Shown here: in pieces, positions 1 to 60,068 of the stretch
How positions within the stretch are numbered: position 1 is the stretch's first letter
How the letters are laid out: each line of letters opens with the position of its first letter
Sequence record: PZ445425.1
Length of the DNA: 60,068 nucleotides
Source: a phage
Reading direction: 5' to 3' (one strand)
Translations under genes and position numbers: made by a program
Notes under the pieces: generated by a model
Told to the model about the DNA's origin: nothing
The model's input: the letters and a program-made list of their open reading frames with translations, nothing else
Databases searched by the model: none

Positions 1-1560
1 ATGGAGCTAAACCGACAACCTGATAACATGCCGCGAGTTGTCTGGAAACCACATCCAGGTTCACAGACACTCGCTCTATCCTGCCCCGCTGATATTATCC
101 TATACCACGGAACTCGCGGTCCTGGAAAAACGGACTGCCAGCTTATGCGTTTCCGTAAGAATGTTGGTGTAGGGTACGGTAAATTTTGGAAGGGTATTAT
201 ATTCGACCGTGAATATAAAAACCTTGATGACCTTGTAACTAAATCCCAGCGTTGGTTTCCTGAATTTAAAGACGGGGCTAAATTCCTTAGCTCTAAGTCT
301 GATTATAAATGGGTTTGGCCTACAGGTGAAGAGCTACTGTTCCGCGTTGCTTGTAAAGAAAAGGATTACTGGTCTTATCACGGTCACGAATACCCATTTA
401 TCGGATGGAACGAATTAACAAAATATCCGGACGGGCGTTTGTTTGAAGCTATGATGTCCTGTAACCGTTCATCTTTCTTACCAGAAGATAACCCAATTAT
501 TAATCCAGATGGTACGGTCACATATTTACCGGATATCCCTCTTGAAGTGTTTGCTACCAGTAACCCGTTTGGTGCGGGGCATAACTGGGTTAAGAAACGC
601 TTCATTGACGCTGCACCGATGGGTAAAATACTCAGGAAGACTACGCGAGTGTTTAACCCGAGGACGCAGAAAGACGAAGATGTGGTTACGACGCAATGCC
701 ATATCTTTGGTTCGTACCGTGAAAACAAAAACCTAAGTCCAAAATATATTGCAGAACTTATGTCTATCACAGACCCGAACAAGCGTGCTGCATGGTTGGG
801 CGGGAGCTGGGATATCACCTCCGGCGGTATGTTCGATGATCTGTGGCGTAGCACTGTTCATAAAATACGCCCATTCCCAATCCCATCAAGCTGGAAGATT
901 ACACGTTCTTTCGACTGGGGTTCTTCAAAACCATTCTCCGTTGGCTGGTGGGCTATTAGTGACGGTTCGGATGTTGTACGTGAAGATGGTACTACCTTCT
1001 CAACTGTTCGCGGTGACTTGTTCCGTATTAACGAATGGTACGGCACTAACGGTAAAACAAACGAAGGCCTACATTTGCTGGACTCAGAGATTGCAAGCGG
1101 TATACTGGAGCGGGAATTGGCCTGGGGTATACACGACCGTGTAGTTCCTGGACCTGCGGATAACTCTATTTGGGATTTGGAGAACAATAACTCTACCGCC
1201 GCAACAATGGCGAAGAAAATCCGTCTTAACGGCAAGCTGTATAACGGTATCCATTGGAAGAGAAGTGATAAATCTGCTGGGTCGCGTAAACGCGGATGGC
1301 AGAAAATGCGTGAGTTTCTTAAAGCTGCATTGAGGGAAGATGCGAACGGTAAACCTTTGCCGGGACCACGTGAAAATCCAGCAATGTATGTTTTCGATAA
1401 CTGCAATTATTTCTTTGAACTGGTTCCAAGTCTTCCGCGCGATGAAGTAGATCAGGACGACGTTGATACGGAATGTGAAGACCATATGGGCGATGAAGTA
1501 CGTTATATGGTTCTGGATCAAGCTGTTTATACAGGTGTCGGTAAAACTATCGGTATTTAA
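1..1560 (+). CDS. terL: terminase large subunit
   Basis: 519-aa ORF with Walker A-like GTRGPGKT near the N-terminus; first gene of the structural operon, directly followed by portal. N-terminus may extend beyond window start. Confidence 0.8.
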   Translation: MELNRQPDNMPRVVWKPHPGSQTLALSCPADIILYHGTRGPGKTDCQLMRFRKNVGVGYGKFWKGIIFDREYKNLDDLVTKSQRWFPEFKDGAKFLSSKSDYKWVWPTGEELLFRVACKEKDYWSYHGHEYPFIGWNELTKYPDGRLFEAMMSCNRSSFLPEDNPIINPDGTVTYLPDIPLEVFATSNPFGAGHNWVKKRFIDAAPMGKILRKTTRVFNPRTQKDEDVVTTQCHIFGSYRENKNLSPKYIAELMSITDPNKRAAWLGGSWDITSGGMFDDLWRSTVHKIRPFPIPSSWKITRSFDWGSSKPFSVGWWAISDGSDVVREDGTTFSTVRGDLFRINEWYGTNGKTNEGLHLLDSEIASGILERELAWGIHDRVVPGPADNSIWDLENNNSTAATMAKKIRLNGKLYNGIHWKRSDKSAGSRKRGWQKMREFLKAALREDANGKPLPGPRENPAMYVFDNCNYFFELVPSLPRDEVDQDDVDTECEDHMGDEVRYMVLDQAVYTGVGKTIGI

Positions 1561-1571
1561 CTGGAGGGTAT

Positions 1572-3068
1572 ATGGGTATTGATGCAACTCACCCGCTATA
1601 TGACAAGTGGAAGGATGCATGGGTTAAGTGCAACGACTGCTATGAGGGTGAAGATAAAATTAAGGAAGAAGGTGTTAAATATCTACCACCTTTAGCTTCC
1701 ATGATTATTGATGGGATGAATAATCCTAATGATTTGGGCTTTCAACGTTGGCTCGCTTATCGTCTGCGTGCTAACTTCCCTGACGATTATTCAAGTGCGG
1801 TCACAAACAATTTAGGTCTGTTGCACCAGAAGCCTCCTACAATCCAGCTTCCCCCTGAAATGGAATACATGCGGGAGCTGTGTACTGCGGATGGTGAAGA
1901 CATTATCGCTCTACTACGTCGCATCAACGAAATGCAGTTAAAAAATGGACGTTTAGGCCTGCTTCTGGACTTGCCGAAAGGTGAGGATGTAAATAACAGA
2001 CCTTATATTAGCGTTTATGATGCTTTATCCATTATCAACTGGGATGATGGTAAAGATGAATTAGGCAATATCAACTTGAACATGGTTGTTCTGGATGAAA
2101 GCGGGCCTGTACGTGTTAATCAGTTTGACTGGAAAGAAGAGAAGCGTTATCGCGTTCTGCAATTAGGTCCGATGGACACAGATGAAGTTGCAGGTGGGGC
2201 GGTCTACTCCCAGCATTTATTTATCAACAATACCAATTATGATGAAGGACAAATGATTGCTCCTTATTATAAAGGTAACACGCTGGACGAAATACCTTTC
2301 CAGTTTGTTAATACAACAGATATTACACCAGCACCGGAAGCGCCTCCATTGTTGGGGCTAGCTAACATCTGCCTAAGCATGTACCGAAGCGACGCTGATT
2401 ACCGTCAAAGTCTGCATATGCAGGGTCAGGACACGTTAGTTGTTGTTGGTGGCTCGGGTGAGAATGGAGATAAAGCCCCTCAGCGCATCGGTCCCGGAGC
2501 GGTCATTAACGTTGCTCTTGGGGGTGACGCTAAATATGTAGGCGTTAGCGGTGATGGTTTGTCCGAGCAACGCCTTGCATTGGCAGCGGATAAGCAGGAA
2601 GCTCAGATTAAAGCTGGGCAGATGGTAAACAACACCAAGAGCACGCAGGAATCAGGCGAAGCTATGAAAACGCGTATTGCTGCGCGTACCGCTAGCCTGA
2701 TCCGAATTGCGTATACTGGTGCAGCAGGTTTGGAAAACTTGCTGAAGGTTTGTGCTAAATGGATGGGTGCTGATCCCGAGAAGGTTGTGGTTAAGCCTAA
2801 TCTTGAATTTACCAAGAGTATGTTCAATGGTCAGGACTTTGTTCAAATTATTACTGCACGCAACCTTAAGGCTCCGATCAGCTTGAAGTCTATTCATGGC
2901 TGGCTTGTTGATCAGGGCTTAACCACACTAAGCTTTGAAGAAGAAATGGCAATTCTTGAAGAAGAGCTTAAGAAGTGGCCTCTGCCCGATGATGCTAAGG
3001 CTGATTTAAACGCAGAGCAGCAAGTAAACAAAGATCCTAAGGAAGACGACGCTTCCGATAAAGAATAG
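1572..3068 (+). CDS. portal protein
   Basis: 498-aa ORF immediately after terminase; size and acidic C-terminus typical of portals; synteny. Confidence 0.6.
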   Translation: MGIDATHPLYDKWKDAWVKCNDCYEGEDKIKEEGVKYLPPLASMIIDGMNNPNDLGFQRWLAYRLRANFPDDYSSAVTNNLGLLHQKPPTIQLPPEMEYMRELCTADGEDIIALLRRINEMQLKNGRLGLLLDLPKGEDVNNRPYISVYDALSIINWDDGKDELGNINLNMVVLDESGPVRVNQFDWKEEKRYRVLQLGPMDTDEVAGGAVYSQHLFINNTNYDEGQMIAPYYKGNTLDEIPFQFVNTTDITPAPEAPPLLGLANICLSMYRSDADYRQSLHMQGQDTLVVVGGSGENGDKAPQRIGPGAVINVALGGDAKYVGVSGDGLSEQRLALAADKQEAQIKAGQMVNNTKSTQESGEAMKTRIAARTASLIRIAYTGAAGLENLLKVCAKWMGADPEKVVVKPNLEFTKSMFNGQDFVQIITARNLKAPISLKSIHGWLVDQGLTTLSFEEEMAILEEELKKWPLPDDAKADLNAEQQVNKDPKEDDASDKE

Positions 3069-3162
3069 TTGCAACTTCCAAATTGATTGGTTTATATTAA
3101 CGAACACGGGCTGGGACGGCTCAGCCCCAAAAACGTCACACGGGTGACAACGGAGATAAGAA

Positions 3163-4035
3163 ATGAAAAAGAGTTCTGTAGCTATTAGTGTTGGTTTTGC
3201 TCTAATTAATCCACGCGCTCGCGGTGAAGGTGATGTGGAACTGGAATACGAATATGCATCTGCGGAAGAGATCCCGGCAGAGTTTGCTGCTCTTTACGCA
3301 GAGCAGGGTGGTAAATACGTTCTTGCAAAAGTCAAAGGTGTAGCACCTGCTGATAGCGTTCGTCGTCTGGAAAGTGCATTAGCAAAAGAACGTAACGATC
3401 ATCGTCAGGTGAAGCAACAGATTAGCGCACTTGGGCGTCCGGTTGAAGAAGTTCTTGCGGACCTTGATCGTATCCCTCAACTGGAAGCTGCCGCTAACGG
3501 TAAAGGTACTCCGGAAGACATCGAAAAGATGGTTAAAGCCCGTCTTGCGCCGCTTGAGCGTCAATTGCAAACTGTTATCACCGAGCGTGACACGGTTAAG
3601 CAGGAAATTGAAGGCTACCGCACTCGCGAAACTAAAGCGAAGATTAAAGATGCAGTTATTGCCGCTGCTTCTGGTGCTAAATTGCGTCCATCTGCTATCG
3701 AAGACGCTGTAACTTATGCACAGTTGCAGATGACCGTCGACGAGAACGGCAATGTGGTTACGAAAGATGGGGCTGGTGTAACTCCTTACCTGACTCCGGC
3801 GGACTGGCTGAACGAAATCCTTCCGAAGCGTCCGCACTGGGTTGAAGGATCTGCTGGTGGCGGTGCATCTGGTCCGGGCGCTGGCGGCCATCACGGTGAA
3901 GACCCATACAGTCACGACGGCTGGAACATCTCTAAGCAGATGAACCTCTGGAAAACTAACCAATCTTTAGCTAAACGTTTAGCTGAAAAGAATGGCGTAG
4001 ACCCGCTGAAGCCTGTACGTCCTGCTAAGAAATAA
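3163..4035 (+). CDS. head scaffolding protein (putative)
   Basis: 290-aa charged, Ala/Glu/Lys-rich helical protein between portal and major capsid genes. Confidence 0.45.
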   Translation: MKKSSVAISVGFALINPRARGEGDVELEYEYASAEEIPAEFAALYAEQGGKYVLAKVKGVAPADSVRRLESALAKERNDHRQVKQQISALGRPVEEVLADLDRIPQLEAAANGKGTPEDIEKMVKARLAPLERQLQTVITERDTVKQEIEGYRTRETKAKIKDAVIAAASGAKLRPSAIEDAVTYAQLQMTVDENGNVVTKDGAGVTPYLTPADWLNEILPKRPHWVEGSAGGGASGPGAGGHHGEDPYSHDGWNISKQMNLWKTNQSLAKRLAEKNGVDPLKPVRPAKK

Positions 4036-4036
4036 G

Positions 4037-4082
4037 TTGACATCCCGACGTCCCTGATGTTAAGTTTCAACACATCAGGGAC
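4037..4082 (+). promoter_or_regulatory. TTGACA hexamer followed by an 11-bp-stem hairpin upstream of the capsid gene
   Basis: TTGACA at 4037-4042; inverted repeat gtccctgatgt/acatcagggac at 4050-4082; no T-run, so not an intrinsic terminator. Confidence 0.3.
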
Positions 4083-4157
4083 ACGGGTTCCTAAACAGCC
4101 TTCCACGGGGAAAGGCTACCAACAGTAAACAAATCAATCCTTTTCCTGGAGACAAGT

Positions 4158-5219
4158 ATGTCTAAATCTAAAATTATTCTACCATTTGGTCGTGGTGAAA
4201 CTGACCTGACTCGTTTGACGGATGTCATTGTCCCTGAAATCTTCACTGGTTATGTGCAGACGCAGACCGCTGAACTTTCTGCTCTGATTCAATCCGGTGC
4301 AGTTGTAATGGACGAGCGTTTATCTGCTAACCTTGCTGGTGCAGGTTTGACTTTTAACGAGCCGTTCTATAACGACCTGAAAGATGAAGACGAAGATATC
4401 GCGGTTGATAAAGGTAATCCGTCCAAACCGTCAAACATCACTACCGGATCTGAAGTTCAGGTTCGTATGAGTCGTTCAAAATCCTGGGGTTCTGCGGATC
4501 TGGTATCTGCTTTGATTGGTAACGACCCAATGACCGCTATCGGCAACCGCGTGTCTGCGTGGTGGGTTCGCCGTCTGCAAGCTGCATACATCGCAACCTG
4601 GAAAGGTGTATTTGCTAATGCGAAGAAATCCCATAAGGACGATTTGACTTTCGATATTTCCGGTTCTTCGTTTGTAAACAACCAGACCAACTTTACCGCG
4701 TCTAACTTCATCAACGCAACGGCAACGATGGGTGATGCTGCTCGTGGTCTGACCATGATTATGGTACACTCTACCGTCCGTAACCGTATGCGTCAGCTGA
4801 ACCTGATCGACTTCATTCCAGATGCTCGCGGTGAAACTCAGTTTGAGTATTATCAGGGCCTGCGCATTATCGAAGACGACTCCATGCCACATAATCCGGC
4901 TACTGGTGTCTTCGAAAGCTGGCTGTTCGGTCCGGGCGCGACTGCAATGGGTGCTGGTTCACCAAAAGTTCCGACCGCTGTGGTTCGTGACGAAGCTGCT
5001 AACAATGGCGCTGGTGAAGAAGTTCTTCACAACCGTGTTGAATGGATTCTGCATCCGGTCGGTCATGCTTGGGCCGCTGCCCAAACTGCTAAAGGTGGTC
5101 CGTCTAACGCTGCTACCACTAACAACCTGGCCCATGAAGATTCCTGGCGTCGTTCGTTCCCTGAGCGCAAGCAGCTTAAAGTCGCACGCCTGATCACTCG
5201 TGAGTATCAGGCTTCCTAA
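4158..5219 (+). CDS. major capsid protein (putative)
   Basis: 353-aa ORF after scaffold with good RBS and a strong terminator immediately downstream; synteny. Confidence 0.6.
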   Translation: MSKSKIILPFGRGETDLTRLTDVIVPEIFTGYVQTQTAELSALIQSGAVVMDERLSANLAGAGLTFNEPFYNDLKDEDEDIAVDKGNPSKPSNITTGSEVQVRMSRSKSWGSADLVSALIGNDPMTAIGNRVSAWWVRRLQAAYIATWKGVFANAKKSHKDDLTFDISGSSFVNNQTNFTASNFINATATMGDAARGLTMIMVHSTVRNRMRQLNLIDFIPDARGETQFEYYQGLRIIEDDSMPHNPATGVFESWLFGPGATAMGAGSPKVPTAVVRDEAANNGAGEEVLHNRVEWILHPVGHAWAAAQTAKGGPSNAATTNNLAHEDSWRRSFPERKQLKVARLITREYQAS

Positions 5220-5250
5220 GGCTTCACTCAACGCCGCGCTGTAGTATTTT

Positions 5251-5275
5251 GGGGACATTTATGTCCCCTCTTTTT
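5251..5275 (+). terminator. rho-independent terminator after capsid gene
   Basis: ggggaca-ttta-tgtcccc hairpin followed by TTTTT. Confidence 0.7.
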
Positions 5276-5287
5276 AGGAGAACAACC

Positions 5288-5611
5288 ATGCGTTATCAAC
5301 GTTATGAACGACATGACTTGATGGAAAAATCGTTGCAGGTGGAGCCAATTTCGATTACTCTCGATCCTGCTAAGATTGACACCACAACTTCAGAAGTAAA
5401 GACGGTTACTGTTAAAATAAACTTTGTCCCAGGCGGAACTACAAACAAAGCGTATAGCGCGTCAGTTGACGGTTCCTCTGCTACAATTAAAGACAACGGG
5501 GACGGTACAATTACCGTGACCACAACCGCAAGCAGTGGTACTTCAAACTTGACAGTAACGTCCAAGGCAAAGGATAGTGTTACTGGTACATGTGTTATTA
5601 ATGTGACCTAA
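5288..5611 (+). CDS. Ig-like (Big_2-like) domain protein, possible head decoration
   Basis: Thr/Ser/Val-rich beta-strand pattern; start moved to ATG 5288 (RBS AGGAGA) because the track start at 5249 lies inside the terminator hairpin. Confidence 0.45.
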   Translation: MRYQRYERHDLMEKSLQVEPISITLDPAKIDTTTSEVKTVTVKINFVPGGTTNKAYSASVDGSSATIKDNGDGTITVTTTASSGTSNLTVTSKAKDSVTGTCVINVT

Positions 5612-5628
5612 AAAATAAGGATTAAACA

Positions 5629-6282
5629 ATGAAGACATTAATTGAAGCATTGTTAGAACTTGATCCGGATAACCCGAATCATTGGACTAGCGACGGTCTA
5701 CCTAAAGTTGATGCTCTGCGTTTCGCTACTGCTAACCCGTCTTTAACCCGCGACGATATTACAACTGCTGCTCCGCTGTTTACCCGCGATAACCGCGTGC
5801 TGGAAGAGCCAGAGCCAGTGGAACCTGTTAAATCTGCTGATCCAGTTTTACATGAAGCTGTCAAACAGGAGAAAGCTCATGAAGAACAAAAGAAAGTCGC
5901 GGTTGCAACGATGCAAATCGAAGTTAAGATTAGCGAAGCACTGCGTGCTCTTCTGGAGCCGGAAAAAATCGGTGACACTTCCAGCCTAAGCGATGAAGAG
6001 CTAAAAGCGAAGCGTGAAAAGCTTAGCGATGTGGTTAAAGAGATTGCCCACACTAAGCACGCGCTGGAGCTTGCTATTGCCGACGTTCAAGCGGATCTGG
6101 ATAAGATTATCGTTGAGCAGGAAAGTCGTCGTCCTAAGTCCGGTCTTACTGCAACTCAGATGTATCTTGAAGCGCAGAAAAAACGTAAACCGGAAGACAT
6201 GCTTTCTGACCATCGCTTCCAGAACCCTATTGACGATCCGGTCGCCCGTATGGTTGCACGTAATATGATGCGTCGAGGTTAA
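5629..6282 (+). CDS. hypothetical head-module protein
   Basis: 217-aa ORF with RBS in structural operon. Confidence 0.5.
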   Translation: MKTLIEALLELDPDNPNHWTSDGLPKVDALRFATANPSLTRDDITTAAPLFTRDNRVLEEPEPVEPVKSADPVLHEAVKQEKAHEEQKKVAVATMQIEVKISEALRALLEPEKIGDTSSLSDEELKAKREKLSDVVKEIAHTKHALELAIADVQADLDKIIVEQESRRPKSGLTATQMYLEAQKKRKPEDMLSDHRFQNPIDDPVARMVARNMMRRG

Positions 6283-6335
6283 TCATGGAAATGAGCCATA
6301 GACAATATGTGTTGTGGCTCCTCCGACGTAATAGA

Positions 6336-6364
6336 AAACGGCGTCAAGAAGACGCCGTTTCTGT
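6336..6364 (+). terminator. hairpin, possible attenuator
   Basis: aaacggcgtc-aagaa-gacgccgttt stem followed by a weak T-rich tract. Confidence 0.3.
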
Positions 6365-6420
6365 TCCTGAAGAAGAGCTCCCGCTACTCATCCCTACAAC
6401 CATCGCAATGAGGAAGAAAG

Positions 6421-6927
6421 ATGGAGATTCCACTGATAGTTGAAGATGGTACTGGTGTACCGGACGCCAACAGTTATGTGACCATTGAACAAGTCCGCAT
6501 GTATGCCGCAATGCGAGGTATTGTACTTCCAAGTGAAGATGAAGATCTAAAGACAAAGATCTTCGACGCTATGGATTTTGTGGAAGGGTACGGTCAACGG
6601 TTTAAGGGTTACAAAATGGACCCACAGCAACCGCTAAATTGGCCACGCTACGGGGTGTTTGTGGATGGGTTCGAGCTACCCCAAAGCCCTTTGCCAAAGG
6701 CGCTTATAAACGCGGTTTGCCAGCTTACAGCGGACTCTGCATCTGGCGGTCCTCTTAACGGTAAAACTACAGCATATGCAGTCAAAAGAACTAAAGTGGA
6801 AGGGCTTGAGATTGAATATGCAACTGGTAGTACCGCGCAATCCGGACCAGCAAAGACTTACGATAAAGCAATGACGTTTTTATCACCTTTGCTGGGTTAT
6901 CAAATGGGTAACAGATTAATACGGTGA
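6421..6927 (+). CDS. head-tail connector protein (putative)
   Basis: 168-aa ORF; position between head and tail genes. Confidence 0.35.
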   Translation: MEIPLIVEDGTGVPDANSYVTIEQVRMYAAMRGIVLPSEDEDLKTKIFDAMDFVEGYGQRFKGYKMDPQQPLNWPRYGVFVDGFELPQSPLPKALINAVCQLTADSASGGPLNGKTTAYAVKRTKVEGLEIEYATGSTAQSGPAKTYDKAMTFLSPLLGYQMGNRLIR

Positions 6928-6930
6928 TTT

Positions 6931-7311
6931 ATGAGCTTTCCTTATGAGCAGTTAGTTGAAGCTGCAAAGCAAATGATCAACGACGCTGGCGTGAACTGTA
7001 CCCTTGTGGTCATGGAAAAAGGAGAAGGTCAAGATGAGTGGGACGATCCTAGTGTTGAAAAACGCTACCCATTTATCGGAGCTTTTCTTTCTCCGAAGGA
7101 AAAAATGATCGGTGGGAGCCTTGTTGCTACTGGCGAATTGAAAGTCTTAACCTATCCAATGACTCCACCATTGACACGAGATAAAGCAATGACTGCACGC
7201 ATTGAGCGTATGTCTCCTGATGGTGAGTTGGAAGTATGGACAATTAACGAGTTCGTTGATACAAGACCTGCTAATGTTTCTGTTCTTTATACTTTCAAGG
7301 TGACGCGATAA
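6931..7311 (+). CDS. head-tail adaptor (putative)
   Basis: 126-aa ORF tightly packed in neck region. Confidence 0.3.
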   Translation: MSFPYEQLVEAAKQMINDAGVNCTLVVMEKGEGQDEWDDPSVEKRYPFIGAFLSPKEKMIGGSLVATGELKVLTYPMTPPLTRDKAMTARIERMSPDGELEVWTINEFVDTRPANVSVLYTFKVTR

Positions 7312-7718
7312 TGGGATTCGGGGCGGATATACGGCGTGCAAGTCAAAAGGTGCTTGTCCAGACTGGGGAGCAAGCCAAAAAGGTTGTTGTCAAGTTCACG
7401 GAGAATGTAATCCAGGATACTCCTGTTAAGACCGGACGTACAAAAGGCGGTTGGCGTTCATCCATTGGTGCACCATATGCGACGGAAACTATCCGCCTCG
7501 ATCCTACTGGGGAATTAGCTAAAGCGGAAGCTAGGGTTATCGTAAGACAGTTGCCAGATGATAAAGACTGGACTTTCTACTTTAGCAACTTAACCCCGTA
7601 TGCTCCGAAACTTGAATATCTTGGTTGGTCGCAGCAAGCGCCAAATGGCATGGTGCGTATTAACGTAGCGAAGCTACCAATGTTGATACGCCAAGCTATT
7701 GTAGAAGGAAAACTATAA
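7311..7718 (+). CDS. neck/head-closure protein (HK97 gp10-like, putative)
   Basis: 135-aa ORF, start overlaps preceding stop; sequence pattern resembles gp10-like head-tail joining proteins. Confidence 0.35.
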   Translation: MGFGADIRRASQKVLVQTGEQAKKVVVKFTENVIQDTPVKTGRTKGGWRSSIGAPYATETIRLDPTGELAKAEARVIVRQLPDDKDWTFYFSNLTPYAPKLEYLGWSQQAPNGMVRINVAKLPMLIRQAIVEGKL

Positions 7719-8167
7719 TGCTGGGATACGATTTTATCAATGACGCATTTAATAAGATGCTACGCGAAGCCGTTGGACCGGATATAGGTATAGCGTGGAA
7801 GAACAAGAAGTTTACACCTAAAGCCAACCAGATGTGGTTAAAGGCAATCAATGCTCCCGCTTCCACTTACGCTGCAACGCTAGGTGATAACGGTCTGAAT
7901 GAAATTCCTGGCTTCTACCAAATCACAGTATATAGTCCTTTAAACACTGGAACGTCTAAGCAGAATCAAATCTTGGATTCTATTCGGAAAAAGTTTAAAC
8001 TGGGCTTGCGTATCCCGTGCCCGGATGACCACACGATACGAATTGTCAGCTTAGACTTTTCGCAGGGTGGACAAACTTCGCTGAATGATTTTACCAGAGG
8101 CGGGGTTGAAGACAACTGGGACGTTAACTTTATTACAATCTATTGGTCGGCTCGTGAGCCGAGGTAA
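7718..8167 (+). CDS. tail completion/terminator protein (putative)
   Basis: 149-aa ORF directly upstream of major tail gene. Confidence 0.3.
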   Translation: MLGYDFINDAFNKMLREAVGPDIGIAWKNKKFTPKANQMWLKAINAPASTYAATLGDNGLNEIPGFYQITVYSPLNTGTSKQNQILDSIRKKFKLGLRIPCPDDHTIRIVSLDFSQGGQTSLNDFTRGGVEDNWDVNFITIYWSAREPR

Positions 8168-8181
8168 GAGAGGATCTAAAT

Positions 8182-9105
8182 ATGGCTACAGGTTCACGTT
8201 ATTCGTGTTATTACGTCAAAGAAGATGTGAGCAACACAACTCCAGCAAGCGCGGAGTTTACCCCGTTTCGTGTAACGAGTTCCGGTCTGGATATTAACAT
8301 TGCGACGCTGGAGTCTGAAGAACTGCGTGATGACGCAGAAACCGCAGACTTCCGTCTTGGCGCTCGAAGCGTTGAAGGTACGGTAACGGGCGAAATGTCC
8401 TTCGGTACGTTTGACGACCTCATTGCGGCAGCACTGCGCGGTAAATGGCAGGACAACGTTCTTAAAGGTGGTATTGTCCGCCAGTCGTTTACTTTTGTAG
8501 ACTATAACGCAGATCTGCCATCAGGTAAATACACAATCTATCGCGGTTGTGAAGTTAACAGCATGACTTTCTCATTGTCTGCTGAAAACATGACCACAGT
8601 AGAGTTCGGCATTGTTGGTCGCTCGATGGAAATTGCGGAATCGCTTCCTGCTGGTGCTTCCATCAAAGCTCGTACAACTTCTTCACCGATGGACGGCTTC
8701 TCCGGTTGCTTGCTGGAAGACGGTCAAGAGATTAGCGTTATTACGGAAATCGGTCTTACCGTTGAAAACGATATCTCTCCGCGCTTCGTTGTTGGCTCGA
8801 AGTTCTCCATTGAACCGTCTGCTGGTCGTCGTGCTGTAACTGGTACAGCTAACGTTTACTTCCTGGATAACAAACTGCGTAAGAAGTATCTGGATGAAGT
8901 GGAAACTTCAATCGAGTTTGATCTGATTGACCCAAGCAACCCGCAACAAAAATACACTGTGGAAATCCCTCGCGTGAAATTCACTGAAGCTCCGCGTCCT
9001 ATTGACGGTGAAGGCGATATCATGCTTAATATGGGCTACCGCGGATTGCTGGACCCAACAACCGCAAGTTCCATCAAAATTACCCGCGTTTTAGCGGCAG
9101 CATAA
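8182..9105 (+). CDS. major tail (tube) protein
   Basis: 307-aa ORF immediately upstream of the chaperone/frameshift/tape-measure trio. Confidence 0.6.
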   Translation: MATGSRYSCYYVKEDVSNTTPASAEFTPFRVTSSGLDINIATLESEELRDDAETADFRLGARSVEGTVTGEMSFGTFDDLIAAALRGKWQDNVLKGGIVRQSFTFVDYNADLPSGKYTIYRGCEVNSMTFSLSAENMTTVEFGIVGRSMEIAESLPAGASIKARTTSSPMDGFSGCLLEDGQEISVITEIGLTVENDISPRFVVGSKFSIEPSAGRRAVTGTANVYFLDNKLRKKYLDEVETSIEFDLIDPSNPQQKYTVEIPRVKFTEAPRPIDGEGDIMLNMGYRGLLDPTTASSIKITRVLAAA

Positions 9106-9114
9106 GGATAAGAA

Positions 9115-9522
9115 ATGACCGACACCAAAAAAGGCAAAGTTGCAGTAGCTAAAAGCTTCCGTGATTTTAAAACTGTGAGCCGGGCAAACGACCCGGCAAA
9201 CACTAAGCCCATGAATGTGGTTATTCCTGGTGTAGGCGACACTGGCGAAAAACTCTACATTCGTAGCCGCTACTGCACAGAGTATCGTGACGCAGAATTG
9301 AAAGCACAGCGTCAACTGTTGGCGCTTATGCAGGGTAAAGACGGTGAAGTAACAGATGCTATGAAGGAAGACATCCTTACCCGTTCGCTGTGTAACCTTG
9401 TAGCAGGTTGGACCTTTGATGAGCCTCCAACCGTTGACAACGTGTTTGAATTCTTAACGGAGAACCCAACTGTTCGAGAAGACCTTAACGTATTTGCCGC
9501 TAAAGATAGTAATTTTTTCTAA
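9115..9522 (+). CDS. tail assembly chaperone (G-like)
   Basis: 135-aa ORF ending in NFF-stop with a slippery heptamer at its 3' end; upstream of tape measure. Confidence 0.6.
   Translation: MTDTKKGKVAVAKSFRDFKTVSRANDPANTKPMNVVIPGVGDTGEKLYIRSRYCTEYRDAELKAQRQLLALMQGKDGEVTDAMKEDILTRSLCNLVAGWTFDEPPTVDNVFEFLTENPTVREDLNVFAAKDSNFF
9513..9519 (+). promoter_or_regulatory. -1 frameshift slippery heptamer T_TTT_TTC
   Basis: TTTTTTC fits X_XXY_YYZ in the chaperone frame, 1 nt before its stop; the -1 frame is open from 9513 to the stop at 9918-9920. Confidence 0.6.
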
Positions 9523-9920
9523 AAGCGCGCAGACAGTTAATTGATAAGAAGATCCTCCAATGGGAACTAAATAGCAAAGTCCCCGGCGGGGGATCTTCTT
9601 TATTATCGCAACTGCAAAAGGTTGAGGAACAGTCTGGTAAGACGCCACCTAAGCTTAAAGAATATCGGGAAAAGGAAATACCGATTTGCTTTGAATACCT
9701 GTCTACTTTATTTGATGACATTTACACTGGAGGGGATTTTAGTTATACAGAATTGCACAGCTATCAGGTAACAATGGGCTTACATCTTCAACCGTACGAA
9801 TGCGAAATACTGCGACAGCTATGGCTTGAAAAGCGCGTGTCTGAAGCTGAACAAAATGCTAAACTCATGGAAAGTCAAATGCAGAATCTGAATAAAGGTA
9901 GAAGGAAAAGGAGAAGGTAA
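9513..9920 (+). CDS. -1 frame extension giving chaperone GT-like fusion
   Basis: Frame open 9513..9917 with no canonical start; ends in a KGRRKRRR tail with stop overlapping the tape-measure ATG. Confidence 0.5.
   Translation, partial: FFLKARRQLIDKKILQWELNSKVPGGGSSLLSQLQKVEEQSGKTPPKLKEYREKEIPICFEYLSTLFDDIYTGGDFSYTELHSYQVTMGLHLQPYECEILRQLWLEKRVSEAEQNAKLMESQMQNLNKGRRKRRR
9546..9600 (+). promoter_or_regulatory. long hairpin inside the frameshift extension
   Basis: aagaagatcc ... ggatcttctt inverted repeat about 26 nt downstream of the slippery site; possible frameshift stimulator or attenuator. Confidence 0.4.
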
Positions 9921-12900
9921 TGGCCGAAACTGCTTCGCTAGTAATCAGGGTTGACGCGAAAGGGATTAGCACAGCGGACTCCATGCTGCGTAACCTTGCG
10001 CGTACAGGTGACACAGCGGAGCGTTCCGCTCAACGTGTCACATCCAGCTATAAGACATTGTCTAACGCATCTAACGAACTTGCAACTGTCACAAGTCGTT
10101 TAGATGCTGCAATTGTAGGAATGATTAGCGTCGACACCATTAACCGTGTTATTTCGCTATCGGACTCCTGGACTATCCTCACCAACAAACTTGAACTGGC
10201 TCGTACGGGTAATGAAACCGTTGCGGATGCACAGCAACGCGTGTTTGATATTGCCCAGCGGTCACGTACAAGCTTGGAAGCAACTGCAACTCTATATTCC
10301 CGTCTCCAGCGTGCAATGAAGAATACTGGTATGACAGGTATGGAGCTCGTGCGCATCACTGAAACAATCAACAAAGCAATGATCGTTTCTGGTGCAACGT
10401 CCCACGAAGCAAGTGCTGCTCTTATTCAGTTTTCGCAAGCGATGGCATCCGGTGTTTTGCGCGGGGATGAATTCCGATCTGTTGCGGAACAAGCTCCGCG
10501 CTTAACTCAAATCATGTCCGATTCGTTAGGCGTTACCATTGGACAATTGCGTGAGCTGGCCTACAGCGGCAAGTTAACCTCAGATGTGGTTATCAAATCG
10601 TTGTCTGGTGCTGCGGATACAATTGATAAAGAATTTAGCCGCACTATGCCAACGTTCAACCAGCAATGGACAGTTGCAACAAACAACCTCACTAAGTTTA
10701 TGGGCGAATCCCAAAAGACTCAAGGTGCGGTTGCTGCATTGGGTCAGACGTTTGTTGCGTTATCCAAAAACTTAGGAACGGTTGTAACAGTTGGTTCAGC
10801 TTTAGCCACAGTAATTACCGCCCGTATCATTACGGCAATGCTTGCTAAGACTAAAGCGTCTATAGCTGCTGCAAAAGCATCGCAGATGGAAGCTGCACAA
10901 ACGGCGGCAACTACTGCGGTGATGCAAAGCTCTATTGGCGTTACCGCGCAGAAAGCGGCTGCGGATCGTGCTGCTTCTCTTGCAGCGTTACAGGTTGCTC
11001 GCGGGTCATTAGCGGTTGCTAAAGGTACGGCAGCGGAAGCAGGCGCACGTCTTGCGCTTATTAACGCTACCCGTGCGCATTCTGCGGCAATTATGGCGGA
11101 CGTGCAAGCGCGGCAAGCGCTCAATGCTGCACTTAATGCAACTGTACCAGCCGCAAGCCGGGCAGCTACAGCAATGAGCGTGCTGCGCGGTGCTATGGGG
11201 TTAATTGGCGGTCCTGTTGGTGTAGCAATGCTGGCAGCGGGTGCAATTTACTCTTATAAAGCATCGCTGGAAGCTGGTCGTGCGGAAAACAATCAGTTTG
11301 CGGATAGTGTTGATTCTGTACGCGAGAAACTGATGCAGATGACAGAAGCTCAGTTGGCAGCTAACGCAGTTAAAGCTCGCGCAATCCTCCCCGAACTTGA
11401 AGAGCAAATGAAGCGGGAGCAAACTGCTCTTAAATCTGCAACGGAAACGCAGAAGTTCTATGAAGCACAATTAAAACGTCGTGCTGCGTCCGGTCGCGAT
11501 ACAGCTAGTGCCGAGAAGAACTTACAAATTGCAACGGATAACGTTAAGCTTGCTGCCGAGCGTGCTGAAGAAGCTCAACGCCGTTATAACAATGTCCTAG
11601 AAATGACAAGCCCTGCTATCGAGAAGATAATTCCGTTAGCTCGTCAGCTTGCTGCTGATATGAAGGCTGTTCTTAACATTAAATCAGGTCCACTTATTGA
11701 CGAGAAAGTCCTTGACCGTTTTAAAGGTCGGCTAGGTGATGTCAACCGTGAGATTGATGTTAACACGGTTAAGGGTGCTGGCAATGCTCGCCAAGCTGCA
11801 ATCCTTAGTGGACTGTATCAGACGCTGGGCAAGGATGCGGATACATACGGAAGTCTTATTCGCAAAGTAGCTATGGGCCAGGACGTTAGCTCAGAGGCAA
11901 CAAGCGAATCCGCTAAAGAGCTTGTTAAATATGCTCAAGATTTAGCGCAAGCTCTTGGCAAAAACTACGATCTTGAAGAAGCAGAGAGAAACCGGACTAA
12001 AGCTACAAAAGACGGTATTAAAGCAGAACAACAGAACGCCAAAGTTATTGACGATTTACGCAACAAGCTTAACGAAGTAACCACAGGAGTTAAGGAAAAC
12101 GCCAAAGCAAAAGCTCAAGCTGTGGCTTTAAACAAGCTCAATACGTCTGCAACTGCCGCGGAAAAAGCAGAAGTTATGAGTCTTGCTGCTGCGATTTATG
12201 AAGCGGAAGAAGCTCAAAAGAAACTGGACGAGCGTAAAAAGAATCGTAAAGTTGCTCAAGGTCTGTTAGATGAAGGTATGACGGACTATGAAAAAATCGC
12301 GTATGAGCAAAATACTAAGATTGCAGATCTTAATGCAAAACAACGGGCGGATGATTTAGCTTACTATCAGCTTTACGAAGATGCTAAAACCCAAGTGCTG
12401 AAAAAAGCAAGCATGGAAAGGGAAAACCTGGATAAAGTTCTTATGAACCGAATGATATCCTTTTCTCAGGAATCCTTAGGCATTATAATGGATGGGCTGT
12501 CACAGGCTGTAAGCCAGCAGAACTTCTTTTATAAAGCTATGTTTGCAGCACAGAAAGCAATGCAAATCCCATCAATCCTTGCCAACACGGAAACGGCAGC
12601 ATCTGCGGCGCTTGCATGGGGTACACAGCAAGGCGGTGCCACGATGGGTGCAACAATGGCGGCTATAGTGAAAACTATGGGTTATGCGTCCGCTGCCACT
12701 GTGGGTGGCTTAGCGATTGCTGGTATGGCTCACGACGGTATTGATAACGTTCCGCGTGAAGGTACATGGTTGCTGGATAAGGGTGAACGTGTACTTAATG
12801 CTCCGTCTAATGACAAGTTAAATCGCTTCCTGGATAGCCAAGCTTCACAACAAGGTGGCGTGAATATGTCCGGTGGTGTTAGCATTGTTCAGTATATCAC

Positions 12901-13036
12901 GGTGCAAGGAAATGGTGATGCAGCACTCACACAAGCCATGCAAAAAGCGGCCCGTGATGGCGCTGAGCAGGGATATAATAAAGTTCTTAATGACTTTGCA
13001 TCCCGAGGAACAATTCGTAGAACTGCAATGGGGTAA
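9920..13036 (+). CDS. tail tape measure protein
   Basis: 1038-aa Ala/Gln-rich largely helical protein right after the chaperone pair. Confidence 0.85.
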   Translation: MAETASLVIRVDAKGISTADSMLRNLARTGDTAERSAQRVTSSYKTLSNASNELATVTSRLDAAIVGMISVDTINRVISLSDSWTILTNKLELARTGNETVADAQQRVFDIAQRSRTSLEATATLYSRLQRAMKNTGMTGMELVRITETINKAMIVSGATSHEASAALIQFSQAMASGVLRGDEFRSVAEQAPRLTQIMSDSLGVTIGQLRELAYSGKLTSDVVIKSLSGAADTIDKEFSRTMPTFNQQWTVATNNLTKFMGESQKTQGAVAALGQTFVALSKNLGTVVTVGSALATVITARIITAMLAKTKASIAAAKASQMEAAQTAATTAVMQSSIGVTAQKAAADRAASLAALQVARGSLAVAKGTAAEAGARLALINATRAHSAAIMADVQARQALNAALNATVPAASRAATAMSVLRGAMGLIGGPVGVAMLAAGAIYSYKASLEAGRAENNQFADSVDSVREKLMQMTEAQLAANAVKARAILPELEEQMKREQTALKSATETQKFYEAQLKRRAASGRDTASAEKNLQIATDNVKLAAERAEEAQRRYNNVLEMTSPAIEKIIPLARQLAADMKAVLNIKSGPLIDEKVLDRFKGRLGDVNREIDVNTVKGAGNARQAAILSGLYQTLGKDADTYGSLIRKVAMGQDVSSEATSESAKELVKYAQDLAQALGKNYDLEEAERNRTKATKDGIKAEQQNAKVIDDLRNKLNEVTTGVKENAKAKAQAVALNKLNTSATAAEKAEVMSLAAAIYEAEEAQKKLDERKKNRKVAQGLLDEGMTDYEKIAYEQNTKIADLNAKQRADDLAYYQLYEDAKTQVLKKASMERENLDKVLMNRMISFSQESLGIIMDGLSQAVSQQNFFYKAMFAAQKAMQIPSILANTETAASAALAWGTQQGGATMGATMAAIVKTMGYASAATVGGLAIAGMAHDGIDNVPREGTWLLDKGERVLNAPSNDKLNRFLDSQASQQGGVNMSGGVSIVQYITVQGNGDAALTQAMQKAARDGAEQGYNKVLNDFASRGTIRRTAMG

Positions 13037-13039
13037 TAT

Positions 13040-13624
13040 ATGCTCACTTGGCCCGAAGAAATTAGACCGTCTGAGATGGAATGGTATCTAGTTTCAAACT
13101 CTGTAGAATTTACAAGCCCCTTCAATGGGGCTTCCCAAACTGTGTCCTATCCTGGATCACGATGGGAAGCAACGTTGACATTTAGTAATTTAAATGACTG
13201 GCAATCCAGAAAGCTCGAATCGACATTAGCTAAGCTTGATGGTAAAGCTGGTCGAATTATGCTTCAAGATTTTGGTCGTTGGGGACGTGCACCGATTGGA
13301 TCACCTGTGGTTAACGGTGCAAACAATACAGGGACAACTTTATCAACTAAAGGTTGGACACCTAATAGAAAGGTTTTATGGGAAGGGGATTACATCGCAG
13401 TAAACGATGAATTAAAATTAATAACCGAGGATGCTTGGAGCGATTCTTCTGGCAACGTGATATTAAATATCGCCCCGATGCTAAGGACTATTCCACCGAA
13501 TGGAGCTAAAATCGAAACTCAAAAGCCACAAGGGGCTTTCCGGTTAGCGGAAAATACTAACGGGGTTAAGCGTCAGCCAGCTTTTAATAATTCATTCACT
13601 CTAAAATTCTCGGAGGCGTTCTAA
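13040..13624 (+). CDS. minor tail protein (putative)
   Basis: 194 aa, follows tape measure; synteny. Confidence 0.45.
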   Translation: MLTWPEEIRPSEMEWYLVSNSVEFTSPFNGASQTVSYPGSRWEATLTFSNLNDWQSRKLESTLAKLDGKAGRIMLQDFGRWGRAPIGSPVVNGANNTGTTLSTKGWTPNRKVLWEGDYIAVNDELKLITEDAWSDSSGNVILNIAPMLRTIPPNGAKIETQKPQGAFRLAENTNGVKRQPAFNNSFTLKFSEAF

Positions 13625-14208
13625 TGCTATTCAGTCCTTTCAGCGATACGCTTCTCAACGCAATGGAGCAGTCGAACGTTAGTCTGGTACTTGCTGCGGA
13701 AATTGACTTTCCTTCTGGTGTAACGCGTGTGCATACTGGGACAGGGGTTGTTGTTATTAATGGTCAGACTTTCCTTGGCGTTGGTACTCTTGGGGACGTT
13801 GGGTCAGTGACTGAGGAAAACAGCACTAGCTCCAGCACAATGTCCATGGCGCTTAGCGGTCTGGACATGAGTCTTGTTGGGGAGACATTAAATGAAGAAG
13901 TTATCGGGCGTAATGTTGTTTGCTATATTGCAGTGATGAACGATCAAGGTAACGTCATTGCTGCTAATATTTTATTTGAAGGTTTTATTACCGACACGGC
14001 ATTACAAGCTGGTCAACAGAATGCATTGAGTTATGTTATTTCCAACGTGTTTGAGCGTTGGTCACAAGGTTTACCGGATCGCTATACAGATGAAAGTCAA
14101 CAGCGTTTATATCCAGGCGACCGTTTCTTTAGATACATTGCACAAATGGCTGAACGTTCAATCTTTTGGGGGAGTAAGAAAGATGCGCCAGGGTTCTCCT
14201 ATGAGTAA
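13624..14208 (+). CDS. minor tail protein (putative)
   Basis: 194 aa, start overlaps preceding stop. Confidence 0.45.
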   Translation: MLFSPFSDTLLNAMEQSNVSLVLAAEIDFPSGVTRVHTGTGVVVINGQTFLGVGTLGDVGSVTEENSTSSSTMSMALSGLDMSLVGETLNEEVIGRNVVCYIAVMNDQGNVIAANILFEGFITDTALQAGQQNALSYVISNVFERWSQGLPDRYTDESQQRLYPGDRFFRYIAQMAERSIFWGSKKDAPGFSYE

Positions 14209-14617
14209 GTTGCCGGGCTGGCAGACACGTTTATTAACCACAGTAAAGGAGTTGTCATCGACTCCTTTTTCTTGGGGTGAGAATGATTGCTGCACCTTCG
14301 CGGCAAAATGTGTTGATGCTCAATACGGCACAAATATCTACGAACAAGTCGCTGGAAAATATAGTACAGAGCTTGGAAGTAAAAAGTTCACTATTGAAAG
14401 AGTTGGAACCGCTTACCTTCCATTGTTATTGGATACCTACCTCAGCGAACGCGTTGACAAGAACTATGCGCAAAGAGGTGATGTGGTTACATTTGAGGGA
14501 GCATTGGGCTTAACTGCTGGCATATTATGGACGGGATATGTATGGGCTATGGGTCCGAACGGTGTGGAAACATTCCCGCTTAATAAGATCAAAATTACGG
14601 ATATTTGGAGGGTCTAA
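14201..14617 (+). CDS. tail assembly protein, possible peptidase-like (K-like)
   Basis: Track ORF 14033..14617 trimmed to ATG 14201 (ATGA overlap with upstream stop); contains SWGENDCC motif. Confidence 0.35.
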   Translation: MSKLPGWQTRLLTTVKELSSTPFSWGENDCCTFAAKCVDAQYGTNIYEQVAGKYSTELGSKKFTIERVGTAYLPLLLDTYLSERVDKNYAQRGDVVTFEGALGLTAGILWTGYVWAMGPNGVETFPLNKIKITDIWRV

Positions 14618-17600
14618 TGCCACCAGCAATAATTGGAGCAGCGATAGCTTTAGGTGCGTCGGCTGCTGCTGCGGCTAGTATTATTTCGGCTACTACCGCT
14701 CTCGTTATCGGTATTGCTGCAACCGCGGCAGGTGCTCTTTTGTCTAAGACACCAAATATGAACTTTGATGCTTACAAGGGGCAGCAAGAGCGTAAACAGG
14801 TTCTGCGTGCAGCTACAGCGTCACGTTCTGTTGTATATGGCACGACTGTAGCGTCCGGACTATTAGCATTTGCGGAGGAAGAAGCTGGAGATCAAGATGA
14901 AGGTGAATGGATGCATCTTGTTGTCGTTCTTGCTAGTCATAAATTGGAAGGTATTGAAACGATTTGGTTGGGTGATGACGGAATTGATTGGTTTGGTGAA
15001 AACGCTACTTGGGAGTTCCATAACGACCGTCAGACTGTTGACCCATTCATGTTAAAACATTGTCCTTCCTGGAAGGAGGATATGATTGGCAAGGGTATTG
15101 CATGGCTACGTTTAAGCTTAAAGTTTGATGCTGAAAAATTCCCATCCGGTTTGCCAAACGTCAAGGTGTTGAAAAAGGGACGTAGAGTTTATGACCCACG
15201 TTCCGGTCAAACTGTCTTTAGCGATAACGCTGCTCTTGTTATTCTTGATTATTTCCGCACGTATTTAAAGCGCAAGGACGAGAATATTAACTGGGACCAA
15301 TTCAAGGAAGCTGCTAACATCTGCGATGAGTTTGTTACTAACGCAGATAATACTACGGAAAGACGCTATCGCATTAACGGTGAGTTTGAAGTGGACGAAG
15401 CACCTGCCAAAATCCTTGATGCTATGCTTGAAGCTTGCGGTGGGGAACTAACCTATATTGGCGGCAAGCATGGTCTGTTAGTTGGCGCTTATTACGGCCC
15501 AGCTACCATGACTTTGGATGAAAGCTGCATTGCTGGGGATATTAAAATAATCCCTGAGACATCTTATAAAGAGCGTACAAATACCATTACAGGTACATTC
15601 GTCGACCCGAAGCAAACATATGCTGAAGCAGATTTTCCTCCAGTTGTGGTTAAGGAATGGGTGGAAAAAGATGGCGGTGAAATAACGCAAGACATGGATT
15701 TCCGCTTTGTTACAAGTGAATATCAAGCTCAACGTCTTGCTAATATTATTTTACGTCGTAAGCGTGTTGGTCGAACAATTGAAGTGCCGTGTAACATGAA
15801 GGGGTATAAATTCCGCCCCGGCATGTATGTCAACGTAACCATTTCAAATATCGGAATGAAAAACGTTGAGATGCGCGTTACTAAATGGTCATTCGATCCT
15901 AAAGGTGGGATTAATCTTGTCCTTCGTCAAGATTTCCTGGAAATGTGGGACGACGCTATTGGTAAACCAATGGAGCGCCCGGATCTGGTAGACCTTCCGT
16001 CTGGTGCTATTGCTCAACCGCAAAACCTTCAGTATCAGGTATTGCAAATTAGCGATGTTGTGCAGGGTGTTTTAACGTGGAGCAATATTGGACAGGTGGC
16101 ATATAACCGCGTAGCCGTGCGACAGGGAGGTACAACGGTTTGGACCGCACAAGTCCCTGGCCAAAACGTTCGCGTTACTGGGCTGCTGCGGGGCGCGTAT
16201 ACAGCGCATGTTCAAGCGGTAGCTTATAGCGGGGCAATATCGCCTGAAGCATATCTGGAATTTAATATTCAGGCTCCGCCGCCACCAACATCTATTGAAG
16301 TACAACAGGGTTACTTTGCTATAAGCCTGATCCCTAAATCTGCGGACCTTGCAAACGTTAGCACGCAGTATGATTTTTGGACTTCCGGTGAAACAAGATT
16401 GTCATCTGTGTCTACAGACGTTGTTGAGCGTGAAGCAACTCGTAAAGGTATGGGCACAACCTGGACTTCGGAAGGTTTGAAGAATGACCACACTTATTAC
16501 TGGTATGTCCGCACCATTAACGCTTTCGGATCATCTGCATTTGTAGAAGTAGCTGCATTGTGCTTTACAACAGCTACAGATTTGATGCCACAAATTGATT
16601 CTGAATTCAAGAAGACGGAGACTTATAAAGAGCTCACTACTGAAATCACAGGTGTTAAAGATGGAGTTACTCAGCTTAGCCAAACTGTAGTGCAAACTGA
16701 AAAGCGTTTAAGTCAAAGCGTTAGCAATGTTCAACAAAGCGTTATCACTTTGGATGGTGTTGTTCAGGATCATGGCGTTACCATTAATAAACAAGGACAG
16801 CTCATCGATGCACAGGGTAAGTTGATTGACACTCAAGGTAAGACTATTGAAACGGTTAGCGCGACCGTGCAGGAGACAAGTAAAGCAGTTGTAGATCTGG
16901 AAGGTAATGTTAACGCTCAATGGGGTGCTAAAGTACAGGTAGATAGTAAAGGGCAAAAATACGTTGCTGGTATGCAGTTAGGTATGGAAGGGTCCGGTGG
17001 AGCTGTTCAGTCTTACTTCATGGTAAGCGCTAACAACTTTGCTATCTATAACCCGACAAATAGCGTAGCAGAACTAGCATTTGCTGTTAAGAACGGTCAA
17101 GTGTTCATGAAGGCTGCGTTTATTGAAAATGGTACTATTGACAGCGCTAAAATTTCAAATCAAATTCAGTCAACAAACTACGCAAACAATAGCGCGGGTT
17201 GGATGATTAACAAGAATGGTAGCGCTCAGTTTAACAACGTAACGATAAGAGGTACTGTATACGCTAGCAACGGATCTTTCACAGGCACAGTGAACGCAAC
17301 AAGCGGTAAATTCAAGGGTACTGTGGAAGCTACCAGTTTTGTGGGTGATGTTGCGAATATGTGTGTCATTGCTGAGTCTGCAATACCAAACACACAAACT
17401 ACAAGTTCAAGAACCTGGACAAAAACTTTCAAAGACTCATCTGGTTCAACATTATCTAAAGACTTTGTGTTGCTATTAAGTTATACTTTAACCGCATATA
17501 AATCAAATCAGGCAAGTCGTATAATTGTGACTGCTAACATAGGGGGGACATCAATTACAAGGAGGATTGAGCGAGCTGCTAATGGTCCTGCCATGGATGT

Positions 17601-17739
17601 AACCATACCTTTAGCAGTGAAAGGAAAGACAGCGTCGAGCGTAACAATAAGCGTTAAGGAGGAATATACGAACGTCTATGGGAGCTACTTGCGCCCGTCT
17701 GTAATATTAATGAGTCGCGGAACTGGTAGTTGGTCGTAA
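14617..17739 (+). CDS. central tail fibre / host specificity protein (J-like)
   Basis: About 1040 aa; start taken at ATG 14617 (RBS GGAGGG, TAATG overlap); hydrophobic N-terminus. Confidence 0.6.
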   Translation: MPPAIIGAAIALGASAAAAASIISATTALVIGIAATAAGALLSKTPNMNFDAYKGQQERKQVLRAATASRSVVYGTTVASGLLAFAEEEAGDQDEGEWMHLVVVLASHKLEGIETIWLGDDGIDWFGENATWEFHNDRQTVDPFMLKHCPSWKEDMIGKGIAWLRLSLKFDAEKFPSGLPNVKVLKKGRRVYDPRSGQTVFSDNAALVILDYFRTYLKRKDENINWDQFKEAANICDEFVTNADNTTERRYRINGEFEVDEAPAKILDAMLEACGGELTYIGGKHGLLVGAYYGPATMTLDESCIAGDIKIIPETSYKERTNTITGTFVDPKQTYAEADFPPVVVKEWVEKDGGEITQDMDFRFVTSEYQAQRLANIILRRKRVGRTIEVPCNMKGYKFRPGMYVNVTISNIGMKNVEMRVTKWSFDPKGGINLVLRQDFLEMWDDAIGKPMERPDLVDLPSGAIAQPQNLQYQVLQISDVVQGVLTWSNIGQVAYNRVAVRQGGTTVWTAQVPGQNVRVTGLLRGAYTAHVQAVAYSGAISPEAYLEFNIQAPPPPTSIEVQQGYFAISLIPKSADLANVSTQYDFWTSGETRLSSVSTDVVEREATRKGMGTTWTSEGLKNDHTYYWYVRTINAFGSSAFVEVAALCFTTATDLMPQIDSEFKKTETYKELTTEITGVKDGVTQLSQTVVQTEKRLSQSVSNVQQSVITLDGVVQDHGVTINKQGQLIDAQGKLIDTQGKTIETVSATVQETSKAVVDLEGNVNAQWGAKVQVDSKGQKYVAGMQLGMEGSGGAVQSYFMVSANNFAIYNPTNSVAELAFAVKNGQVFMKAAFIENGTIDSAKISNQIQSTNYANNSAGWMINKNGSAQFNNVTIRGTVYASNGSFTGTVNATSGKFKGTVEATSFVGDVANMCVIAESAIPNTQTTSSRTWTKTFKDSSGSTLSKDFVLLLSYTLTAYKSNQASRIIVTANIGGTSITRRIERAANGPAMDVTIPLAVKGKTASSVTISVKEEYTNVYGSYLRPSVILMSRGTGSWS

Positions 17740-17744
17740 TAAAT

Positions 17745-17775
17745 AATTAACCCCTCAAACGAGGGGTTAATTTTC
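17745..17775. terminator. bidirectional intrinsic terminator
   Basis: Perfect 12-bp palindrome aattaacccctc-aaac-gaggggttaatt with T-run; lies between convergent genes. Confidence 0.7.
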
Positions 17776-18007
17776 AATAAGCAATCACACAGTTTGAAGG
17801 TGAACCAATTCGTCGGTATTCATGATCAATCTCATGGCACCATTGCCCAGTCATTGGAAGCTTTTCGGTATCATAAATTAAAGAACCGTTACCATCACGG
17901 TCTAACGGTTTTGGAATAACGCCGGAATTAGGTTTACCCGTATTTAAACCGTTACCACATGCAGTGAGGGATAAAGTTAATGCCAGCATAATTAAAGCGC
18001 GTTTCAT
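17774..18007 (-). CDS. small lipoprotein, candidate receptor-blocking superinfection-exclusion factor
   Basis: 77 aa with signal peptide and lipobox LTAC; only minus-strand gene in the tail module, sitting between two fibre genes. Confidence 0.55.
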   Translation of the reverse strand: MKRALIMLALTLSLTACGNGLNTGKPNSGVIPKPLDRDGNGSLIYDTEKLPMTGQWCHEIDHEYRRIGSPSNCVIAY

Positions 18008-18089
18008 TGGGACTCCTTTGTGTTGTTGTCAAGGTTCAATTCTAATATACTTGTTGTGTTGAGTAAGTCAAATAAATGTGGGAGATATT

Positions 18090-21000
18090 ATGGCAACTCG
18101 TTTACGTGGTACTTTAGTTGATGGTTTAAATAAACCAATTGTCAACGCTACAGTTGCGCTTTTAGCGAAAGGGAATAGCTTATTGGTATTGTCCGGTAGT
18201 GAAGCTATCTTTAAAACAAGCGCAACCGGAACATATGATATTACCGTCCAAACAGGCTATTACAAGGTTATTATCGGTCCACAAGGTAGCGAGCCTTATA
18301 AAGCTGGTGAAATTGCTATTTACGCGGACAGTAAAGAAGGTACGCTGAATAACTATTTAACTTCCTGGGCGCCAGAAGAGTTAACTCCAGAAGTTATTGC
18401 ACAGGTTAAAGATTTAGTTTCACAAGCTGAGACAGCTAAGAATGCTTCAGCTTCGTCAGCTACTAAATCCGAGCAGGAGCGAGTTAAAGCAGAAGCTGCT
18501 GCTAAAAAGGCGGAAGACACTGCTAATGGTATGAAGGCGTCTATTGGTTTAACAAATAACCCTCGAGATTGTCCAGATATCTCCGGCAATCCTTCTTCCT
18601 TTTTAGGCTTTCTACGAATTATGGAAAGTGCAATTGGCTGGCCTTCTGTAGCTTCAGGTGAGCGTTATTTATCCGGTTTTATTTGCCCAACTTTAGGGAG
18701 CGATCCAACATTCACTGGGCTATTTATAGGGTATCTTACTGGTAGCACTTATACTTATAAATGGAACCCATCTAGCGGACCTTTGTGGTATAAACATATC
18801 AAGTCCTCGGAAATAGATAGATATAGTCAATTATCCGATTCCACTGCTATTTATAATGCATCAAAGAGCGCTAGCCTTGTCATAAAAGATACTAAAACTT
18901 GGGGAGCTTGGGACAATCAAACTTCCAAATATATACCTCTTGCAATAGCTCAGGGTGGTACAGGAGGAGTTACTGACGCGGATGCTCGTACTAACCTAGG
19001 ATTAGGGCGGAGTAGTTCACCCACATTTGGTCATTTAAATCTTCTTGTTGAAAGTGATTCAGCACTAGCTTCATCAGGAATGATTAATCAGTATTTACGT
19101 AATACTAATGGGACACAGAGGGCTCGTAGCAGAATTTATTCTGAAATAAGAGGCGACAATAAAGCGTGGTTAACACTTCATCTCCAATCGGATGCCGCGA
19201 CAAATAAATATGCCGGTTTAAGTATTGATGGTAACTTCCAGATTAATGGAAGCTTTATCGGTAGTGCTTTGAGCCTTACCGATGTTGCTACCTCTAAAGT
19301 AAATCTGCAAATTAATAGGTTTGTTCAGAACACTGGTGAAACTGATGTGGTTAACCATGCAGCGACAGCTCAAATTTTTATCACTGATAATAAAAATTGG
19401 GGGGCTTACGATAAAGAATTAAAACGACATATTCCGTTACCCGTTTCACAGGGTGGAACTGGAGCGGTTACTATTGGTGACGCTAAGACAAATTTACAAA
19501 TACCTTCTGTTGGTGCTGGAGACTGGTTGGAGATTGCTGCTCCTTCTGGCGTTGAAGCGGGGAAATATTATCCAATTGTAATCAAAGCTCAATATGCCTC
19601 TTTATATGCTTCTGGTTTCTTTATAGATATACAAACTAGAAGCTCTAGCGGTTCGGATCCTATGAACTGTTGTACATTTAACGGATTCATACGAACAGGT
19701 GGTTGGTCGGATAGGAAAGACGCTGGCTATGGATACTATAACCGATATGGTTCTAATGAGCTTGCTTTAAAATGCATATTGGTATCCGCTAAGAATGCTG
19801 AAGACAATATAGCTGTATATGTAGAAGGTAGAGCATTCCCAGTGAAAATGCGCATACCTCAATTTTGCACAGCTACGGCAGTCGCTTCAGCTTCTACATA
19901 TGGTGAAGTGACATTTGCTTGGGGTACATCCAATCCTGCTACAGATTCAGTTGGGGTAAATACCCTATTTGATTTCTCTTTAAATAGAGTTGGTTTTTAT
20001 CAAGCATCTACTGTAGGAAACTATTATATTGGTAACGGCCAACGTATAGTTCTTTCTAATGGGATGTCCGTAGGGGATGAATTAAGCTTAACCACACCTA
20101 AGATTACTTTCAGTGGCACAGTAGCAGCGGGTAACGGTTTTATTGCGGATGGGACGTCTGTATCCAATGCTACTTTTTATAGTCGTTATCGTGTCGGTGA
20201 TACTATTTACGGTGCGGAGTTCCGAGCTAGTGAGAATGCAGCTCAGGTTATTGTTAGAGATCCGACAGGAACTAACCATCAATTCTTCAACTTTAATCTT
20301 AACGGAAGCTTCAGTCCGCCAAACGGATTATTGTCTTCTACTGGTGTGGATTGGAACAGTCAAATTAATACCGTCAATAAGTTCTATGGAATTGCTGGAC
20401 AAGTTAACACACCAGAAAATAATGTGGTTTATGGTGGTATCCATGTAGGATTTAGCGGAAACTATGCCTTTCAGATATGCGGAAGAAATGGTAAATCATT
20501 CTTTAGAACAGTTGAGGCTGGACAAGAAGGGCAATGGAATAGGCTCCTTGTCAAAAACGACTATGGTGTAGGTTCTGTTGCCGAAAATCTGCCGAACGAC
20601 GCGTCTAGCGGTTTTTATTCGGACTCCAAAGCAATTTCTTGGGCTCCTGGTAGTGGAGCGGGCTTTCAGTCGTCCTATGATGCAAACAGAATATGGCAAT
20701 TTTGGTTAAACCAACAATCGCAAGCTCTTTTTCGTTATAACGATAGCGGTAACGCGCAAGCGTCTAAGACAGACAGACCTTGGACAACGCTTCAAGCTGC
20801 TGGTACATCTGATATTAATTTCAAGCGTGTGCACGGTGAAATGGACACAGATGTTGCGTTAGATAATATTAGCAAGCTTGAATTTGTTTATTTCAACTAC
20901 TTGTCCGATGGTCCGGAGCGTGACATTCGCAGAGGTATCATAGCGCAACAGGCCCAGGAAGTTGATCCTGAATATGTACATAGTGCTGAAACATCCGGAA

Positions 21001-21170
21001 AAATGACTTTGGATTCTAACCCATTGTTATTGGATGCATTAGCTGCAATACAATCCCTCAAGAAAAAGGATCAAGATAATAAAGACCGTATTAGTAAACT
21101 TGAGACTGAAGTCGAGGAACTTAAGACGTTAGTTGCTACGCTTGTTAATAAAGAGCAACCATTACCATAA
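18090..21170 (+). CDS. tail fibre with C-terminal intramolecular chaperone domain
   Basis: Start set to ATG 18090 (RBS GGGAGA); C-terminal region and final coiled-coil resemble self-cleaving chaperone domains of fibres and tailspikes. Confidence 0.7.
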   Translation: MATRLRGTLVDGLNKPIVNATVALLAKGNSLLVLSGSEAIFKTSATGTYDITVQTGYYKVIIGPQGSEPYKAGEIAIYADSKEGTLNNYLTSWAPEELTPEVIAQVKDLVSQAETAKNASASSATKSEQERVKAEAAAKKAEDTANGMKASIGLTNNPRDCPDISGNPSSFLGFLRIMESAIGWPSVASGERYLSGFICPTLGSDPTFTGLFIGYLTGSTYTYKWNPSSGPLWYKHIKSSEIDRYSQLSDSTAIYNASKSASLVIKDTKTWGAWDNQTSKYIPLAIAQGGTGGVTDADARTNLGLGRSSSPTFGHLNLLVESDSALASSGMINQYLRNTNGTQRARSRIYSEIRGDNKAWLTLHLQSDAATNKYAGLSIDGNFQINGSFIGSALSLTDVATSKVNLQINRFVQNTGETDVVNHAATAQIFITDNKNWGAYDKELKRHIPLPVSQGGTGAVTIGDAKTNLQIPSVGAGDWLEIAAPSGVEAGKYYPIVIKAQYASLYASGFFIDIQTRSSSGSDPMNCCTFNGFIRTGGWSDRKDAGYGYYNRYGSNELALKCILVSAKNAEDNIAVYVEGRAFPVKMRIPQFCTATAVASASTYGEVTFAWGTSNPATDSVGVNTLFDFSLNRVGFYQASTVGNYYIGNGQRIVLSNGMSVGDELSLTTPKITFSGTVAAGNGFIADGTSVSNATFYSRYRVGDTIYGAEFRASENAAQVIVRDPTGTNHQFFNFNLNGSFSPPNGLLSSTGVDWNSQINTVNKFYGIAGQVNTPENNVVYGGIHVGFSGNYAFQICGRNGKSFFRTVEAGQEGQWNRLLVKNDYGVGSVAENLPNDASSGFYSDSKAISWAPGSGAGFQSSYDANRIWQFWLNQQSQALFRYNDSGNAQASKTDRPWTTLQAAGTSDINFKRVHGEMDTDVALDNISKLEFVYFNYLSDGPERDIRRGIIAQQAQEVDPEYVHSAETSGKMTLDSNPLLLDALAAIQSLKKKDQDNKDRISKLETEVEELKTLVATLVNKEQPLP

Positions 21171-21187
21171 CCACATCTAACTTCAAC

Positions 21188-21211
21188 AGCGCGTCTTCGG
21201 GCGCGCTTTTT
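21188..21211 (+). terminator. rho-independent terminator after tail fibre
   Basis: agcgcgtc-ttcg-ggcgcgct hairpin followed by TTTTT. Confidence 0.75.
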
Positions 21212-21341
21212 ATTGGCTGTCAATCCCAATTTACAAAATCTTTACATTTGGATCATTGTAAAAAGCATGTTAAGGGCTATGCTTTACTTCGTAACCAGTT
21301 GGTTACATCCGCTTAACAAATCCATATATGGAGATTTTCCT

Positions 21342-21590
21342 ATGTCTGACATGACTCTTTTACCTACTAATCTCGGTGGCGACGGTTTCGGTGGTGAAGC
21401 TGGTGCGGCTGGTATCGGTGGCGCGATCGGTGGCTTAATTGGTTCCTGGATCGGTAATGGTTGGGGTGGCAATGGTGGTTGGGGTGGTCGCGGTAACTTC
21501 GCTGGTCCGGTGGAAGTGCAAGCTTCTGTTGATACCAACGCAATTCTGCAAGCTATCAACAACGGTACTCTTCAGACCATTCAGGGGTAG
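21342..21590 (+). CDS. glycine-rich protein ending at in-frame TAG
   Basis: Start ATG 21342 (RBS GGAG); GGxGG-rich sequence; stop TAG at 21588-21590 is followed by 153 further in-frame sense codons. Confidence 0.5.
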   Translation: MSDMTLLPTNLGGDGFGGEAGAAGIGGAIGGLIGSWIGNGWGGNGGWGGRGNFAGPVEVQASVDTNAILQAINNGTLQTIQG

Positions 21591-22049
21591 AACGGTACTA
21601 ACCTGACTGTTGAGCGCTCCGCTGCTTCTACCTATAACGGTATTACTCAGCAGAACACTCAGAACCTACTGGCTTCCGTTCAGGGCTTTGCTGGTCTGAA
21701 CACGCAAATCCAGGGCGGCACCAGCCAAGTGCTCGCGGCTCTGTGTAACAACGAAGCAGCTAACATTACCCGCTCCTTCCAGGCTCAGTTAGAAGCTCAG
21801 AAGTGTTGCTGCGAAACCAACCTGAACATCGAGCGTCAAGCAGAAGCTACTCGTGCTCTCCTGCGCGATCAGCACGCACAAGCGCAAGCTGTTCTGATCT
21901 GTGACCTGAAGTCCCAGTTGCAGGAAGCTCGCTTTGCAAACTCTCAGTTGGCGCAGACGGCTGGCCTTACCTGTAAAATCAATCAGGTTGAGCAGTTAGT
22001 TAACTTTAAACTGCCAACTCCTCCGACTCCTCCGACTGGCTGCTGCTAA
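21591..22049 (+). CDS. in-frame continuation after TAG (possible readthrough product or separate GTG-start ORF)
   Basis: Same frame as 21342..21590 with no stop until 22047-22049; similar N/Q/T/G-rich composition; first canonical start is GTG at 21729. Confidence 0.35.
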   Translation, partial: NGTNLTVERSAASTYNGITQQNTQNLLASVQGFAGLNTQIQGGTSQVLAALCNNEAANITRSFQAQLEAQKCCCETNLNIERQAEATRALLRDQHAQAQAVLICDLKSQLQEARFANSQLAQTAGLTCKINQVEQLVNFKLPTPPTPPTGCC

Positions 22050-22071
22050 TCGTTGAAGTGTGGTTAAACTA

Positions 22072-22105
22072 AAGCGCCTTTCGCTCCTCCGCTTGGGGCG
22101 CTTTT
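22072..22105 (+). terminator. terminator-like hairpin
   Basis: aagcgcc ... ggcgctt stem with TTTT. Confidence 0.35.
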
Positions 22106-22120
22106 AACAGAGGTAATATC

Positions 22121-22489
22121 ATGAGCCACATTAAAATTGCAACGATGGGAATGCCACGGGTCAAATTGCCTAAGGTTGCTTTACCTCGCATTAGCGTAGG
22201 TGAGCACCACCATGAACATGAGAAAGAGGAATATAAACATGCTCACTCTTATGCTCGAGATCATGAACATATGGCAGCTATGTCAAATGTTCTTGACCGG
22301 ATGGAAGAACCTCCGCATACGTGGGCGGCGTACCACGACAAGCCCGGCGGTATGATGTCCATTGTTGAAATGGAATACCGCGAATTAATGGAGTGTAAGA
22401 AAGAAGGCGACCGCGCAGGGATCATGAAAGAGTTGACTGATCTTGCCGCAGCTTGTACTTGTGCTCTTCAAAAAATGAAAGATATGTAA
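22121..22489 (+). CDS. His/Glu-rich protein, possibly MazG-like nucleotide pyrophosphohydrolase
   Basis: 122 aa; EEYxxxxE and ELTDL acidic motifs; weak assignment. Confidence 0.3.
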   Translation: MSHIKIATMGMPRVKLPKVALPRISVGEHHHEHEKEEYKHAHSYARDHEHMAAMSNVLDRMEEPPHTWAAYHDKPGGMMSIVEMEYRELMECKKEGDRAGIMKELTDLAAACTCALQKMKDM

Positions 22490-22504
22490 GAATAGGAAGC
22501 CGAC

Positions 22505-23035
22505 ATGCAAAACGTAAACGCAGGAATGGGCGTAACCCAGTTCAACGGGATGAAACCGAAAAACTCCATCAACATGGGCGGTGTTGATTGGACGTTACGT
22601 CGGGACGCTACCGATTCAACTACCATGTTCCCACACCAGAAGGTAAGCTGGCTTAATGCTGGCTGTGAACCTATGGGTGATGGAAGGGTTCATTACTGTT
22701 GGATTATGGGAGTGATACCGCCTACGCCGGGCACTATCGAACGACCCGTGAATGTGATGTATGTCGGCTTCCACCAGTTCAAGATTACAATTGCTCCAAA
22801 CTCCATTAGTCAGTCAGATCTTGATCGTATGCATGTTTACGTCAGCGATGGCACAGACTTCGCAGGGGATTTTATTAGTAAGTTTCTTGGTATGCAACCA
22901 GAGCAGCCTGTAGAAGCACGCGAGCATATTAGCCCGTGGCCACCCATGATTGATCAGGAAGTGCTGCAACCAAAGACCGCTCAAACGGTCCCTCAGAAAC
23001 CGGAGCAGAAGGTGAAACCAAATGACGAAGAATGA
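22505..23035 (+). CDS. hypothetical protein
   Basis: 176-aa ORF with RBS. Confidence 0.5.
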   Translation: MQNVNAGMGVTQFNGMKPKNSINMGGVDWTLRRDATDSTTMFPHQKVSWLNAGCEPMGDGRVHYCWIMGVIPPTPGTIERPVNVMYVGFHQFKITIAPNSISQSDLDRMHVYVSDGTDFAGDFISKFLGMQPEQPVEAREHISPWPPMIDQEVLQPKTAQTVPQKPEQKVKPNDEE

Positions 23036-23306
23036 AGGTATTGATAAAGTCGTTGAAGGGCTTTCTATTCGTGCTCATGTTATAGCAGACGAAGGTCATG
23101 ATCAACTTACAATTATGAAATCTGCATTCAGCGATTTTAAGTCTCTTGGAAACTTAAGCGGGTTAATGACTGTGGTGTCGACCGGAAAATTAACCCAGCA
23201 GCAAATCAGTCTAGCTCAGCGTATTGCTGTTAAAGTTATTGCGGTACTTGGGATGATTGAAGCTGAAAAGCCCAGTTCCAAGCAGGATAACGAAAGCGAC
23301 CTTTAA
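23022..23306 (+). CDS. hypothetical protein
   Basis: 94-aa ORF overlapping upstream stop. Confidence 0.45.
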   Translation: MTKNEGIDKVVEGLSIRAHVIADEGHDQLTIMKSAFSDFKSLGNLSGLMTVVSTGKLTQQQISLAQRIAVKVIAVLGMIEAEKPSSKQDNESDL

Positions 23307-23317
23307 GGAGGTCTACT

Positions 23318-23521
23318 ATGTGTGGTAATACTAACCGTTGCTGTCTAGGCAGTCCTGCAACACAAGCAGGTATACTTCAGGGGCAATTGGCTCAAGCAGC
23401 GTGTAATTGCAAAACTTTTCAACCAGTAGCGCCAACTCCTGTGTTTGTGAATGCTTTTGCACCGCCTGTTTTCAATACTTTTGGCGTATACCCATACGGT
23501 GCTTTCTTTCGTATATTCTAA
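23318..23521 (+). CDS. small Cys-rich protein
   Basis: 67 aa, RBS GGAGG; several Cys. Confidence 0.4.
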   Translation: MCGNTNRCCLGSPATQAGILQGQLAQAACNCKTFQPVAPTPVFVNAFAPPVFNTFGVYPYGAFFRIF

Positions 23522-23527
23522 GAAGAG

Positions 23528-23553
23528 AAAAGGGGCAGACGCCCCCTTTCTTT
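23528..23553. terminator. bidirectional terminator between plus and minus modules
   Basis: aaaaggggc-agac-gccccctttc; A-run and T-run flank the stem. Confidence 0.7.
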
Positions 23554-23833
23554 AACGCTTATGAAAAGCTGACAGGATTGCAAGTGTTACAGCACCCAAT
23601 CCGACGACGGTAGCATAAGTGAGTTGGGGTTGAACTTTAACAAAGCCATAATAGGTGCTAGGGATGTCTACAATCCCAAACGCCATAGCAAAGCTGGTCC
23701 CAAGTAGTGCTACAGCAAGGGCGCGTAATAACGCCCTGCTCATTGCTGTAAAGCCCTTCTCATTACTATCTCCGGTCATTATAACAACAATGATTAGAAA
23801 TAGCGAAACGACAACTAATAGATATTCCATCAT
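23552..23833 (-). CDS. small membrane protein
   Basis: 93 aa with two to three hydrophobic helices. Confidence 0.45.
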   Translation of the reverse strand: MMEYLLVVVSLFLIIVVIMTGDSNEKGFTAMSRALLRALAVALLGTSFAMAFGIVDIPSTYYGFVKVQPQLTYATVVGLGAVTLAILSAFHKR

Positions 23834-24036
23834 TTGCGTCTCCTGTACATGTATTGATCATACGCAGTCGCAATAATAGCGACTGGCCAGCAAGCGAGTA
23901 TACATAGAAGACTTACAATCTTCTCCCAACGTTTCTTATGGGCTAGCGCATAATCATAGTTATTCCAACAAAAGAAATAAGTCATTGCTGCAATAACTGC
24001 ACCAATTACAAAATACATAACCACATATTCATGCAT
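23830..24036 (-). CDS. small membrane protein
   Basis: 68 aa with hydrophobic helices. Confidence 0.45.
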   Translation of the reverse strand: MHEYVVMYFVIGAVIAAMTYFFCWNNYDYALAHKKRWEKIVSLLCILACWPVAIIATAYDQYMYRRRK

Positions 24037-24223
24037 CGGTAAACTCCCAAATCAGATTATAATTATTTCCCGCTGGTACATAGCGCCCTGGACGTGGATC
24101 GAAGCTTTTCACTGAAAACTCCAGCGTTCCAGCGCTATATAGTTGCACCTTTTGTCCGTCCCACGGTCCGCCGATCAATTTAAAAGTCTGTCGATAACCT
24201 TTTGCAGCTTTAGCCATGCTCAC
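24029..24223 (-). CDS. hypothetical small protein
   Basis: 64 aa; RBS AAGGAG upstream. Confidence 0.45.
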   Translation of the reverse strand: MSMAKAAKGYRQTFKLIGGPWDGQKVQLYSAGTLEFSVKSFDPRPGRYVPAGNNYNLIWEFTDA

Positions 24224-24230
24224 TCCTTAA

Positions 24231-24259
24231 ATACCCGCGCGAACGCGGGTATTATTTTA
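24231..24259. promoter_or_regulatory. intergenic hairpin
   Basis: atacccgcg-cgaa-cgcgggtat. Confidence 0.35.
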
Positions 24260-24475
24260 TTACGCTTCCGGTGTTTCCGGTGTTTCCGGTGATGGTTCAT
24301 CAGGAACAACAATAACGTCGGCTAAAACTTTTAACGCTTCTTGCTGCTCCGCGGTCATATTATTCCAGTAATAGACGTGAATGTAAACTACTGGTTTGTC
24401 ACCATGTTGCCACGGTTCGCGACTTACTACATCCGCAGCTAAATCGCTTGCTACGCTCTTTTCTTTACCAGCCAT
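24260..24475 (-). CDS. acidic small protein
   Basis: 71 aa with PETPETPE C-terminus encoded by a cggtgtttc tandem repeat. Confidence 0.4.
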   Translation of the reverse strand: MAGKEKSVASDLAADVVSREPWQHGDKPVVYIHVYYWNNMTAEQQEALKVLADVIVVPDEPSPETPETPEA

Positions 24476-24507
24476 GCTAATATACCCCTTTAAGGTTTTA
24501 CACGCGG

Positions 24508-24801
24508 CTAGCCCCCAAAAGTACCCCTATGATCAAGGGTTCTAATGCGCTGCTCCAGCCAACGTGCGTTCTTTTCAAAATGTTTATTGGTACGCGCTGC
24601 TTTGCACGCATCAATAATACCTAACTCACATCCAAGCTGCGTTTGTCCCATCACGTAAGAATGAGTTAACATGCTGGATACAAGGTCTTCACATTGTAAC
24701 TTAATAGGATGGTCTTGGCATAGTTTCTTTGCTGCATCTTTTAAATCCACACCTTGGACACCAGGCGCTATCAGCAAAGTTACGAGTAATAAACGTTTCA
24801 T
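24508..24801 (-). CDS. secreted/periplasmic small protein
   Basis: 97 aa with N-terminal signal peptide and four Cys. Confidence 0.45.
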   Translation of the reverse strand: MKRLLLVTLLIAPGVQGVDLKDAAKKLCQDHPIKLQCEDLVSSMLTHSYVMGQTQLGCELGIIDACKAARTNKHFEKNARWLEQRIRTLDHRGTFGG

Positions 24802-24902
24802 TATGCTTTCCCTTTACGACATAAGGCTTGAAGTTCCAGAAGCGCATCAATGTCTTCCTGTGGAGTTACACCAACGTGAATTGGATATTTAGCGCGACAT
24901 TC

Positions 24903-25085
24903 TTAGCCAACTTCAACAGTGTGGTTAATGTAGCCGTAAACACATCCACCAATAACAGTGAAGATAAGCGCAACAATCATTGTAAGGTATTTACCTTGTT
25001 TGCGTTCTTCATTTTGTTTATTAAGCTGACGGTTAAGTTCCACCGCGTCGATTTTACCTTTGTTGTAATCGTCTACTAAGCTCAT
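24903..25085 (-). CDS. small membrane protein
   Basis: Start moved to ATG at 25085 (RBS AGGAG); one transmembrane helix. Confidence 0.4.
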   Translation of the reverse strand: MSLVDDYNKGKIDAVELNRQLNKQNEERKQGKYLTMIVALIFTVIGGCVYGYINHTVEVG

Positions 25086-25116
25086 TTTGCATCTCCTCTT
25101 GTTGTATGCATATATT

Positions 25117-25139
25117 AAAACAGACCCGCGAAGGGTCTG
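25117..25139 (-). terminator. terminator after DNA polymerase gene
   Basis: cagaccc-gcgaa-gggtctg; T-run on minus strand. Confidence 0.55.
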
Positions 25140-25149
25140 CAAGTAGAAT

Positions 25150-27135
25150 TTAGGCATATCCCATGTCTTCGAGATACTTCTCTGCTTTAGCTATATAAGC
25201 ATCATAATCTATGTCGTCCGGTATTTTATCCGGTAGCGTCATGATTGGGACACCTCCCGCGCTACCAGCTACACGGTTGCCCGAGTTAGCATAGATTATT
25301 TCAGGGGTTTCTTCATTGGTGCTTAAATACCAGCGTACAACCTTACCCAAAAATTCGCCATTCCATACCGCGCCGCCTTTTACTGCACGTAGGATAATGA
25401 ATTTTCTAATATCGTTGCAATTGCGTATAGTACGAGAAACAGGCGTACCGTGGGCCAAACATTCACATACAGCTTCCATAATAATTTCACCAGTACAGTT
25501 CTTTTGAAGCCCTGTCTTGGCAAACCAGCCCTTACGCTTAACTTCAACGTTACCTTCTGCATCAGGTTCTTTGACAGCTACATAGTTGTTAACGTTCGCG
25601 CTATATAGCTTGTCATAATAAGTGGATTCCATTTCAAAACCTGTGACGGATTCCCACCACTTGATCATGTTATCAACGAAGTCCTGCATGTGGTCAGGAT
25701 ACTTAACCACAATACCATCCGTGTTAGCTGAAATTACTTTAACACCGTTTAGCTCGAATGCTTCAATAAGCATTAACAGTGATAGTTGCCCTGTGATAGT
25801 TACCTGTATCAACAATTGCGGAGCGTACAGTACGGACCACATTGAACCCAATTTACCAAACGATCCGTTAATTACGATCTTCAGCGTATTGGCTGTGTTC
25901 TTGTCCCCTGAGTGCTTAGCTGCAATACGTCGGTCTACAATGCTTTTATAAACACGAAGAAACGCTGGTCCCAACTGCTCAGGATACAAGCCCTGATTAA
26001 GAATAATCGAAGGGTAATAGGACGTTACGTCAATATCCCGCTTCTTGATTCCAGGCTCTTTACCGTGTCCAGCGCATTCTTCAGAGCTGTGCAAACCACC
26101 AATACCCATACGGTAAACACCGTCTGCAATTTTAATCTCCAGGCCTGATAACGCTGGGGGCAAGCTAACGCCACCGTTATCGCTAACAACAAAGCGGCAG
26201 TCCCGAACAATATCCAAAACACTATTCATCAGAGGTGTTTGAAAACGAATAAAGTCCGGTATGTTATATGCATATTTAGTTCCAGGATAAACTTGTGGAC
26301 GCTGCGGACGCACGCCCGTTAACGCTTGAATTTCGTGTTTAATCACGTCTTCTGCAATCTGCGCATCAGAACGTGAACGCAGATCCACACCGTATTCTTG
26401 CGACATAATTACACGAAGATGTAAAGGTTCCTGTAATGCAATAAAACATTCTTCCGTCTGTACAAGGTCGTTAATACAGTACCAGCGTACAATCAACATC
26501 TGGTCCTGCGTCAGCATTGTATTTGGCTTGAACGGTAAATCCTGCATATGGCGAGTATGTACACGTCCGCCATATTGTTTCAAACCACCGGACCCAGGCA
26601 GCACTTCCATAATATCAATGTGGTTAACGTTCTGCATACGCTTAAGGCGGTAACTCTTCAACACATCGGAAGGACGCCAGTCTTCCACGATTATCTTATC
26701 GGTTGCATCTTTAAGCTGAGCATTAGAGCATCCGTTAAGCGCAAGCGTAGCAATGGGCATATCGTACCCGTTACCGTTAAAGCTTACGATAAGGAAGTTT
26801 GTCATTACCCAGTTAAGTAACAAGCAATTCAAACTACAACCGTGATACATTTCAAAGTAAACAACTTTCTTAGTTCGTACTCCGCGAAATGCAATTAAGA
26901 AATAGTTTAGATAACATTCAATATCGTACACAAGCGGTTCGCGGTTAATCCATGCTTGAATAAGTTCGTCCTGCGTATACAGGTTGTATTGGAAGTTCCG
27001 CGCTTCTTCAAGGTTAGGCAGATAATCCGGGCGCTCCCAAGTGCGCTCCGGCGGTAAACGTTTAACCTTTTCTTTCTTTGCTTTTGGCTCAGGCGGTAAG
27101 TCCTGCCAAAAGAAACCAATAGCATCTGTCCGCAT
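25150..27135 (-). CDS. DNA polymerase with family-B-like motifs and 3'-5' exonuclease
   Basis: Exo motifs YDIECY, FNGNGYD, YCINDL; polymerase motifs DVTSYYPSII, KIVINGSFGK, NTDG; start set to ATG 27135, overlapping upstream stop as TAATG. Confidence 0.6.
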   Translation of the reverse strand: MRTDAIGFFWQDLPPEPKAKKEKVKRLPPERTWERPDYLPNLEEARNFQYNLYTQDELIQAWINREPLVYDIECYLNYFLIAFRGVRTKKVVYFEMYHGCSLNCLLLNWVMTNFLIVSFNGNGYDMPIATLALNGCSNAQLKDATDKIIVEDWRPSDVLKSYRLKRMQNVNHIDIMEVLPGSGGLKQYGGRVHTRHMQDLPFKPNTMLTQDQMLIVRWYCINDLVQTEECFIALQEPLHLRVIMSQEYGVDLRSRSDAQIAEDVIKHEIQALTGVRPQRPQVYPGTKYAYNIPDFIRFQTPLMNSVLDIVRDCRFVVSDNGGVSLPPALSGLEIKIADGVYRMGIGGLHSSEECAGHGKEPGIKKRDIDVTSYYPSIILNQGLYPEQLGPAFLRVYKSIVDRRIAAKHSGDKNTANTLKIVINGSFGKLGSMWSVLYAPQLLIQVTITGQLSLLMLIEAFELNGVKVISANTDGIVVKYPDHMQDFVDNMIKWWESVTGFEMESTYYDKLYSANVNNYVAVKEPDAEGNVEVKRKGWFAKTGLQKNCTGEIIMEAVCECLAHGTPVSRTIRNCNDIRKFIILRAVKGGAVWNGEFLGKVVRWYLSTNEETPEIIYANSGNRVAGSAGGVPIMTLPDKIPDDIDYDAYIAKAEKYLEDMGYA

Positions 27136-28088
27136 TAGACACGTTCTCCAATTAATACACCGCGAAGATTTTCCCCAAAGAATGCGCAAGGTTGCGGATA
27201 CAAACTAAAGTCCGCAGTCTTAACCACATTTTCAAGCAATAGCAGGATATCAATATTGTACACTCCCGTAATTGTCCGGTCCTGCAATACGAAGCTTGCA
27301 CCTTCCGCATCATCATAGTGAGTACGGGCTAGACCGTTTTCGATATATACACGCGGTCTGTCTTCTGCGAAAGGTTTGATTTTATGCAAGCCTTCAAAAA
27401 GACCTGGATCAACAGGATGTGCATTGCATGGAACATTTAAAATACGACGTATATCTGGCCACTCCGCATCAATAAGCTGTGTCCGCAACCAGCGACCTTC
27501 CGGATAATGAAACGTTACGTTATTTTTACTGACCTGAATATGCGTCGGGTTAGCTTTAATACGCAGTATTTCTTTAATTGCAACGGAAGGTATTATGCAA
27601 TCGATAGGGAACTGATTACCAAACCAGTATTCCGCAATAGTGACGTTATTTGTAGCAAACAGGCTACCGTTATTAATCAGGATACCGCAAGCCCACGGAC
27701 GGGAAGCATCGGACCCAACAAATGGAGCAACGGACTTTACACCATGCACGAAGCGAGCACCGTCTATCTCGTATAACTCCCCTTCAGGGAATACGTGAGG
27801 CGTTTCCTTGTCAATGCAGCGTATAGCAACACGAAACGGTCCGGACTTGATATTAAGTTTACCGTTAGCCATCATTGTTAACTGTACGGTTTCGTCACAG
27901 TTTGAAATAGCCTTAATCATTGGACCCGCTTCGGGCTTACAATCAATATCCAGCTCAATAGGACTACCCAGTGCAATAACACCGTTAAAGCCTTGTACCT
28001 GCCCGTCACGAATAAGAAAACTGGTAAGCCCTTCTACCAGTTCCTTTTTAGCAACAGAGCCTTGAACAAATTTAAGAGCGTCTAACAT
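27135..28088 (-). CDS. hypothetical protein (317 aa) coupled to polymerase
   Basis: Long ORF with no recognisable motif; recurring TTAACCACA box about 22 nt upstream. Confidence 0.5.
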   Translation of the reverse strand: MLDALKFVQGSVAKKELVEGLTSFLIRDGQVQGFNGVIALGSPIELDIDCKPEAGPMIKAISNCDETVQLTMMANGKLNIKSGPFRVAIRCIDKETPHVFPEGELYEIDGARFVHGVKSVAPFVGSDASRPWACGILINNGSLFATNNVTIAEYWFGNQFPIDCIIPSVAIKEILRIKANPTHIQVSKNNVTFHYPEGRWLRTQLIDAEWPDIRRILNVPCNAHPVDPGLFEGLHKIKPFAEDRPRVYIENGLARTHYDDAEGASFVLQDRTITGVYNIDILLLLENVVKTADFSLYPQPCAFFGENLRGVLIGERV

Positions 28089-28315
28089 TAGCGATCCTCG
28101 ATTGCTCTAATTGTGGTTAAATCTAATTCACAGGTTGGAGGGTATCCATAAAGTCCCATTTGTTTTCCTTGTGCATTAAACCATGTGCCTGACGGATCCT
28201 GCCACTGCTTAGGTGTCTTGTGGAGAAATACTACTCTGTTTTCACCGTAATAATTAATTCTTACGCCTGTGTGAGTATATTTACGTTTACTTTTTGGTCT
28301 TCTTAAGTTAGCCAT
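28088..28315 (-). CDS. hypothetical basic protein
   Basis: 75-aa ORF, stop/start overlap with neighbours. Confidence 0.4.
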   Translation of the reverse strand: MANLRRPKSKRKYTHTGVRINYYGENRVVFLHKTPKQWQDPSGTWFNAQGKQMGLYGYPPTCELDLTTIRAIEDR

Positions 28316-29235
28316 CAGAACAACTCCATTACACGATCACGGAACGTGCCGTCATGGGTAGCATTAATATTTGCAGCAATTACACCATACGCCCATAAAT
28401 TGAAGGCGGCACGTGATTCATAGATTGTTGATAAACGTTCGTAAGTAAAACCGTTTTGCTCAAGGTATTTAAGGACAGCGTCCTGTTCAATTTCAGTTAG
28501 CGTTGAAACATGCTTACCAAAATGGTGACGGTCTGGTGACTTATCAGATACGCGCATTGGGCCCCACGGAGGAGTAACCACACTTCCAAACGCTGCCGCT
28601 TGAATCCAGGAGGATGAGTCACAGCTATACCACGGGTAACGCTCCATAATGGTTGTGGAGGTGATACCAAATGCATGAAGCTTAATCTTAGGACGACCGC
28701 TACCGTCGCAGATGTATTTGTCCCACATGCGGTCCAGCCAAGTTTTAAGCGTGTCCGTTGAACGCCCTACCATGCCACCAATCGTGATATATTCGTAGTT
28801 CTTCATGTAATATTCAAGATAGCGGAAGTCCTCACCAAAGTGAAAGCACGGTAACGGTTTAGCACCGCGTGCTTCCATTTCAAGCTGGTTACGGTAGGTT
28901 TGCAGTGGATCACCGATACCATCAAGCACCGAGGCCATTACAGCACCATCTTCTACCCGCAGAATATCTTTATTGCGTTTGATGTACTCACAGTATTCAA
29001 CAATATCAATGTGAGCACCTAACGAGTGCGCGGAGAATGCACCAGAGTCGAGAAACACTTTAGCCCCATCCGCACGCATTTGATCAACATACTTCTGACG
29101 CCCAACGTAGTGGTAGGATTCCAAAATATGGGGCAGATTGCGCGTGATATTTTTCTCATGCTCAGACAGCTTTTCATAACGCTGCTGTCCAGGCATATAT
29201 CCGTTCGTGTAAACTGCTGCCATAAAAACGTTCAT
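28315..29235 (-). CDS. dpdA: DpdA-like DNA-guanine transglycosylase (TGT family)
   Basis: 306 aa; VFLDSGAFS motif resembling the TGT catalytic DSGGFQ; no zinc subdomain; co-located with preQ0 synthesis genes. Confidence 0.6.
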   Translation of the reverse strand: MNVFMAAVYTNGYMPGQQRYEKLSEHEKNITRNLPHILESYHYVGRQKYVDQMRADGAKVFLDSGAFSAHSLGAHIDIVEYCEYIKRNKDILRVEDGAVMASVLDGIGDPLQTYRNQLEMEARGAKPLPCFHFGEDFRYLEYYMKNYEYITIGGMVGRSTDTLKTWLDRMWDKYICDGSGRPKIKLHAFGITSTTIMERYPWYSCDSSSWIQAAAFGSVVTPPWGPMRVSDKSPDRHHFGKHVSTLTEIEQDAVLKYLEQNGFTYERLSTIYESRAAFNLWAYGVIAANINATHDGTFRDRVMELF

Positions 29236-29440
29236 TTTTGGAATGGTCCTCCAAACTGATCAATTAATTCTAAAGTACGCCAAGCTTCATTAAATGCTTC
29301 GTCCGCTCGATGTTTAGCGTCAATAAGCTGCTGCTTTAAAACATCTGTAGGCGCATCATTCTGTATTGCAGAGCAAGCATCCGCAGTACCTGCTTTAAGC
29401 TGGTAGAATGCTGTCTCTAAGATTAGTTGTCTTGACATAT
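29232..29440 (-). CDS. hypothetical small protein
   Basis: Start trimmed to ATG 29440 (RBS GGAGGA). Confidence 0.4.
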
Positions 29441-29453
29441 TTCCTCCAATGAC

Positions 29454-29490
29454 TAAAAAGCCCATACCAGTATTATGACCGATATGGGCT
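29454..29490 (-). terminator. terminator-like hairpin downstream of folE
   Basis: agcccata / tatgggct stem with 16-nt loop; TTTTT on minus strand. Confidence 0.45.
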
Positions 29491-29509
29491 TGATCTGTAA
29501 AGCTATCTA

Positions 29510-30103
29510 TTATTTACAAGCTTCAAGGAACTCCCGGCGCCAAGCATCACCTTTAAACGATGCAGCACCGCGGAAAGCTTTAGTAATGGTAGAGCTTCCG
29601 CATACCTGCTTAACCCCGCGCGATTCCATGCACATATGCTTAGCATCGATGTAAACGCACACAGCTTTCGGGTCTAAATGCTCCTGGATAGCATCTGCAA
29701 TCTGGTTAGTAAGACGTTCCTGAACTTGCAGTCGACGACTAAAAGCATCCACAACGCGAGACAGCTTACTAAGCCCAACGATCTTCCCATTGGGGACATA
29801 ACCCACAACAGCACGCCCGATAATAGGAGCCATGTGATGCTCACAATGACTGTATACAGGAATATCACGGACAATGACCATTTCATCCGTACCTTCCGCA
29901 CCATCTTCAAAGGTTTTAAACAATCCAGCGATATCTACATCGTAACCGCTAAACCACGTTGCATAAGCTTTCGCTACACGCTCCGGAGTTTCCTCCAGCC
30001 CTGGGCGCAGAACCGCGCTAACTTCAATTTGGGATAGTAAAGTACGCACAGCGTTAGCAATACGGAATTGAACACCTTCACTATTAATACTATATTTAGA
30101 CAT
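29510..30103 (-). CDS. folE: GTP cyclohydrolase I
   Basis: FolE-like sequence including SHCEHHM motif; alternative ATG at 30133. Confidence 0.8.
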   Translation of the reverse strand: MSKYSINSEGVQFRIANAVRTLLSQIEVSAVLRPGLEETPERVAKAYATWFSGYDVDIAGLFKTFEDGAEGTDEMVIVRDIPVYSHCEHHMAPIIGRAVVGYVPNGKIVGLSKLSRVVDAFSRRLQVQERLTNQIADAIQEHLDPKAVCVYIDAKHMCMESRGVKQVCGSSTITKAFRGAASFKGDAWRREFLEACK

Positions 30104-30134
30104 GGTTTGCAGTTTCCTTGTTAATGTGGTCATA

Positions 30135-30671
30135 TTACAGGCTATAGTTTACGTGGCATTTCGAAGTTTCTTCGATGGTGCATTCTACAAGTTGAACACC
30201 ATGTTCGTCAAGCAGTAGCGGACCAATTACTTCAACCATATATGCAGCTAGGTTTTCCGCAGTTGGGTTGAACGGCAAAGATACCAGTGAATCGTTAAAA
30301 GCTTTAAGATCTTCATCCCCTTCACCGAAAGTAGGCCAACCGCGTTCAGATTGAGTATCCGTTTCAATACAACATTGCAGTCCGTTGATCAACATATCCT
30401 TTTCCCAATGTAGAAACTTATGATCCCAGTTATCTTCTAGCCACTGGCAGAGCGTAGCTTTAACCACACTAAAGTCAATCACGCGCCCAACGCTGTCCAG
30501 ACCGTCCTCAATCAGCTTTCCTCGTGTCACTACTTTTCCGCATCCATGCTTCGGAGCAACCTTAAAGTGAAACTTATAGTTGTGACCGTGGAGGTGGCGA
30601 CATTTGCTTTCATGACCTACAACACGATGTCCGGCGCAAATTTCATGGGAACGAATTACTGTATAGCTCAT
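30135..30671 (-). CDS. queD: 6-carboxy-tetrahydropterin synthase
   Basis: CxxxHGH zinc motif (EICAGHRVVGHESKCRHLHGH). Confidence 0.8.
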   Translation of the reverse strand: MSYTVIRSHEICAGHRVVGHESKCRHLHGHNYKFHFKVAPKHGCGKVVTRGKLIEDGLDSVGRVIDFSVVKATLCQWLEDNWDHKFLHWEKDMLINGLQCCIETDTQSERGWPTFGEGDEDLKAFNDSLVSLPFNPTAENLAAYMVEVIGPLLLDEHGVQLVECTIEETSKCHVNYSL

Positions 30672-31258
30672 TTTAATACCTCTTTAGACTGTTCAATTTC
30701 TAATGCACGCTGTGCGGATGCAATAATGTCTTTCAAATCTTCTACCAGACTTTTATGACCACGTTCGCCCGGCTGCAACGCCTTTTTAATCAAATGTTGT
30801 AAAGCTGGGTTAGTTGTTTTCCAAGCTTCCAAGACATCATACACGTCCACGATGCATTTTACAACATTGCCGTTTTGATCTTTACCATAAATAATTTTCT
30901 GATATTTATTCATGGGAATTTTAGATGGTTCGTATTTCGTAAAAACTGCACCATTAAATGTATTACTTATGCTTATTTCACTAGAAGGGTGATGATACAC
31001 TCCGGAGCGAGTATTTTCCTGGGCTTGTTTGACGTAATCATCCGCAACGATATATCGCCAGGCTATAATATCTTGAATTTTATAAGGGCTATTCTCATCC
31101 ATAGCCGAACGCCCTTCTATAGCCCAGTCCCATCCATGTAATAGATTCTTAACGTGTGTGCCGTTGCGCAAACGAACTTCAAACTTTTCATTGCGAAGAA
31201 AGATTGGCATTCCTTTCCCATCGTGCTGGTGCCAAATTTTATTAAGATTATCTTTCAT
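30668..31258 (-). CDS. hypothetical protein embedded in deazaguanine cluster
   Basis: 196-aa ORF between queD and the transporter gene; no motif recognised. Confidence 0.5.
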   Translation of the reverse strand: MKDNLNKIWHQHDGKGMPIFLRNEKFEVRLRNGTHVKNLLHGWDWAIEGRSAMDENSPYKIQDIIAWRYIVADDYVKQAQENTRSGVYHHPSSEISISNTFNGAVFTKYEPSKIPMNKYQKIIYGKDQNGNVVKCIVDVYDVLEAWKTTNPALQHLIKKALQPGERGHKSLVEDLKDIIASAQRALEIEQSKEVLK

Positions 31259-31260
31259 TT

Positions 31261-31740
31261 TTACGCTCTCGCTGTACGTGAATGAACTTCATAAACAACC
31301 CAAAGGATGGCAGATGCTGTGAACTTACTTAAGCTCATTGCCACCATCGATCCCGGATTAACAATACCTATAATACTTAAGAACACAATGGAGTCAATTG
31401 GTACAGCTACCAAAGAGCTGATAAATACACGTTGATGAAACGGCTTCTTAGTAATCGTGTATACCGCATAGTCCGCAAACTCACTAAGCGCAAAAGACGC
31501 AACGGATGCAACTACAACCGCAGGATCCCCAAATGCCCAGCTAAGGATGCAACCCACAATCATTGCAGGGATAACGCCTTTGCCAGCGTTACGCTGTGCA
31601 TAATCCCGCAGGACAAAGATAATACCTACAAAGAAAGCCATCATGGGGACTACGCCAAGAGGCGTGTTAAGCATTGGAAGGTAGGAAAAGCCCAGGTTTA
31701 CGAATGTAATTGCAGCCAGATAAGCAACGATAAATTTCAT
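31261..31740 (-). CDS. YhhQ/Vut-family membrane protein (putative queuosine-precursor transporter)
   Basis: Multi-pass membrane protein; start set to ATG 31740; assignment from context and hydropathy. Confidence 0.4.
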   Translation of the reverse strand: MKFIVAYLAAITFVNLGFSYLPMLNTPLGVVPMMAFFVGIIFVLRDYAQRNAGKGVIPAMIVGCILSWAFGDPAVVVASVASFALSEFADYAVYTITKKPFHQRVFISSLVAVPIDSIVFLSIIGIVNPGSMVAMSLSKFTASAILWVVYEVHSRTARA

Positions 31741-31860
31741 ACTTTTGTTCTCCAGTTTTAACAGCGTTATTTGCTGGTTGTTGGGTTTAAAAGCTTTAGT
31801 AGTATAGTTGGGTTCCCGCACCCTAAACAATGCGCTAGCGGTGCGGTTTTCGCGGTAAGA

Positions 31861-32583
31861 TCAAACGTGTTTGCTGTAAGCGTTATCCATAAATTCAGTG
31901 TAACCCTTAGCACGGAGTTTACACGCCGGGCATTCCCCGCAACCGTATCCCCAGTCATGTAGAGTACGACGGACGCCGTTATAGCAAGTATGGGACTGCT
32001 CAATTACTGTGGTTAAGAAGCCAACCTTATCCGCCAGCTCAAACGTTTCTGCTTTATTTAAACGCATAAGCGGGGTAACGAAATGAATATCTGTTTCATA
32101 TCCAACGTTTAACGTAGCTTCAAGCAAGTCTACAAACTGCTGGCGGCAATCTGGATAACCGCTATAGTCTGTTTCACAAACGCCCGTAACCACATACCGA
32201 GCGCCAACTTTCTGTGCGTAGGCGTGCGCGGTAGTCAGGAAAAGAGCATTACGGTTTGGCACAAAGCTTGCTGGAAGGTTGTTGTGCTGTTCGTGATGTT
32301 CGTTAACATCACCTTCGTTCCCGATTAAAGCGCTATTGCCAATCTGTTTCAAAGCAGGTAATTCAAAGACAACAAATGGGACATCGTGCTCTTTACAAAT
32401 TTGATTAGCACAAGCCAGCTCAATGTTATGACGTTGACCGTATGCAAAACCAATAGCATAGACCTTATCATAGTTATTAAGTGCAAGACCTAAACAGGTC
32501 ACGCTGTCCTGGCCGCCAGACAGGACGACAACGGCGGAGTTATGATTTTTTACAGGGAATACCAGTTTATCTAATTTATTCAT
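31861..32583 (-). CDS. queC: 7-cyano-7-deazaguanine synthase
   Basis: PP-loop SGGQDS motif and C-terminal Cys cluster; start set to ATG 32583. Confidence 0.8.
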   Translation of the reverse strand: MNKLDKLVFPVKNHNSAVVVLSGGQDSVTCLGLALNNYDKVYAIGFAYGQRHNIELACANQICKEHDVPFVVFELPALKQIGNSALIGNEGDVNEHHEQHNNLPASFVPNRNALFLTTAHAYAQKVGARYVVTGVCETDYSGYPDCRQQFVDLLEATLNVGYETDIHFVTPLMRLNKAETFELADKVGFLTTVIEQSHTCYNGVRRTLHDWGYGCGECPACKLRAKGYTEFMDNAYSKHV

Positions 32584-32584
32584 C

Positions 32585-32773
32585 TTAGAACCCTTTAAGG
32601 CTAATATTAAGATTAATGACCACTTGTTCAACTACATCATCAGATGTCATCTGACGCTTATGAATTTCAAGCTCCGAATGTATGTTCTTGGATGCAGCAC
32701 GACAGATAGCGTCATTCAGCTCGTCTTGTAAACGTTGCATCTTCTGCATAAGAACCACAGTCTCTTCATTCAT
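32585..32773 (-). CDS. hypothetical small protein
   Basis: 62-aa ORF between queC and queE. Confidence 0.35.
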   Translation of the reverse strand: MNEETVVLMQKMQRLQDELNDAICRAASKNIHSELEIHKRQMTSDDVVEQVVINLNISLKGF

Positions 32774-32978
32774 CTTCTACACCTTTAATATTACAAGGAT
32801 TAATTGTTACATTTGACATCACAATTGGATGATTGCGTGCCCCGATTGTACTAACGTGATTAATATCTAATTCTACATGCACTCCCTGCATGGTAGCGTG
32901 AGCAATTGCAGAATTAAGTTTTTCTACCAGCTCAGTGATCATTTCCTGATGCTGTTTCGCTTCTTCTAAAGTGATCAT
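32766..32978 (-). CDS. hypothetical small protein
   Basis: 70-aa ORF between queC and queE. Confidence 0.35.
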   Translation of the reverse strand: MITLEEAKQHQEMITELVEKLNSAIAHATMQGVHVELDINHVSTIGARNHPIVMSNVTINPCNIKGVEDE

Positions 32979-33685
32979 TATTCCACCCCAATATATTTGT
33001 GAACCTGAAGCTGCAACGTGTACCCGTGTTTCATACAGCTTTGGACAACCGCTTGGATGTTACTGTGGTTAAGATCTTCATCCTGCTCGTCCATTGGCTG
33101 TAAATATATCTTACCCTTGAACCCCTTCGGAGGTCTAGCGATAAATGGCGTAGCTTGATGATCTAATGCTTGAAGAGGTAAACCGTCTTCCACGTTTACA
33201 CAGCACGCTTTAAGTACATATTTAAATGCATTAGCGCGGTACAGCACAGAAGGATGAATCTTTGAAGTCTTGGGACTACATACAATCACAGGTAACTGGG
33301 AAAAGTTCTTAGGTAAAGGCATAGACCCATTCGTTTCAATCTGTACAAGATACCCGCGCGATAACAGTTGTTCAATAAACGGGTTAATTTGCTGACGGAA
33401 CGGTTCACCCCCAGTAATAACCACAAGTGAGGTGCTATTGCCTGATTCCAGCTTACGGCTTTCGATTAAACGCATGATATCAACAATGTGGTAAAGAGAA
33501 CGACCAACAGTATAATCCGTGTCGCAGCCCGGGCATTGCAGGTTACATCCAGCAAGGCGCACAAATACCGCAGGTTGACCGCAGAATGGACCTTCACCCT
33601 GAATGGTAGAGAATACCGAATGCACGTCTAAATACATATCGTTTTCTTTAGAACGAGACTCGGGAGCTTGTTGATTAATATTCAT
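32978..33685 (-). CDS. queE: 7-carboxy-7-deazaguanine synthase (radical SAM)
   Basis: CNLQCPGCDT cluster typical of QueE. Confidence 0.8.
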   Translation of the reverse strand: MNINQQAPESRSKENDMYLDVHSVFSTIQGEGPFCGQPAVFVRLAGCNLQCPGCDTDYTVGRSLYHIVDIMRLIESRKLESGNSTSLVVITGGEPFRQQINPFIEQLLSRGYLVQIETNGSMPLPKNFSQLPVIVCSPKTSKIHPSVLYRANAFKYVLKACCVNVEDGLPLQALDHQATPFIARPPKGFKGKIYLQPMDEQDEDLNHSNIQAVVQSCMKHGYTLQLQVHKYIGVE

Positions 33686-33708
33686 CTTAAATCCTCTAGT
33701 GAAAAAGA

Positions 33709-33730
33709 AAGCGCCTCATTGGGCGCCTTC
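33709..33730 (-). terminator. weak terminator-like hairpin
   Basis: gcgcc / ggcgc stem with T-rich tract on minus strand. Confidence 0.3.
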
Positions 33731-33754
33731 ATTATAACGTGATATGTTTTGATA

Positions 33755-34567
33755 TTACAAGCCGTTCAAAGCTTCCGGTACTGGCACAGGTACGCGACCA
33801 GTTACACCATTAAATTTCTTCCAGCGTGCATATTGGGTTTTAACGGTATCTTCGTTCAGACCATGCCGACCAGCCAGGTTCAGAACATAAGAGATCGGAG
33901 CAGGCTGACCCAGCGTAGCGCTAATCTGGTCCATCAGAGCCCAGGCACGACCGCAGGAAGTTTCCGGTTGTGGGCGACGAACACCGTTCTGTTCCGGCAT
34001 ACGATTAGCTTCTTTTTCTTTCTCGCGGAGCTCTTTAGCGCGTGCTTTTTCCGCTTCTTTTTCTGCCTGTTTTGCAGCACGGATCTTGTCTTTGAAGCCT
34101 TTAATAGTAGCTTCCAGACCATCCACCAGACCCTGGGCAGAAGTTACAGCACCGGACAGGTCTTCACCTTTAGACTTCTTAACGACAGCTTTCAGCTCTT
34201 TCAGAGCTTCTTTAATGGTCTTCAGGTTTGCAGATCCCTGAGTTTCTGCTTCCGTGATTTGTTCAACAGTGCTTTCGTCGGTGACGGTAGCCAAAGAGTT
34301 TTTCAGGATTTCAGCAGCGTTAGCAATCGCATTAAATTTGTTTTCCGCTTCAGTGCGGATTTCAGCTTGTTTCTTTTCAGCGGCAGCTTTTTTCTCTGCT
34401 TCTTTTTTCTCTTTTGCTACGCGTGCAGCTTCAGCGGCAGCGGCTTTCTTAGCTTCTGCATCATTCACAGTAGCTTCTTTCTTTGCAGGTTTAGCAGATT
34501 TTGCAGCGGCAGCAGCGGCAGCAGCGGCAGCGGCTTTTTTATCTTCAATGTTGCTCATTCTCTTCAC
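33755..34567 (-). CDS. Ala/Lys-rich low-complexity protein, possibly histone-H1-like DNA-binding
   Basis: 270 aa with poly-Ala and AKKA/EKK repeats plus a C-terminal globular region. Confidence 0.45.
   Translation of the reverse strand: MKRMSNIEDKKAAAAAAAAAAAKSAKPAKKEATVNDAEAKKAAAAEAARVAKEKKEAEKKAAAEKKQAEIRTEAENKFNAIANAAEILKNSLATVTDESTVEQITEAETQGSANLKTIKEALKELKAVVKKSKGEDLSGAVTSAQGLVDGLEATIKGFKDKIRAAKQAEKEAEKARAKELREKEKEANRMPEQNGVRRPQPETSCGRAWALMDQISATLGQPAPISYVLNLAGRHGLNEDTVKTQYARWKKFNGVTGRVPVPVPEALNGL
34503..34534. repeat. GCN trinucleotide repeat (encodes poly-Ala)
   Basis: gcagcggcagcagcggcagcagcggcagcggc. Confidence 0.7.
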
Positions 34568-34685
34568 TCCGAATTGTTATGGGTTCGTTTGTTACCAACG
34601 GGGTTAAATGTACCAAAGGATTTTGTGACACGCAACCCCTTATCTGAATATTTTTAAAAATATTTTTGATCGAGCTTAGAACTTA

Positions 34686-35180
34686 CTAACTCTTTGCCCC
34701 TCTGCCCGGTGTCCATGCAGCTTGCAATGCGGGTTGCTCACAAACGACCCTGGCACCGGAAATAATACCACCCTCCCGTTCAGCATCGTATTTGACACGG
34801 GCAGGTTTCCAAAGTCCTTCATCCATTGACGGAACGTATTGCCCAATTTGAGGTGAGCAAAAGCCTTGGATATCGTATTCCACACAGAATTCGGCTTGTG
34901 CGCTGATTTGGGCGTGATCCATGATTGTTTCTGGAAGTTGCGTAAAGTAATCAAACAAAATGCGCTCAACGATTTCCCGTTCATAAGGTGCCGCTCCTAA
35001 ATTTTCTGTCAAGTTAATATAAAGCATTTGAAGATCAACATCTTCAAGATCGTGTAAATCGTCTACTGGTGTTACCAGTGTTGACTCAGGGCAACAAATA
35101 ATTCCAAGTTGGTGTAGTGTCAGCCAATTGGGGTGCTTTGCCAAGAGTTCAAATTTATCTGTATCAATTAGGACGTACAT
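34686..35180 (-). CDS. hypothetical protein
   Basis: 164-aa ORF; overlapping track ORF 34676..34984 judged spurious. Confidence 0.5.
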   Translation of the reverse strand: MYVLIDTDKFELLAKHPNWLTLHQLGIICCPESTLVTPVDDLHDLEDVDLQMLYINLTENLGAAPYEREIVERILFDYFTQLPETIMDHAQISAQAEFCVEYDIQGFCSPQIGQYVPSMDEGLWKPARVKYDAEREGGIISGARVVCEQPALQAAWTPGRGAKS

Positions 35181-35201
35181 TGCAATCCCCTATAAATAAG
35201 T

Positions 35202-35224
35202 AATGCCCCAATAGTAGGGGCATT
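35202..35224 (-). terminator. terminator/attenuator after helicase gene
   Basis: aatgcccc-aatagta-ggggcatt. Confidence 0.45.
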
Positions 35225-35239
35225 AGATGTTGAAGTCAA

Positions 35240-37216
35240 TTAGAACGGAACGTAATCTGGATCATCTACTTGTACAGGATTAACCACATTGTTCACTGTT
35301 ATACCTTGCGTATTCTGCGAAACAATATCATCCCAGCTCACATCATCGTTATAGCTTGGACCTTCGGTTGTTCCATCTTGCCCGTATACTTTAACCTGAA
35401 TAGCTTCGTCGTCCTGCGGTGCTTCAAACTTACCGAAACACGTACCATCATAATCATAGTTCAATATCTCAGGCCATTTCTTATTAGTATGAACTTTGAT
35501 GTATTTCGGTGTTTTGAGCATTGCAGCAACATCAAGAGCTTCTTCAATAGTTTGTGGTAAAGGAACATGCGTCCTTTTTTTCCACCATGCAACCGCTTTA
35601 CGACCAGCCCAGTCGCCATGCAGCAAAGCTACCCATTCGCTAAATATTTTACTGCCGCAATAATAAGTCACCTTCATTGTTGGAGGTTTGGAGCTGTCAT
35701 TGCGTTTAGTGTGCTTCGCATAAGTCACATGCGTAACTTTAAAGTCTTCAACTACCGGAATGTCCTGCTTGATTAATGCTTCGGTACTTGCTGCCTTTTT
35801 AAGTTTTGTCTGGAACTTAAACTCATGACCGCAAAATCCTTCTTTAACATAATCCGTTCCACGTAGTCTGAATCCCTTCAAATATAATTGTTGAACTTGT
35901 TCCTGTGTAACGCTGTCCATAGGGATTGGTGCAAAGCCACCGCAATAGCGAGCAGATGCATGATTATACGACCCGCACACATCGCATTCTTTAACCGGAG
36001 CAGTACCAGCACCTTTTTCGCCCGGGCGCTTAGGTTTAACAGGGTCGTTAATAGGCCCCAAACGGCGCGTATTACCGCTGAAATCCAGTACAAGGCAGTT
36101 CTGCTTAGGGCTTGCTGCAATAGCTTGCAAGCGACCTTCCTGCGTGGAAAGATCAAAGCCTTCCGCGTATACCGGACGCGTACCGCGACCTAGCATCTGA
36201 ACCCATAGCACAGCCGACGCAGTGGGGCGAAGCATGATAATCAGATCAAGCATTGGATGGTCGAAACCTGTGGTTAAGACGTTGTTATTCGTCAACGCTC
36301 GAAACTCACCACGCTTGAACTTTTCAATAATTTCATCACGCTCTTTTGCATCAAGCTTTGAGTGAATACATCCGCAACTAATACCCATATCGTTCAGCAT
36401 ATCACACGCATCTTTAGCGTGTTCAATACCAGAACAAAATATAAGCCAGCTTTGACGGTCTTCACCACATTCAATGGCTTCCTCAAGTGCGCGGAGTGTT
36501 GCGTCGTCGCGGTTTACCGCACTTTGCAGCTCACTCTGGATAAACTCACCGCCTCGTTTACCTACCCCGTTGAGGTCCAGTTCCATCTTTGTACGCTTTG
36601 GCACAACCGGAAGCAGATACCCTTGCTCCAGGAACCAGTTAAAGGCTTCAGGGGTAGTTGCATCAAACGTTACTTTATCAAATAAAGCATCATCGTCTTC
36701 GTTTTCCTTAACAATTGAGCCGTAACCCAGTCGATAAGGTGTAGCGGTAAGACCGATAATTTTTAAATACGGGTTAACTTCACGCAATGCTGCAAAGAAC
36801 TTCTTATACATTGTTGCATCACGCGGACTAATAAGGTGCGCTTCATCCACAAAAATTAGATCAACCTTGCCGAACTTTTTAGGATGCTTAGCGACAGATG
36901 CAATCCCCGCAAATGTGATAAGATTATAAACTTCTTTACGCTTCAAACCTGCGCTGTAAATACCTGCTGGCGCTTCGGGCCAGACTTTCATTAATTTATC
37001 ATAGTTTTGTGCAATTAACTCTTTGACGTGAGTTAACATCATTACGCGCTGGTTTGGATACCATTTGTAAAGCAGATCGAGGAACCCCGCGATAACGAGC
37101 GATTTTCCTGTCCCTGTTGGTAACAGGATCAAAGGGTTCCCCGCGTTACCCTTTTCAGCATCAAAATAGCGGAATACGCTATAAACTGCTTCCTGTTGAT
37201 AATCGCGGAGTTGCAT
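35240..37216 (-). CDS. superfamily-2 DEAH-box DNA helicase
   Basis: Walker A LLPTGTGKS, DEAH box, motif VI QMLGRGTR, C-terminal Cys-containing region. Confidence 0.75.
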   Translation of the reverse strand: MQLRDYQQEAVYSVFRYFDAEKGNAGNPLILLPTGTGKSLVIAGFLDLLYKWYPNQRVMMLTHVKELIAQNYDKLMKVWPEAPAGIYSAGLKRKEVYNLITFAGIASVAKHPKKFGKVDLIFVDEAHLISPRDATMYKKFFAALREVNPYLKIIGLTATPYRLGYGSIVKENEDDDALFDKVTFDATTPEAFNWFLEQGYLLPVVPKRTKMELDLNGVGKRGGEFIQSELQSAVNRDDATLRALEEAIECGEDRQSWLIFCSGIEHAKDACDMLNDMGISCGCIHSKLDAKERDEIIEKFKRGEFRALTNNNVLTTGFDHPMLDLIIMLRPTASAVLWVQMLGRGTRPVYAEGFDLSTQEGRLQAIAASPKQNCLVLDFSGNTRRLGPINDPVKPKRPGEKGAGTAPVKECDVCGSYNHASARYCGGFAPIPMDSVTQEQVQQLYLKGFRLRGTDYVKEGFCGHEFKFQTKLKKAASTEALIKQDIPVVEDFKVTHVTYAKHTKRNDSSKPPTMKVTYYCGSKIFSEWVALLHGDWAGRKAVAWWKKRTHVPLPQTIEEALDVAAMLKTPKYIKVHTNKKWPEILNYDYDGTCFGKFEAPQDDEAIQVKVYGQDGTTEGPSYNDDVSWDDIVSQNTQGITVNNVVNPVQVDDPDYVPF

Positions 37217-37217
37217 A

Positions 37218-38126
37218 TCAATCTTTCCCGTAATAATTAGCTACTTGATAGTTTTGACAACCAACTTTCTGTCCTTGCGTATCCACTGCAACGGAATGGA
37301 AATTGCAATACCATGTTCCATCTTCTTTTGGTTCAAGGAATTGGCATGTGCGGCAGTTTACTTCCGGCATAGTTTTACGCCAGCATAGTGAGGAGTGATC
37401 GCACCATTTACATTCGAAGAAAGTGGAATCTTTAAATGCGCGGTCCGGAATATCTGTAGCAATAGCAATCTGCACACCACGATCAATATACATGTCCGCG
37501 GTAACAGGATCAAACGGAATAATTTCTGCGTAAACTTCATCGTCATTCTTGTTTACAGCAAGATATAACGCTGCGCCAAGACCTAGTTTTCGCATGTACA
37601 CGTTCATCTGTACATAGTGCTCAGGTTTAGCTTCTTTGACACCTTTAGCTTTCAGCTTTTTAAAAGACTTATCGTTATGCGTCTTCATTTCGGTAAGCAC
37701 AGGCATCCCAGGCTGCACGTCCGGACAACCTATAACCACACCATCGCAGGAACCGCCAAAGTGTCCGCCAGCTTCGCTAATACGGAACTGGTGTCCGTTT
37801 TCGTCCTGCTGGTAGACCTGCATACCTGCCGCGAGAAGCATAGCAATAAAACGGGCTTCTTCCAGATGTCCGCGGTTAAACAATCGAAGCTGGCGTCCGT
37901 CAAACTCTTTGCGTGTGGCCCAGCGATATCCATAGAAAAGCTTGCGTGCGCATTGCTGCCCAATAAGGGAAGCGCCTAAGTGACTGCGGTTACCGCTTTC
38001 AGGGCGATAAGCGTCTTCAATTGTGGGAATAACTACGCCAAGATACTTACGGTAAGTCCCACCCTGATCTTTTTGCACACCGTCATTGATCGCTTGAAGT
38101 GTTTTTTCTGCAATATAAATAGCCAT
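37218..38126 (-). CDS. Cas4/RecB-like PD-(D/E)XK exonuclease with Cys cluster
   Basis: Nuclease-like core (SCDGVV ... TEMK) plus C-terminal CxxC-rich segment. Confidence 0.45.
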   Translation of the reverse strand: MAIYIAEKTLQAINDGVQKDQGGTYRKYLGVVIPTIEDAYRPESGNRSHLGASLIGQQCARKLFYGYRWATRKEFDGRQLRLFNRGHLEEARFIAMLLAAGMQVYQQDENGHQFRISEAGGHFGGSCDGVVIGCPDVQPGMPVLTEMKTHNDKSFKKLKAKGVKEAKPEHYVQMNVYMRKLGLGAALYLAVNKNDDEVYAEIIPFDPVTADMYIDRGVQIAIATDIPDRAFKDSTFFECKWCDHSSLCWRKTMPEVNCRTCQFLEPKEDGTWYCNFHSVAVDTQGQKVGCQNYQVANYYGKD

Positions 38127-38145
38127 TGGAATACCTTAGAAAAAT

Positions 38146-38165
38146 AAGCCGTCTTTCGACGGCTT
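38146..38165 (-). terminator. intrinsic terminator
   Basis: aagccgtc-tttc-gacggctt with TTTTT on minus strand. Confidence 0.55.
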
Positions 38166-38191
38166 AGGGACACTACAGAGGGAGGGTTAAC

Positions 38192-39079
38192 TTACTGCTG
38201 CCACGGCGGGACTGCTGCTTGTGCCGGATGCGGTTCAGCTTGCTGCTGCGGCTGAGCTTGCTGCTGAGGTGCTGCTGCCTGGCCAGGCTGTGCTACCTGC
38301 TGCGCCCACGGCTGCTGAGCTGCTTCCGGTGCTACTGGCTGTTGTACCGGAGCTTGTTGCACTGGCTGCTGTGGTGCTGCGTTTTGAGCAGGATTATCCC
38401 ACGGCTGCGGTGCGGCATTCTGCCACGGTTGTGCTGCTGCACCCTGCTGTGGTGCTGGTTGCTGCTGCACAGGCTGCTGAACTGGCTGCTGTTGCTGCAC
38501 CGGAGCTTGCTGCTGTACAGGCGCTTGCTGTTGCTGAGCAAACGGGTTAGCTGCTGGTTGCTGTGGTGCTGCGCCCGGGAAAGCTGGCTGCTGTGCTGGC
38601 GCACCTGCACCGAACGGGTTAGCTACTGCCGCTTGAGCACCCATTGCTGGAGCACCTGCTTCTTTTTCTGCATACTTAACCGGATCGTTGATGTTAGCAT
38701 AACCGTTAGGCTCGTTGCTGTCTTCATAACCTTCCTGAGAACGAACTTTCAGACGCAGGTTCAGCGGAATGTTATGCAGTTGAGCAGGAGTATCCCAGCG
38801 AATTACGCCAACCGCATGGGAAAGCGCGCCCAGTTGTTCGTATGCGATACGCACAGTATCTTCGTTGTCGTTGATAACGTTGTAACGAGCAAAGATTTTA
38901 CGACCTTTAGCAAAACCATCAATGATGCTAAACGTTACCTGGATCGCCATACCGCCATTTTTGGTCGGTTTAAATTCAGATGCTTCAATCACTGCTTTAT
39001 ACCAACCTTTCGGCAATGCGCCGTAAGAAGGTGCTTGATAGCTGCTCGCGTCAAAGTGGAAATTAGTTGGCATAGTCAT
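38192..39079 (-). CDS. ssDNA-binding protein (DUF669-like) with Q/P/A-rich tail
   Basis: Directly downstream of a Sak4-like ATPase; C-terminal poly-Q/P low-complexity region. Confidence 0.45.
   Translation of the reverse strand: MTMPTNFHFDASSYQAPSYGALPKGWYKAVIEASEFKPTKNGGMAIQVTFSIIDGFAKGRKIFARYNVINDNEDTVRIAYEQLGALSHAVGVIRWDTPAQLHNIPLNLRLKVRSQEGYEDSNEPNGYANINDPVKYAEKEAGAPAMGAQAAVANPFGAGAPAQQPAFPGAAPQQPAANPFAQQQQAPVQQQAPVQQQQPVQQPVQQQPAPQQGAAAQPWQNAAPQPWDNPAQNAAPQQPVQQAPVQQPVAPEAAQQPWAQQVAQPGQAAAPQQQAQPQQQAEPHPAQAAVPPWQQ
38207..38580. repeat. CTG/CAG-rich low-complexity DNA
   Basis: Repeated ctgctg/gctgct units; produces a spurious antisense ORF. Confidence 0.6.
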
Positions 39080-39807
39080 TAGTTAATACCTTTCATTTTG
39101 TTGATAACAGAACCTAAGTGTGGGACTTCAACCGCATCTAAACGTCCCGAACGATCCTTAGCGATTGTATTAAAGTCCGGTTGAGTTTGCAAGTAACGAT
39201 ACGAGTTACCTTGCTGATCCTTATTTACATTCAGACGAAATACTTCGTCGAAGAAGTAAGGGAGCATTTGCCCCAATTTGGATCCAGGCATAGATGGAGC
39301 ATACGCGGTAACACCGGAGACTTCATCTTTGTCTTTGCCCATTTTAGCAGACATATAAACATGTTTGCCAGGAATATCGCGAAATTTACGGATCAGATCT
39401 TGCATCTTTTCAAGCAAAGTACCATAAGCTTGACGAGGATCTTTCGTTCCCTTTTTCGCGTTGTTTAAACATTGTTCAGCAATTTCGCTCAAGCTGTCAA
39501 GCGCAATAGAATCGAAATACTGCTGGTTAGCTGGAGTTACGCACCACTGATAAGCCGCTTCAACGTCTTCCAGACATTTCACTTCAATTACCGGAATATC
39601 GTAAACGATGGGCAAACCCATGTTACCATAAACACGGTTAAGGTTTTCCGCTGCAATAGACAACAGACCGGATTCTGCGCTGATTAAAATTGGTTTAGGT
39701 AATGTGGCTACAAGGCTGGTTTTACCCATACCTGCTTCACCGTAAACCAGAATTTTGACACCTGTGTCCTGCACAACTTGTGAAGACATTTTAATTTCAA
39801 TGGCCAT
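39079..39807 (-). CDS. Sak4-like RecA-family ATPase
   Basis: Walker A GEAGMGKTS; 242 aa. Confidence 0.6.
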   Translation of the reverse strand: MAIEIKMSSQVVQDTGVKILVYGEAGMGKTSLVATLPKPILISAESGLLSIAAENLNRVYGNMGLPIVYDIPVIEVKCLEDVEAAYQWCVTPANQQYFDSIALDSLSEIAEQCLNNAKKGTKDPRQAYGTLLEKMQDLIRKFRDIPGKHVYMSAKMGKDKDEVSGVTAYAPSMPGSKLGQMLPYFFDEVFRLNVNKDQQGNSYRYLQTQPDFNTIAKDRSGRLDAVEVPHLGSVINKMKGIN

Positions 39808-39872
39808 TTAACGCCTCTCTTTTAAGTTCACGCTCATTGTAACGTAATATACTTTGAACCCTCAATTACTTT

Positions 39873-40793
39873 TTAATCTAAAGCCTGATCACTTTCATCG
39901 CGGAAATGCATAAAGTTTGCAAAACGCGGTTTATCTTTCACGCCATGAGGGAAGTGTTTATATGAAATAGTCCGACCTTTAATTTTGTCAGGGTTATTCC
40001 AATAATAAATCTTATCCTCTTGCGTTAGTTTACCAGGACTAACGTTGATTGTATTGCCCGTCTTAACGTCTTTACAAACCAACGTCCCGATCATACCGTT
40101 AGGAACTTTATTTTCCTGATGTGAAGATCGTGTAGTCCTGCCCAGCTCGTTAACAGTAGCTTCATTAAGGTTAGTTTCACCCTCAATAATATCAAGGACA
40201 ATAGCGTCTTCCTGAATAAAGCGTTTAATACGAAGATATCCACCTTCACGAACTGTGCCGCGCCCATGTTTATAAGGCTTGTCAGGATCACGGATAATAA
40301 TACCTTCATAACCCATATCAAGCCAGATGTTTTCCCAGTAGAGCAACTCTTCTAAAGACTTAACCACATACATTGGCACAACTTGCAGGTCGAGCAATTC
40401 ACCTTTCGCGTGCTGTGTGGTTATAAAATCTTTCATCATGTTGTAGCGGGCTTCATAGCCCAGCTCTGCAACACTCTCAGCGCACAGATCAAAGATGTGC
40501 CATTTCAGAAACGGTTCACCTTCAATTGTGTTTACCGCACTGGTTGTTTTACGACACAGGTCTGGATCTGTTTCCACCCCTGCCGCAAGCTCACCGTCAT
40601 AGCCCATGTATTGAGAACCGCTGAAAATTGCGCTGGTATGGCGGTTTTTAAACAGCTTTAAGCTTCGCCCTACTATCTGCCCGTCCGGATTTAAACCGCG
40701 TACACCGTCGATTTTAGGCAGTATACAGCATGGAAACTTAATCTTTTCTTCAACCGCGTCAGTTGCTAAATGTGGTTTAAATGCCATTTGCAC
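39873..40793 (-). CDS. ATP-dependent DNA ligase
   Basis: KIDGVR adenylation motif. Confidence 0.7.
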   Translation of the reverse strand: MQMAFKPHLATDAVEEKIKFPCCILPKIDGVRGLNPDGQIVGRSLKLFKNRHTSAIFSGSQYMGYDGELAAGVETDPDLCRKTTSAVNTIEGEPFLKWHIFDLCAESVAELGYEARYNMMKDFITTQHAKGELLDLQVVPMYVVKSLEELLYWENIWLDMGYEGIIIRDPDKPYKHGRGTVREGGYLRIKRFIQEDAIVLDIIEGETNLNEATVNELGRTTRSSHQENKVPNGMIGTLVCKDVKTGNTINVSPGKLTQEDKIYYWNNPDKIKGRTISYKHFPHGVKDKPRFANFMHFRDESDQALD

Positions 40794-41439
40794 CTCTATT
40801 CATAAAAGAATGTACGAATTTTAATTTACGAATACGCTCATTACGTTCTGCAACAGCTTTATCGTCTTCTGAACGAGCAGCCAAAAAAGCTTTCTCTTTC
40901 ATACGGGTATTACGACGTAAATGCCCGCTACCCTTTTTAGGTCTGTTTTCCTTTTTCTTTGCTTCGGAAATAAGCTCTTTGCATTCCTGCAAACGGATCT
41001 TGCTTCTTTCCAATCGCATAGCAGAACGCGCACGTTCATCACAAAATCTTTGAGCTTTGCTACGCTGGTCCTGATTACTTGTATGACCTTTAACGTGGCG
41101 AAACTCAATAGTAAGGTTATATTTACGAAGTTGATCGTTCAACCATTTGAAAGCTGTACCTTCCTGTTCGCTTTTCCAGCTTGCCTCTTTATACACTTTA
41201 ATAGCTGTTGAACAATCTGTTTGCACAATTAAATGATCACCCGATTGAATTAAATTAGCTTTCAATCCTTCCCAAATAACATTACAGATTGCCATTGTTT
41301 CAGCTGCATTGTTATCCGGAGCACCGCGTAATGGACCACCGTTAGCATTATTTCCACGGTTACAAACTACCCATCCACCATATCCCGCGGCTTTTGTATT
41401 TGGGCAAAAACTTGCATCAGAAATAATTGTTACTCTCAT
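40777..41439 (-). CDS. ribonuclease H
   Basis: RNase HI-like catalytic residues in order (DASF, AE, TDC, HVKGH). Confidence 0.65.
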   Translation of the reverse strand: MRVTIISDASFCPNTKAAGYGGWVVCNRGNNANGGPLRGAPDNNAAETMAICNVIWEGLKANLIQSGDHLIVQTDCSTAIKVYKEASWKSEQEGTAFKWLNDQLRKYNLTIEFRHVKGHTSNQDQRSKAQRFCDERARSAMRLERSKIRLQECKELISEAKKKENRPKKGSGHLRRNTRMKEKAFLAARSEDDKAVAERNERIRKLKFVHSFMNRGANGI

Positions 41440-41482
41440 TGTTTTTCCTTAATAAAAAGGGATCGAAAGACCCCCTTGTAAG

Positions 41483-41713
41483 TTATGCAGGAATAGATTC
41501 TTCCGGTTCTTCAGGGATCACGATTTCAATCTCTTCTTCATTTTGGAAGGTTAGACGGAAACCATCTCCTGGGCGCCCGAAAGCAAAGGTAAGGGCTATC
41601 GTATTATCCTGCTCGTAATGACAGATACTTTCTACTTTCATTTCGTTACCGTAAAAGTCACGGTAAATCATTCCAGGAAGCGCATCGGTCGCTTTGATCT
41701 TTCTTACAGCCAT
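41483..41713 (-). CDS. hypothetical small protein
   Basis: 76-aa ORF. Confidence 0.4.
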   Translation of the reverse strand: MAVRKIKATDALPGMIYRDFYGNEMKVESICHYEQDNTIALTFAFGRPGDGFRLTFQNEEEIEIVIPEEPEESIPA

Positions 41714-41724
41714 TATTCCCCCGT

Positions 41725-42516
41725 TTACAGTTTGTCTTTGAACTCTTCGATATATTGCTCGATCGGATACTGCTTACGCTTGAAACGATCAAACAAGATT
41801 TTAGCAGATTCTACGTCTTCGTCGCTCTCTTTACTTGCGCCCGGTGCCATAAAATCACGCCATGTAAAACCGTTCAGATTATGCATCTTAGCGATGTGTT
41901 TATTGTAACGACTTTCCCAGTCCACACGCGGACCTTCCATCTTGCGTAAACCGCGCCCAAGCACCTGTACATATAAATCTTTCTGACGTTGTACAGCTTC
42001 GCCATTATAAGGTCCGGTTTTAAACTCAACAACACTACCGTTAAGATCTGCACCATCCGCAAAGTTGTGTAGCATAGTTTCAATAACGTCATTCAATGTT
42101 GGAACCGTCACTTTGCCCTGGGCAATACCTGCCAAATAACCGACATTTTCTTCACCGTACAACTCGATCAGTTCTTTCTTGGTCGCTTCTGCTTCTTTGT
42201 TTGCGGACAAAGCCAACATCTGTTGTTCGAACATGTGTTCCTGTTCCAGGAAGTGAGCATAGCGCTCTTCATCCACTTTGCATACAATCCATTTATATTC
42301 AACATCCTTGCTGAAGTCCGGATACTGATCCACTTCTACTACTTCCGTAGTAAAGAACTTGCCGTTATATTGAATAACAACAGTATCGCCCGGCTGTAAT
42401 TCGTCGCTTTCCAGGGCACGGTAGGTATAAAGACGACCACCTGCTTCAAACTTAACTTTGACAGTTACAACACCTTTTAACAGGGCATGATAAGCTTTCT
42501 GAAATTCTTTACGCAT
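41725..42516 (-). CDS. hypothetical protein
   Basis: 263-aa ORF preceded by TTAACCACA box, hairpin and RBS AAGAGGAAA. Confidence 0.55.
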   Translation of the reverse strand: MRKEFQKAYHALLKGVVTVKVKFEAGGRLYTYRALESDELQPGDTVVIQYNGKFFTTEVVEVDQYPDFSKDVEYKWIVCKVDEERYAHFLEQEHMFEQQMLALSANKEAEATKKELIELYGEENVGYLAGIAQGKVTVPTLNDVIETMLHNFADGADLNGSVVEFKTGPYNGEAVQRQKDLYVQVLGRGLRKMEGPRVDWESRYNKHIAKMHNLNGFTWRDFMAPGASKESDEDVESAKILFDRFKRKQYPIEQYIEEFKDKL

Positions 42517-42557
42517 TTTAGTTTCCTCTTGGGCGGATCAACCGCCCGTTAATGTGG

Positions 42558-43028
42558 TTAAGCTTTATTTGGAACAATTTCCAGTGACGCAGATCCAACT
42601 TTAGATTCAACGCACTGGTTGAAGACTGCGGCTTGCTCCGCTGTAAGTTTACGCCAAGCCGCAACTTTCAATACAGGTTTATTTTCCACAAGCTGATCAA
42701 CGTTAACACCAACTTTAATCAGATCGCCCAGGATTCCGTTAAGGCTTGGAAGATCAATCTTACGATCAATCTTGTGGGTCATTTTCATAACCCCGCCAGT
42801 AATTTCAACTTTATTAGTCCCCTCAGACGGCGCTGGAAAATAGGACTTAATAATCTTATCACGGAGTGCTCGCTCACGAGCTTGCAGCTTCTGCAATTCC
42901 GCTTTAGTTTTATACCACTCAATTACATCTGCTTCTGTTGCTTGTACTGCTTTATCTGCGTCGAACATTTTTCTGTCCTCTGTTGTGTTTCGATGTATGT
43001 ATAGTAGCACATCCATGTGCTTAGGCAA
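42558..43028 (-). CDS. hypothetical protein
   Basis: 156-aa ORF; true start may be an internal ATG. Confidence 0.45.
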   Translation of the reverse strand: MPKHMDVLLYIHRNTTEDRKMFDADKAVQATEADVIEWYKTKAELQKLQARERALRDKIIKSYFPAPSEGTNKVEITGGVMKMTHKIDRKIDLPSLNGILGDLIKVGVNVDQLVENKPVLKVAAWRKLTAEQAAVFNQCVESKVGSASLEIVPNKA

Positions 43029-43031
43029 GAC

Positions 43032-43622
43032 TTATTTTTTATCTAAATGACGTGAAGTCATGATCGGATGCGTAGCAGCTTCTTCCTCTGCTGTAACCAC
43101 ATTGGCAGATGTACCAGTGGACCCAAAGCCATTAGCACCGCGCTCAGTAGTCTTAAGCTCGTCCACTTCTACCAGTTGCACGCAAGGCACCTTAATAAGC
43201 ATAGCTTGCGCAATACGGCTACCGTGCTCAACAATGAAGCCTTCTTCATTATCAATGGTAAGCTTAATCTTAACTTCCCCAGTGTAATCGCTGTCAATAA
43301 CGCCCACGCAGTTAGCTAGTCGCACGTCATTTTTAAATCCGTGCCCGCTACGGGAATAGATCATAAGCGCGTAGCCTTCAGGGATGTCAAATGCTAATCC
43401 TGTGCGAATAACTTCACTTTCTCTGAAGTACACCTGATTATACCCATCCGCACGTAAATCCGCGTGCAGGTCAAAGCAAGCTGCCCCGGCAGTGGCGAAC
43501 GCTGGTAGAATTGCCGTATCAGTTAAGCGCTTCACACCGACAGGAATTGTGCTTAATGATGCGGCAAATTTTTCAACATCAATTGCAAAAGAATTTTTTG
43601 TGATATTTAATACGTCAGTCAT
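43032..43622 (-). CDS. dut: dUTPase
   Basis: Motifs AGxDL, RSG, GVIDSDYTGE and C-terminal GFGSTG. Confidence 0.75.
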   Translation of the reverse strand: MTDVLNITKNSFAIDVEKFAASLSTIPVGVKRLTDTAILPAFATAGAACFDLHADLRADGYNQVYFRESEVIRTGLAFDIPEGYALMIYSRSGHGFKNDVRLANCVGVIDSDYTGEVKIKLTIDNEEGFIVEHGSRIAQAMLIKVPCVQLVEVDELKTTERGANGFGSTGTSANVVTAEEEAATHPIMTSRHLDKK

Positions 43623-43631
43623 AATTTCACC

Positions 43632-44111
43632 TTATTGAATTGAACCGCGATCAATTAACCATTGTTTCGCGTGCGCTTTAAAAATAATGCGATAGTCATC
43701 AAGACTAATCTCCGCGCGGATGGAATCTTTAACTTCGTACCACTGCCACTCACCATTGCTAAAGACGACTGGATTGAGCGGTAGAACAACCTTCCATCCT
43801 TTACGTTCTATTTTATACATCAGAACTGGATATCTTCCAAGCTCTTTAGCCGATTGAACAGTCTGCTTCCACCATGTGTTTACTTGTGGCGTAGCGTGGT
43901 TTTTTACTTCAACTGCATGGTGGCATGTATTGCTAATGTCGCAACCACCGACCGCACTTTGATTCTGGTTACGCTGAGCAATAGGTTTCTCCGGTAACTG
44001 CATCCCCAGCTCTGCGTAGATTTCGGCATAAATTGCATTAAAGAAATCGCATACTTCCCGCTCACCGCGTTGACCTTTAGCGCGAATATTTACTGCCATG
44101 TTTGTCTCCAT
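43632..44111 (-). CDS. PD-(D/E)XK nuclease, possible Holliday-junction resolvase
   Basis: GQRGEREV ... CDIS ... EVK pattern; start set to ATG 44111 because the track start at 44189 overlaps the terminator hairpin. Confidence 0.35.
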   Translation of the reverse strand: METNMAVNIRAKGQRGEREVCDFFNAIYAEIYAELGMQLPEKPIAQRNQNQSAVGGCDISNTCHHAVEVKNHATPQVNTWWKQTVQSAKELGRYPVLMYKIERKGWKVVLPLNPVVFSNGEWQWYEVKDSIRAEISLDDYRIIFKAHAKQWLIDRGSIQ

Positions 44112-44172
44112 AACTTTAATGTAAAACACTTCATAAAGAATTTTATATTGAAGTTCTGTTGATCTCAAGGAA

Positions 44173-44204
44173 CAAAAAAGCCCAGGCATAAGGATTCCTG
44201 GGCT
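44173..44204 (-). terminator. intrinsic terminator
   Basis: agcccagg ... cctgggct hairpin followed by TTTTTT on minus strand. Confidence 0.6.
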
Positions 44205-44485
44205 CTCTTGATTGTCGGATAGCTTACTTTGACTGCCGTCTTCGTCTATCCTGGCCTACTTGTACAGCCTCGCCAAAGGCTGGTGACGGTTTGGTACATC
44301 TGGCGCCGTCGCGTTAAACATCGTTCACATCGTTCAGTAAGTTGCGGGTTTATCCTGTCCGCTCCAGGAAGCCCAGCGAAAGTAGTTGCTGTAAGGAGGT
44401 ACAGCTACCGCTTTCAAGGGTTTGAGTTAAGCATCGTTCACTAAGTTAATGTTGTTAAATTGTTAAACCTCGTTAACTGTGGTTA
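44205..44485 (-). ncRNA. candidate non-coding RNA or structured leader
   Basis: About 280 nt without a plausible ORF, bounded by a TAACCACAGTTAAC box (44471-44485) and the terminator; contains ATCGTTCA(C) direct repeats. Confidence 0.25.
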
Positions 44486-44516
44486 TCTTAAAGGATGCAG
44501 TCTTGAATGGCAAGCT

Positions 44517-44834
44517 TCAATTTTGCGCGGTTCCCTTTGCCGCTTTTGGTGCTAAAGTACCATCATTTAACATCAACTCAAAACCTGTTACTTGATCGGT
44601 TGGAACAATAGGGTAATTCATAATAGCCATGTGGATACGACACCCTCCATCACATTCGTCGATGTATTCACTACCCCAATAGTATAAATGACCATCTCTT
44701 CGAATATCCATTGCTGTAGGGAAATCTACAAGAATTCTTTTGATTTCTTTTCGTCCTTCTTTATGCAGATTAGTTTCAATACGGATAAGCTCCGCATAAA
44801 TTGCTTCACAGATAGTGTTTACAATTCCCATCAT
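44517..44834 (-). CDS. hypothetical protein
   Basis: 105-aa ORF. Confidence 0.45.
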   Translation of the reverse strand: MMGIVNTICEAIYAELIRIETNLHKEGRKEIKRILVDFPTAMDIRRDGHLYYWGSEYIDECDGGCRIHMAIMNYPIVPTDQVTGFELMLNDGTLAPKAAKGTAQN

Positions 44835-45202
44835 TTACCCCTTAAGTTTTGAATCATTCTATCGCAGGCAGCTTTTACAGAAGAGTTCTGCCAGTCTTCT
44901 TCAATTTGTGAAGGTTCTTCAGGCGAATAAGCAGCACTAATTAAACACTGATTATAACCTTCAATATAAGCCTGTTTTGCGGTATCTACTATTGCTTGTA
45001 AAGCAATATTAAATAATTGTTGATCCATCTCACACCTCACAGAATGTACATAAACCAGAAATAAGCAGCTACGAAAATAGCACCCGCAAATAATTTTAAA
45101 AGCTCGAACATTGTTCCCTCCGTTAACTTTATGCTGTAAGTATAGCACGACTTGCGATGTGTGCAACAACTTTAGACTTGAAATACATCTATAAAATAGC
45201 AC
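44831..45202 (-). CDS. hypothetical protein
   Basis: 123-aa ORF; start uncertain. Confidence 0.35.
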   Translation of the reverse strand: MLFYRCISSLKLLHTSQVVLYLQHKVNGGNNVRAFKIICGCYFRSCLFLVYVHSVRCEMDQQLFNIALQAIVDTAKQAYIEGYNQCLISAAYSPEEPSQIEEDWQNSSVKAACDRMIQNLRGK

Positions 45203-45269
45203 GATTTGCCTTTACCTCTGATCCGTCTAGCTGTACTATTAACCCATAAAGAGAGCGGAGGATTACAAA

Positions 45270-45494
45270 ATGGTCATGCTGAATAAAGTATATAGCACAA
45301 TGGGCTCGGATTATAAAGTTGTACGTCACCCGCGTACTGGTAAATTTGAAGCATACATCCGTCCAATGGGTGAAGGTTGGATGTATTACGGTACTTATGA
45401 TGACGCTGAGCAAGCTTATAAAGAAGCGGAAAGTGTAGCGGAAGCATCCGAAATTATGGCAAGGTACGACGTCGATGATTACTACCTTAACTAA
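45270..45494 (+). CDS. hypothetical small protein (lone plus-strand gene in minus module)
   Basis: 74 aa with RBS GGAGG; followed by a terminator. Confidence 0.45.
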   Translation: MVMLNKVYSTMGSDYKVVRHPRTGKFEAYIRPMGEGWMYYGTYDDAEQAYKEAESVAEASEIMARYDVDDYYLN

Positions 45495-45498
45495 CAAT

Positions 45499-45525
45499 AA
45501 AGGGCCAAATAGCCCTTTATTTATT
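45499..45525. terminator. bidirectional terminator
   Basis: aaagggc-caaata-gcccttt followed by a T-run. Confidence 0.65.
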
Positions 45526-47863
45526 CCTCTTCTCCTAAGTTTGCCATAATACCTTCAACATCTTGCGTAATGCGCCAAGCTGCGCCAGTGAATCCCAGTT
45601 TGATAGTCTCCTCCCGTGTTACCGGAACAAGCGCACCCATAGCAACCATCTCTTTGATCGTAGACTCAATTGCCGCGGACAATCCGTGGTGATAGTTTTT
45701 AAACGCGGACTTACTTGCAAGACGAGTAGTAATATCACCCCGCGTGATAATGCCTTCCTTACGCAGATCTACACGTTTAACTTTCACCCAATCTTTAGTT
45801 AGATAATTCACACAAACCTGGCACATAGTACGGATACGAGCTTCGTCATTAGTACCGATACCCCCACTATGCCATTCCTTCATAATGATATCCTGTCCAT
45901 GACGCACAAAGTCCAAGGCCCATTGAACATGATAGGTCTGCACAACCGGATTGATCCAGTTTTCTCCCACAGCTAACAGGGCGGATAGACGTAACACCTT
46001 CAGGTGAGCACGGTTCCAGGGCTGACGGATTGCTTCGTCTTTGGTTGCGTTAATATTACGGTCACATTCGTCGTTAAACTGATCACATAATGCTTCCGCA
46101 TCCGGACTAAACTGCACTTCAATACTTTGATGCTTTGCCATTGCGACTAAGGTGTGGTTAACAAGATGGCACACCATATCCCGCAAATGCTGATCCATTG
46201 TAGTCTGCTGGTTCTTGTTTAAAGGTGGTCGATCCCCTTCATAGCGGACAACATGGAAACGGGATAAGAAACCGTCCTCCATCATTTCACGGGTTAATGC
46301 TTCAAAGAACGTATCCGGTGTCGTTTCACCCATGATGCTATAGGCCACACCTTGTTGAGCTTCCGTATTATTAGCCTTATCAGAATAAGACATACCACCG
46401 ACAATAGACATCTGACCGGACTTTTGATAAACATCGGTAAGGTCGTTCTTGAAGCTTTGCATCGGTGAACCTGCTGGCGCCGTTGCCATCGCTTTAATAA
46501 TCTTACCAAACTCACCATTCAAGTTGATAAAAGATTGTTTGTCCGCAAAAGATTTACGCAGTGCGGAGCCGGAAGCACATCGGTCAAAAGATACAAAGCT
46601 ATGAATCTGCGGAAACGGTTCCTGAAGCTGGCTAACTATATTAGATAGCCCACTGTTCAACGTTTCTTTACCAACACCAGAACGAGCAATAAGGACGAAA
46701 TATCCATTAAGACCCGATTGCGGAATCTGCCAGACCTTCCCGCATACCCCAGCCATAAAGCCTAGCGCTGTCACAATAGAAATTTCTTTCACTGGTCGGA
46801 CGGAGGCTTTATAGATGTATTTCGCAAGCTCCCCAGCAAGCCCCGGCGGCCAGTCAATAGCGGTTGCATCAATAGATGTACTTTCTGCAACTACGGTCTG
46901 CCCCTGTGTTGTTTCAACAGTTACGGGCATTTCCACTACCTGTTGCATTGCACTGTGTGCCGCTTGCATACGGGCAGCATAATCCCGCGCCAGCGCCGCT
47001 ACGTTTTCCTGGGCAATGCGCTCACGCTCCATGCGACCGCGACACATACGCAAGCAACGGTCAATATGAACATTGTTCTTATTAGCCTTCTCACGTTTGC
47101 CCAGTGCGCTATAACGGAACAGACGACGACATTGCTCATTACTTTCCGTGTAAAATGCATACATAGAAATAAGGGCAAGATCTGCTTCAGACTGGGAAGG
47201 GAAACCCATTTCAACCCATTCACCATTGAATAACCGCGCATACTTATCGCCGTTATCCGCTTCAAGTGCACGCTGATGAATAGTTGCATCATCTTCTACC
47301 GGATCTTTTTCTACCAGTTCAATTTCATATGTCTTGCGCTGAAGATCAATTTCATTCACAAGCATAGTAAGGTAATGATCACGTTCTGCAACTGGTTTGT
47401 TATAAACAGGATTGCCCGTGCAAATAATAAAACGCTCCTGACTATAAACCTCGACACCATCACGTCGACGACCTTTACCGATGTTCCCTCTTAACCACAG
47501 GTGGACGCCCAAGCCTGAGCGACTTACTTCGGTGTAAGTATCGAACGCGGTCATGATCTGTTCGAAGCGGCGCAACTGTTCTGGCGTCGTGTGCTTCTTG
47601 GGATCCGGTTCGTTGGTTGCGTTCTTCACATCCAGGTCGATGCAGGTGAAAGGGTCTTGCGCAGTAAGCACGAAGCCTATATAAGGTTTGTTGAAATGCG
47701 CGGCGCAACCTTTGGCAGCTTCAAACGTCATTAGCATATCCGGATCGGTAACGTCCGCCGCCATAAGACGTCCGATATCGTTGTCCCATACGAGCGGCTT
47801 TTTATCCGCATCGGCGACCGCCCATTGTGGGAAAGCTTTAATTTCAGCGGGAAATAGTTCCAT
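45521..47863 (-). CDS. primase-polymerase / helicase-like replication protein
   Basis: 780 aa; N-terminal Prim-Pol-like region with IDLD motif, central P-loop-like GVGKET. Confidence 0.5.
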   Translation of the reverse strand: MELFPAEIKAFPQWAVADADKKPLVWDNDIGRLMAADVTDPDMLMTFEAAKGCAAHFNKPYIGFVLTAQDPFTCIDLDVKNATNEPDPKKHTTPEQLRRFEQIMTAFDTYTEVSRSGLGVHLWLRGNIGKGRRRDGVEVYSQERFIICTGNPVYNKPVAERDHYLTMLVNEIDLQRKTYEIELVEKDPVEDDATIHQRALEADNGDKYARLFNGEWVEMGFPSQSEADLALISMYAFYTESNEQCRRLFRYSALGKREKANKNNVHIDRCLRMCRGRMERERIAQENVAALARDYAARMQAAHSAMQQVVEMPVTVETTQGQTVVAESTSIDATAIDWPPGLAGELAKYIYKASVRPVKEISIVTALGFMAGVCGKVWQIPQSGLNGYFVLIARSGVGKETLNSGLSNIVSQLQEPFPQIHSFVSFDRCASGSALRKSFADKQSFINLNGEFGKIIKAMATAPAGSPMQSFKNDLTDVYQKSGQMSIVGGMSYSDKANNTEAQQGVAYSIMGETTPDTFFEALTREMMEDGFLSRFHVVRYEGDRPPLNKNQQTTMDQHLRDMVCHLVNHTLVAMAKHQSIEVQFSPDAEALCDQFNDECDRNINATKDEAIRQPWNRAHLKVLRLSALLAVGENWINPVVQTYHVQWALDFVRHGQDIIMKEWHSGGIGTNDEARIRTMCQVCVNYLTKDWVKVKRVDLRKEGIITRGDITTRLASKSAFKNYHHGLSAAIESTIKEMVAMGALVPVTREETIKLGFTGAAWRITQDVEGIMANLGEEE

Positions 47864-47874
47864 GACTTATCCTT

Positions 47875-48090
47875 TTACAGAGAACCAACCATTGCACAAC
47901 CGATAGCAGCAAATAAGTGCTTCTTAGTCTCGTTGATCACTTTCTCTGCATCCAGATAGCTCTCATAATGTCCAAGGTAAATAATAGTCCCTGCAACCAT
48001 AATATAAGCTGTGCGGTAATGCATGTAATGCCCAATAAACCAACCCTGTTCCCGAAGCTTAGTTTGACCAAATTCATAAAGTACCATCAT
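47875..48090 (-). CDS. hypothetical small protein
   Basis: 71-aa ORF. Confidence 0.35.
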   Translation of the reverse strand: MMVLYEFGQTKLREQGWFIGHYMHYRTAYIMVAGTIIYLGHYESYLDAEKVINETKKHLFAAIGCAMVGSL

Positions 48091-48344
48091 GACCTCCGAC
48101 GCTTATCGCCTTGCATCTTTTCCAGAGCGGGCACTGCTAAAGAGCGTTTGTAGATGTACTGGTTAGCAATTCTGATAGCGCCCGGGATGCTGTCACGTAT
48201 GCGCGACATCTTAAACTTAGATATGCCATAACGGTCTTCGATTTCCGCTGCCGTTATGTAGTTCAAATCAAATTCCAATTCGTGATCCATAATACCCTCC
48301 GTTACAACCGTCCACACAATACACAGTAAAGCCTTACTTTGCAA
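48087..48344 (-). CDS. small HTH DNA-binding protein (putative regulator)
   Basis: 85 aa with helix-turn-helix-like segment and basic C-terminus. Confidence 0.35.
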   Translation of the reverse strand: MQSKALLCIVWTVVTEGIMDHELEFDLNYITAAEIEDRYGISKFKMSRIRDSIPGAIRIANQYIYKRSLAVPALEKMQGDKRRRS

Positions 48345-48355
48345 CTATTTTTGCA

Positions 48356-49099
48356 TTATTGCGGAGTTGTGATAATATGGTTACTAACTTCTAACATAAC
48401 GTCCTGCGGCTCCCTTCCCTGTCTTAAGCTAATAAGCCAATTATCAATGTTCGGAAGAATATTTTTAGCCTGCTCAGCATCCCTGTATAGTGCAAGGTCT
48501 ACCCAATGAGCGCCGAGCTTGACACGGATAGCGGTAGCGGTTTCATAATGGTGCAGGGAACAGGTAGGCCAGCGACCGCGATTATCCCAGTCCCGAACAT
48601 CGCCGCTCCGGCGCATCCTGTACCAACGATGTGTCAATTTATCCGCTTCCTTATCTGTCAGAGGATCCCCTTTGAGCAAGGCTTGGCGCTCTATCCATGC
48701 TTTAAGCTCGACGTTTTCCTTGCGTCCCGCCTTACCCTTATCTTCTTTTACCTTAAATGCTTCTTCATATGGGTCGTTACCCTTGCCCATGTGGTAATTG
48801 AATTTGCCCGTATAGCTGCGAAGCTCTTTGGCATCCAGATCATGACCCAGCTTATCGCTAACCCATGCAAGGAAAGCCGCCCTTTCTGCATCCAGCTTTC
48901 CCGCTTTTTGTCTTACAGCTTTTTTAACAGGCTGTTCCACATCTTCGTTGAAGTAATCCTCCACCATAGCAAGTGCCTGTGATTTGGTTGGCGCACCGCG
49001 CAACTGCGAGCAAGCTTGCACAACCCAGGCAGCAAAACACAAATCTTTAACCACAGTTTTAGATGTTAATGGTGCGGATGTGATAGTTTCTTCGCTCAT
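48356..49099 (-). CDS. hypothetical protein (possible replication initiation factor)
   Basis: 247-aa ORF immediately downstream of the iteron/AT-rich region. Confidence 0.45.
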   Translation of the reverse strand: MSEETITSAPLTSKTVVKDLCFAAWVVQACSQLRGAPTKSQALAMVEDYFNEDVEQPVKKAVRQKAGKLDAERAAFLAWVSDKLGHDLDAKELRSYTGKFNYHMGKGNDPYEEAFKVKEDKGKAGRKENVELKAWIERQALLKGDPLTDKEADKLTHRWYRMRRSGDVRDWDNRGRWPTCSLHHYETATAIRVKLGAHWVDLALYRDAEQAKNILPNIDNWLISLRQGREPQDVMLEVSNHIITTPQ

Positions 49100-49123
49100 A
49101 AATCCTCCTAGTCAACTGGTGAA

Positions 49124-49394
49124 GCCACTATAAAACAGACATTAGCTATTTGCAAGGATTGTTTTAATATAGTGCTTAGTGGCGTACATAGTGGGCAAAA
49201 TGTGTATAGTGCGCCGTTACTGGCTTTATAAAAGTTTGCCACTATAAACCACTATTCCACTATTCACTAATTTTTATTTTTGACACAGAGTAAAGTTTAT
49301 AAGTTTACGGTTTTCCCCTTATTACCCCGTTTTCAAACAAAGAATTAGTAGTAGTAGTGAAACATAGTGAATGCCACTATACCACTATACTATG
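49124..49394. repeat. iteron-like CACTAT/ATAGTG repeats
   Basis: At least 11 copies of CACTAT or its complement in both orientations, including GCCACTATAAACCACTATTCCACTATTCACTAA. Confidence 0.65.
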
Positions 49395-49429
49395 CATTTT
49401 ATGAAATCTCGGTTGGCTCGCTCCCTATA

Positions 49430-49560
49430 AACTTATAAACTTTCAGTCAACTAACTAAAACAAATATAATTAAACTAATAGTAAATAATAACTATAAATA
49501 TATATAAAATAAGGATTTATTATTAATGTATATATTACCTATTGGTATTATTTGACGAGT
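49430..49560. other. AT-rich tract (possible DNA-unwinding element)
   Basis: Over 80 percent A+T with tataaac and tatata repeats, adjacent to the iterons. Confidence 0.5.
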
Positions 49561-49767
49561 TTATGGTCATTATATAAACCATATAAAACTTCATAAACCT
49601 GAACGGATGCAGATCAAAAATGAGAAGTCAAGTGCTTTGAGGGAAATTTATTGAACTATTGTGATCGGAAGGTATATCAAGCTATAATGCGCTTAATCGC
49701 GGGATATTGGAGGAGGACTTTATTGAGCGGTTAACCGGACCAGTAGGAGGGCTGGCCCGGAAGTAGT

Positions 49768-50094
49768 TTAGAGCTGTACAGGTGTGAAGTGGGCTAGCGT
49801 ATCGTCGGACATAATACCCGACAGTTTTTCGCTTATCCAGTCGGACCAAATGCTATCCGCTTCCTGGCGGTGCACAAACCAGATTTCGGATGTGCCTTCT
49901 TTGCGCATCGGTTGCACTTCTACAAGGAACTTGTCCTGCATAAGGCGGGTGAAGCAGACGCTGGTCATTGGAACCGGCTTTTCGTCTTTATTGTAATAAG
50001 GGACCAATATTTTATTTCCGAAGTCGGCAACTTCATAAACCGTTCCTTTGCGAAGCCCTCTGATGTCTGTGTAAGAGCGGATGAATGTTCTCAT
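49768..50094 (-). CDS. hypothetical protein
   Basis: 108-aa ORF. Confidence 0.45.
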   Translation of the reverse strand: MRTFIRSYTDIRGLRKGTVYEVADFGNKILVPYYNKDEKPVPMTSVCFTRLMQDKFLVEVQPMRKEGTSEIWFVHRQEADSIWSDWISEKLSGIMSDDTLAHFTPVQL

Positions 50095-50096
50095 GT

Positions 50097-50273
50097 TTAT
50101 TTCCTTACGAATACAGAGCCGACAAATAATGTTGATTGAGTGGCAGCTTGCTCGATTAATTCGCCAACAAGCTGGGACTGCGTTAGAGGTTTAAGGCCTT
50201 CTTTGGCCCGTGCTTCATTTACACGGCGCTGAAGGTCTTTTAGGTATCGAGTTGCGAAGCTGTCTAATTGCAT
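50097..50273 (-). CDS. hypothetical small protein (58 aa, absent from ORF track)
   Basis: ATG at 50273 preceded by TAACCACATTAAC box, hairpin and RBS; translated by hand. Confidence 0.4.
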   Translation of the reverse strand: MQLDSFATRYLKDLQRRVNEARAKEGLKPLTQSQLVGELIEQAATQSTLFVGSVFVRK

Positions 50274-50326
50274 TTTCGTTACTCCTAGGGCTCCCGCAGA
50301 AGCCCGTTGGTTAATGTGGTTATAGA

Positions 50327-50941
50327 TTATGCGTCCAGTCCGTTATATTTGCGCCAGGCGTAGAACTGAATGGCGACCGTTGTCCCGTTGTAAGAAGGCA
50401 TTGCAGCTTTCATTTCTTTCAGCTCCGGCGTGCGGCCCAGTTCGGCTAAAAGTTTGTCGCCCATTGCCCACACTTCGGCGGTTTTTCCTTTCAGAGGCTT
50501 GCGAGCGCCATTTTTGAAATCACAGCGAGCAGCTTTTGCATCCTGTTTTGGCGCGGCAGCTTTTGGCTCTTCAATTTTGATTTCAGAAACCTGCGTGGCA
50601 GCTTTTGCATGTTTCATATCTTTCTCTTCCTCCTGCTCCAGAGCTTCGAGGCAGCTTTTGACAATTTCCGGATTTACCATCGGGCGAAGTACCGATACGC
50701 TGGCGGCTGGAGCGGCGGTCGGTGCTGGGACTTTCTGCTCGGGCTTTTGCGCTTTTTCGTGCTCGCGCAGTACCTGAAGCACTTCCTTTTCGACGATGTA
50801 AAAACCGATATCGCCCTGATGGATTAACTGTTCGTGTGCGTCGCGTGCAACCTGACCCCAGCGAGTTTTCAGAGCGCGGCGTGCATTCGTTTTCATGGTG
50901 TAACGCATTTTGTCCTGTTCGCGGTGAGTTACTTTAGACAT
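50327..50941 (-). CDS. hypothetical protein
   Basis: Start set to ATG 50941 with strong RBS AAGGAG. Confidence 0.5.
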   Translation of the reverse strand: MSKVTHREQDKMRYTMKTNARRALKTRWGQVARDAHEQLIHQGDIGFYIVEKEVLQVLREHEKAQKPEQKVPAPTAAPAASVSVLRPMVNPEIVKSCLEALEQEEEKDMKHAKAATQVSEIKIEEPKAAAPKQDAKAARCDFKNGARKPLKGKTAEVWAMGDKLLAELGRTPELKEMKAAMPSYNGTTVAIQFYAWRKYNGLDA

Positions 50942-51014
50942 GGTATAGCTCCTTTCGTTAATGTTAGTTTGCTTATTACTGCCCACCGTAATGATGAGCA
51001 GTGTATAAGAAAAC

Positions 51015-51263
51015 TTATTGCACAATTGCTACGAAATCGGCGGTTGCGATATCCATGCTTGCGAAAGCAACGATGCCATAGTCGGTGTCGTTCTCGGCGT
51101 TAAACGCTTTGAGGAACTGCTGTACCGCTGCTTTATGGTTAAGCGTTACGTCGATAGCATAGTCCCAGCTATAGACTTTGCGCTTGCCAAAACCTTTAAC
51201 TGCAATGCGTGCACCTTTGGTGTTAGTTGGTGCCAAAAATTTGGTGACGATAGAAGTAGCCAT
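51015..51263 (-). CDS. hypothetical small protein
   Basis: 82-aa ORF. Confidence 0.45.
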   Translation of the reverse strand: MATSIVTKFLAPTNTKGARIAVKGFGKRKVYSWDYAIDVTLNHKAAVQQFLKAFNAENDTDYGIVAFASMDIATADFVAIVQ

Positions 51264-51332
51264 GATGTATATCCTCGTTTTGTTTAAGTTGACTTATTAT
51301 TGCCCAGTCAGATCAACTAGGCAAGATATAAA

Positions 51333-51497
51333 TCAACTATTTTCGCTTACATAATCCAGTGCAGCTTCGAGGAAATAAAATTCTTCCTGCTTATATAAGC
51401 TGATTGCCCACTCCAGCTGAGCGCGGGTAAGGTGGCGATATTTGTTGTCGATGCAATAACTGCGACCGAAGTACATGATAGTGAAGTAACTAGACAT
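51333..51497 (-). CDS. hypothetical small protein (54 aa, absent from ORF track)
   Basis: RBS GGAGG 7 nt before ATG 51497; preceded by TTAACCACA box; track ORF 51347..51562 in another frame judged spurious. Confidence 0.4.
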   Translation of the reverse strand: MSSYFTIMYFGRSYCIDNKYRHLTRAQLEWAISLYKQEEFYFLEAALDYVSENS

Positions 51498-51814
51498 AAT
51501 GCGCCTCCAAGTGTGGTTAAAAAGTAGTACCGTGTTGCTATGGGTACATAATAGCGATGCATTGTGATATTGAATAGGCCAAACGTGCTATTTTGATCTT
51601 GTTTTGCATCTAGTGAAAATTATGCTTGTATCTCATATTTAGCACTAATGGCCTAACTAACATCACACGATCTGGTCTACGCGCGTGCATACATACATAT
51701 AAGGAGCGCCGGACAGGATCGGACCGACCAGGGGCGCACAACCGTCCCTATCTGCCCTGTAAACTGGTCCACGGACCAGTCCAAAATATTTTTATAAAAA
51801 GATGCAAAAAGGTG

Positions 51815-51843
51815 TAGACATATGATCAATCTAACCCTACTAT
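51815..51843 (+). promoter_or_regulatory. candidate sigma70-like promoter for the rightward small-gene module
   Basis: TAGACA, 17-nt spacer, TACTAT about 50 nt upstream of the first plus-strand gene. Confidence 0.25.
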
Positions 51844-51892
51844 ATACACATACCGCAAGGGTACTACAAATTAACTTAAAGGGGTTTACATC

Positions 51893-52096
51893 ATGTCTAT
51901 TCGTAACGTTATCTGTGTAATGGTTGCAAACAATAATTTTGGTTTCGTAGAAGGTGCACAGTATAAAATGGATCTTAAAACTCGTTGCATTATTAAAGGT
52001 GAAGAGGAATGGCGTGCAGTGGTAGAAGATCGCGGCAATATCTACATCTATAGTTCTGATACAATGAAAACTATTGCCGTCTTCGAATTTAACTAA
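51893..52096 (+). CDS. hypothetical small protein
   Basis: 67-aa ORF. Confidence 0.45.
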   Translation: MSIRNVICVMVANNNFGFVEGAQYKMDLKTRCIIKGEEEWRAVVEDRGNIYIYSSDTMKTIAVFEFN

Positions 52097-52164
52097 GCTA
52101 ACTTATACAATGGGCATTAGTACAGTGCCCATTAATAAGCTAACTAATTATAACGAGGTGTATT

Positions 52165-52350
52165 ATGTCTACGAACACTGTGAAGTCTGTAAATAATAGC
52201 AACAGAACATTTAAAGTTATGTGCTATGGCGAATATATCGGAGACGTTACAGCTCCCAGCCGCATCGCTGCGGAAGACTTCGTCCGTACAGAGATGGAGC
52301 TTGGAATCGCCGATTTTGCAGACCTTATCGAACTAGTAGAGGTGTACTAA
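52165..52350 (+). CDS. hypothetical small protein
   Basis: 61-aa ORF with RBS. Confidence 0.45.
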   Translation: MSTNTVKSVNNSNRTFKVMCYGEYIGDVTAPSRIAAEDFVRTEMELGIADFADLIELVEVY

Positions 52351-52351
52351 C

Positions 52352-52495
52352 ATGTCACGCAAATACACGCTTACACGCGCACAACATGCTTTATTATTGC
52401 AGGTTATGCGCATGGAGTACGAAGAGACTACATGGGCGCAAGCTATGCAGACAGGGCGAGAGTTCTACGCGCAACTAATAGCACAAAATGCCTAG
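52352..52495 (+). CDS. hypothetical small protein (47 aa, absent from ORF track)
   Basis: ATG 1 nt after upstream stop; translated by hand. Confidence 0.35.
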   Translation: MSRKYTLTRAQHALLLQVMRMEYEETTWAQAMQTGREFYAQLIAQNA

Positions 52496-52553
52496 ACAAC
52501 ATGATCGGTCTGGTGGATACTACACACATCAACCAAACAACGGGGTAAACAAA

Positions 52554-52781
52554 ATGCGTAGTTTCAAATGTGTAAGCGTAAATGCTACTGGTAACGGTCT
52601 GTTCACGGCAGGTAATGTATATGACTTCAACATGGAAAGTTATAAAGACACAACGCTTACAGGTGTAATGTTCGGTGGCGCTCGTGTCGTTCGCTGCCAT
52701 TTAAACAAGAACACGGAAAATGAATATACCCTTATCAGTCGCTACACGGGCGAGCCGTTAGCTGTGTTCCATGCAGCTTAA
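52554..52781 (+). CDS. hypothetical small protein
   Basis: Track ORF 52488..52781 trimmed to internal ATG. Confidence 0.4.
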   Translation: MRSFKCVSVNATGNGLFTAGNVYDFNMESYKDTTLTGVMFGGARVVRCHLNKNTENEYTLISRYTGEPLAVFHAA

Positions 52782-52807
52782 GCTATAACGCACACAGCGC
52801 CGCGCTA

Positions 52808-52930
52808 GCGAGCTAATGTACATAGGTAATGGTAATGCATTAGCTCGGGCGAAACAGGCGCACAGCGTCGCACACAGCTCGCACAGCGCACACAGACCCA
52901 CGCAGGCCCAGCCGCGCGACCCGACCCATC
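52808..52930. repeat. structured GC-rich repeat region
   Basis: 10-bp inverted repeat cgagctaatg / cattagctcg enclosing tandem ggtaatg; then repeated CGCACAG / CACACAG units. Confidence 0.55.
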
Positions 52931-53248
52931 CTTTTCCAGGTACTTGGATCGCTACGCCCTGCCCTGTCTATCCTGATAGTATCCTTGTTTGAAAATCTAA
53001 CTCGTCAACTATGTTGTTGCCGACATACACACCCATCACTTTACTATCCACCTACATACATGACCCCACCTACCTTCTTTTTGAATATATTGCGCTCATC
53101 CTTTCTAAATATATGGATTTTGGTAGTAAATTCTGAGTCGTCAACGTATAATTCGTCTTGTAGTTTCTCCATAGCTACCATCTTTAAGCGGATGCAACCA
53201 ATTTCTATCAATTCACACCTGTTTTAGAGCAGCAAGGAGGAGGTATTT

Positions 53249-53500
53249 ATGTGCGACACCCGTGCAAGCGCTGCACCCAGCACCTCCAGCAATGTGGTTA
53301 CAGAGGTAAATGCAATGCGATTAGGCCCATATCGCGGGTATTATGGTCGGGCAGCATGGAATGACGCTACTCAACGGTTTGAAGGCTGGATTATCTGTCC
53401 GGAACGTGTTAAATTTCATTCCGTAAAAGAGAAAAATATCGTTCTTAATTTTCAAAAATGTGTCACTAAATATGTAGAGGAGCAAGAAGAATGCGTGTAG
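53249..53500 (+). CDS. hypothetical small protein
   Basis: 83 aa, RBS AAGGAGGAGG. Confidence 0.5.
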   Translation: MCDTRASAAPSTSSNVVTEVNAMRLGPYRGYYGRAAWNDATQRFEGWIICPERVKFHSVKEKNIVLNFQKCVTKYVEEQEECV

Positions 53501-53781
53501 AAGAGATTGTTGAAGGTAAAGAGTATCGTTTACTGACCGATATTGGTGGTGTCGGATATACTCCTGATGATGCAGCTTGTTTTAACGTCCTTCCGCAAGG
53601 CGCTATCGTAACAGTTAACAAGGTTGTTACCGATTTATACAGCGTTCATGACGGCAGATGGCCACATGCAGTTATTGTTACCTTCGGTAAAGATGGATAT
53701 GTGGATCTTGACGGCGAAGATGACGCTTACGAAGTTGCTTATACAGGTCTTGTAAGCCCCAATTTCCTGGAAGAAGTATAA
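53491..53781 (+). CDS. hypothetical protein
   Basis: 96 aa, overlaps upstream stop. Confidence 0.5.
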   Translation: MRVEEIVEGKEYRLLTDIGGVGYTPDDAACFNVLPQGAIVTVNKVVTDLYSVHDGRWPHAVIVTFGKDGYVDLDGEDDAYEVAYTGLVSPNFLEEV

Positions 53782-53832
53782 TTATCAATCTATAATGGGC
53801 TCTACGGAGCCCTTAATTATCTGGAGGTTGTT

Positions 53833-54129
53833 ATGCTTTATTTAGGAATGGACGAAACTGGACACGCAATTCCTTCTGTTAACAAAGAGACACAAGTATT
53901 TACAAACTATTATGGGTCTGCTGTCCCTGTTGAGCCCTGGGCTAACTTTATCGCTGTAGATGCAGACGGTAAAGTTCATTGCTATGACGCCAAACCTTCT
54001 TGCTATGAATCTGGTAAGCAATGGATGCTTGGCATATACGGTTTGCATGTGCGCTACTGCGGTGAAGTTGACCGTGAAGGTAGTGACTGGCGTGATACGC
54101 TAAGGGAGATTAAACATGTCCGCGGCTGA
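53833..54129 (+). CDS. hypothetical protein
   Basis: 98 aa, RBS GGAGG. Confidence 0.5.
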   Translation: MLYLGMDETGHAIPSVNKETQVFTNYYGSAVPVEPWANFIAVDADGKVHCYDAKPSCYESGKQWMLGIYGLHVRYCGEVDREGSDWRDTLREIKHVRG

Positions 54130-54205
54130 AGTTACGACATTTATAATAGCTTTTGTAATTGCTTTATTTCTTCTAGCTAAGTTAGATTTATTTATGGGGT
54201 GACTC

Positions 54206-54430
54206 ATGCGATTACTTATGGTTATTGGCGTTATAGTTGCCGCTTTCGTCATATTTGCAATTGTAGACTTTAAAGAAATGGAGCGGCAAAATTGCCAACG
54301 CACTGGTAACAGCCGTGAGGATATCATTTGGCAATATATTTACGATGCAAAAGGTAATGTTATGTCAATGTATCCTCAGGTTATTACTGAGTATGAATAT
54401 AAATGCAATGACCGTAACAGGTGGAGATAA
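54206..54430 (+). CDS. small membrane protein
   Basis: 74 aa with N-terminal transmembrane helix. Confidence 0.45.
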   Translation: MRLLMVIGVIVAAFVIFAIVDFKEMERQNCQRTGNSREDIIWQYIYDAKGNVMSMYPQVITEYEYKCNDRNRWR

Positions 54431-54432
54431 TA

Positions 54433-54540
54433 ATGGAAGTTACTGAAGCTGCTAAACGCATGGTAAAATTCTATGTCGGTTCTGATGCACCTTTAATTCG
54501 CGCTTTTGGTCAGGAACTTTATGTTTTCCAGGGCGATTGA
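54433..54540 (+). CDS. small ORF ending at in-frame TGA
   Basis: 35 codons; stop TGA is immediately followed by GAGGAGG and 124 further in-frame sense codons. Confidence 0.3.
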   Translation: MEVTEAAKRMVKFYVGSDAPLIRAFGQELYVFQGD

Positions 54541-54912
54541 GAGGAGGCTGAAGAAATTGCTCAGGCAATCCTCGATCTGCAAGCAAAAGCGGATCGTGCG
54601 GAAGCCCTTGAAGCCGAATGGCGTGCTCAGGAAGAACGTGCCGAAAATGCTGAAACTAACCTTGTCGACATGCGTGCTGCTGAGCACGCTCTATCTGATT
54701 CTTATATTCGTTTGCGTCAAATTGTTGGTGCAATGAATCCGCCTGGTGTGAGCAGCGAAGAGGTGTGGGCGCATACCGAGAAGAAGGCTCAAGAGTTGCG
54801 TGATCGCTGCGAAGCTCTGGAAGCTATAGCAAAGGACTTCTTGCGTCGTAATAAATATGGTCCTTTGTTCTATCGTGATTTGTATAACCGTTTTAAGGAG
54901 ATTGTGAAATGA
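54541..54912 (+). CDS. acidic coiled-coil protein (start uncertain: ATT 54556, ATG 54670, or readthrough)
   Basis: Frame open from 54541; coiled-coil-like EEAEE...AEALEAEWRAQEERAE sequence continues across ATG 54670; stop overlaps next start (ATGA). Confidence 0.4.
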   Translation, partial: EEAEEIAQAILDLQAKADRAEALEAEWRAQEERAENAETNLVDMRAAEHALSDSYIRLRQIVGAMNPPGVSSEEVWAHTEKKAQELRDRCEALEAIAKDFLRRNKYGPLFYRDLYNRFKEIVK

Positions 54913-55178
54913 TTACTGCTCAAGAAGCTCGTGAATTAAGCGATAAGCTGGATATTAGCGAAGATATTGAATTTATCAGTGACAGCATTCGCGTAGCTGC
55001 TACAAAGGGATACAATAAAGTATCACTGGTGACCAAATACGGCGCTGTTGGCAATCCTGACACTCAAGACCCAACCACTATGAAGATTGCTAAATGGTTA
55101 GCCGATTCTGGTTTTACGGTGCTATATTATCCTTCCATGGACCAACGTGATAACGAGCGTACTGAGGTGGCATGGTGA
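54909..55178 (+). CDS. hypothetical protein
   Basis: 89-aa ORF. Confidence 0.45.
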   Translation: MITAQEARELSDKLDISEDIEFISDSIRVAATKGYNKVSLVTKYGAVGNPDTQDPTTMKIAKWLADSGFTVLYYPSMDQRDNERTEVAW

Positions 55179-55245
55179 TTGAAGAAAATATCAAATATTG
55201 GAAAGGCTTTATTGACGAAATGTTGAAACCATTGGAGAAGAAATA

Positions 55246-55638
55246 ATGCGATTAGTCGTCACCGGAGGTCGAGATTTTAAGCATGTGGAGTATATTTATG
55301 CTCAATTGGATAAGCTGCATATGCAAAGAAGGATAACCACACTTCGCCACGGTGACGCTGACGGTGTTGACCGGATTTGCGCACATTGGGCGGAGCGCAA
55401 CGGTATTAAGACAGAAGCGTTCCCTGCCCCGTGGGACAATCTTTCCTTACCAAATACCAAGATACGGTATAACGCCAAGGGTGCTTATAATGCACAAGCT
55501 GGCGCTTACCGCAATCAATTAATGCTGGATACCGATCCTAAACCGGATCACGCTATTGTGTTTCCTGGCGGAGCTGGTACTATGGATATGTACAGACGGA
55601 TTAAAGCATCCGGTATTCCTTACACTTTAGCGGAGTAA
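55246..55638 (+). CDS. Rossmann-like protein, possibly SLOG/DUF2493-like
   Basis: N-terminal VVTGGRDF Gly-rich loop and GDADGVD motif; weak assignment. Confidence 0.3.
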   Translation: MRLVVTGGRDFKHVEYIYAQLDKLHMQRRITTLRHGDADGVDRICAHWAERNGIKTEAFPAPWDNLSLPNTKIRYNAKGAYNAQAGAYRNQLMLDTDPKPDHAIVFPGGAGTMDMYRRIKASGIPYTLAE

Positions 55639-55641
55639 ATA

Positions 55642-56112
55642 ATGGCTGACGTTAAAACTATTGTTGATGCAATGGACGAATCCAAAGACTGCCAACTGAA
55701 GAAGTCGTTTGAAGTAAAACAGGTTACAGAGACTCAGTTGGTTTGCAATTTTGCGCGTTATTGTGGACTGGGGCGCGGGAAAGACTGGAACGGGCTTATT
55801 GTTATGCCCACATCACAGATCCTCGTTTACGTCCGCAACGTTGTAGAAGATGTTCTGCGTCTTCAGGTTGAAATCGGTGACGTAGAAATTAACATGACCG
55901 CGAGCTCTACCATTGTGGTTAAATGGCAGTCGGGCGAGACACTGCGTTTGGAAGCGTGCCATTGTGCTAAGAGCCTACACCACCTGCGCGGTTGTCATTA
56001 CCAGTTCGTTGGGTTTGTACATCCGCAAGGGTTAAGCGAGCGTACGGCGCTGGTAGCGCGTTTGCTGCTGCGTCCTTATAATAACGAGCCGGAAGTTATA
56101 TACGAGGCATAA
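55642..56112 (+). CDS. hypothetical protein
   Basis: 156-aa ORF. Confidence 0.45.
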   Translation: MADVKTIVDAMDESKDCQLKKSFEVKQVTETQLVCNFARYCGLGRGKDWNGLIVMPTSQILVYVRNVVEDVLRLQVEIGDVEINMTASSTIVVKWQSGETLRLEACHCAKSLHHLRGCHYQFVGFVHPQGLSERTALVARLLLRPYNNEPEVIYEA

Positions 56113-56113
56113 A

Positions 56114-56539
56114 ATGTCAGTAAATTTTGTCAAACAGCCAACTTTAAATACATGCGTTTCTGCGTGTTTGGCAATGATCCTTAATAAACCTGTTGAGAAG
56201 GTCATTGAGGAATTTCACAGTCGTTATTATAACAACTGGGAAATCACTATCAGCGAATATTTGACTAAAAATGGCGTCCAGCATCATTGTTCAGAAGGTG
56301 GTGGGCGTGAAACTTTGCATATGGGAGGTTTATTCCTGTGCACGGTGCCAAGTCTTAATATTCCTGGCGCATTGCACCAGATTGTGATTGATATGACGGA
56401 TCACAAGTTTATTGTGCATGATCCAATTAAAGGATGGGAAGGTAAAAAGTTCTATGTTGGTCCGGATCAAGATCCTGAGGAACCTGGAGCTTTTATCATT
56501 CATACTTGGGTCAAAGACGTTGAAATCCTGCCTTATTAA
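56114..56539 (+). CDS. papain-like cysteine peptidase (C39-like)
   Basis: QPTLNTCVSACLAMIL closely matches the C39 Q...C...ACLAMIL motif; downstream HQIVID His candidate. Confidence 0.5.
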   Translation: MSVNFVKQPTLNTCVSACLAMILNKPVEKVIEEFHSRYYNNWEITISEYLTKNGVQHHCSEGGGRETLHMGGLFLCTVPSLNIPGALHQIVIDMTDHKFIVHDPIKGWEGKKFYVGPDQDPEEPGAFIIHTWVKDVEILPY

Positions 56540-56601
56540 TTTTCTTGCTATCACATAACCCTTCATTGTATTGTGTACCCATCGAATAAGAGGGGTACAC
56601 A

Positions 56602-56787
56602 ATGACCAAACTATACGCCGGATTGTTTTTATTTGCGACGTTAATGTTCGCTGGACTTTATACCTATACAGTAGTCGAACAACCTTCCACGGTTATCCGA
56701 ATCTTTGCAAGTACAGGGCTTTGCATCTGTCTTATTCTATTTGTTTTATGCATTGTTATTATCCAAGACCAAAGGAAAGTTAAATGA
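56602..56787 (+). CDS. small membrane protein
   Basis: 61 aa with two hydrophobic helices; start codon follows a hairpin gtgtaccc...gggtacac. Confidence 0.45.
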   Translation: MTKLYAGLFLFATLMFAGLYTYTVVEQPSTVIRIFASTGLCICLILFVLCIVIIQDQRKVK

Positions 56788-57254
56788 CTGAAGAATGGAA
56801 AAGAATACCTTTATTTCCAAAGTATGAGGTTTCTACTTTAGGTAGAGTTAGGAGGGCTAACAACCACAAAATATTGACAGGCTGCATATTAGATGGTCGT
56901 AGACGTTATACTTTGCGTCACAATGGTAAGAAATACGGTGTTGATGCTGCAAGATTGATGTGTTACGCATTTCGTGGTCTTGTCGACGGTTATGAGAAAC
57001 TAGATGCACGACATCTTGATGGCAATCCTTTGAATAATGTATTATCTAACGTAGATTGGGGTACACGTAAGGATAACATGGTGGACATGGTTCATCATGG
57101 TAACGCTTGTCATTCGTTTACAAAGGAAGAAGTTCTAAGTATCCGGCAACGAGCAGATGCCGGGGAAAGTCAACACGCTATAGCAAGAAGTATTGGCAGA
57201 AGCGTATCCGTTGTTAACTGTATTGTATTAAGAAAGACTTATAACGAATATTAA
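56784..57254 (+). CDS. HNH homing endonuclease
   Basis: NUMOD4-like N-terminus (WKRIPLFPKYEVSTLGRV), HNH core HLDGNPLNN and C-terminal HTH-like segment. Confidence 0.7.
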   Translation: MTEEWKRIPLFPKYEVSTLGRVRRANNHKILTGCILDGRRRYTLRHNGKKYGVDAARLMCYAFRGLVDGYEKLDARHLDGNPLNNVLSNVDWGTRKDNMVDMVHHGNACHSFTKEEVLSIRQRADAGESQHAIARSIGRSVSVVNCIVLRKTYNEY

Positions 57255-57266
57255 TGGGGGTGGGTT

Positions 57267-57731
57267 ATCACTACTATTGCGTTCGATGGAAAAGTATTAG
57301 CTGCGGACCGTGGAGTTATGCGCGGGGAAGCTGTGACTGCTTATAAGAAAGTTCATAGCGTAAATGGACATCGTGGACGGTTTTTACTTGGCTTGTGCGG
57401 TTTGACGGCATTTACCGATCAGGTGTTGCGTTATTTTAATAGCGCGGAACCTGTTAAGTTCCCTGATATTAAACTTTACAGTAAAGATGATGATTACGGG
57501 CAAACTTGCGGTCTTGCTGTCACTCCGGAAGGTACTTGCCATTTTATTTATAATGATGGTACTTTGAGCGAGCCCATGCTGGATGGATGGGGATCTGAGG
57601 GTAGCGGTTGTGTGTTTGCCGCTGGTGCATTAGCCGCTGGTGCAAGCGCAAGCGAAGCTATTGAGCTGGCAATTAAACACACCACATGCGCATTCCTGGG
57701 AGTTGATACAATATCATTTGAGGGTTTTTAA
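57267..57731 (+). CDS. HslV/proteasome-beta-like Ntn-hydrolase peptidase, apparent non-AUG start
   Basis: Frame open from 57255; TTIAFDGKVLAAD, YKKV and GSEGSG segments align with HslV; no in-frame ATG/GTG/TTG precedes the catalytic Thr; ATC at 57267 follows a G-rich SD-like tract. Confidence 0.5.
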   Translation: MTTIAFDGKVLAADRGVMRGEAVTAYKKVHSVNGHRGRFLLGLCGLTAFTDQVLRYFNSAEPVKFPDIKLYSKDDDYGQTCGLAVTPEGTCHFIYNDGTLSEPMLDGWGSEGSGCVFAAGALAAGASASEAIELAIKHTTCAFLGVDTISFEGF

Positions 57732-57992
57732 ATGACTACATTCAGTCACCTGATCCCACCTGCTTATCATAGTAAGGTAGTTGACCACGGGACGCATGTT
57801 GTAATTGGTGGCGAAATCTTTATCACAGATAACGAGGAAATCGCCATTGCAATTATTGACAGCACTCAGCATGACTTTATGGTTATCCTGCAACACGAAC
57901 CCGATAACTTCACTTTTTACTCCAGCTACGGGGTCGATAAAGGTGGAAAAGGTCTTGTTGGCTGGTACATTAGCGAGTGGTTTGACGGGTAA
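57732..57992 (+). CDS. hypothetical protein
   Basis: 86-aa ORF starting immediately after HslV-like stop. Confidence 0.45.
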   Translation: MTTFSHLIPPAYHSKVVDHGTHVVIGGEIFITDNEEIAIAIIDSTQHDFMVILQHEPDNFTFYSSYGVDKGGKGLVGWYISEWFDG

Positions 57993-58074
57993 TTTTCTTA
58001 GATCAATTCTCCTTGCGCCGTATCAAGTTTCTCTGTTACCCTTGAGTGGTTCATGTCAAGCGGAGGAACTCGAT

Positions 58075-58512
58075 ATGGCACTTCAACCTCGTGGTATTCG
58101 TAATAACAATCCAGGCAATATTCGCTGGGGTGATAATTGGCAGGGCTTAGTTCCTGCTGATAAGCGAACCGATAAATCTTTTGCTCAATTCACGCAACCG
58201 ATTTACGGCATTCGTGCGCTAGCGAAAATCCTGACAAACTACACCAAACGTGAAGGCTTGCCCCATGTGGGTAAGAAAAACATCGACACTGTACGTGAAA
58301 TTATCGCTCGCTGGGCACCGCCTAACGAAAACGATACGGAAGCGTATATTCGCTCTGTTGCCAAAGCAATTGGTGTTCAACCTAACGATCCAATTAATGT
58401 CTTCGACAAGGCAATTATGTCAGGATTGGTGAAAGCAATCATTCGTCATGAAAATGGCATGATGCCCTATACCGATGACGTAATTAACCGCGCTATTGCA
58501 ATGGTACTTTAA
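58075..58512 (+). CDS. putative endolysin
   Basis: Track ORF 57805..58512 trimmed to ATG 58075 (RBS GGAGGA); first gene of holin-spanin cassette; conserved-looking GIRNNNPGNIRWG segment; enzymatic class unknown. Confidence 0.4.
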   Translation: MALQPRGIRNNNPGNIRWGDNWQGLVPADKRTDKSFAQFTQPIYGIRALAKILTNYTKREGLPHVGKKNIDTVREIIARWAPPNENDTEAYIRSVAKAIGVQPNDPINVFDKAIMSGLVKAIIRHENGMMPYTDDVINRAIAMVL

Positions 58513-58515
58513 CTG

Positions 58516-58539
58516 ACGGGGCGTTAGCCCCTTTTATTT
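58516..58539 (+). terminator. terminator-like hairpin
   Basis: ggggc-gtta-gcccc followed by TTTTATTT. Confidence 0.6.
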
Positions 58540-58548
58540 GGAGGGAAC

Positions 58549-58893
58549 ATGTTCAATTCACCCAACGAACATTGGACAGTTCTAGCGGGGTTTGCGTTTA
58601 TCTCCCTCATTGGGGGAGCTCTCGGTTATGTCATGCGTACAATAGACGCTGGTAAGAAAGTACGGGCAAGCATTGCGTTTCTTGAAGGCTTATCCGCCGC
58701 TTTCTTTGGCGTTATAATGTATGCGATCTACAGGGAGTTTAACATCAGCCTTTGGTTCGCTTTTGGCCTTGCTGGCCTATTTGCTTGGGCAGGTTCACGT
58801 GCTACGCTAAAAGCCCTAACGTCGCTTATAGCTTCACGGACAGGGATCAAACTCGATTCAGGGGACTGCAAACATGAAAACGATTCTAAATAA
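58549..58893 (+). CDS. holin (putative, three transmembrane helices)
   Basis: 114 aa with three hydrophobic helices and charged C-terminus, adjacent to spanins. Confidence 0.5.
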   Translation: MFNSPNEHWTVLAGFAFISLIGGALGYVMRTIDAGKKVRASIAFLEGLSAAFFGVIMYAIYREFNISLWFAFGLAGLFAWAGSRATLKALTSLIASRTGIKLDSGDCKHENDSK

Positions 58894-59350
58894 CTTCTTC
58901 AGTTTTATAAAAACTAAACCGCGTCTGTTTATCGAGTATTTGATGATCGGCGCGGTTGTGTTTTTATGCGGGGTGGCTGCATACTTGTGGTCACAGAACG
59001 AGCTCAGCAAAACTAATTTAAATCATGCTGAGCAAAGACTAACCGTTGTAGAACGGGACAATGCAAAGCTGGGCGAAGCTGTTGTATTTCTTGCATCCCA
59101 ACGGGAGAAGGATACTGAATCCTACCGAAAATTGGCTTCAGCAATTGAAAGTGAGCAACATAACCACAGGTTGCTTCAGGACAAATTAAAAGCACTGGAG
59201 AAAAGCAATGCCGACGTCAAAGCTTATCTTAATGAGCGTGTTCCTGATGATTTGCGCAGGCTGCTCGACGGAGATACAACCTCCACCACCGCCGCAGATA
59301 GTGAAGATAAAACTTCCGGCCCATCTGTTGGTAGAATGTCGGGAAGTTGA
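58874..59350 (+). CDS. i-spanin (Rz-like)
   Basis: N-terminal transmembrane helix followed by coiled-coil periplasmic domain; contains the embedded o-spanin start. Confidence 0.6.
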   Translation: MKTILNNFFSFIKTKPRLFIEYLMIGAVVFLCGVAAYLWSQNELSKTNLNHAEQRLTVVERDNAKLGEAVVFLASQREKDTESYRKLASAIESEQHNHRLLQDKLKALEKSNADVKAYLNERVPDDLRRLLDGDTTSTTAADSEDKTSGPSVGRMSGS

Positions 59351-59513
59351 TAAATATCCTTTGGTTTATACAAGGGACATTATCCAACGTTTGCAGGATA
59401 CAGAAACAGCTCTGACTGAATGTAAACTGAGGGTTAAGGAAATCATACGCTATGAAGCTGAAAATGTTTCGCTTGATTTTGTAGGATCAAGCAATTATAT
59501 TCAGCCTAAATAG
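59208..59513 (+). CDS. o-spanin (Rz1-like lipoprotein), overlapping i-spanin in another frame
   Basis: Signal peptide with lipobox-like ICAGC, proline-rich mature region; classic overlapped Rz/Rz1 architecture. Confidence 0.6.
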   Translation: MPTSKLILMSVFLMICAGCSTEIQPPPPPQIVKIKLPAHLLVECREVDKYPLVYTRDIIQRLQDTETALTECKLRVKEIIRYEAENVSLDFVGSSNYIQPK

Positions 59514-59533
59514 CAATAAGAAAGGGGGCTTCC

Positions 59534-60068
59534 ATGAACGGGGCAAGTCAAGAGCAATATGATCGTGACTGGACGAATTACATCCAGTATGCAAATAGCT
59601 TGTCCGCTGAAGAGATGGCAATACGTGACAAAGTTGTTGCTGAGTACATGTTCGACTACAATTGGACTAACGCTTGCATGAGATGCGGGTTCAATGCTAT
59701 GTTTGCACAGGAGCTTGGCCAACGCTTTGCCACGGACTGTTATGTTCGATGGAAGCTCAAGGAGATTGAAAGATCCCGTGTTCAACGTACTTCTGAGCAA
59801 GCTAACATTGAAGCAGACCTTGAGCGTCAGCATATCATTGAAGCATTAAAACGTGAAGCTCATTATACAGGACCGGGATCTTCTCAAGCTGCTAGAGTCG
59901 CCGCATTGGGCAAGCTTGCACAAATTTATGATTTGGATGCTCCCAAGAAGGCTAAGATTGATGTTACTAACAGAGGCGGCGTAATGATAGTCCCTGCTGT
60001 AGCAAATATTGACGAATGGGAAAAAACTGCATCCGAGTCTCAACAACGACTAGTTAAAGAGACTGAAG
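59534..60068 (+). CDS. terminase small subunit (putative), 3'-truncated by window end
   Basis: ATG 59534 with RBS; open to window end (178 codons, hand-translated); directly precedes terL in a circular or permuted map. Confidence 0.4.
   Translation, partial: MNGASQEQYDRDWTNYIQYANSLSAEEMAIRDKVVAEYMFDYNWTNACMRCGFNAMFAQELGQRFATDCYVRWKLKEIERSRVQRTSEQANIEADLERQHIIEALKREAHYTGPGSSQAARVAALGKLAQIYDLDAPKKAKIDVTNRGGVMIVPAVANIDEWEKTASESQQRLVKETE

What the first reader, a model, noticed from the sequence alone, without database searches (positions are those of the whole stretch)
23552..25085. Run of six small membrane, secreted or acidic proteins at the start of the leftward module
These 60-100-aa ORFs with transmembrane helices or a signal peptide sit directly after the bidirectional terminator. 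The true lysis cassette is elsewhere (58075..59513), so they are more likely host-takeover, superinfection-exclusion or anti-defence factors.
Basis: inference. Interest (0 to 1): 0.4.

Follow-up and report, generated by a model that had tools for sequence, protein, structure and literature searches.

The report
Swappable accessory gene cassette after polymerase
The six small genes are real but dispensable accessory genes at the tail end (not the start) of the leftward replication operon of a Seuratvirus coliphage, and the only one with a published phenotype is a tiny soluble protein whose loss makes a near-identical phage more sensitive to the BREX defence system.

Summary
The window is a Seuratvirus (Queuovirinae) E. 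coli siphophage. Six Shine-Dalgarno-preceded minus-strand ORFs lie between the DNA polymerase stop (25150) and a bidirectional terminator (23528..23550), and all are under purifying selection.

- They are the promoter-distal end of the leftward module, behind a terminator-like hairpin, not its start.
- ORF4 is basic and soluble, so it is neither membrane, secreted nor acidic.
- ORF1 carries a private nonsense codon here (60 aa, against 94 aa in all 35 relatives).

The block behaves as a swappable cassette. One close relative replaces window 23267..25080 with a different two-gene set. VogelGryff lacks ORF6 and half of ORF5. Only ORF4 is present in every lineage, and it is also a sharp diversity peak.

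A published knockout library of ΦDruSM1 (98% identical here) deleted all six genes, so none is essential. Only ΔORF32 (our ORF4, 100% identical protein) plated worse on BREX type I, and that result was not complemented.

My reading is that ORF4 is a candidate anti-BREX factor. The four envelope proteins (ORF1, 2, 5, 6) probably modify the inner membrane or periplasm, possibly for superinfection exclusion; this is untested, and they show no homology to T4 Sp, Imm or RI. The lysis cassette does lie elsewhere. Overall this is modestly interesting.

The parts
25106..25150 (-). Boundary element just after the polymerase stop codon. It contains a terminator-like hairpin (stem-loop 25140..25120, GCAGACCC-TTCGC-GGGTCTG, then TTTTAAT). 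It marks the 5' edge of the cassette.
   Evidence: The hairpin is found by the scan and folds at -17.4 kcal/mol, z -2.6. It is annotated as a terminator in Seurat and SA80RD. The roughly 45-nt element TAAAT..ACTTGCAGACCCTTCGCGGGTCTGTTTTAATA is nearly invariant in STP-SP5, yong3, L021, L025 and L019, although the flanking DNA is only 70-79% identical. It occurs once in the window. An overlapping TTGCAG-N17-TTTAAT promoter preceded by TGn is possible but unproven.
24903..25085 (-). ORF1, a nonsense-truncated allele (60 aa). It has a conserved cytoplasmic N-terminus (MSLVDDYNKGKIDAVELNR) and one TM segment. The family is 94 aa, with a periplasmic tail carrying two conserved Cys.
   Evidence: The ORF is listed. 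phrog_26834 matches positions 1-60 of a 94-position profile. Codon 61 is TAA here, against TAC, AAC or GAC in relatives. All 35 relatives are full length. dN/dS is 0.27 against STP-SP5. The TM segment spans residues 31-54. The ΦDruSM1 ORF35 deletion is viable.
24801..24902 (-). Untranslated remnant of the ORF1 3' part. In relatives it encodes the periplasmic tail ECRxKYP...LCRKGKA. The ancestral stop overlaps the ORF2 ATG (ATAATG).
   Evidence: Alignment with Dru_SM1, Seurat and VogelGryff. In-frame translation through the stop is shown.
24508..24801 (-). ORF2, a Sec-exported periplasmic protein. The mature form is about 80 aa, with four predicted helices and four conserved Cys (C28, C37, C58, C66). 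It has no lipobox.
   Evidence: The ORF is listed. phrog_23744 matches at E 2e-66. The Cys are conserved in STP-SP5 and yong3. The AF2 model shows four helices but pLDDT is 54. It has no PDB sequence hit and no meaningful PDB fold hit. The family is narrow, with only 3 clusters in 5.8 billion proteins. The ORF34 deletion is viable.
24260..24475 (-). ORF3, a small acidic cytoplasmic protein (pI 4.4, net charge about -8). Its C-terminal P-E-T-rich tail varies in length between phages.
   Evidence: phrog_22730. Present in the E. coli clade, STP-SP5, L021 and L025, and absent from yong3 and L019. dN/dS is 0.19. The ORF33 deletion is viable.
24230..24253 (-). Ten-bp GC-rich hairpin with a UUCG loop between ORF3 and ORF4, abutting the ORF4 ribosome-binding site. 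It splits the cassette into two sub-units. It may be a weak terminator, a processing site or an mRNA-stabilising element.
   Evidence: Found by the scan. It folds at -15.8 kcal/mol, z -3.2. It is annotated as a terminator in SA80RD. A hairpin is present at the same place in STP-SP5 and L025, and a different hairpin precedes the ORF4-like gene in L019.
24029..24217 (-). ORF4, a 62-aa basic soluble beta-rich protein. It has a K/R-rich N-tail, an LIGGPWDG motif, and GRY...WEF flanking a hypervariable loop. It is the core gene of the cassette and a candidate anti-BREX factor.
   Evidence: The true start is the ATG at 24217. phrog_12090. It is present in every lineage examined. Nucleotide diversity peaks at pi 0.21-0.23, against 0.00-0.06 in flanks. 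pN/pS is 0.14 in the core and 0.74 in loop 47-56. The family has 35 representatives, mostly 55-90 aa, and resembles single propeller-blade repeats. ΦDruSM1 ΔORF32 is listed under 'Brex type1'.
23830..24036 (-). ORF5, a 68-aa membrane protein with two TM segments. Its start overlaps the ORF4 stop (ATGCATGA).
   Evidence: phrog_23919. It is found by similarity search only in E. coli Seuratviruses; a distant homologue with an extra TM in yong3 was judged by eye from the sequence pattern, not scored. It is truncated to 36 aa in VogelGryff. The ORF31 deletion is viable with no defence phenotype.
23552..23833 (-). ORF6, a 93-aa membrane protein with three TM segments and a near-invariant loop motif YYGFVKxQHQLTYA. 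This window has the private change H68P at 23632..23630. Its start overlaps the ORF5 stop (ATGATG).
   Evidence: phrog_15669. Homologues at about 52% identity occur in Nonanavirus (9NA gp16, AVIO78A), Sashavirus and Eiauvirus. In the three loci inspected (9NA, AVIO78A, eiAU-183) the homologue is the last gene before a convergent junction. dN/dS is 0.09. It is deleted in VogelGryff. Frameshifted or truncated copies occur on metagenomic contigs and in eiAU-183. The ORF30 deletion is viable.
23528..23550 (.). Bidirectional intrinsic terminator shared by the leftward operon and the rightward tail-fibre-distal genes.
   Evidence: It is annotated on both strands in Seurat and SA80RD.

Best explanation
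The six ORFs form a terminator-bounded, exchangeable accessory cassette. It sits at the 3' end of the leftward DNA-replication and deazaguanine-modification operon of a Seuratvirus, and it has two sub-units.

Sub-unit A (ORF1, ORF2, ORF3):
- ORF1 is a bitopic inner-membrane protein, N-in and C-out, with a periplasmic two-Cys tail.
- ORF2 is translationally coupled to ORF1. It is a Sec-exported periplasmic helical protein with four Cys.
- ORF3 is a small acidic cytoplasmic protein.

Sub-unit B (ORF4, ORF5, ORF6) follows a UUCG hairpin. Its three genes are translationally coupled.
- ORF4 is a 62-aa basic beta protein.
- ORF5 has two TM segments and ORF6 has three.

Shown:
- The genes are real and under purifying selection.
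- None is essential for plaque formation on laboratory E. coli.
- Cassette content varies between lineages, and ORF4 is the only universal member.
- ORF4 is a local hotspot of allelic diversity.
- Deleting the identical ORF4 gene in ΦDruSM1 changed plating on a BREX type I host. The main text describes the nine BREX deletions as less infectious.

Inferred:
- ORF4 acts directly against BREX, probably by binding a BREX protein through its variable beta-hairpin loop. It probably does not act through DNA modification, because its deletion did not sensitise to the 'restriction-like' system as the preQ0-pathway deletions did.
- ORF1, ORF2, ORF5 and ORF6 act at the inner membrane or periplasm of the infected cell. 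The most plausible role is conditionally useful exclusion or envelope modification, for example blocking DNA entry of a second phage. Lysis is less likely.
- This isolate carries damaged copies of that envelope set: ORF1 nonsense and ORF6 H68P.

My probabilities:
- Accessory-cassette architecture: about 0.9.
- ORF4 as a genuine anti-BREX protein: about 0.45.
- Envelope proteins as exclusion or envelope modifiers: about 0.3.
For: Identity and layout:
- Megablast and annotation place the window in Seuratvirus, with polymerase, clamp and queuosine genes upstream on the same strand.
- Hairpins flank and split the block.
- Start/stop overlaps couple ORF1/2, ORF4/5 and ORF5/6.

Coding:
- PHROG matches and dN/dS of 0.05-0.3.

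Cassette behaviour:
- L019 and L020 are 94% identical to the window through the polymerase down to 25081. They then carry an unrelated 610-bp insert: an ORF2-like gene, a hairpin, an ORF4-like gene and a terminator. Homology resumes at 23266.
- VogelGryff (Bas25) lost ORF6 and half of ORF5.
- STP-SP5 and L025 lack ORF5, L021 lacks ORF2, and yong3 lacks ORF3.

ORF4:
- It is present in all of these lineages.
- pi is 0.21-0.23, against 0.06 or less in flanks. Loop pN/pS is 0.74 against 0.14 in the core.

Experiment:
- In Ojima et al. (bioRxiv 10.1101/2024.04.14.589459), Table S1 lists all six deletions as 'synthesized: Yes'.
- 'Brex type1' is entered only for ORF32 among the six. [quoted passage not shown]
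- The ORF30 and ORF31 deletions downstream show no BREX entry, which argues against polarity on ORF5 or ORF6. The primers map exactly on the window.

Context:
- A 2026 preprint reports that a Seuratvirus resists native BREX, that dPreQ0 does not explain this, and that an unknown anti-BREX strategy may exist.

Envelope targeting:
- Signal peptide, TM segments and conserved periplasmic Cys pairs.
- ORF6 homologues in 9NA, AVIO78A and eiAU-183 are each preceded by a small signal-peptide or TM protein with two Cys.
Against: ORF4 and BREX:
- The link rests on one preprint's supplementary table.
- The effect size is not readable, because Table 1 is an image.
- No complementation of ORF32 is reported. 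The authors themselves warn of polar effects, mis-annotation and non-coding RNA.
- Plasmid-borne BREX from E. coli HS still restricted all Queuovirinae tested, so any anti-BREX activity is partial or allele-specific.

Fold evidence:
- AF2 models are low confidence (pLDDT 54 and 62) and gave no meaningful fold matches, all with E above 1.
- No fold-based support therefore exists for any mechanism.

Envelope proteins:
- No exclusion assay exists for any of them.
- Five of the six deletions had no phenotype.
- Recurrent truncation of ORF6 and the private lesions here could equally mean the genes are nearly neutral.
Confidence: 0.55

Rival explanations
1. The six are a functional set of early host-takeover or superinfection-exclusion proteins expressed at the start of leftward transcription.
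For: Four of the six are envelope-targeted. Known exclusion proteins such as T4 Imm and Sp are small membrane or periplasmic proteins. T4 imm also lies just downstream of its DNA polymerase gene. A separate lysis cassette exists.
Against: The genes are promoter-distal, behind a conserved terminator-like hairpin about 25 kb from the far end of the leftward module. There is no homology to T4 Sp, Imm, Imm.1, RI or Vs; the best hhalign probability is 12%, over 29 columns, probably the signal peptide. A Cor/Llp-style lipoprotein candidate already sits at 17774..18007, next to the tail fibre genes. The cassette is not inherited as a unit.
Confidence: 0.2
2. The membrane and periplasmic members (ORF1, ORF2, ORF5, ORF6) tune lysis timing. 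They would act as antiholin, holin-like or lysis-inhibition factors on the holin encoded at 58549..58893.
For: ORF6 has the three-TM layout and size of class I holins. ORF1 and ORF2 resemble T4 RI in size and in presenting a small Cys-containing domain to the periplasm.
Against: There are no holin or antiholin family hits and no profile similarity to RI. A complete endolysin-holin-spanin cassette exists elsewhere. All deletions give plaques. The natural phage VogelGryff lacks ORF6. The ORF6 C-terminus is only 'HKR', not a charged holin tail.
Confidence: 0.1
3. The cassette has no defence-related role. The ΔORF32 BREX effect would be indirect (RNA structure, altered expression of neighbours, or a general fitness loss amplified on a restrictive host). 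The six genes would be near-neutral ORFans kept by linkage and shuffled by recombination at a junction hotspot.
For: There is no complementation, and the authors caution about polar or RNA effects. Five of the six deletions have no phenotype. Lesions in ORF1 and ORF6 recur here, in eiAU-183 and in metagenomic contigs. The block lies at a convergent junction next to the highly recombinogenic tail-fibre region.
Against: Purifying selection is clear across lineages that are 70% identical at the DNA level. ORF4 is retained in every cassette variant, including the minimal one. The ORF32 deletion keeps the upstream hairpin, the ATG and the ORF5 ribosome-binding site. The downstream deletions lack the BREX phenotype. 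No Rfam RNA lies in the block.
Confidence: 0.2

Closest known systems
Phage accessory regions or 'morons': variable, terminator-bounded gene sets between conserved core genes, often holding anti-defence or exclusion genes
   Same: The block is bounded by hairpins. It is flanked by conserved core sequence, namely the polymerase and the tail-fibre-distal genes. Its content differs between otherwise 94%-identical genomes. Its genes are non-essential. One gene is linked to counter-defence.
   Different: No independent promoter has been demonstrated. The cassette sits at the end of an operon and may depend on read-through of the 25140..25120 hairpin.
Known anti-BREX proteins (T7 Ocr, a DNA mimic; ICP1 OrbA; T3 SAM lyase)
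   Same: Like them, ORF4 is a small phage protein whose loss lowers plating on BREX type I.
   Different: ORF4 is basic (pI 9.5) and beta-rich, so it is not an acidic DNA mimic. It has no Pfam or PDB match. The mechanism, the target and complementation are all unknown.
T4 superinfection-exclusion and lysis-inhibition proteins Imm, Sp (spackle) and RI
   Same: ORF2, Sp and RI are each 97 aa; Imm is 83 aa against 68 aa for ORF5 and 93 aa for ORF6. They share cellular address: periplasmic behind a signal peptide (ORF2 versus Sp and RI), or small polytopic inner-membrane proteins (ORF5 and ORF6 versus Imm). They also share a position near replication genes.
   Different: There is no detectable sequence or profile homology, no fold match (on a low-confidence model) and no functional test.
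ORF6 homologues in Nonanavirus (9NA gp16), Sashavirus and Eiauvirus
   Same: They are about 52% identical, share the three-TM layout, and carry the invariant YYGFVKxQHQLTYA motif. In 9NA, AVIO78A and eiAU-183 the gene is the last one before a convergent junction.
   Different: They sit in unrelated genomic neighbourhoods, next to terminase and portal genes in 9NA and after methyltransferases in eiAU-183. All are annotated only as hypothetical proteins.

Membership tests
Moron / accessory-region cassette | Presence or absence, or replacement, between closely related genomes with conserved flanks | tested here: met
   L019 and L020 replace window 23267..25080, while the flanks are 94-96% identical. 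VogelGryff, STP-SP5, L021 and yong3 each lack different members.
Moron / accessory-region cassette | Own promoter and terminator | tested here: inconclusive
   Terminator-like hairpins lie at both ends. No sigma-70 match passes the scan upstream of ORF1. Only a weak TTGCAG-N17-TTTAAT preceded by TGn lies inside the conserved element.
Anti-BREX protein (functional class) | Loss of the gene lowers plating specifically on BREX-positive hosts | not testable with these tools
   The only evidence is from the literature. ΦDruSM1 ΔORF32, whose protein is identical to ORF4, is listed under 'Brex type1' among nine such deletions. The magnitude is not readable.
Anti-BREX protein (functional class) | Gene supplied in trans restores plating, or inhibits BREX on its own | not tested
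   Complementation is reported only for ORF46 and ORF72.
Ocr-type DNA mimic | Strongly acidic surface that mimics DNA | tested here: not met
   ORF4 has pI 9.5 and net charge +2.5. ORF3 is acidic (pI 4.4), but its deletion has no defence phenotype.
T4 Spackle (Sp) | Sequence or profile homology to Sp | tested here: not met
   hhalign of the ORF2 profile against T4 Sp gives probability 12% over 29 columns, probably the signal peptide. No Sp chain appears in the PDB sequence search or the fold search (low-confidence model).
T4 Spackle (Sp) | Sec signal peptide and a small periplasmic mature protein | tested here: met
   The ORF2 signal peptide is MKRLLLVTLLIAPGVQG|VD. The mature protein is 80 aa with four conserved Cys.
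T4 Imm | Homology to Imm (83 aa, two TM) | tested here: not met
   No hhalign probability above 5% for ORF5 or ORF6 against Imm.
T4 RI antiholin | Homology to RI | tested here: not met
   No hhalign probability above 5% for ORF1 or ORF2 against RI.
Holin | Match to a holin family, and being the only holin of the lysis cassette | tested here: not met
   No holin family in the PHROG or Pfam scans for ORF5 or ORF6. A phrog_785 holin lies at 58549..58893, next to the endolysin and spanins.
Cor/Llp-type exclusion lipoprotein | Lipobox with Cys at +1 after the signal peptide | tested here: not met
   The ORF2 cleavage region is VQG|VD, with no Cys. A lipobox protein (LTAC) is instead encoded at 17774..18007.

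The most novel reading that the evidence does not exclude
ORF4 would found a new class of anti-BREX inhibitors. These would be very small (55-90 aa) basic proteins built like one beta-propeller blade (GGPWDG...GRY...WEF). A hypervariable hairpin loop would bind a BREX component, with several ancient alleles kept in circulation by an arms race. This would explain why Seuratviruses resist native BREX although dPreQ0 does not protect them. A bolder version adds that ORF4 works together with its translationally coupled membrane partners ORF5 and ORF6.
Probability: 0.3. Interest if true: 0.6.

Novelty: new member of a known kind. Interest (0 to 1): 0.35.

Why it matters
Few anti-BREX proteins are known. 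A 2026 study left open how Seuratviruses evade native BREX. ORF4 is a concrete, cheaply testable candidate with natural allelic variants ready for specificity tests. The cassette also shows that a single conserved junction after the polymerase gene acts as a docking site for exchangeable accessory genes in Queuovirinae. That junction is a sensible place to mine for further counter-defence or exclusion genes. For genome annotation, the practical gains are a corrected ORF4 start, the ORF1 nonsense allele, and the correct transcriptional position of the block.

Tried and rejected
- Pfam scan of all six ORFs: nothing above threshold.
- PHROGs: only families of unknown function. One weak ORF2 hit to the T4 Vs family (E 0.0036) was not confirmed by hhalign.
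- Word-indexed search of 5.8 billion proteins for ORF2, ORF4 and ORF6: only close Seuratvirus relatives, with no names or domains.
- AlphaFold2 of ORF2 and ORF4: pLDDT 54 and 62.
- Foldseek against PDB with those models: no match with E below 1. In particular there was no Spackle, RI or Ocr hit. I treat this as uninformative rather than negative.
- PDB sequence search with the ORF2 profile: nothing.
- The idea that ORF2 is Spackle-like, ORF5 or ORF6 Imm-like, or ORF1 or ORF2 RI-like: rejected as homology by hhalign.
- Sigma-70 promoter scans of the leftward module: counts no higher than in shuffled sequence. I make no promoter claim.
- Search for other copies of the boundary element in the window: none.
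- Rfam and tRNA scans of the block: nothing.
- Multi-stretch hits of the ORF4 profile to WD40, FG-GAP and Ig-repeat proteins: I read these as resemblance to a beta-blade repeat, not as homology to those proteins.
- The Seuratvirus comparative-genomics paper (PMC5758909) and the EVADES preprint: neither says anything about these genes.
Full report
**What the window is.** The 1.9 kb around the finding is 93-98% identical to about 33 E. coli phages of the genus Seuratvirus (Queuovirinae). The closest is ΦDruSM1 at 98.3%. Annotated relatives show one long leftward module on the minus strand. It holds primase, helicase, ligase, the queuosine/deazaguanine genes, the sliding clamp and the DNA polymerase. 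It runs from about 49 kb down to the finding. Cumulative GC skew turns at about 23-24 kb, where the two transcription directions meet.

**The observation.** Six minus-strand ORFs fill 23552..25085, each with a Shine-Dalgarno motif:
- ORF1, 25085..24903: 60 aa, one TM segment.
- ORF2, 24801..24508: 97 aa, Sec signal peptide, four Cys.
- ORF3, 24475..24260: 71 aa, pI 4.4.
- ORF4, 24217..24029: 62 aa, pI 9.5, soluble.
- ORF5, 24036..23830: 68 aa, two TM segments.
- ORF6, 23833..23552: 93 aa, three TM segments.

All six match PHROG families of unknown function at E 1e-29 to 1e-66, and none matches Pfam. Against Salmonella phage STP-SP5, which is about 70% identical in DNA, dN/dS is 0.09-0.27. They are therefore genuine genes. 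The bidirectional terminator at 23528..23550 is also real.

**Three corrections.**
1. The genes are the last, not the first, genes of the leftward module. They follow the polymerase stop (25150) and a terminator-like hairpin at 25140..25120, which is annotated as a terminator in Seurat and SA80RD.
2. ORF4 does not fit the description 'membrane, secreted or acidic'.
3. ORF1 is short only because this genome has TAA at codon 61 (24905..24903). Relatives have TAC, AAC or GAC there. All 35 relatives encode a 94-aa protein whose stop overlaps the ORF2 start codon, and whose lost tail carries two conserved Cys.

**Anatomy.**
- A second hairpin with a UUCG loop (24253..24230, -15.8 kcal/mol) abuts the ORF4 ribosome-binding site and splits the block.
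- Start/stop overlaps couple ORF1 to ORF2 (ATAATG in relatives), ORF4 to ORF5 (ATGCATGA) and ORF5 to ORF6 (ATGATG).
- ORF1 probably has its N-terminus in the cytoplasm. Its two-Cys tail probably lies in the periplasm, alongside the exported four-Cys ORF2. The conserved Cys pattern holds even in Hafnia phage yong3, where ORF2 is only 29% identical.
- ORF6 carries a near-invariant YYGFVKxQHQLTYA motif between TM2 and TM3.

**The block is an exchangeable cassette.**
- Metagenomic contigs L019 and L020 are 94% identical to the window through the polymerase down to position 25081.
- They then carry an unrelated 610-bp insert: a 99-aa signal-peptide four-Cys protein, a hairpin, a 61-aa ORF4-like gene and a terminator.
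- They regain 96% identity at window 23266.
- VogelGryff (BASEL Bas25) keeps ORF1-4 but has only 36 codons of ORF5 and no ORF6.
- STP-SP5 and L025 lack ORF5. L021 lacks ORF2 and has a novel 149-aa gene. yong3 lacks ORF3.
- ORF4 is the one gene present in every variant.
- The 5' boundary is a roughly 45-nt element (TAAAT..ACTTGCAGACCCTTCGCGGGTCTGTTTTAATA, window 25106..25150). It is almost invariant across lineages whose flanks are only 70-79% identical, and it is unique in the window.
- It may combine a terminator with a recombination anchor or a weak promoter. I could not decide between these.

**ORF4.**
- Among nine E. coli Seuratviruses, nucleotide diversity is 0.00-0.06 across most of the block. 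It jumps to 0.21-0.23 exactly over ORF4.
- Synonymous divergence is high throughout the gene (pS about 0.55).
- pN/pS is 0.14 in residues 1-46 but 0.74 in residues 47-56.
- Those residues fall in the last beta-hairpin of the low-confidence AF2 model, which places strands at 44-51 and 54-59.
- At least three allele groups exist.
- An exhaustive profile search of 1.84 billion representatives found 35 relatives. Most are 55-90 aa proteins with a K/R-rich N-tail and the pattern GGP[WFY][DH]G...GTLxFxV...GRY...W.
- The same search gave weak multi-stretch matches to beta-propeller repeat proteins, and a 300-aa protein with five tandem IGGGWDG units.
- ORF4 therefore looks like a single blade-like beta unit. 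This is a resemblance, not a family assignment.

**Experimental evidence from the literature.** Ojima et al. (bioRxiv 10.1101/2024.04.14.589459) built an ORF-by-ORF deletion library of ΦDruSM1.
- Their deletion primers map exactly onto this window. Their ORF30 to ORF35 correspond to ORF6 to ORF1 here, and the deleted intervals are 23576..23827, 23857..24026, 24060..24214, 24284..24472, 24532..24798 and 24825..25082.
- All six deletion phages were obtained, so none of the genes is essential on laboratory E. coli.
- In the column 'defence changed by ORF deletion', only ORF32 (our ORF4, protein 100% identical) has an entry, 'Brex type1'.
- Exactly nine rows carry that entry. This matches the text statement that nine deletion mutants were less infectious on BREX type I.
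- The preQ0-pathway deletions also sensitised to the 'restriction-like' system, and ORF32 did not.
- Deletions of the downstream genes ORF31 and ORF30 have no BREX entry. This argues against polarity on those two genes, and against an effect through DNA modification.
- Caveats: the effect size is in an image table, no complementation of ORF32 is reported, and the authors warn about polar and RNA effects.
- Independently, a 2026 preprint found that Seuratvirus φHS1 is resistant to the native BREX of E. coli HS. It found that dPreQ0 does not block BREX, and it raised an unknown anti-BREX strategy as a possibility. Plasmid-expressed BREX still restricted all Queuovirinae tested.

**The envelope proteins.**
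- ORF6 has homologues at about 52% identity in unrelated siphophages: Nonanavirus 9NA gp16 and AVIO78A, Sashavirus, and Eiauvirus.
- In the three loci I inspected (9NA, AVIO78A, eiAU-183) the homologue is the last gene before a convergent junction. It is preceded by a small signal-peptide or TM protein with two Cys.
- The ORF4-like gene of Erwinia phage AH03 is flanked by small TM proteins.
- These recurrences suggest action at the inner membrane or periplasm, but nothing more specific.
- I tested the obvious analogues. hhalign of family profiles against T4 Sp, Imm, Imm.1, RI, RI.1 and Vs gave at best 12% probability, probably from the signal peptide.
- PDB sequence and fold searches gave nothing meaningful.
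- The lysis cassette is complete elsewhere: endolysin, phrog_785 holin, and i- and o-spanins at 58075..59513.
- A lipobox protein next to the tail fibres (17774..18007) is the more obvious receptor-blocking exclusion candidate.

**State of the genes in this isolate.** Besides the ORF1 stop, two otherwise invariant positions are changed. ORF2 has A17G at the -1 position of the signal-peptide cleavage site. ORF6 has H68P inside its invariant motif. ΦDruSM1 has H68R at the same nucleotide. Frameshifted or truncated ORF6 copies also occur in eiAU-183 and on several roughly 60-kb metagenomic contigs, although some of these may be assembly errors. This fits genes that are useful only under some conditions.

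**Verdict.** The six are accessory genes rather than lysis genes, and one of them (ORF4) has preliminary evidence for counter-defence against BREX. Exclusion or envelope modification by the other membrane and periplasmic proteins remains an untested inference. As a kind of feature, a variable accessory cassette at an operon end, this is ordinary for phages. The specific lead on ORF4 gives it modest interest.

Noticed in passing
window 24903..24905 (minus strand, ORF1 codon 61): A private nonsense codon, TAA, against TAC, AAC or GAC in all 35 relatives. It removes the periplasmic two-Cys tail of ORF1. It also uncouples ORF1 translation from the ORF2 start about 100 nt downstream.
   Followed up: yes
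window 23630..23632 (ORF6 codon 68) and the same codon in ΦDruSM1 (L002): The His in the invariant motif is CAC or CAT in all other full-length homologues, including 9NA-like phages. It is CCC (Pro) here and CGC (Arg) in ΦDruSM1. Two closely related phages thus carry different changes at the same nucleotide, which may reflect parallel selection or laboratory adaptation.
   Followed up: partly
window 25106..25150: A 45-nt element around the post-polymerase hairpin is far more conserved than the surrounding coding DNA, across lineages that are 70-79% identical. It coincides with the left junction of cassette replacement in L019 and L020. It may be a terminator combined with a promoter or a recombination anchor.
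   Followed up: partly
window 17774..18007 (minus strand): A 77-aa lipoprotein (lipobox LTAC) sits alone on the opposite strand between the J-like tail tip gene and the tail fibre gene. Relatives annotate it as a lipoprotein moron with a bidirectional terminator. It is a likely Cor/Llp-type receptor-blocking exclusion protein. Its ΦDruSM1 deletion (ORF21) is viable.
   Followed up: partly
L003 4457..4648, L021 3692..3883, L025 3863..4054: STP-SP5 and two metagenomic lineages carry an extra conserved 63-aa basic gene (MPKxNE.Y...GRIFY...DRLxDRKRxKKIxDxYRWL). It overlaps the end of the polymerase gene and lies upstream of the boundary element. It is absent from the E. coli clade and from this window.
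   Followed up: no
window 24263..24290 (ORF3 3' end): The P-E-T-rich C-terminal tail of ORF3 varies in length between phages. It ends ...PETPETPEA here and in ΦDruSM1, and ...PETPE in most others. This is consistent with slippage in a short CCGGAAACA-type repeat.
   Followed up: no
Ojima et al. Table S1 (ΦDruSM1 ORF36 and ORF37; window 25150..28088): The knockout table lists deletions of the DNA polymerase and its sliding clamp as obtained ('Yes'). That would be surprising for a lytic phage. It suggests either host-polymerase rescue or a lenient essentiality criterion, and it bears on how much weight 'non-essential' carries in that data set.
   Followed up: no
L017 (T4) 11374..14894: In T4 the exclusion gene imm and the Cys-rich putative lipoprotein gene imm.1 lie immediately downstream of DNA polymerase gene 43. 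This is a positional parallel to this cassette, without sequence homology.
   Followed up: partly
L004 (VogelGryff) about 2985..3092: The swap of the tail-fibre module in VogelGryff has its breakpoint inside ORF5. The convergent junction is therefore a recombination hotspot shared by the host-range genes and the accessory cassette.
   Followed up: partly

What the first reader, a model, noticed from the sequence alone, without database searches (positions are those of the whole stretch)
27135..28088. Unassigned 317-aa protein translationally coupled to the DNA polymerase
Its stop overlaps the polymerase ATG (TAATG), implying co-expression, and it lies between the polymerase and dpdA. No motif was recognised. 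It could be a polymerase accessory factor or an additional modification enzyme.
Basis: inference. Interest (0 to 1): 0.4.

Follow-up and report, generated by a model that had tools for sequence, protein, structure and literature searches.

The report
Phage beta-type sliding clamp gene
The "unassigned" 317-residue protein is the phage's own ring-shaped DNA sliding clamp, which holds its DNA polymerase on DNA; databases already name it, but conserved end-motifs suggest it may also tether the enzyme that chemically modifies the phage DNA.

Summary
The ORF is real: minus strand 27135..28088, 317 aa, with its stop sharing one base (TAATG) with the polymerase ATG. It is not unassigned. The window is a Seuratvirus genome (99.7% aa identity to phage WildeMaa, 99.1% to CAjan), where this gene is annotated "DNA polymerase beta subunit / processivity factor".

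It matches PHROG 947 end to end (E 5e-82). Its AlphaFold model (pLDDT 90.5) hits only bacterial DnaN clamps (Foldseek E ~1e-19, TM 0.8, three domains). Profile alignment to DnaN runs end to end (97% probability).

The clamp-then-PolB gene order also holds in related phages without dpdA. "Polymerase accessory factor" is therefore supported and "modification enzyme" is not. No clamp loader is encoded, and the acidic pI (5.56) fits a closed ring loaded by the host.

A new lead came out of the work.
- PolB carries an invariant N-terminal R-x-D-A-I-G-F-F-W-x-D peptide on a Pro/Lys-rich linker.
- DpdA ends in Q/M-E-L-F-COOH, which resembles a clamp-binding motif.
- That tail is conserved in 72/72 related DpdAs, and comparable tails occur wherever a phage clamp is encoded nearby.
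- It is absent in clamp-less Rosebush.

The clamp may couple 7-deazaguanine insertion to replication. This is inferred, not shown.

The parts
27135..28088 (-). Sliding clamp gene (317 aa): beta/DnaN-type, three domains, PHROG 947 'DNA polymerase processivity factor'
   Evidence: ORF. PHROG 947 E 5.4e-82 over residues 1-317. AF2 pLDDT 90.5, pTM 0.84. Foldseek top 50 hits are all DnaN clamps, E ~1e-19, TMq 0.77-0.83. hhalign global against DnaN: 97.3% probability, residues 1-317 vs E. coli 10-366. Annotated as such in WildeMaa and CAjan.
25150..27135 (-). Family-B DNA polymerase (661 aa), the presumed client of the clamp
   Evidence: phrog_1252 E 5.5e-227. Partial NCBIfam PolB / Pol II hits. Best PDB sequence hit is 1s5j, deposited as 'DNA polymerase I' (family B from my own knowledge), E 9e-6. 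PolB motifs are visible in the sequence: DVTSYYPS, KIVINGSFGK, NTDGI.
27100..27135 (-). PolB N-terminal peptide MRTDAIGFFWQD, a candidate clamp-binding motif
   Evidence: R, D, G, F, W and D are invariant or nearly so (62-64 of 64 unique N-termini; R, G and W in all 64), while polymerase identity is only 44-65%. Related Septimatrevirus polymerases lack it and instead end in a canonical-looking xLx[FL]F-COOH tail.
27031..27099 (-). Pro/Lys/Glu-rich linker (PolB residues 13-35, LPPEPKAKKEKVKRLPPERTWER) between the N-terminal peptide and the polymerase body
   Evidence: Low-complexity and variable in sequence. A ~45-aa insertion containing a second GFW motif occurs here in R7M-type polymerases.
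27133..27137 (-). TAATG stop/start overlap between clamp and PolB
   Evidence: Identical junction in CAjan.
28086..28090 (-). TAATG stop/start overlap between orf75 and clamp
28088..28315 (-). 75-aa ORF of unknown function between dpdA and the clamp gene; among the loci compared it was detected only in the Seuratvirus-like ones
   Evidence: phrog_38388 E 6e-57. tblastn finds it only in the near-identical Seuratvirus loci. WildeMaa has two small ORFs at this position.
28315..29235 (-). DpdA (DNA 7-deazaguanine transglycosylase, 306 aa)
   Evidence: phrog_887 E 2.3e-96. 100% identical to the WildeMaa '7-deazaguanosine inserting enzyme DpdA'. dpdA is essential for dPreQ0 in CAjan DNA (PMC6884629).
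28318..28332 (-). DpdA C-terminal tail V-M-E-L-F-COOH, a candidate clamp-binding motif
   Evidence: Sequence. 72/72 unique related DpdAs have L-[FYW] in the last 6 residues and 60 end exactly in LF. The last four positions carry 2.9-4.3 bits against about 1-2 bits in most of the preceding linker. 120/120 database homologues carry the tail. Tail and clamp co-occur.

Best explanation
The 317-aa protein is a phage-encoded beta-type (DnaN-like) sliding clamp, the processivity factor of the phage's own family-B DNA polymerase.

Shown:
- It belongs to a large phage family (PHROG 947).
- It has the three-domain beta-clamp fold along its whole length.
- Its gene is kept immediately upstream of the PolB gene, often overlapping it, with or without dpdA nearby.

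Inferred by homology:
- Two chains form a head-to-tail ring of six domains around duplex DNA.
- PolB docks into the hydrophobic cleft between domains II and III. The most likely docking element is its invariant N-terminal R-x-D-A-I-G-F-F-W-x-D peptide, carried on a flexible Pro/Lys-rich tether.

Inferred from absence:
- The phage encodes no clamp loader and the clamp is acidic like ring-forming clamps. It is therefore most likely loaded by the host DnaX (gamma) complex.

The 1-nt stop/start overlaps of dpdA, orf75, clamp and polB would give coupled translation of these products.
For: Family and fold:
- PHROG 947 'DNA polymerase processivity factor', E 5.4e-82, residues 1-317 against profile 12-365/368.
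- AF2 model: pLDDT 90.5, pTM 0.84, six long helices arranged as three ~105-aa repeats.
- Foldseek against PDB: the top 50 hits are all bacterial beta clamps, E 8e-20 to 2e-18, TMq 0.77-0.83, about 360 aligned columns.

Sequence links to DnaN:
- phmmer against E. coli beta, E 0.01.
- Profile against Rickettsia DnaN, E 2.4e-5, residues 2-242.
- TIGR00663, E 2.5e-8.
- hhalign global: 97.3% probability, E 5e-11, residues 1-317 against 10-366.
- In that alignment, the E. coli beta residues I take to line the peptide-binding cleft (cleft assignment from my own knowledge) pair with invariant or near-invariant family columns: R130, W132, G135, T146, P211, and the C-terminal G-M/E-R.

Annotation and synteny:
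- Annotated as processivity factor / beta subunit in CAjan, WildeMaa and many others.
- Clamp-then-PolB order holds in essentially all of ~85 related loci where the downstream sequence is present. These include dpdA-less Halfdan and Septimatrevirus phages.

Client motifs:
- Septimatrevirus PolBs end in KKAKTA-[AE]L[AS]FF, AALPLF or AQLFF-COOH, close to the bacterial QL[SD]LF motif.
- Queuovirinae PolBs instead have the invariant N-terminal GFFW peptide.

Loader and ring form:
- No clamp-loader family was found among the window's early-strand proteins of 110 aa or more that were scanned.
- pI is 5.56 (family median 5.6, E. coli beta 5.25). This is the ring-type range by the criterion of Kazlauskas & Venclovas 2011.
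Against: - No experiment on this family was found in the paper library.
- The protein fails the curated sequence cut-offs for DnaN: Pfam 22.3 against 27 bits, TIGR00663 33.3 against 137.65.
- It is about 50 residues shorter than cellular beta clamps.
- Dimerisation, ring closure, loading by the host loader and stimulation of PolB are all untested.
- The PolB N-terminal peptide has more invariant positions than typical clamp-binding motifs. It could instead bind the helicase or primase, or fold back onto the polymerase. No complex model could be computed with the tools available.
Confidence: 0.85

Rival explanations
1. Extension rather than strict rival. The clamp is a shared hub (tool-belt) that tethers not only PolB but also DpdA, through DpdA's C-terminal Q/M-E-L-F-COOH tail. 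Replacement of G by preQ0 would then happen at or just behind the replication fork.
For: Conservation of the tail:
- The DpdA tail is the most conserved part of an otherwise variable C-terminal region. 72/72 unique relatives have L-[FYW] in the last 6 residues, with 2.9-4.3 bits at the last four positions against about 1-2 bits in most of the preceding linker.
- 120/120 database homologues carry it.
- L305 is invariant and F306 nearly so across 12 DpdAs, down to 31% identity.

The tail tracks the presence and type of clamp:
- In 20 genome-collection loci with a detectable clamp (13 with a strong PHROG-947-type match, 7 with a distant one), it reads QELF, QGLF or QRLF, or GFGL, GLGLI, QGFSL or EGLL in the distant ones.
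- In Firmicute phages Dp-1 and Flasso, which encode DnaN-type clamps, it reads Q-R-R-L-F and Q-G-K-L-F.
- It is absent in Rosebush, whose whole genome has no detectable clamp. It is also absent from the tblastn-matched reading frame in six loci where no clamp was detected; only L134 and L143 have the full 8-kb flanks, and L146-L149 have less sequence or are distant matches.

Resemblance to known motifs:
- The tail resembles the C-terminal tails of Septimatrevirus PolBs and the bacterial QL[SD]LF motif. QMELF in some relatives is a perfect match.

Other support:
- In the AF2 model of DpdA, residues 265-306 have pLDDT below 50, so the tail is not predicted to be packed.
- The dpdA-clamp-polB order is nearly universal.
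- No paper in the library links DpdA to a clamp.
Against: - Purely sequence-based; no binding was modelled or measured.
- The co-occurrence is confounded by phylogeny, because the tail-less DpdAs belong to distant subfamilies.
- Cellulophaga phage phiSM has a DnaN-like clamp but a tail-less, shorter DpdA.
- Rosebush reaches ~28% G replacement with no clamp and no tail, so tethering is not required for DpdA activity in general.
- The DpdA model is poor (mean pLDDT 66.5), so the low tail confidence is weak evidence.
- The tail could bind the host beta clamp or another partner instead.
- The analogous claim for T4 alpha-glucosyltransferase and gp45 was not reproduced in a 2025 preprint.
Confidence: 0.35
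2. The protein is a non-ring processivity factor that binds DNA directly, like herpesvirus UL42/UL44, and therefore needs no clamp loader.
For: No clamp loader is encoded in the phage. Fewer than half of viral processivity factors are accompanied by loaders, and some of those lacking loaders are thought to bind DNA directly (PMC3201878 and PMC4889955).
Against: - The pI is 5.56 with net charge -7, like ring-forming cellular clamps and unlike the basic loader-less type.
- The full three-domain architecture aligns end to end with DnaN, including the C-terminal residues.
Confidence: 0.08
3. The protein is a host-takeover decoy: a clamp mimic that titrates host clamp-binding proteins or the host loader, rather than serving phage replication. 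Alternatively, it is a DNA-tracking activator of late transcription, like T4 gp45.
For: Clamps are used for late transcription by T4 and, via the host clamp, by Mu. A phage clamp that retains the cleft could in principle bind host partners.
Against: - Strict linkage with, and frequent translational coupling to, the phage's own PolB across very divergent phages.
- Conserved candidate docking peptides on phage proteins.
- No gp33/gp55-like partners were noticed.
Confidence: 0.04
4. The protein is an additional DNA-modification enzyme of the 7-deazaguanine pathway.
For: Only its position near dpdA and the preQ0 synthesis genes.
Against: - The whole chain is a clamp fold with no enzymatic domain.
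- The family occurs next to PolB in phages with no deazaguanine genes.
- The CAjan pathway is accounted for by FolE, QueD, QueE, QueC and DpdA.
Confidence: 0.01

Closest known systems
Bacterial beta sliding clamp (DnaN, DNA polymerase III beta subunit; e.g. E. coli 2POL/1MMI, P. aeruginosa 6PTH)
   Same: - Three-domain fold along the whole chain (Foldseek E ~1e-19, TM ~0.8).
- End-to-end profile alignment.
- Acidic pI.
- Conserved residues at positions aligned with the peptide-binding cleft and the C-terminal M-R tail.
- Clients with terminal hydrophobic xLF-type peptides.
   Different: - Only 14-18% identity, and about 50 residues shorter (317 against 366).
- Fails the curated DnaN thresholds.
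- Partners with a family-B polymerase rather than Pol III alpha.
- Encoded by a virus that has no loader of its own.
Phage-encoded PolIII-beta homologues without clamp loaders (surveyed by Kazlauskas & Venclovas 2011 and Kazlauskas et al. 2016)
   Same: A viral beta-clamp homologue encoded next to a viral polymerase with no cognate loader gene. This is the same open question of how such a clamp gets onto DNA.
   Different: The example discussed in that survey (Bacillus phage 0305phi8-36) has an elevated pI and was predicted to bind DNA directly. This family is acidic (pI ~5.6), which points to a closed ring and host-mediated loading.
T4 gp45 sliding clamp with gp43 polymerase
   Same: A phage-encoded clamp serving a phage family-B polymerase that docks through a terminal peptide. 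The clamp is also a hub for other proteins.
   Different: gp45 has two domains per subunit and forms a PCNA-like trimer with its own loader, gp44/62. The protein here has three domains per subunit, is presumably a dimer, and has no loader.
Clamp-tethered DNA-modifying enzymes: the proposed T4 alpha-glucosyltransferase-gp45 interaction, and eukaryotic DNMT1-PCNA (DNMT1 from my own knowledge)
   Same: The idea that a DNA-modifying enzyme rides on the replication clamp through a short terminal motif, so that new DNA is modified as it is made.
   Different: The T4 interaction was proposed from in vitro data and was not reproduced in a 2025 preprint. For DpdA the evidence here is a conserved C-terminal motif and its co-occurrence with clamps, with no biochemistry.

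Membership tests
PHROG 947 (phage 'DNA polymerase processivity factor') | Significant full-length match to the family profile | tested here: met
   E 5.4e-82, 276.7 bits, residues 1-317 against profile 12-365/368.
Beta sliding clamp superfamily (DnaN-like) | Three structurally similar beta-alpha-beta domains in one chain (six domains per dimeric ring) | tested here: met
   The AF2 model has six long helices in three ~105-aa repeats. Foldseek aligns ~360 columns to 366-aa DnaN chains with TMq 0.77-0.83. hhalign covers residues 1-317 against 10-366.
Beta sliding clamp superfamily (DnaN-like) | Passes the curated sequence thresholds for DnaN (Pfam DNA_pol3_beta domains; NCBIfam TIGR00663 equivalog) | tested here: not met
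   Pfam DNA_pol3_beta_2 scores 22.3 bits against a cutoff of 27, and the N- and C-terminal domain models gave no hit. TIGR00663 scores 33.3 bits against 137.65. It is therefore a distant homologue, not a DnaN equivalog.
Beta sliding clamp superfamily (DnaN-like) | Hydrophobic peptide-binding cleft between domains II and III, completed by the C-terminal residues | tested here: inconclusive
   Columns aligned with E. coli R152, Y154, G157, T172, P242 and M362-R365 are R130, W132, G135, T146, P211 and I313-G314-E315-R316, the last four reading G-M-R in the family consensus. Most are invariant or near-invariant. No coordinates or complex model were available to check the pocket itself.
Beta sliding clamp superfamily (DnaN-like) | Head-to-tail homodimer forming a closed ring around DNA | not testable with these tools
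   Only monomer prediction was available. The acidic pI of 5.56 is consistent with ring-type clamps.
Beta sliding clamp superfamily (DnaN-like) | ATP-dependent loading by a clamp loader | not testable with these tools
   No loader family was found in the window. Use of the host DnaX complex is inferred only.
Beta sliding clamp superfamily (DnaN-like) | Raises the processivity of its cognate polymerase | not testable with these tools
   The only support is conserved adjacency and coupling with PolB. No experimental paper was found.
PCNA / T4 gp45-type clamps | Two domains per subunit, forming a trimeric ring | tested here: not met
   The model has three domains. All top structural matches are DnaN, not PCNA or gp45.
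Non-ring herpesvirus-type processivity factors (UL42/UL44) | Elevated positive charge / basic pI for direct DNA binding | tested here: not met
   pI 5.56, net charge -7. Only 1 of 120 family members has a pI above 7. The criterion comes from PMC3201878.
Clamp-binding motif (bacterial consensus QL[SD]LF), applied to the DpdA tail and the PolB N-terminus | Short conserved hydrophobic peptide at a terminus or in a flexible region, matching the consensus | tested here: inconclusive
   DpdA tail: [IV]-[QM]-E-L-F-COOH, with QMELF in some relatives. It is highly conserved after a variable linker, and pLDDT is below 50 in a poor model.

PolB: A-I-G-[FL]-F-W at residues 5-10, followed by a Pro/Lys-rich linker.

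The match to the consensus is partial.
Clamp-binding motif (bacterial consensus QL[SD]LF), applied to the DpdA tail and the PolB N-terminus | Physical binding of the peptide in the clamp cleft | not testable with these tools
   No multimer prediction or biochemistry was available.

The most novel reading that the evidence does not exclude
The phage clamp is a hub shared by replication and DNA hypermodification. DpdA, the enzyme that swaps guanine for preQ0 in phage DNA, carries a dedicated C-terminal clamp-binding tail (Q/M-E-L-F-COOH) and rides on the phage-encoded clamp. 7-deazaguanine insertion would then be coupled to the fork rather than being a free post-replicative reaction.

The same logic (a clamp gene next to dpdA, and DpdA ending in a hydrophobic xLF or GFGL tail) recurs in very distant phages, including Firmicute phages with DnaN-type clamps.

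Phage DpdAs appear to have no DpdB ATPase partner (none was noticed in the annotated regions, though this was not searched for systematically). If so, the clamp could also supply the DNA tracking that bacterial DpdA gets from DpdB. That last point is my speculation.
Probability: 0.35. Interest if true: 0.65.

Novelty: already known. Interest (0 to 1): 0.33.

Why it matters
The identity of the gene changes nothing. It is an ordinary, already annotated replication gene of Seuratvirus-like phages. What it does is remove a false "unknown" from the scan.

Two things could matter.

1. This large family has 2964 clusters at 50% identity, yet I found no experimental study of it. It is a loader-less, acidic beta-type clamp paired with a family-B polymerase. 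How it gets onto DNA is a concrete open question: by hijacking the host DnaX complex, or some other way.

2. The conserved terminal peptides on PolB and DpdA give a directly testable hypothesis, that DNA hypermodification is physically coupled to the replisome through the phage clamp. The test is cheap in a system where dpdA genetics and LC-MS/MS read-outs already exist (CAjan).

Tried and rejected
- phmmer of DpdA against PDB sequences found nothing at E<=1. No solved relative could be used to place the tail.
- The search for related loci with the Halfdan clamp found no relatives.
- Other window proteins were checked for terminal xLF motifs. The primase starts MELF and the RusA-like ORF starts MPGLF. 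Neither is conserved in homologues (ART primase, L067 RusA), so both were dismissed as chance.
- The first attempt to scan the polymerase used a wrong start coordinate and failed.
- I considered modelling a clamp-linker-peptide fusion to test docking. I did not submit it.
- The AF2 model of DpdA was meant as a possible falsifier (a tail packed into the fold). It came out poor (mean pLDDT 66.5), so it only fails to refute the hypothesis.
- Searches for a clamp loader with PHROG, Pfam and NCBIfam found only a Sak4-like AAA_24 ATPase and no DnaX, delta or RFC-like protein.
- The modification-enzyme reading was rejected on fold.
Full report
**Observation**

Its TAA stop (27137-27135) shares one base with the ATG (27135-27133) of a 661-aa polymerase gene at 25150..27135, giving TAATG. 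A GGAG lies 10 nt upstream of that ATG, and a GAGGA lies 6 nt upstream of the clamp's own ATG.

A 75-aa ORF (28088..28315) lies between this gene and dpdA (28315..29235). All three junctions are 1-nt overlaps: TGATG at dpdA/orf75, TAATG at orf75/clamp, and TAATG at clamp/polB.

**Where the window comes from**

tblastn against the phage collection gives 99.7% amino-acid identity to Escherichia phage WildeMaa and 99.1% to CAjan (Seuratvirus, Queuovirinae). 359 phage records hold a homologue.

In those records the gene is already named:
- "DNA polymerase processivity factor" (CAjan gp33);
- "DNA polymerase beta subunit" (WildeMaa bas23_0034).

The protein is therefore not unassigned in public annotation.

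**What it is**

- At curated thresholds the sequence is silent. Pfam DNA_pol3_beta_2 scores 22.3 bits against a cutoff of 27. NCBIfam dnaN TIGR00663 scores 33.3 bits against 137.65. That explains why a reader without tools saw no motif.
- The phage-specific profile PHROG 947 matches end to end at E 5.4e-82.
- A profile of 38 homologues (A1) finds Rickettsia DnaN in PDB sequences at E 2.4e-5 over residues 2-242.
- A global hhalign of A1 against a small DnaN alignment gives 97.3% probability and E 5e-11. It aligns residues 1-317 with E. coli beta 10-366.
- The AlphaFold2 model is confident (pLDDT 90.5, pTM 0.84) and shows six long helices in three ~105-residue repeats.
- The top 50 Foldseek hits in the PDB are all bacterial beta sliding clamps: E 8e-20 to 2e-18, TM 0.77-0.83 on the query, ~360 aligned columns, 14-18% identity.
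- In the hhalign alignment, E. coli R152, Y154, G157, T172 and P242 pair with family residues R130, W132, G135, T146 and P211. The E. coli C-terminal M-P-M-R pairs with I-G-E-R in this protein, which reads G-M-R in the family consensus. Most of these columns are invariant or near-invariant. That these E. coli residues line the peptide-binding cleft is from my own knowledge of the beta-peptide structures.

The protein is a three-domain, beta-type clamp. It is not a two-domain PCNA/gp45-type clamp, and it is not an enzyme.

The downstream gene is a family-B polymerase:
- phrog_1252, E 5.5e-227;
- partial PolB / Pol II NCBIfam hits;
- best PDB sequence hit 1s5j, deposited as "DNA polymerase I", E 9e-6; that it is Sulfolobus PolB1 is from my own knowledge;
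- motifs DVTSYYPS, KIVINGSFGK and NTDGI visible in the sequence.

The clamp-then-PolB order is kept in JenP2, NP1, R7M, Iggy, RHph_Y1_1, BcepGomr, ART and Synechococcus phage JY38. It is also kept in Halfdan (Lokivirus) and the Septimatrevirus SCUT-S3, which have no dpdA in the regions examined. It holds in essentially all of 80 metagenomic viral loci where the downstream sequence is present.

Of 81 loci, the clamp stop and pol start overlap in 38 and lie within 20 nt in 14 more. This supports "polymerase accessory factor". Together with the fold, it excludes "additional modification enzyme".

**How it probably works**

By homology, two chains would form a six-domain ring that slides on duplex DNA and tethers PolB.

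No clamp loader is encoded. PHROG, Pfam and NCBIfam scans of the early-strand proteins of 110 aa or more that were scanned found:
- an SF2 helicase;
- a Cas4-like exonuclease;
- a DUF669 SSB-like protein;
- a Sak4-like AAA_24 ATPase;
- a ligase, an RNase H, a dUTPase and a RusA-like protein;
- an NrS-1-like primase.

They found no DnaX, delta or RFC-like protein.

Kazlauskas & Venclovas (2011) noted that viral clamps lacking loaders tend to be basic, and they predicted that such clamps bind DNA directly. This clamp is acidic: pI 5.56, net charge -7. The family median is 5.6, and only 1 of 120 members exceeds pI 7. E. coli beta is 5.25. A closed ring loaded by the host DnaX complex is therefore the most economical reading. 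It is inference only.

**Candidate docking peptides**

PolB begins M-R-T-D-A-I-G-F-F-W-Q-D. Across 64 unique N-termini, R, G and W are invariant and D, F and D nearly so (62-63 of 64), although polymerase identity is only 44-65%. The peptide is followed by a variable Pro/Lys-rich stretch. In R7M-type polymerases, a ~45-aa insertion carrying a second GFW separates the peptide from the polymerase body.

The core A-I-G-[FL]-F fits the bacterial clamp-binding pattern Q-L-[SD]-L-F at the hydrophobic positions. The consensus is from my own knowledge.

Septimatrevirus PolBs lack this peptide. They end instead in a C-terminal extension: KKAKTA-[AE]L[AS]FF, AALPLF, APLFF or AQLFF-COOH. A motif of the same character that moves between termini is typical of short linear docking motifs.

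In a still more distant group, the polymerase genes are different and a DnaX-like loader is encoded. There the gene after the clamp starts M-R-G-F-F, M-G-L-F-E or M-K-E-L-F-F.

**The unexpected link to DpdA**

DpdA of the window ends ...F-R-D-R-V-M-E-L-F-COOH.

Conservation among relatives:
- Among 72 unique DpdAs from related viral loci, all have L-[FYW] within the last six residues, and 60 end exactly in LF.
- Information content is 3.1, 2.9, 4.3 and 4.0 bits at the last four positions (consensus Q-E-L-F), against about 1-2 bits in most of the preceding 20 residues.
- All 120 best database homologues carry the tail.
- In an alignment of 12 DpdAs reaching 31% identity, the Leu is invariant and the Phe nearly so.

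Where the tail appears:
- BcepGomr (QQGLFV), a Stenotrophomonas phage (QMELF, a perfect consensus match) and Synechococcus phage JY38 (PVLF). All of these encode the clamp.
- The Firmicute phages Dp-1 (Q-R-R-L-F) and Flasso (Q-G-K-L-F), which encode DnaN-type clamps a few genes away.
- In a scan of bacterial and archaeal genome bins, all 20 loci with a detectable clamp in the locus (13 with a strong PHROG-947-type match, 7 with a distant one) have a hydrophobic tail. It reads QELF, QRLF or LGLF, or GFGL, GLGLI, QGFSL or EGLL in the most distant ones.

Where it is absent:
- Six genome-bin loci where no clamp was detected (L134, L143, L146-L149), in the tblastn-matched reading frame. Only L134 and L143 have the full 8-kb flanks; L146-L149 have less sequence or are distant matches.
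- Mycobacteriophage Rosebush, whose DpdA ends ...QGASAQ. Its whole genome has no ORF detectably similar to any of five clamp queries.

Other evidence on the tail:
- An AF2 model of DpdA places residues 265-306 at pLDDT below 50. That is consistent with an unpacked tail, but the model is poor overall (mean 66.5), so this only fails to refute the idea.
- No paper in the library connects DpdA with a clamp.

Caveats on the DpdA link:
- The co-occurrence is confounded by phylogeny.
- phiSM has a DnaN-like clamp but a short, tail-less DpdA.
- Rosebush modifies ~28% of its G without a clamp.
- The tail might bind the host clamp or something else.
- The analogous T4 alpha-glucosyltransferase-gp45 interaction was not reproduced recently.

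I put this reading at about 0.35.

**Comparison with what is known**

The protein works like, and is a distant member of, the beta sliding clamp superfamily.
- It meets the fold criterion and the PHROG family criterion.
- It fails the curated DnaN equivalog thresholds.
- Ring formation, loading and processivity could not be tested.
- It differs from T4 gp45 in domain number, oligomer and loader, and from basic loader-less viral clamps in charge.

Phage PolIII-beta homologues, and the fact that fewer than half of viral clamps come with loaders, are already described. The family is large: 2964 representatives of 50%-identity clusters at E<=0.001 and 877 at E<=1e-30, nearly all 310-335 aa.

**Verdict**

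The finding is real but ordinary. Its own interest is low.

What raises the score somewhat is the by-product: conserved terminal peptides on PolB and, unexpectedly, on DpdA. These give a specific and cheap test of whether 7-deazaguanine modification is tethered to the phage replisome.

Noticed in passing
window 28318..28332 (-), DpdA C-terminus; also L001-L089, L090-L094, L097, L114-L139: Phage DpdA ends in a strongly conserved Q/M-E-L-F-COOH tail after a variable linker. Comparable hydrophobic tails occur wherever a phage clamp is encoded nearby. They are absent in clamp-less Rosebush and in six genome-bin loci where no clamp was detected. This is a candidate clamp-binding motif.
   Followed up: yes
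window 27100..27135 (-), PolB residues 1-12: An N-terminal peptide R-x-D-A-I-G-F-F-W-x-D, invariant or nearly so at R, D, G, F, W and D, sits on a Pro/Lys-rich linker. Septimatrevirus PolBs (L007, L099-L111) lack it and instead end in xLx[FL]F-COOH.
   Followed up: yes
window 35243..35266 (-), C-terminus of the SF2 helicase (35240..37216): The helicase ends ...V-D-D-P-D-Y-V-P-F, and a homologue in L083 ends D-D-F-D-D-D-I-P-F. These resemble the acidic C-terminal tip of E. coli SSB (DFDDDIPF, from my own knowledge), which recruits many host proteins including the chi subunit of the clamp loader. This could be one route for bringing the host loader to the phage fork. The tail is not conserved in more distant homologues.
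   Followed up: partly
window 28088..28315 (-): A 75-aa ORF (phrog_38388, function unknown) is coupled by 1-nt overlaps to both dpdA and the clamp gene. It was detected only in the near-identical Seuratvirus loci. WildeMaa has two small ORFs at this position, and other genera have none, or homing-endonuclease or other inserts. This is a variable slot inside an otherwise fixed gene string.
   Followed up: partly
L127-L139 (genome-bin contigs, probably phage): A distant group has the same dpdA-then-clamp order but different polymerases (split ~404 + ~470 aa genes, or a 1091-aa PHP-domain Pol III alpha-like gene in L136). It also has its own DnaX-like clamp loader (N-terminal KYRP motif). Here DpdA tails are GFGL, GLGLI, QGFSL or EGLL.
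   Followed up: partly
P0266 (metagenomic protein, 497 aa): One family representative is a fusion of an N-terminal DUF6884 domain (Pfam E 2.2e-11, distantly YaaA-like) to a full clamp at residues 175-496. It could be a natural client-clamp fusion or a gene-calling artefact.
   Followed up: partly
L004, L025, L027, L030, L033, L035, L051, L061 (PolB N-terminal region): R7M-type PolBs carry a ~45-aa insertion between the N-terminal GxFW peptide and the polymerase body. In most of them the insertion contains a second [PSA]-G-F-W-A-E motif (L061 has PGRW instead).
   Followed up: no
window 45521..47863 (-): The 780-aa primase matches the NrS-1 polymerase helix-bundle domain (Pfam PF22763, just above the gathering score) and primase/helicase PHROGs. 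It is therefore likely a primase-polymerase fused to a helicase rather than a DnaG-type primase.
   Followed up: no
L094 (Streptococcus phage Dp-1), L097 (Bacillus phage Flasso), L095 (Cellulophaga phage phiSM): Very distant dpdA-carrying phages also encode a clamp within a few kb of dpdA. Dp-1 has DnaN plus three clamp-loader genes, Flasso has DnaN, and phiSM has a DnaN-like protein. A general dpdA-clamp neighbourhood may exist beyond Queuovirinae.
   Followed up: partly

What the first reader, a model, noticed from the sequence alone, without database searches (positions are those of the whole stretch)
28315..33685. 7-deazaguanine DNA hypermodification cluster (dpdA-like, folE, queD, queC, queE, yhhQ-like)
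Four preQ0-synthesis enzymes are recognisable by motif (FolE, QueD CxxxHGH, QueC SGGQDS, QueE CxxxCxxC), next to a TGT-family protein with a DSGAFS active-site-like motif and no tRNA-binding zinc subdomain, plus a putative precursor transporter. From established knowledge of phage DpdA systems this predicts replacement of genomic G by a 7-deazaguanine base, most simply dPreQ0 since QueC has no fused amidotransferase, as an anti-restriction measure. Unassigned ORFs in the cluster leave room for a further derivative.
Basis: partly seen in the sequence, partly recalled or inferred. Interest (0 to 1): 0.6.

Follow-up and report, generated by a model that had tools for sequence, protein, structure and literature searches.

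The report
Known Seuratvirus dPreQ0 DNA-modification gene cluster

Summary
The window is a Seuratvirus (Queuovirinae) genome. The cluster is 97% identical in DNA to Escherichia phage GottfriedDienst (Bas21) and 92% to CAjan, with the same gene order.

DpdA, QueC and QueE are 99.7%, 99.2% and 99.6% identical to the CAjan proteins. For CAjan, published LC-MS/MS, knockouts and nanopore mapping show:
- dPreQ0 replaces about 23-32% of G, at GA and GGC motifs.
- The modification depends on dpdA, folE and queC, but not on yhhQ.
- It protects the DNA from restriction enzymes.

My model of DpdA finds the TGT superfamily as its five best structural matches. All nine CAjan pocket and catalytic residues are kept, and there is no Zn motif or extra domain. 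No amidotransferase, QueF or other tailoring enzyme is detectable in the window. The unassigned ORFs look non-enzymatic; the largest carries a module widespread in phages that lack que genes. So dPreQ0 is the expected end product.

Verdict: interpretation supported, system already known, low interest.

The parts
32978..33685 (-). queE: radical-SAM 7-carboxy-7-deazaguanine (CDG) synthase, 235 aa
   Evidence: C47NLQCPGC motif. PHROG 2076 'QueE-like' 1.7e-68. The five best NCBIfam hits are QueE models but all are below cutoff. 234/235 identical to CAjan QueE and 64% to 9g QueE, which complements E. coli delta-queE.
32766..32978 (-). p70: 70-aa protein of unknown function
   Evidence: PHROG 26258 only; no Pfam or NCBIfam hit. 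It has a single Cys, so the inherited label 'radical SAM domain protein' is not credible. Weak paralogue of p62.
32585..32773 (-). p62: 62-aa protein of unknown function
   Evidence: PHROG 24420 only. 38% identical over 26 aa to p70.
31861..32583 (-). queC: 7-cyano-7-deazaguanine (preQ0) synthase, 240 aa, stand-alone with no Gat domain
   Evidence: Pfam QueC 9.8e-75. TIGR00364 scores 242.9 bits against a cutoff of 150.3. SGGQDS motif. 238/240 identical to CAjan QueC. Only the QueC half of 9g Gat-QueC aligns, at 28%.
31261..31740 (-). yhhQ-like membrane protein, 159 aa; putative preQ0 transporter, dispensable in CAjan
   Evidence: Pfam Vut_1 24.7 bits against a gathering score of 27.2, and TIGR00697 21 bits against 50.95, both sub-threshold. 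About 4-5 hydrophobic segments. 156/159 identical to CAjan YhhQ. Deleting yhhQ in CAjan leaves the modification unchanged.
30668..31258 (-). p196: two-domain protein of unknown function
   Evidence: PHROG 23361, unknown function. The C-terminal ~60-aa module (VDVYDVL.AW..NPALQHLIKKALQPGERGHK) is found in 716 phage records, mostly phages without que genes. The AF2 model has no significant PDB fold match. Only 60% identical to its CAjan counterpart.
30135..30671 (-). queD: 6-carboxytetrahydropterin synthase, 178 aa
   Evidence: Pfam PTPS 3.5e-22, above cutoff. C24RHLHGH motif. 81% identical to CAjan, 99% to GottfriedDienst and 72% to 9g QueD, which complements E. coli delta-queD.
29510..30133 (-). 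folE: GTP cyclohydrolase I, 207 aa
   Evidence: Pfam 3.1e-64. TIGR00063 scores 202 bits against a cutoff of 181.6. 83% identical to CAjan, 100% to GottfriedDienst and 75-80% to 9g FolE.
29232..29465 (-). p77: small protein of unknown function, probably 68 aa starting at M10 (29438)
   Evidence: PHROG 20065 aligns residues 10-77 to its full 68-position profile. A GGAGG ribosome-binding site lies upstream of the internal ATG.
28315..29235 (-). dpdA (DpdA1 subfamily): DNA-guanine transglycosylase that inserts preQ0 into DNA, 306 aa

Best explanation
The cluster is the Seuratvirus 7-deazaguanine DNA-modification module.

Proposed mechanism:
1. FolE converts GTP to H2NTP.
2. QueD converts H2NTP to CPH4.
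3. QueE, a radical-SAM enzyme, converts CPH4 to CDG.
4. QueC converts CDG through ADG to preQ0. These four steps raise the free preQ0 pool in the infected cell.
5. DpdA, a TGT-fold base-exchange enzyme consisting of the catalytic barrel only, flips out G in duplex phage DNA after replication and swaps it for preQ0. D206 is the nucleophile and D63 the general base. The expected target motifs are GA and GGC, which hold 28.3% of all G in this genome.

The resulting dPreQ0 DNA resists many type I and II restriction enzymes, but it becomes a target for modification-dependent nucleases such as GrwAB.

What is shown and what is inferred:
- Shown here: gene content, motifs, fold, near-identity to CAjan, and the absence of tailoring enzymes.
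- Shown in the literature for the 99.7%-identical CAjan system: the product, the motifs, the gene dependence and the restriction protection.
- Inferred for this particular phage: that the same chemistry occurs.

The YhhQ-like protein is at most an accessory salvage transporter.
For: - Synteny and 92-97% nucleotide identity with CAjan and GottfriedDienst.
- Protein identities to CAjan of 305/306 for DpdA, 238/240 for QueC, 234/235 for QueE and 156/159 for YhhQ.
- Family assignments, motifs and conserved active-site residues.
- TGT-superfamily fold of the DpdA model.
- No Gat domain anywhere in the window. No amidotransferase, QueF, methyl- or formyl-transferase Pfam family among 56 non-structural ORFs outside the cluster or among the cluster ORFs.
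- GA holds 24.2% and GGC 4.1% of G in the window, against 23.96% and 4.28% in CAjan.
- Literature: CAjan DNA contains dPreQ0 only, and the dpdA deletion is unmodified and fully digestible (PMC6884629). The motifs are GA and GGC; folE and queC deletions lose most of the modification, and the yhhQ deletion is unchanged (PMC7544227).
- 9g folE, queD and queE complement E. coli mutants, and 9g DpdA inserts preQ0 into plasmid DNA but does not complement delta-tgt.
- Queuovirinae resist type I and II RM in vivo (PMC8594841).
- GrwAB restricts all Queuovirinae, and escape mutations map to dpdA (PMC12137116).
Against: - Nothing here is a direct measurement on this phage's DNA.
- DpdA gives no Pfam TGT hit, and only 17 bits against a cutoff of 200 on the NCBIfam bacterial DpdA model. 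The superfamily link therefore rests on a model whose C-terminal third (residues 209-306) is of low confidence.
- FolE, QueD and p196 are 83%, 81% and 60% identical to CAjan, so the cluster is mosaic rather than identical. It also lacks a 107-aa ORF that CAjan has between queD and the p196 homologue.
- Published CAjan mass spectrometry targeted a defined panel of deazaguanines, so an unassayed minor derivative cannot be formally excluded.
Confidence: 0.93

Rival explanations
1. The pathway ends in a further derivative (dG+, dADG, dPreQ1 or an undescribed base) made by one of the unassigned ORFs (p196, p77, p70, p62, p75), not in dPreQ0.
For: Five ORFs in or beside the cluster have no assigned function. 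A p196-like C-terminal module also sits inside the 9g cluster, in gp07. p196 is the most divergent cluster protein relative to CAjan, at 60% identity.
Against: - None of these ORFs hits any enzyme family.
- The p196 module occurs in 716 phage records, and in contigs with no que or dpdA genes. Its model has no enzyme-like fold match.
- The other ORFs are 62-77 aa.
- No Gat, QueF, ArcS or methyl- or formyl-transferase is detectable in the genome.
- CAjan, which has homologues of all five ORFs, contains dPreQ0 only: dADG, dG+, dPreQ1 and dQ are each below 6 per 10^6 nt.
Confidence: 0.04
2. The cluster acts on host tRNA (queuosine or preQ0 in tRNA) to tune translation, rather than on phage DNA.
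For: The enzymes are homologues of the tRNA queuosine pathway. Many database records still label DpdA 'queuine tRNA-ribosyltransferase'.
Against: - DpdA lacks the Zn site and the C-terminal tRNA-binding domains.
- 9g DpdA, 69% identical, does not complement E. coli delta-tgt but does modify DNA.
- The dpdA deletion in CAjan removes dPreQ0 from DNA.
Confidence: 0.02
3. The genes are present but the system is inactive in this isolate, for example because of the A182P change in DpdA or the diverged FolE and QueD.
For: There is one substitution in DpdA relative to CAjan. FolE and QueD are 81-83% identical to CAjan.
Against: - P182 is also found in GottfriedDienst DpdA. That phage belongs to the BASEL Queuovirinae set reported as RM-resistant and as restricted by GrwAB.
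- Residue 182 is not among the pocket or catalytic residues.
- FolE and QueD are 99-100% identical to the GottfriedDienst proteins, are intact ORFs and score above family cutoffs.
Confidence: 0.01

Closest known systems
Escherichia phage CAjan (Seuratvirus cajan) dPreQ0 system: DpdA1 + FolE/QueD/QueE/QueC + YhhQ (Hutinet 2019, PMC6884629; Kot 2020, PMC7544227)
   Same: Same gene order, embedded between the DNA polymerase/clamp genes and the helicase gene. DpdA 305/306, QueC 238/240, QueE 234/235 and YhhQ 156/159 identical. The same nine active-site residues. The same fraction of G in GA and GGC motifs.
   Different: FolE is 83%, QueD 81% and p196 60% identical, indicating mosaic exchange. The window lacks CAjan's 107-aa ORF between queD and the p196 homologue. 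DpdA differs at A182P.
Escherichia phage GottfriedDienst (Bas21, MZ501071), BASEL collection
   Same: Nearest relative of the cluster: 97.1% nucleotide identity over 6 kb, the same ORF set between dpdA and queE, and proteins 96-100% identical. Already annotated as DpdA, FolE, QueD, YhhQ, QueC and QueE.
   Different: GottfriedDienst has one extra 78-aa ORF between the clamp gene and the p75 homologue. The genome lengths differ (56.6 kb against 60.1 kb).
Enterobacteria phage 9g (Nonagvirus) dG+ (2'-deoxyarchaeosine) system
   Same: Same position next to the polymerase and clamp genes. DpdA is 69%, FolE 75-80%, QueD 72% and QueE 64% identical. A protein with the p196 C-terminal module is also in the cluster.
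   Different: 9g has a 471-aa Gat-QueC fusion that gives dG+. The window has a stand-alone QueC only 28% identical to the QueC half, and no Gat domain anywhere. 9g has no YhhQ-like gene and no p62 or p70.
Bacterial Dpd restriction-modification island (bDpdA/DpdB/DpdC; structure 7UI4)
   Different: A different subfamily: the NCBIfam DpdA model gives 17 bits against a cutoff of 200. The phage enzyme is 306 aa against 413. No DpdB ATPase or DpdC was found in the window. Modification density is far higher in phages (about 25-30% of G against less than 0.1%, per PMC10516641).
Pseudomonas phage iggy (Queuovirinae) dPreQ0 system
   Same: Same pathway and product, with dPreQ0 inserted by DpdA (PMC10484667).
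   Different: Iggy DpdA targets GA only. The CAjan-type enzyme carried here also targets GGC.

Membership tests
Phage DpdA1 (DNA-guanine transglycosylase, TGT superfamily) | TGT-type (beta/alpha)8 barrel fold | tested here: met
Phage DpdA1 (DNA-guanine transglycosylase, TGT superfamily) | Two catalytic Asp residues and the preQ0/guanine pocket residues defined for CAjan DpdA (D63, S64, F67, D105, H132, G153, G154, F189, D206) | tested here: met
   All nine are present at the same positions. All nine are also invariant in a 43-sequence alignment of homologues.
Phage DpdA1 (DNA-guanine transglycosylase, TGT superfamily) | Sequence membership: orthology with an experimentally validated DpdA1 | tested here: met
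   305/306 identical to CAjan DpdA and 69% to 9g DpdA. PHROG 887 at 2.3e-96.
Phage DpdA1 (DNA-guanine transglycosylase, TGT superfamily) | Catalytic domain only: no Zn CxCxxC...H site and no C-terminal tRNA-binding (PUA-type) domains | tested here: met
Phage DpdA1 (DNA-guanine transglycosylase, TGT superfamily) | Inserts preQ0 into duplex DNA, not tRNA | not testable with these tools
   Shown only for CAjan (knockout) and 9g (plasmid assay, no delta-tgt complementation) in PMC6884629.
Bacterial DpdA (bDpdA, NCBIfam NF041059) / Pfam TGT | Score above the curated profile cutoff | tested here: not met
   NF041059 gives 17 bits against a cutoff of 200. There is no Pfam hit even at E<=10, and no PDB sequence or profile hit. 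The protein is therefore not a bDpdA or a canonical TGT by sequence; it works like one.
preQ0 biosynthesis pathway (FolE, QueD, QueE, QueC) | All four enzymes present, with family scores and catalytic motifs | tested here: met
   FolE TIGR00063 scores 202 bits against 181.6. QueC TIGR00364 scores 243 against 150. QueD Pfam PTPS scores 79 against 22.4 and has CxxxHGH. QueE has CxxxCxxC, PHROG QueE-like 1.7e-68 and its best NCBIfam hits are all QueE models. However, the QueE and QueD equivalog models score below their cutoffs.
Gat-QueC / dG+ (Nonagvirus-type) system | Glutamine amidotransferase domain fused to QueC, or ArcS | tested here: not met
   QueC is 240 aa. Residues 1-240 of 9g Gat-QueC have no tblastn match in the window at E<=1e-3. 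No amidotransferase Pfam family was found in the cluster or in 56 other non-structural ORFs.
YhhQ / COG1738 queuosine-precursor transporter (Pfam Vut_1, TIGR00697) | Profile score above cutoff and a polytopic membrane topology | tested here: inconclusive
   Vut_1 scores 24.7 bits against 27.2, and TIGR00697 scores 21 against 50.95; only about 75 residues align. About 4-5 hydrophobic segments in 159 aa. Deleting yhhQ in CAjan has no modification phenotype.

The most novel reading that the evidence does not exclude
One of the uncharacterised cluster proteins may be a functional accessory of the phage DpdA system. The main candidate is p196, whose C-terminal module is also encoded inside the 9g cluster; the p62/p70 paralogue pair is a second. 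Such a protein could help DpdA reach the ~25-30% modification density seen in virions, or could generate a minor derivative not covered by the published targeted mass spectrometry.
Probability: 0.05. Interest if true: 0.45.

Novelty: already known. Interest (0 to 1): 0.12.

Why it matters
[quoted passage not shown] For this window its value is in annotation and prediction:
- The phage DNA should carry dPreQ0 at GA and GGC, about 28% of G.
- It should resist many type I and II restriction enzymes, for example HaeIII.
- It should give degraded nanopore base-calling.
- It should be sensitive to type III RM and to modification-dependent nucleases such as GrwAB.

No open question is made newly testable by this instance.

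Tried and rejected
1. Sequence and profile searches of DpdA against PDB chains found nothing, and Pfam found nothing even at E<=10. The TGT link had to be tested by fold instead.
2. A search for a preQ1 riboswitch or any other Rfam family in the cluster, especially upstream of yhhQ, found nothing at gathering score. The only hit below that was a chance-level sraL match at E 0.4. There are no tRNA genes.
3. For p196 I ran a homologue search, alignment, AF2 model (pLDDT 66) and Foldseek against the PDB. There was no match with E<=0.001, and a PDB profile search was empty. Its function remains unknown. A role specific to deazaguanine was rejected because its conserved module is widespread in phages without que genes.
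4. The promoter and terminator scan gave counts not clearly above shuffled expectation (18 against 14.1 +/- 4.2, and 10 against 6.3 +/- 2.0). Only one convincing terminator-like hairpin, upstream of queE, was noted.
5. A Pfam scan of 56 non-structural ORFs outside the cluster for tailoring enzymes found only replication, recombination, lysis and homing-endonuclease families.
6. The label 'radical SAM domain protein' inherited by p70 from the CAjan record was rejected: the protein has one Cys and no Pfam hit.


Full report
**1. What is there**

The region 28315-33685 lies entirely on the minus strand. It contains ten tightly packed ORFs:
- queE, 33685-32978
- p70, 32978-32766
- p62, 32773-32585
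- queC, 32583-31861
- a yhhQ-like gene, 31740-31261
- p196, 31258-30668
- queD, 30671-30135
- folE, 30133-29510
- p77, 29465-29232 (probably a 68-aa protein starting at 29438)
- dpdA, 29235-28315

Immediately downstream on the same strand are a 75-aa ORF, the DNA-polymerase clamp-like subunit (28088-27135) and the DNA polymerase (27135-25150). Upstream are two conserved unknown ORFs and a superfamily II helicase.

**2. Is it more than chance?**

Yes.
- FolE: Pfam 3e-64, and TIGR00063 202 bits against a cutoff of 181.6.
- QueC: Pfam 1e-74, and TIGR00364 243 bits against 150.
- QueD: Pfam PTPS 3.5e-22.
- QueE: below the Pfam radical-SAM and NCBIfam QueE cutoffs, but its five best NCBIfam hits are all QueE models and it matches the PHROG 'QueE-like' family at 1.7e-68.
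- DpdA: matches PHROG 887 at 2e-96.

**3. Identity of the window**

The window is a Seuratvirus (Queuovirinae) genome. The 6-kb region is 97.1% identical to Escherichia phage GottfriedDienst (Bas21). It is 91-96% identical to some thirty other Seuratvirus records, including Seurat and CAjan. The right 25 kb is about 95% identical to the same group. Gene order in the cluster is the same as in GottfriedDienst and CAjan.

Identity to the CAjan proteins:

| Protein | Identity to CAjan |
|---|---|
| DpdA | 305/306 |
| QueC | 238/240 |
| QueE | 234/235 |
| YhhQ-like | 156/159 |
| FolE | 83% |
| QueD | 81% |
| p196 | 60% |

FolE and QueD are 100% and 99% identical to the GottfriedDienst proteins, so the cluster is mosaic. 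CAjan has one extra 107-aa ORF between queD and the p196 homologue.

**4. The DpdA protein**

Sequence methods alone do not place it in the TGT family:
- There is no Pfam hit even at E<=10.
- It scores 17 bits against a cutoff of 200 on the NCBIfam bacterial DpdA model.
- There is no phmmer or profile hit to any PDB chain.

I therefore built a 43-sequence alignment from homologues and modelled the protein. Mean pLDDT is 69; residues 1-208 are good and residues 209-306 are poor.

Generic TIM barrels score 10.7 or less.

Kot et al. assigned nine residues to the CAjan DpdA pocket and catalysis: D63, S64, F67, D105, H132, G153, G154, F189 and D206. All nine are present and invariant among homologues. 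The protein has four cysteines and no CxCxxC motif, and at 306 aa it has room only for the barrel. The single difference from CAjan, A182P, is shared with GottfriedDienst and is not an active-site position.

**5. What the pathway makes**

QueC is a stand-alone 240-aa enzyme. The Gat half (residues 1-240) of 9g Gat-QueC has no tblastn match anywhere in the window. Only the QueC half aligns, at 28% identity. By contrast, DpdA, FolE, QueD and QueE are 64-80% identical between the two genera, so the two sister genera carry non-orthologous QueC genes.

A Pfam scan of the cluster ORFs and of 56 further non-structural ORFs found no amidotransferase, QueF-type reductase, or methyl- or formyl-transferase. 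dPreQ0 is therefore the expected end product.

**6. Experimental basis, from the literature**

For CAjan:
- LC-MS/MS found 70,628 dPreQ0 per 10^6 nt, about 32% of G. dADG, dG+, dPreQ1 and dQ were each below 6 per 10^6 nt (PMC6884629).
- A dpdA deletion had no modification, and its DNA was cut by all enzymes tested.
- Nanopore mapping placed the modification at GA and GGC motifs. Deletions of folE, queC or dpdA lost the signal, and deletion of yhhQ did not (PMC7544227).

For 9g:
- The folE, queD and queE genes complement the corresponding E. coli mutants.
- 9g DpdA does not complement delta-tgt, but it inserts preQ0 into plasmid DNA.

In vivo:
- Queuovirinae of the BASEL collection resist type I and II RM systems but are sensitive to type III (PMC8594841).
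- The GmrSD-like GrwAB system restricts all Queuovirinae, and escape mutations map to dpdA (PMC12137116).

In the window, GA holds 24.2% of G and GGC holds 4.1%, 28.3% together. The CAjan figures are 23.96% and 4.28%.

**7. The unassigned ORFs**

None of p75, p77, p70, p62 or p196 hits an enzyme family.

p196 has an N-terminal small beta domain and a C-terminal module of about 60 aa, with the conserved sequence VDVYDVL.AW..NPALQHLIKKALQPGERGHK..DL.DII.SA.RA.
- The module is found in 716 phage records, most of them from groups without que genes.
- It occurs fused to varied N-termini.
- It occurs in metagenomic phage contigs with no que or dpdA neighbours.
- It is also present in 9g gp07, inside that phage's cluster.
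- Its AF2 model has no significant PDB match.

I conclude that it is a generic phage module of unknown function, not a deazaguanine-tailoring enzyme.

p62 and p70 are weak tandem paralogues. The 'radical SAM' label carried by the p70 homologue in CAjan is not credible, since the protein has one Cys and no Pfam hit.

**8. The YhhQ-like protein**

It is 159 aa long with about 4-5 hydrophobic segments. Its matches to Vut_1 and TIGR00697 are partial and below threshold. Calling it a preQ0 transporter is plausible but unproven, and the gene is dispensable for modification in CAjan.

**9. Verdict**

The system is already known: it has been characterised experimentally in a phage whose key enzymes are more than 99% identical, and it is already annotated as such in the nearest GenBank relative. 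Interest is low. The only residual novelty is the possibility, which I put at about 5%, that one of the small conserved unknown ORFs is an accessory factor.

Noticed in passing
window 30668-31258 (-), residues ~117-193 of p196: A highly conserved ~60-aa module (VDVYDVL.AW..NPALQHLIKKALQPGERGHK..DL.DII.SA.RA) is fused to many different N-termini. It is present in 716 phage records and has no Pfam family, no PDB sequence match and no fold match. 9g gp07, inside the 9g deazaguanine cluster, carries it too.
   Followed up: partly
window 31861-32583 (-) compared with L004 5207-6622 (9g Gat-QueC): The Seuratvirus QueC is only 28% identical to the QueC half of Nonagvirus Gat-QueC. The other pathway enzymes are 64-80% identical between the two genera, so the QueC step appears to have been replaced non-orthologously between the sister genera.
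   Followed up: partly
window 32585-32978 (-): p62 and p70 are overlapping tandem genes that are weak paralogues (38% over 26 aa, E 7e-5). The p70 homologue is labelled 'radical SAM domain-containing protein' in the CAjan record and in PHROG 26258, but p70 has a single Cys and no Pfam hit, so the label looks like an annotation error.
   Followed up: partly
window 33707-33730 (-), with a promoter-like site at 33760-33731 (-): A strong terminator-like hairpin (9-bp stem, 6 GC pairs, T-run) lies in the 69-bp gap just upstream of queE, overlapped by a 10/12 sigma-70-like match. It may mark a transcription-unit boundary at the start of the cluster.
   Followed up: no
window 33755-34567 (-) and the mirror ORF 33749-34657 (+): A 270-aa Ala/Lys/Glu-rich low-complexity protein (poly-Ala run near the N-terminus, GTG start) is conserved in Queuovirinae, about 40% identical to 9g gp09. 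The 302-aa ORF on the opposite strand is probably an artefact of the low-complexity sequence.
   Followed up: no
window 55246-55638 (+): A 130-aa protein with a SLOG-family YAcAr domain (Pfam PF10686, 5e-19), a predicted nucleotide-binding fold. It lies far from the cluster and no link to it is known.
   Followed up: no
window 56784-57254 (+): An HNH homing endonuclease (NUMOD4 + HNH_3 + HTH_38), a likely mobile insertion that contributes to genome-size differences among Seuratviruses.
   Followed up: no
window 1-1560 (+): The window starts exactly at the ATG of a 519-aa ORF, and its length (60,068 bp) falls in the Seuratvirus range of 56-61 kb. It therefore appears to be a complete phage genome record rotated to start at a gene, probably the large terminase, which I did not verify.
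   Followed up: no
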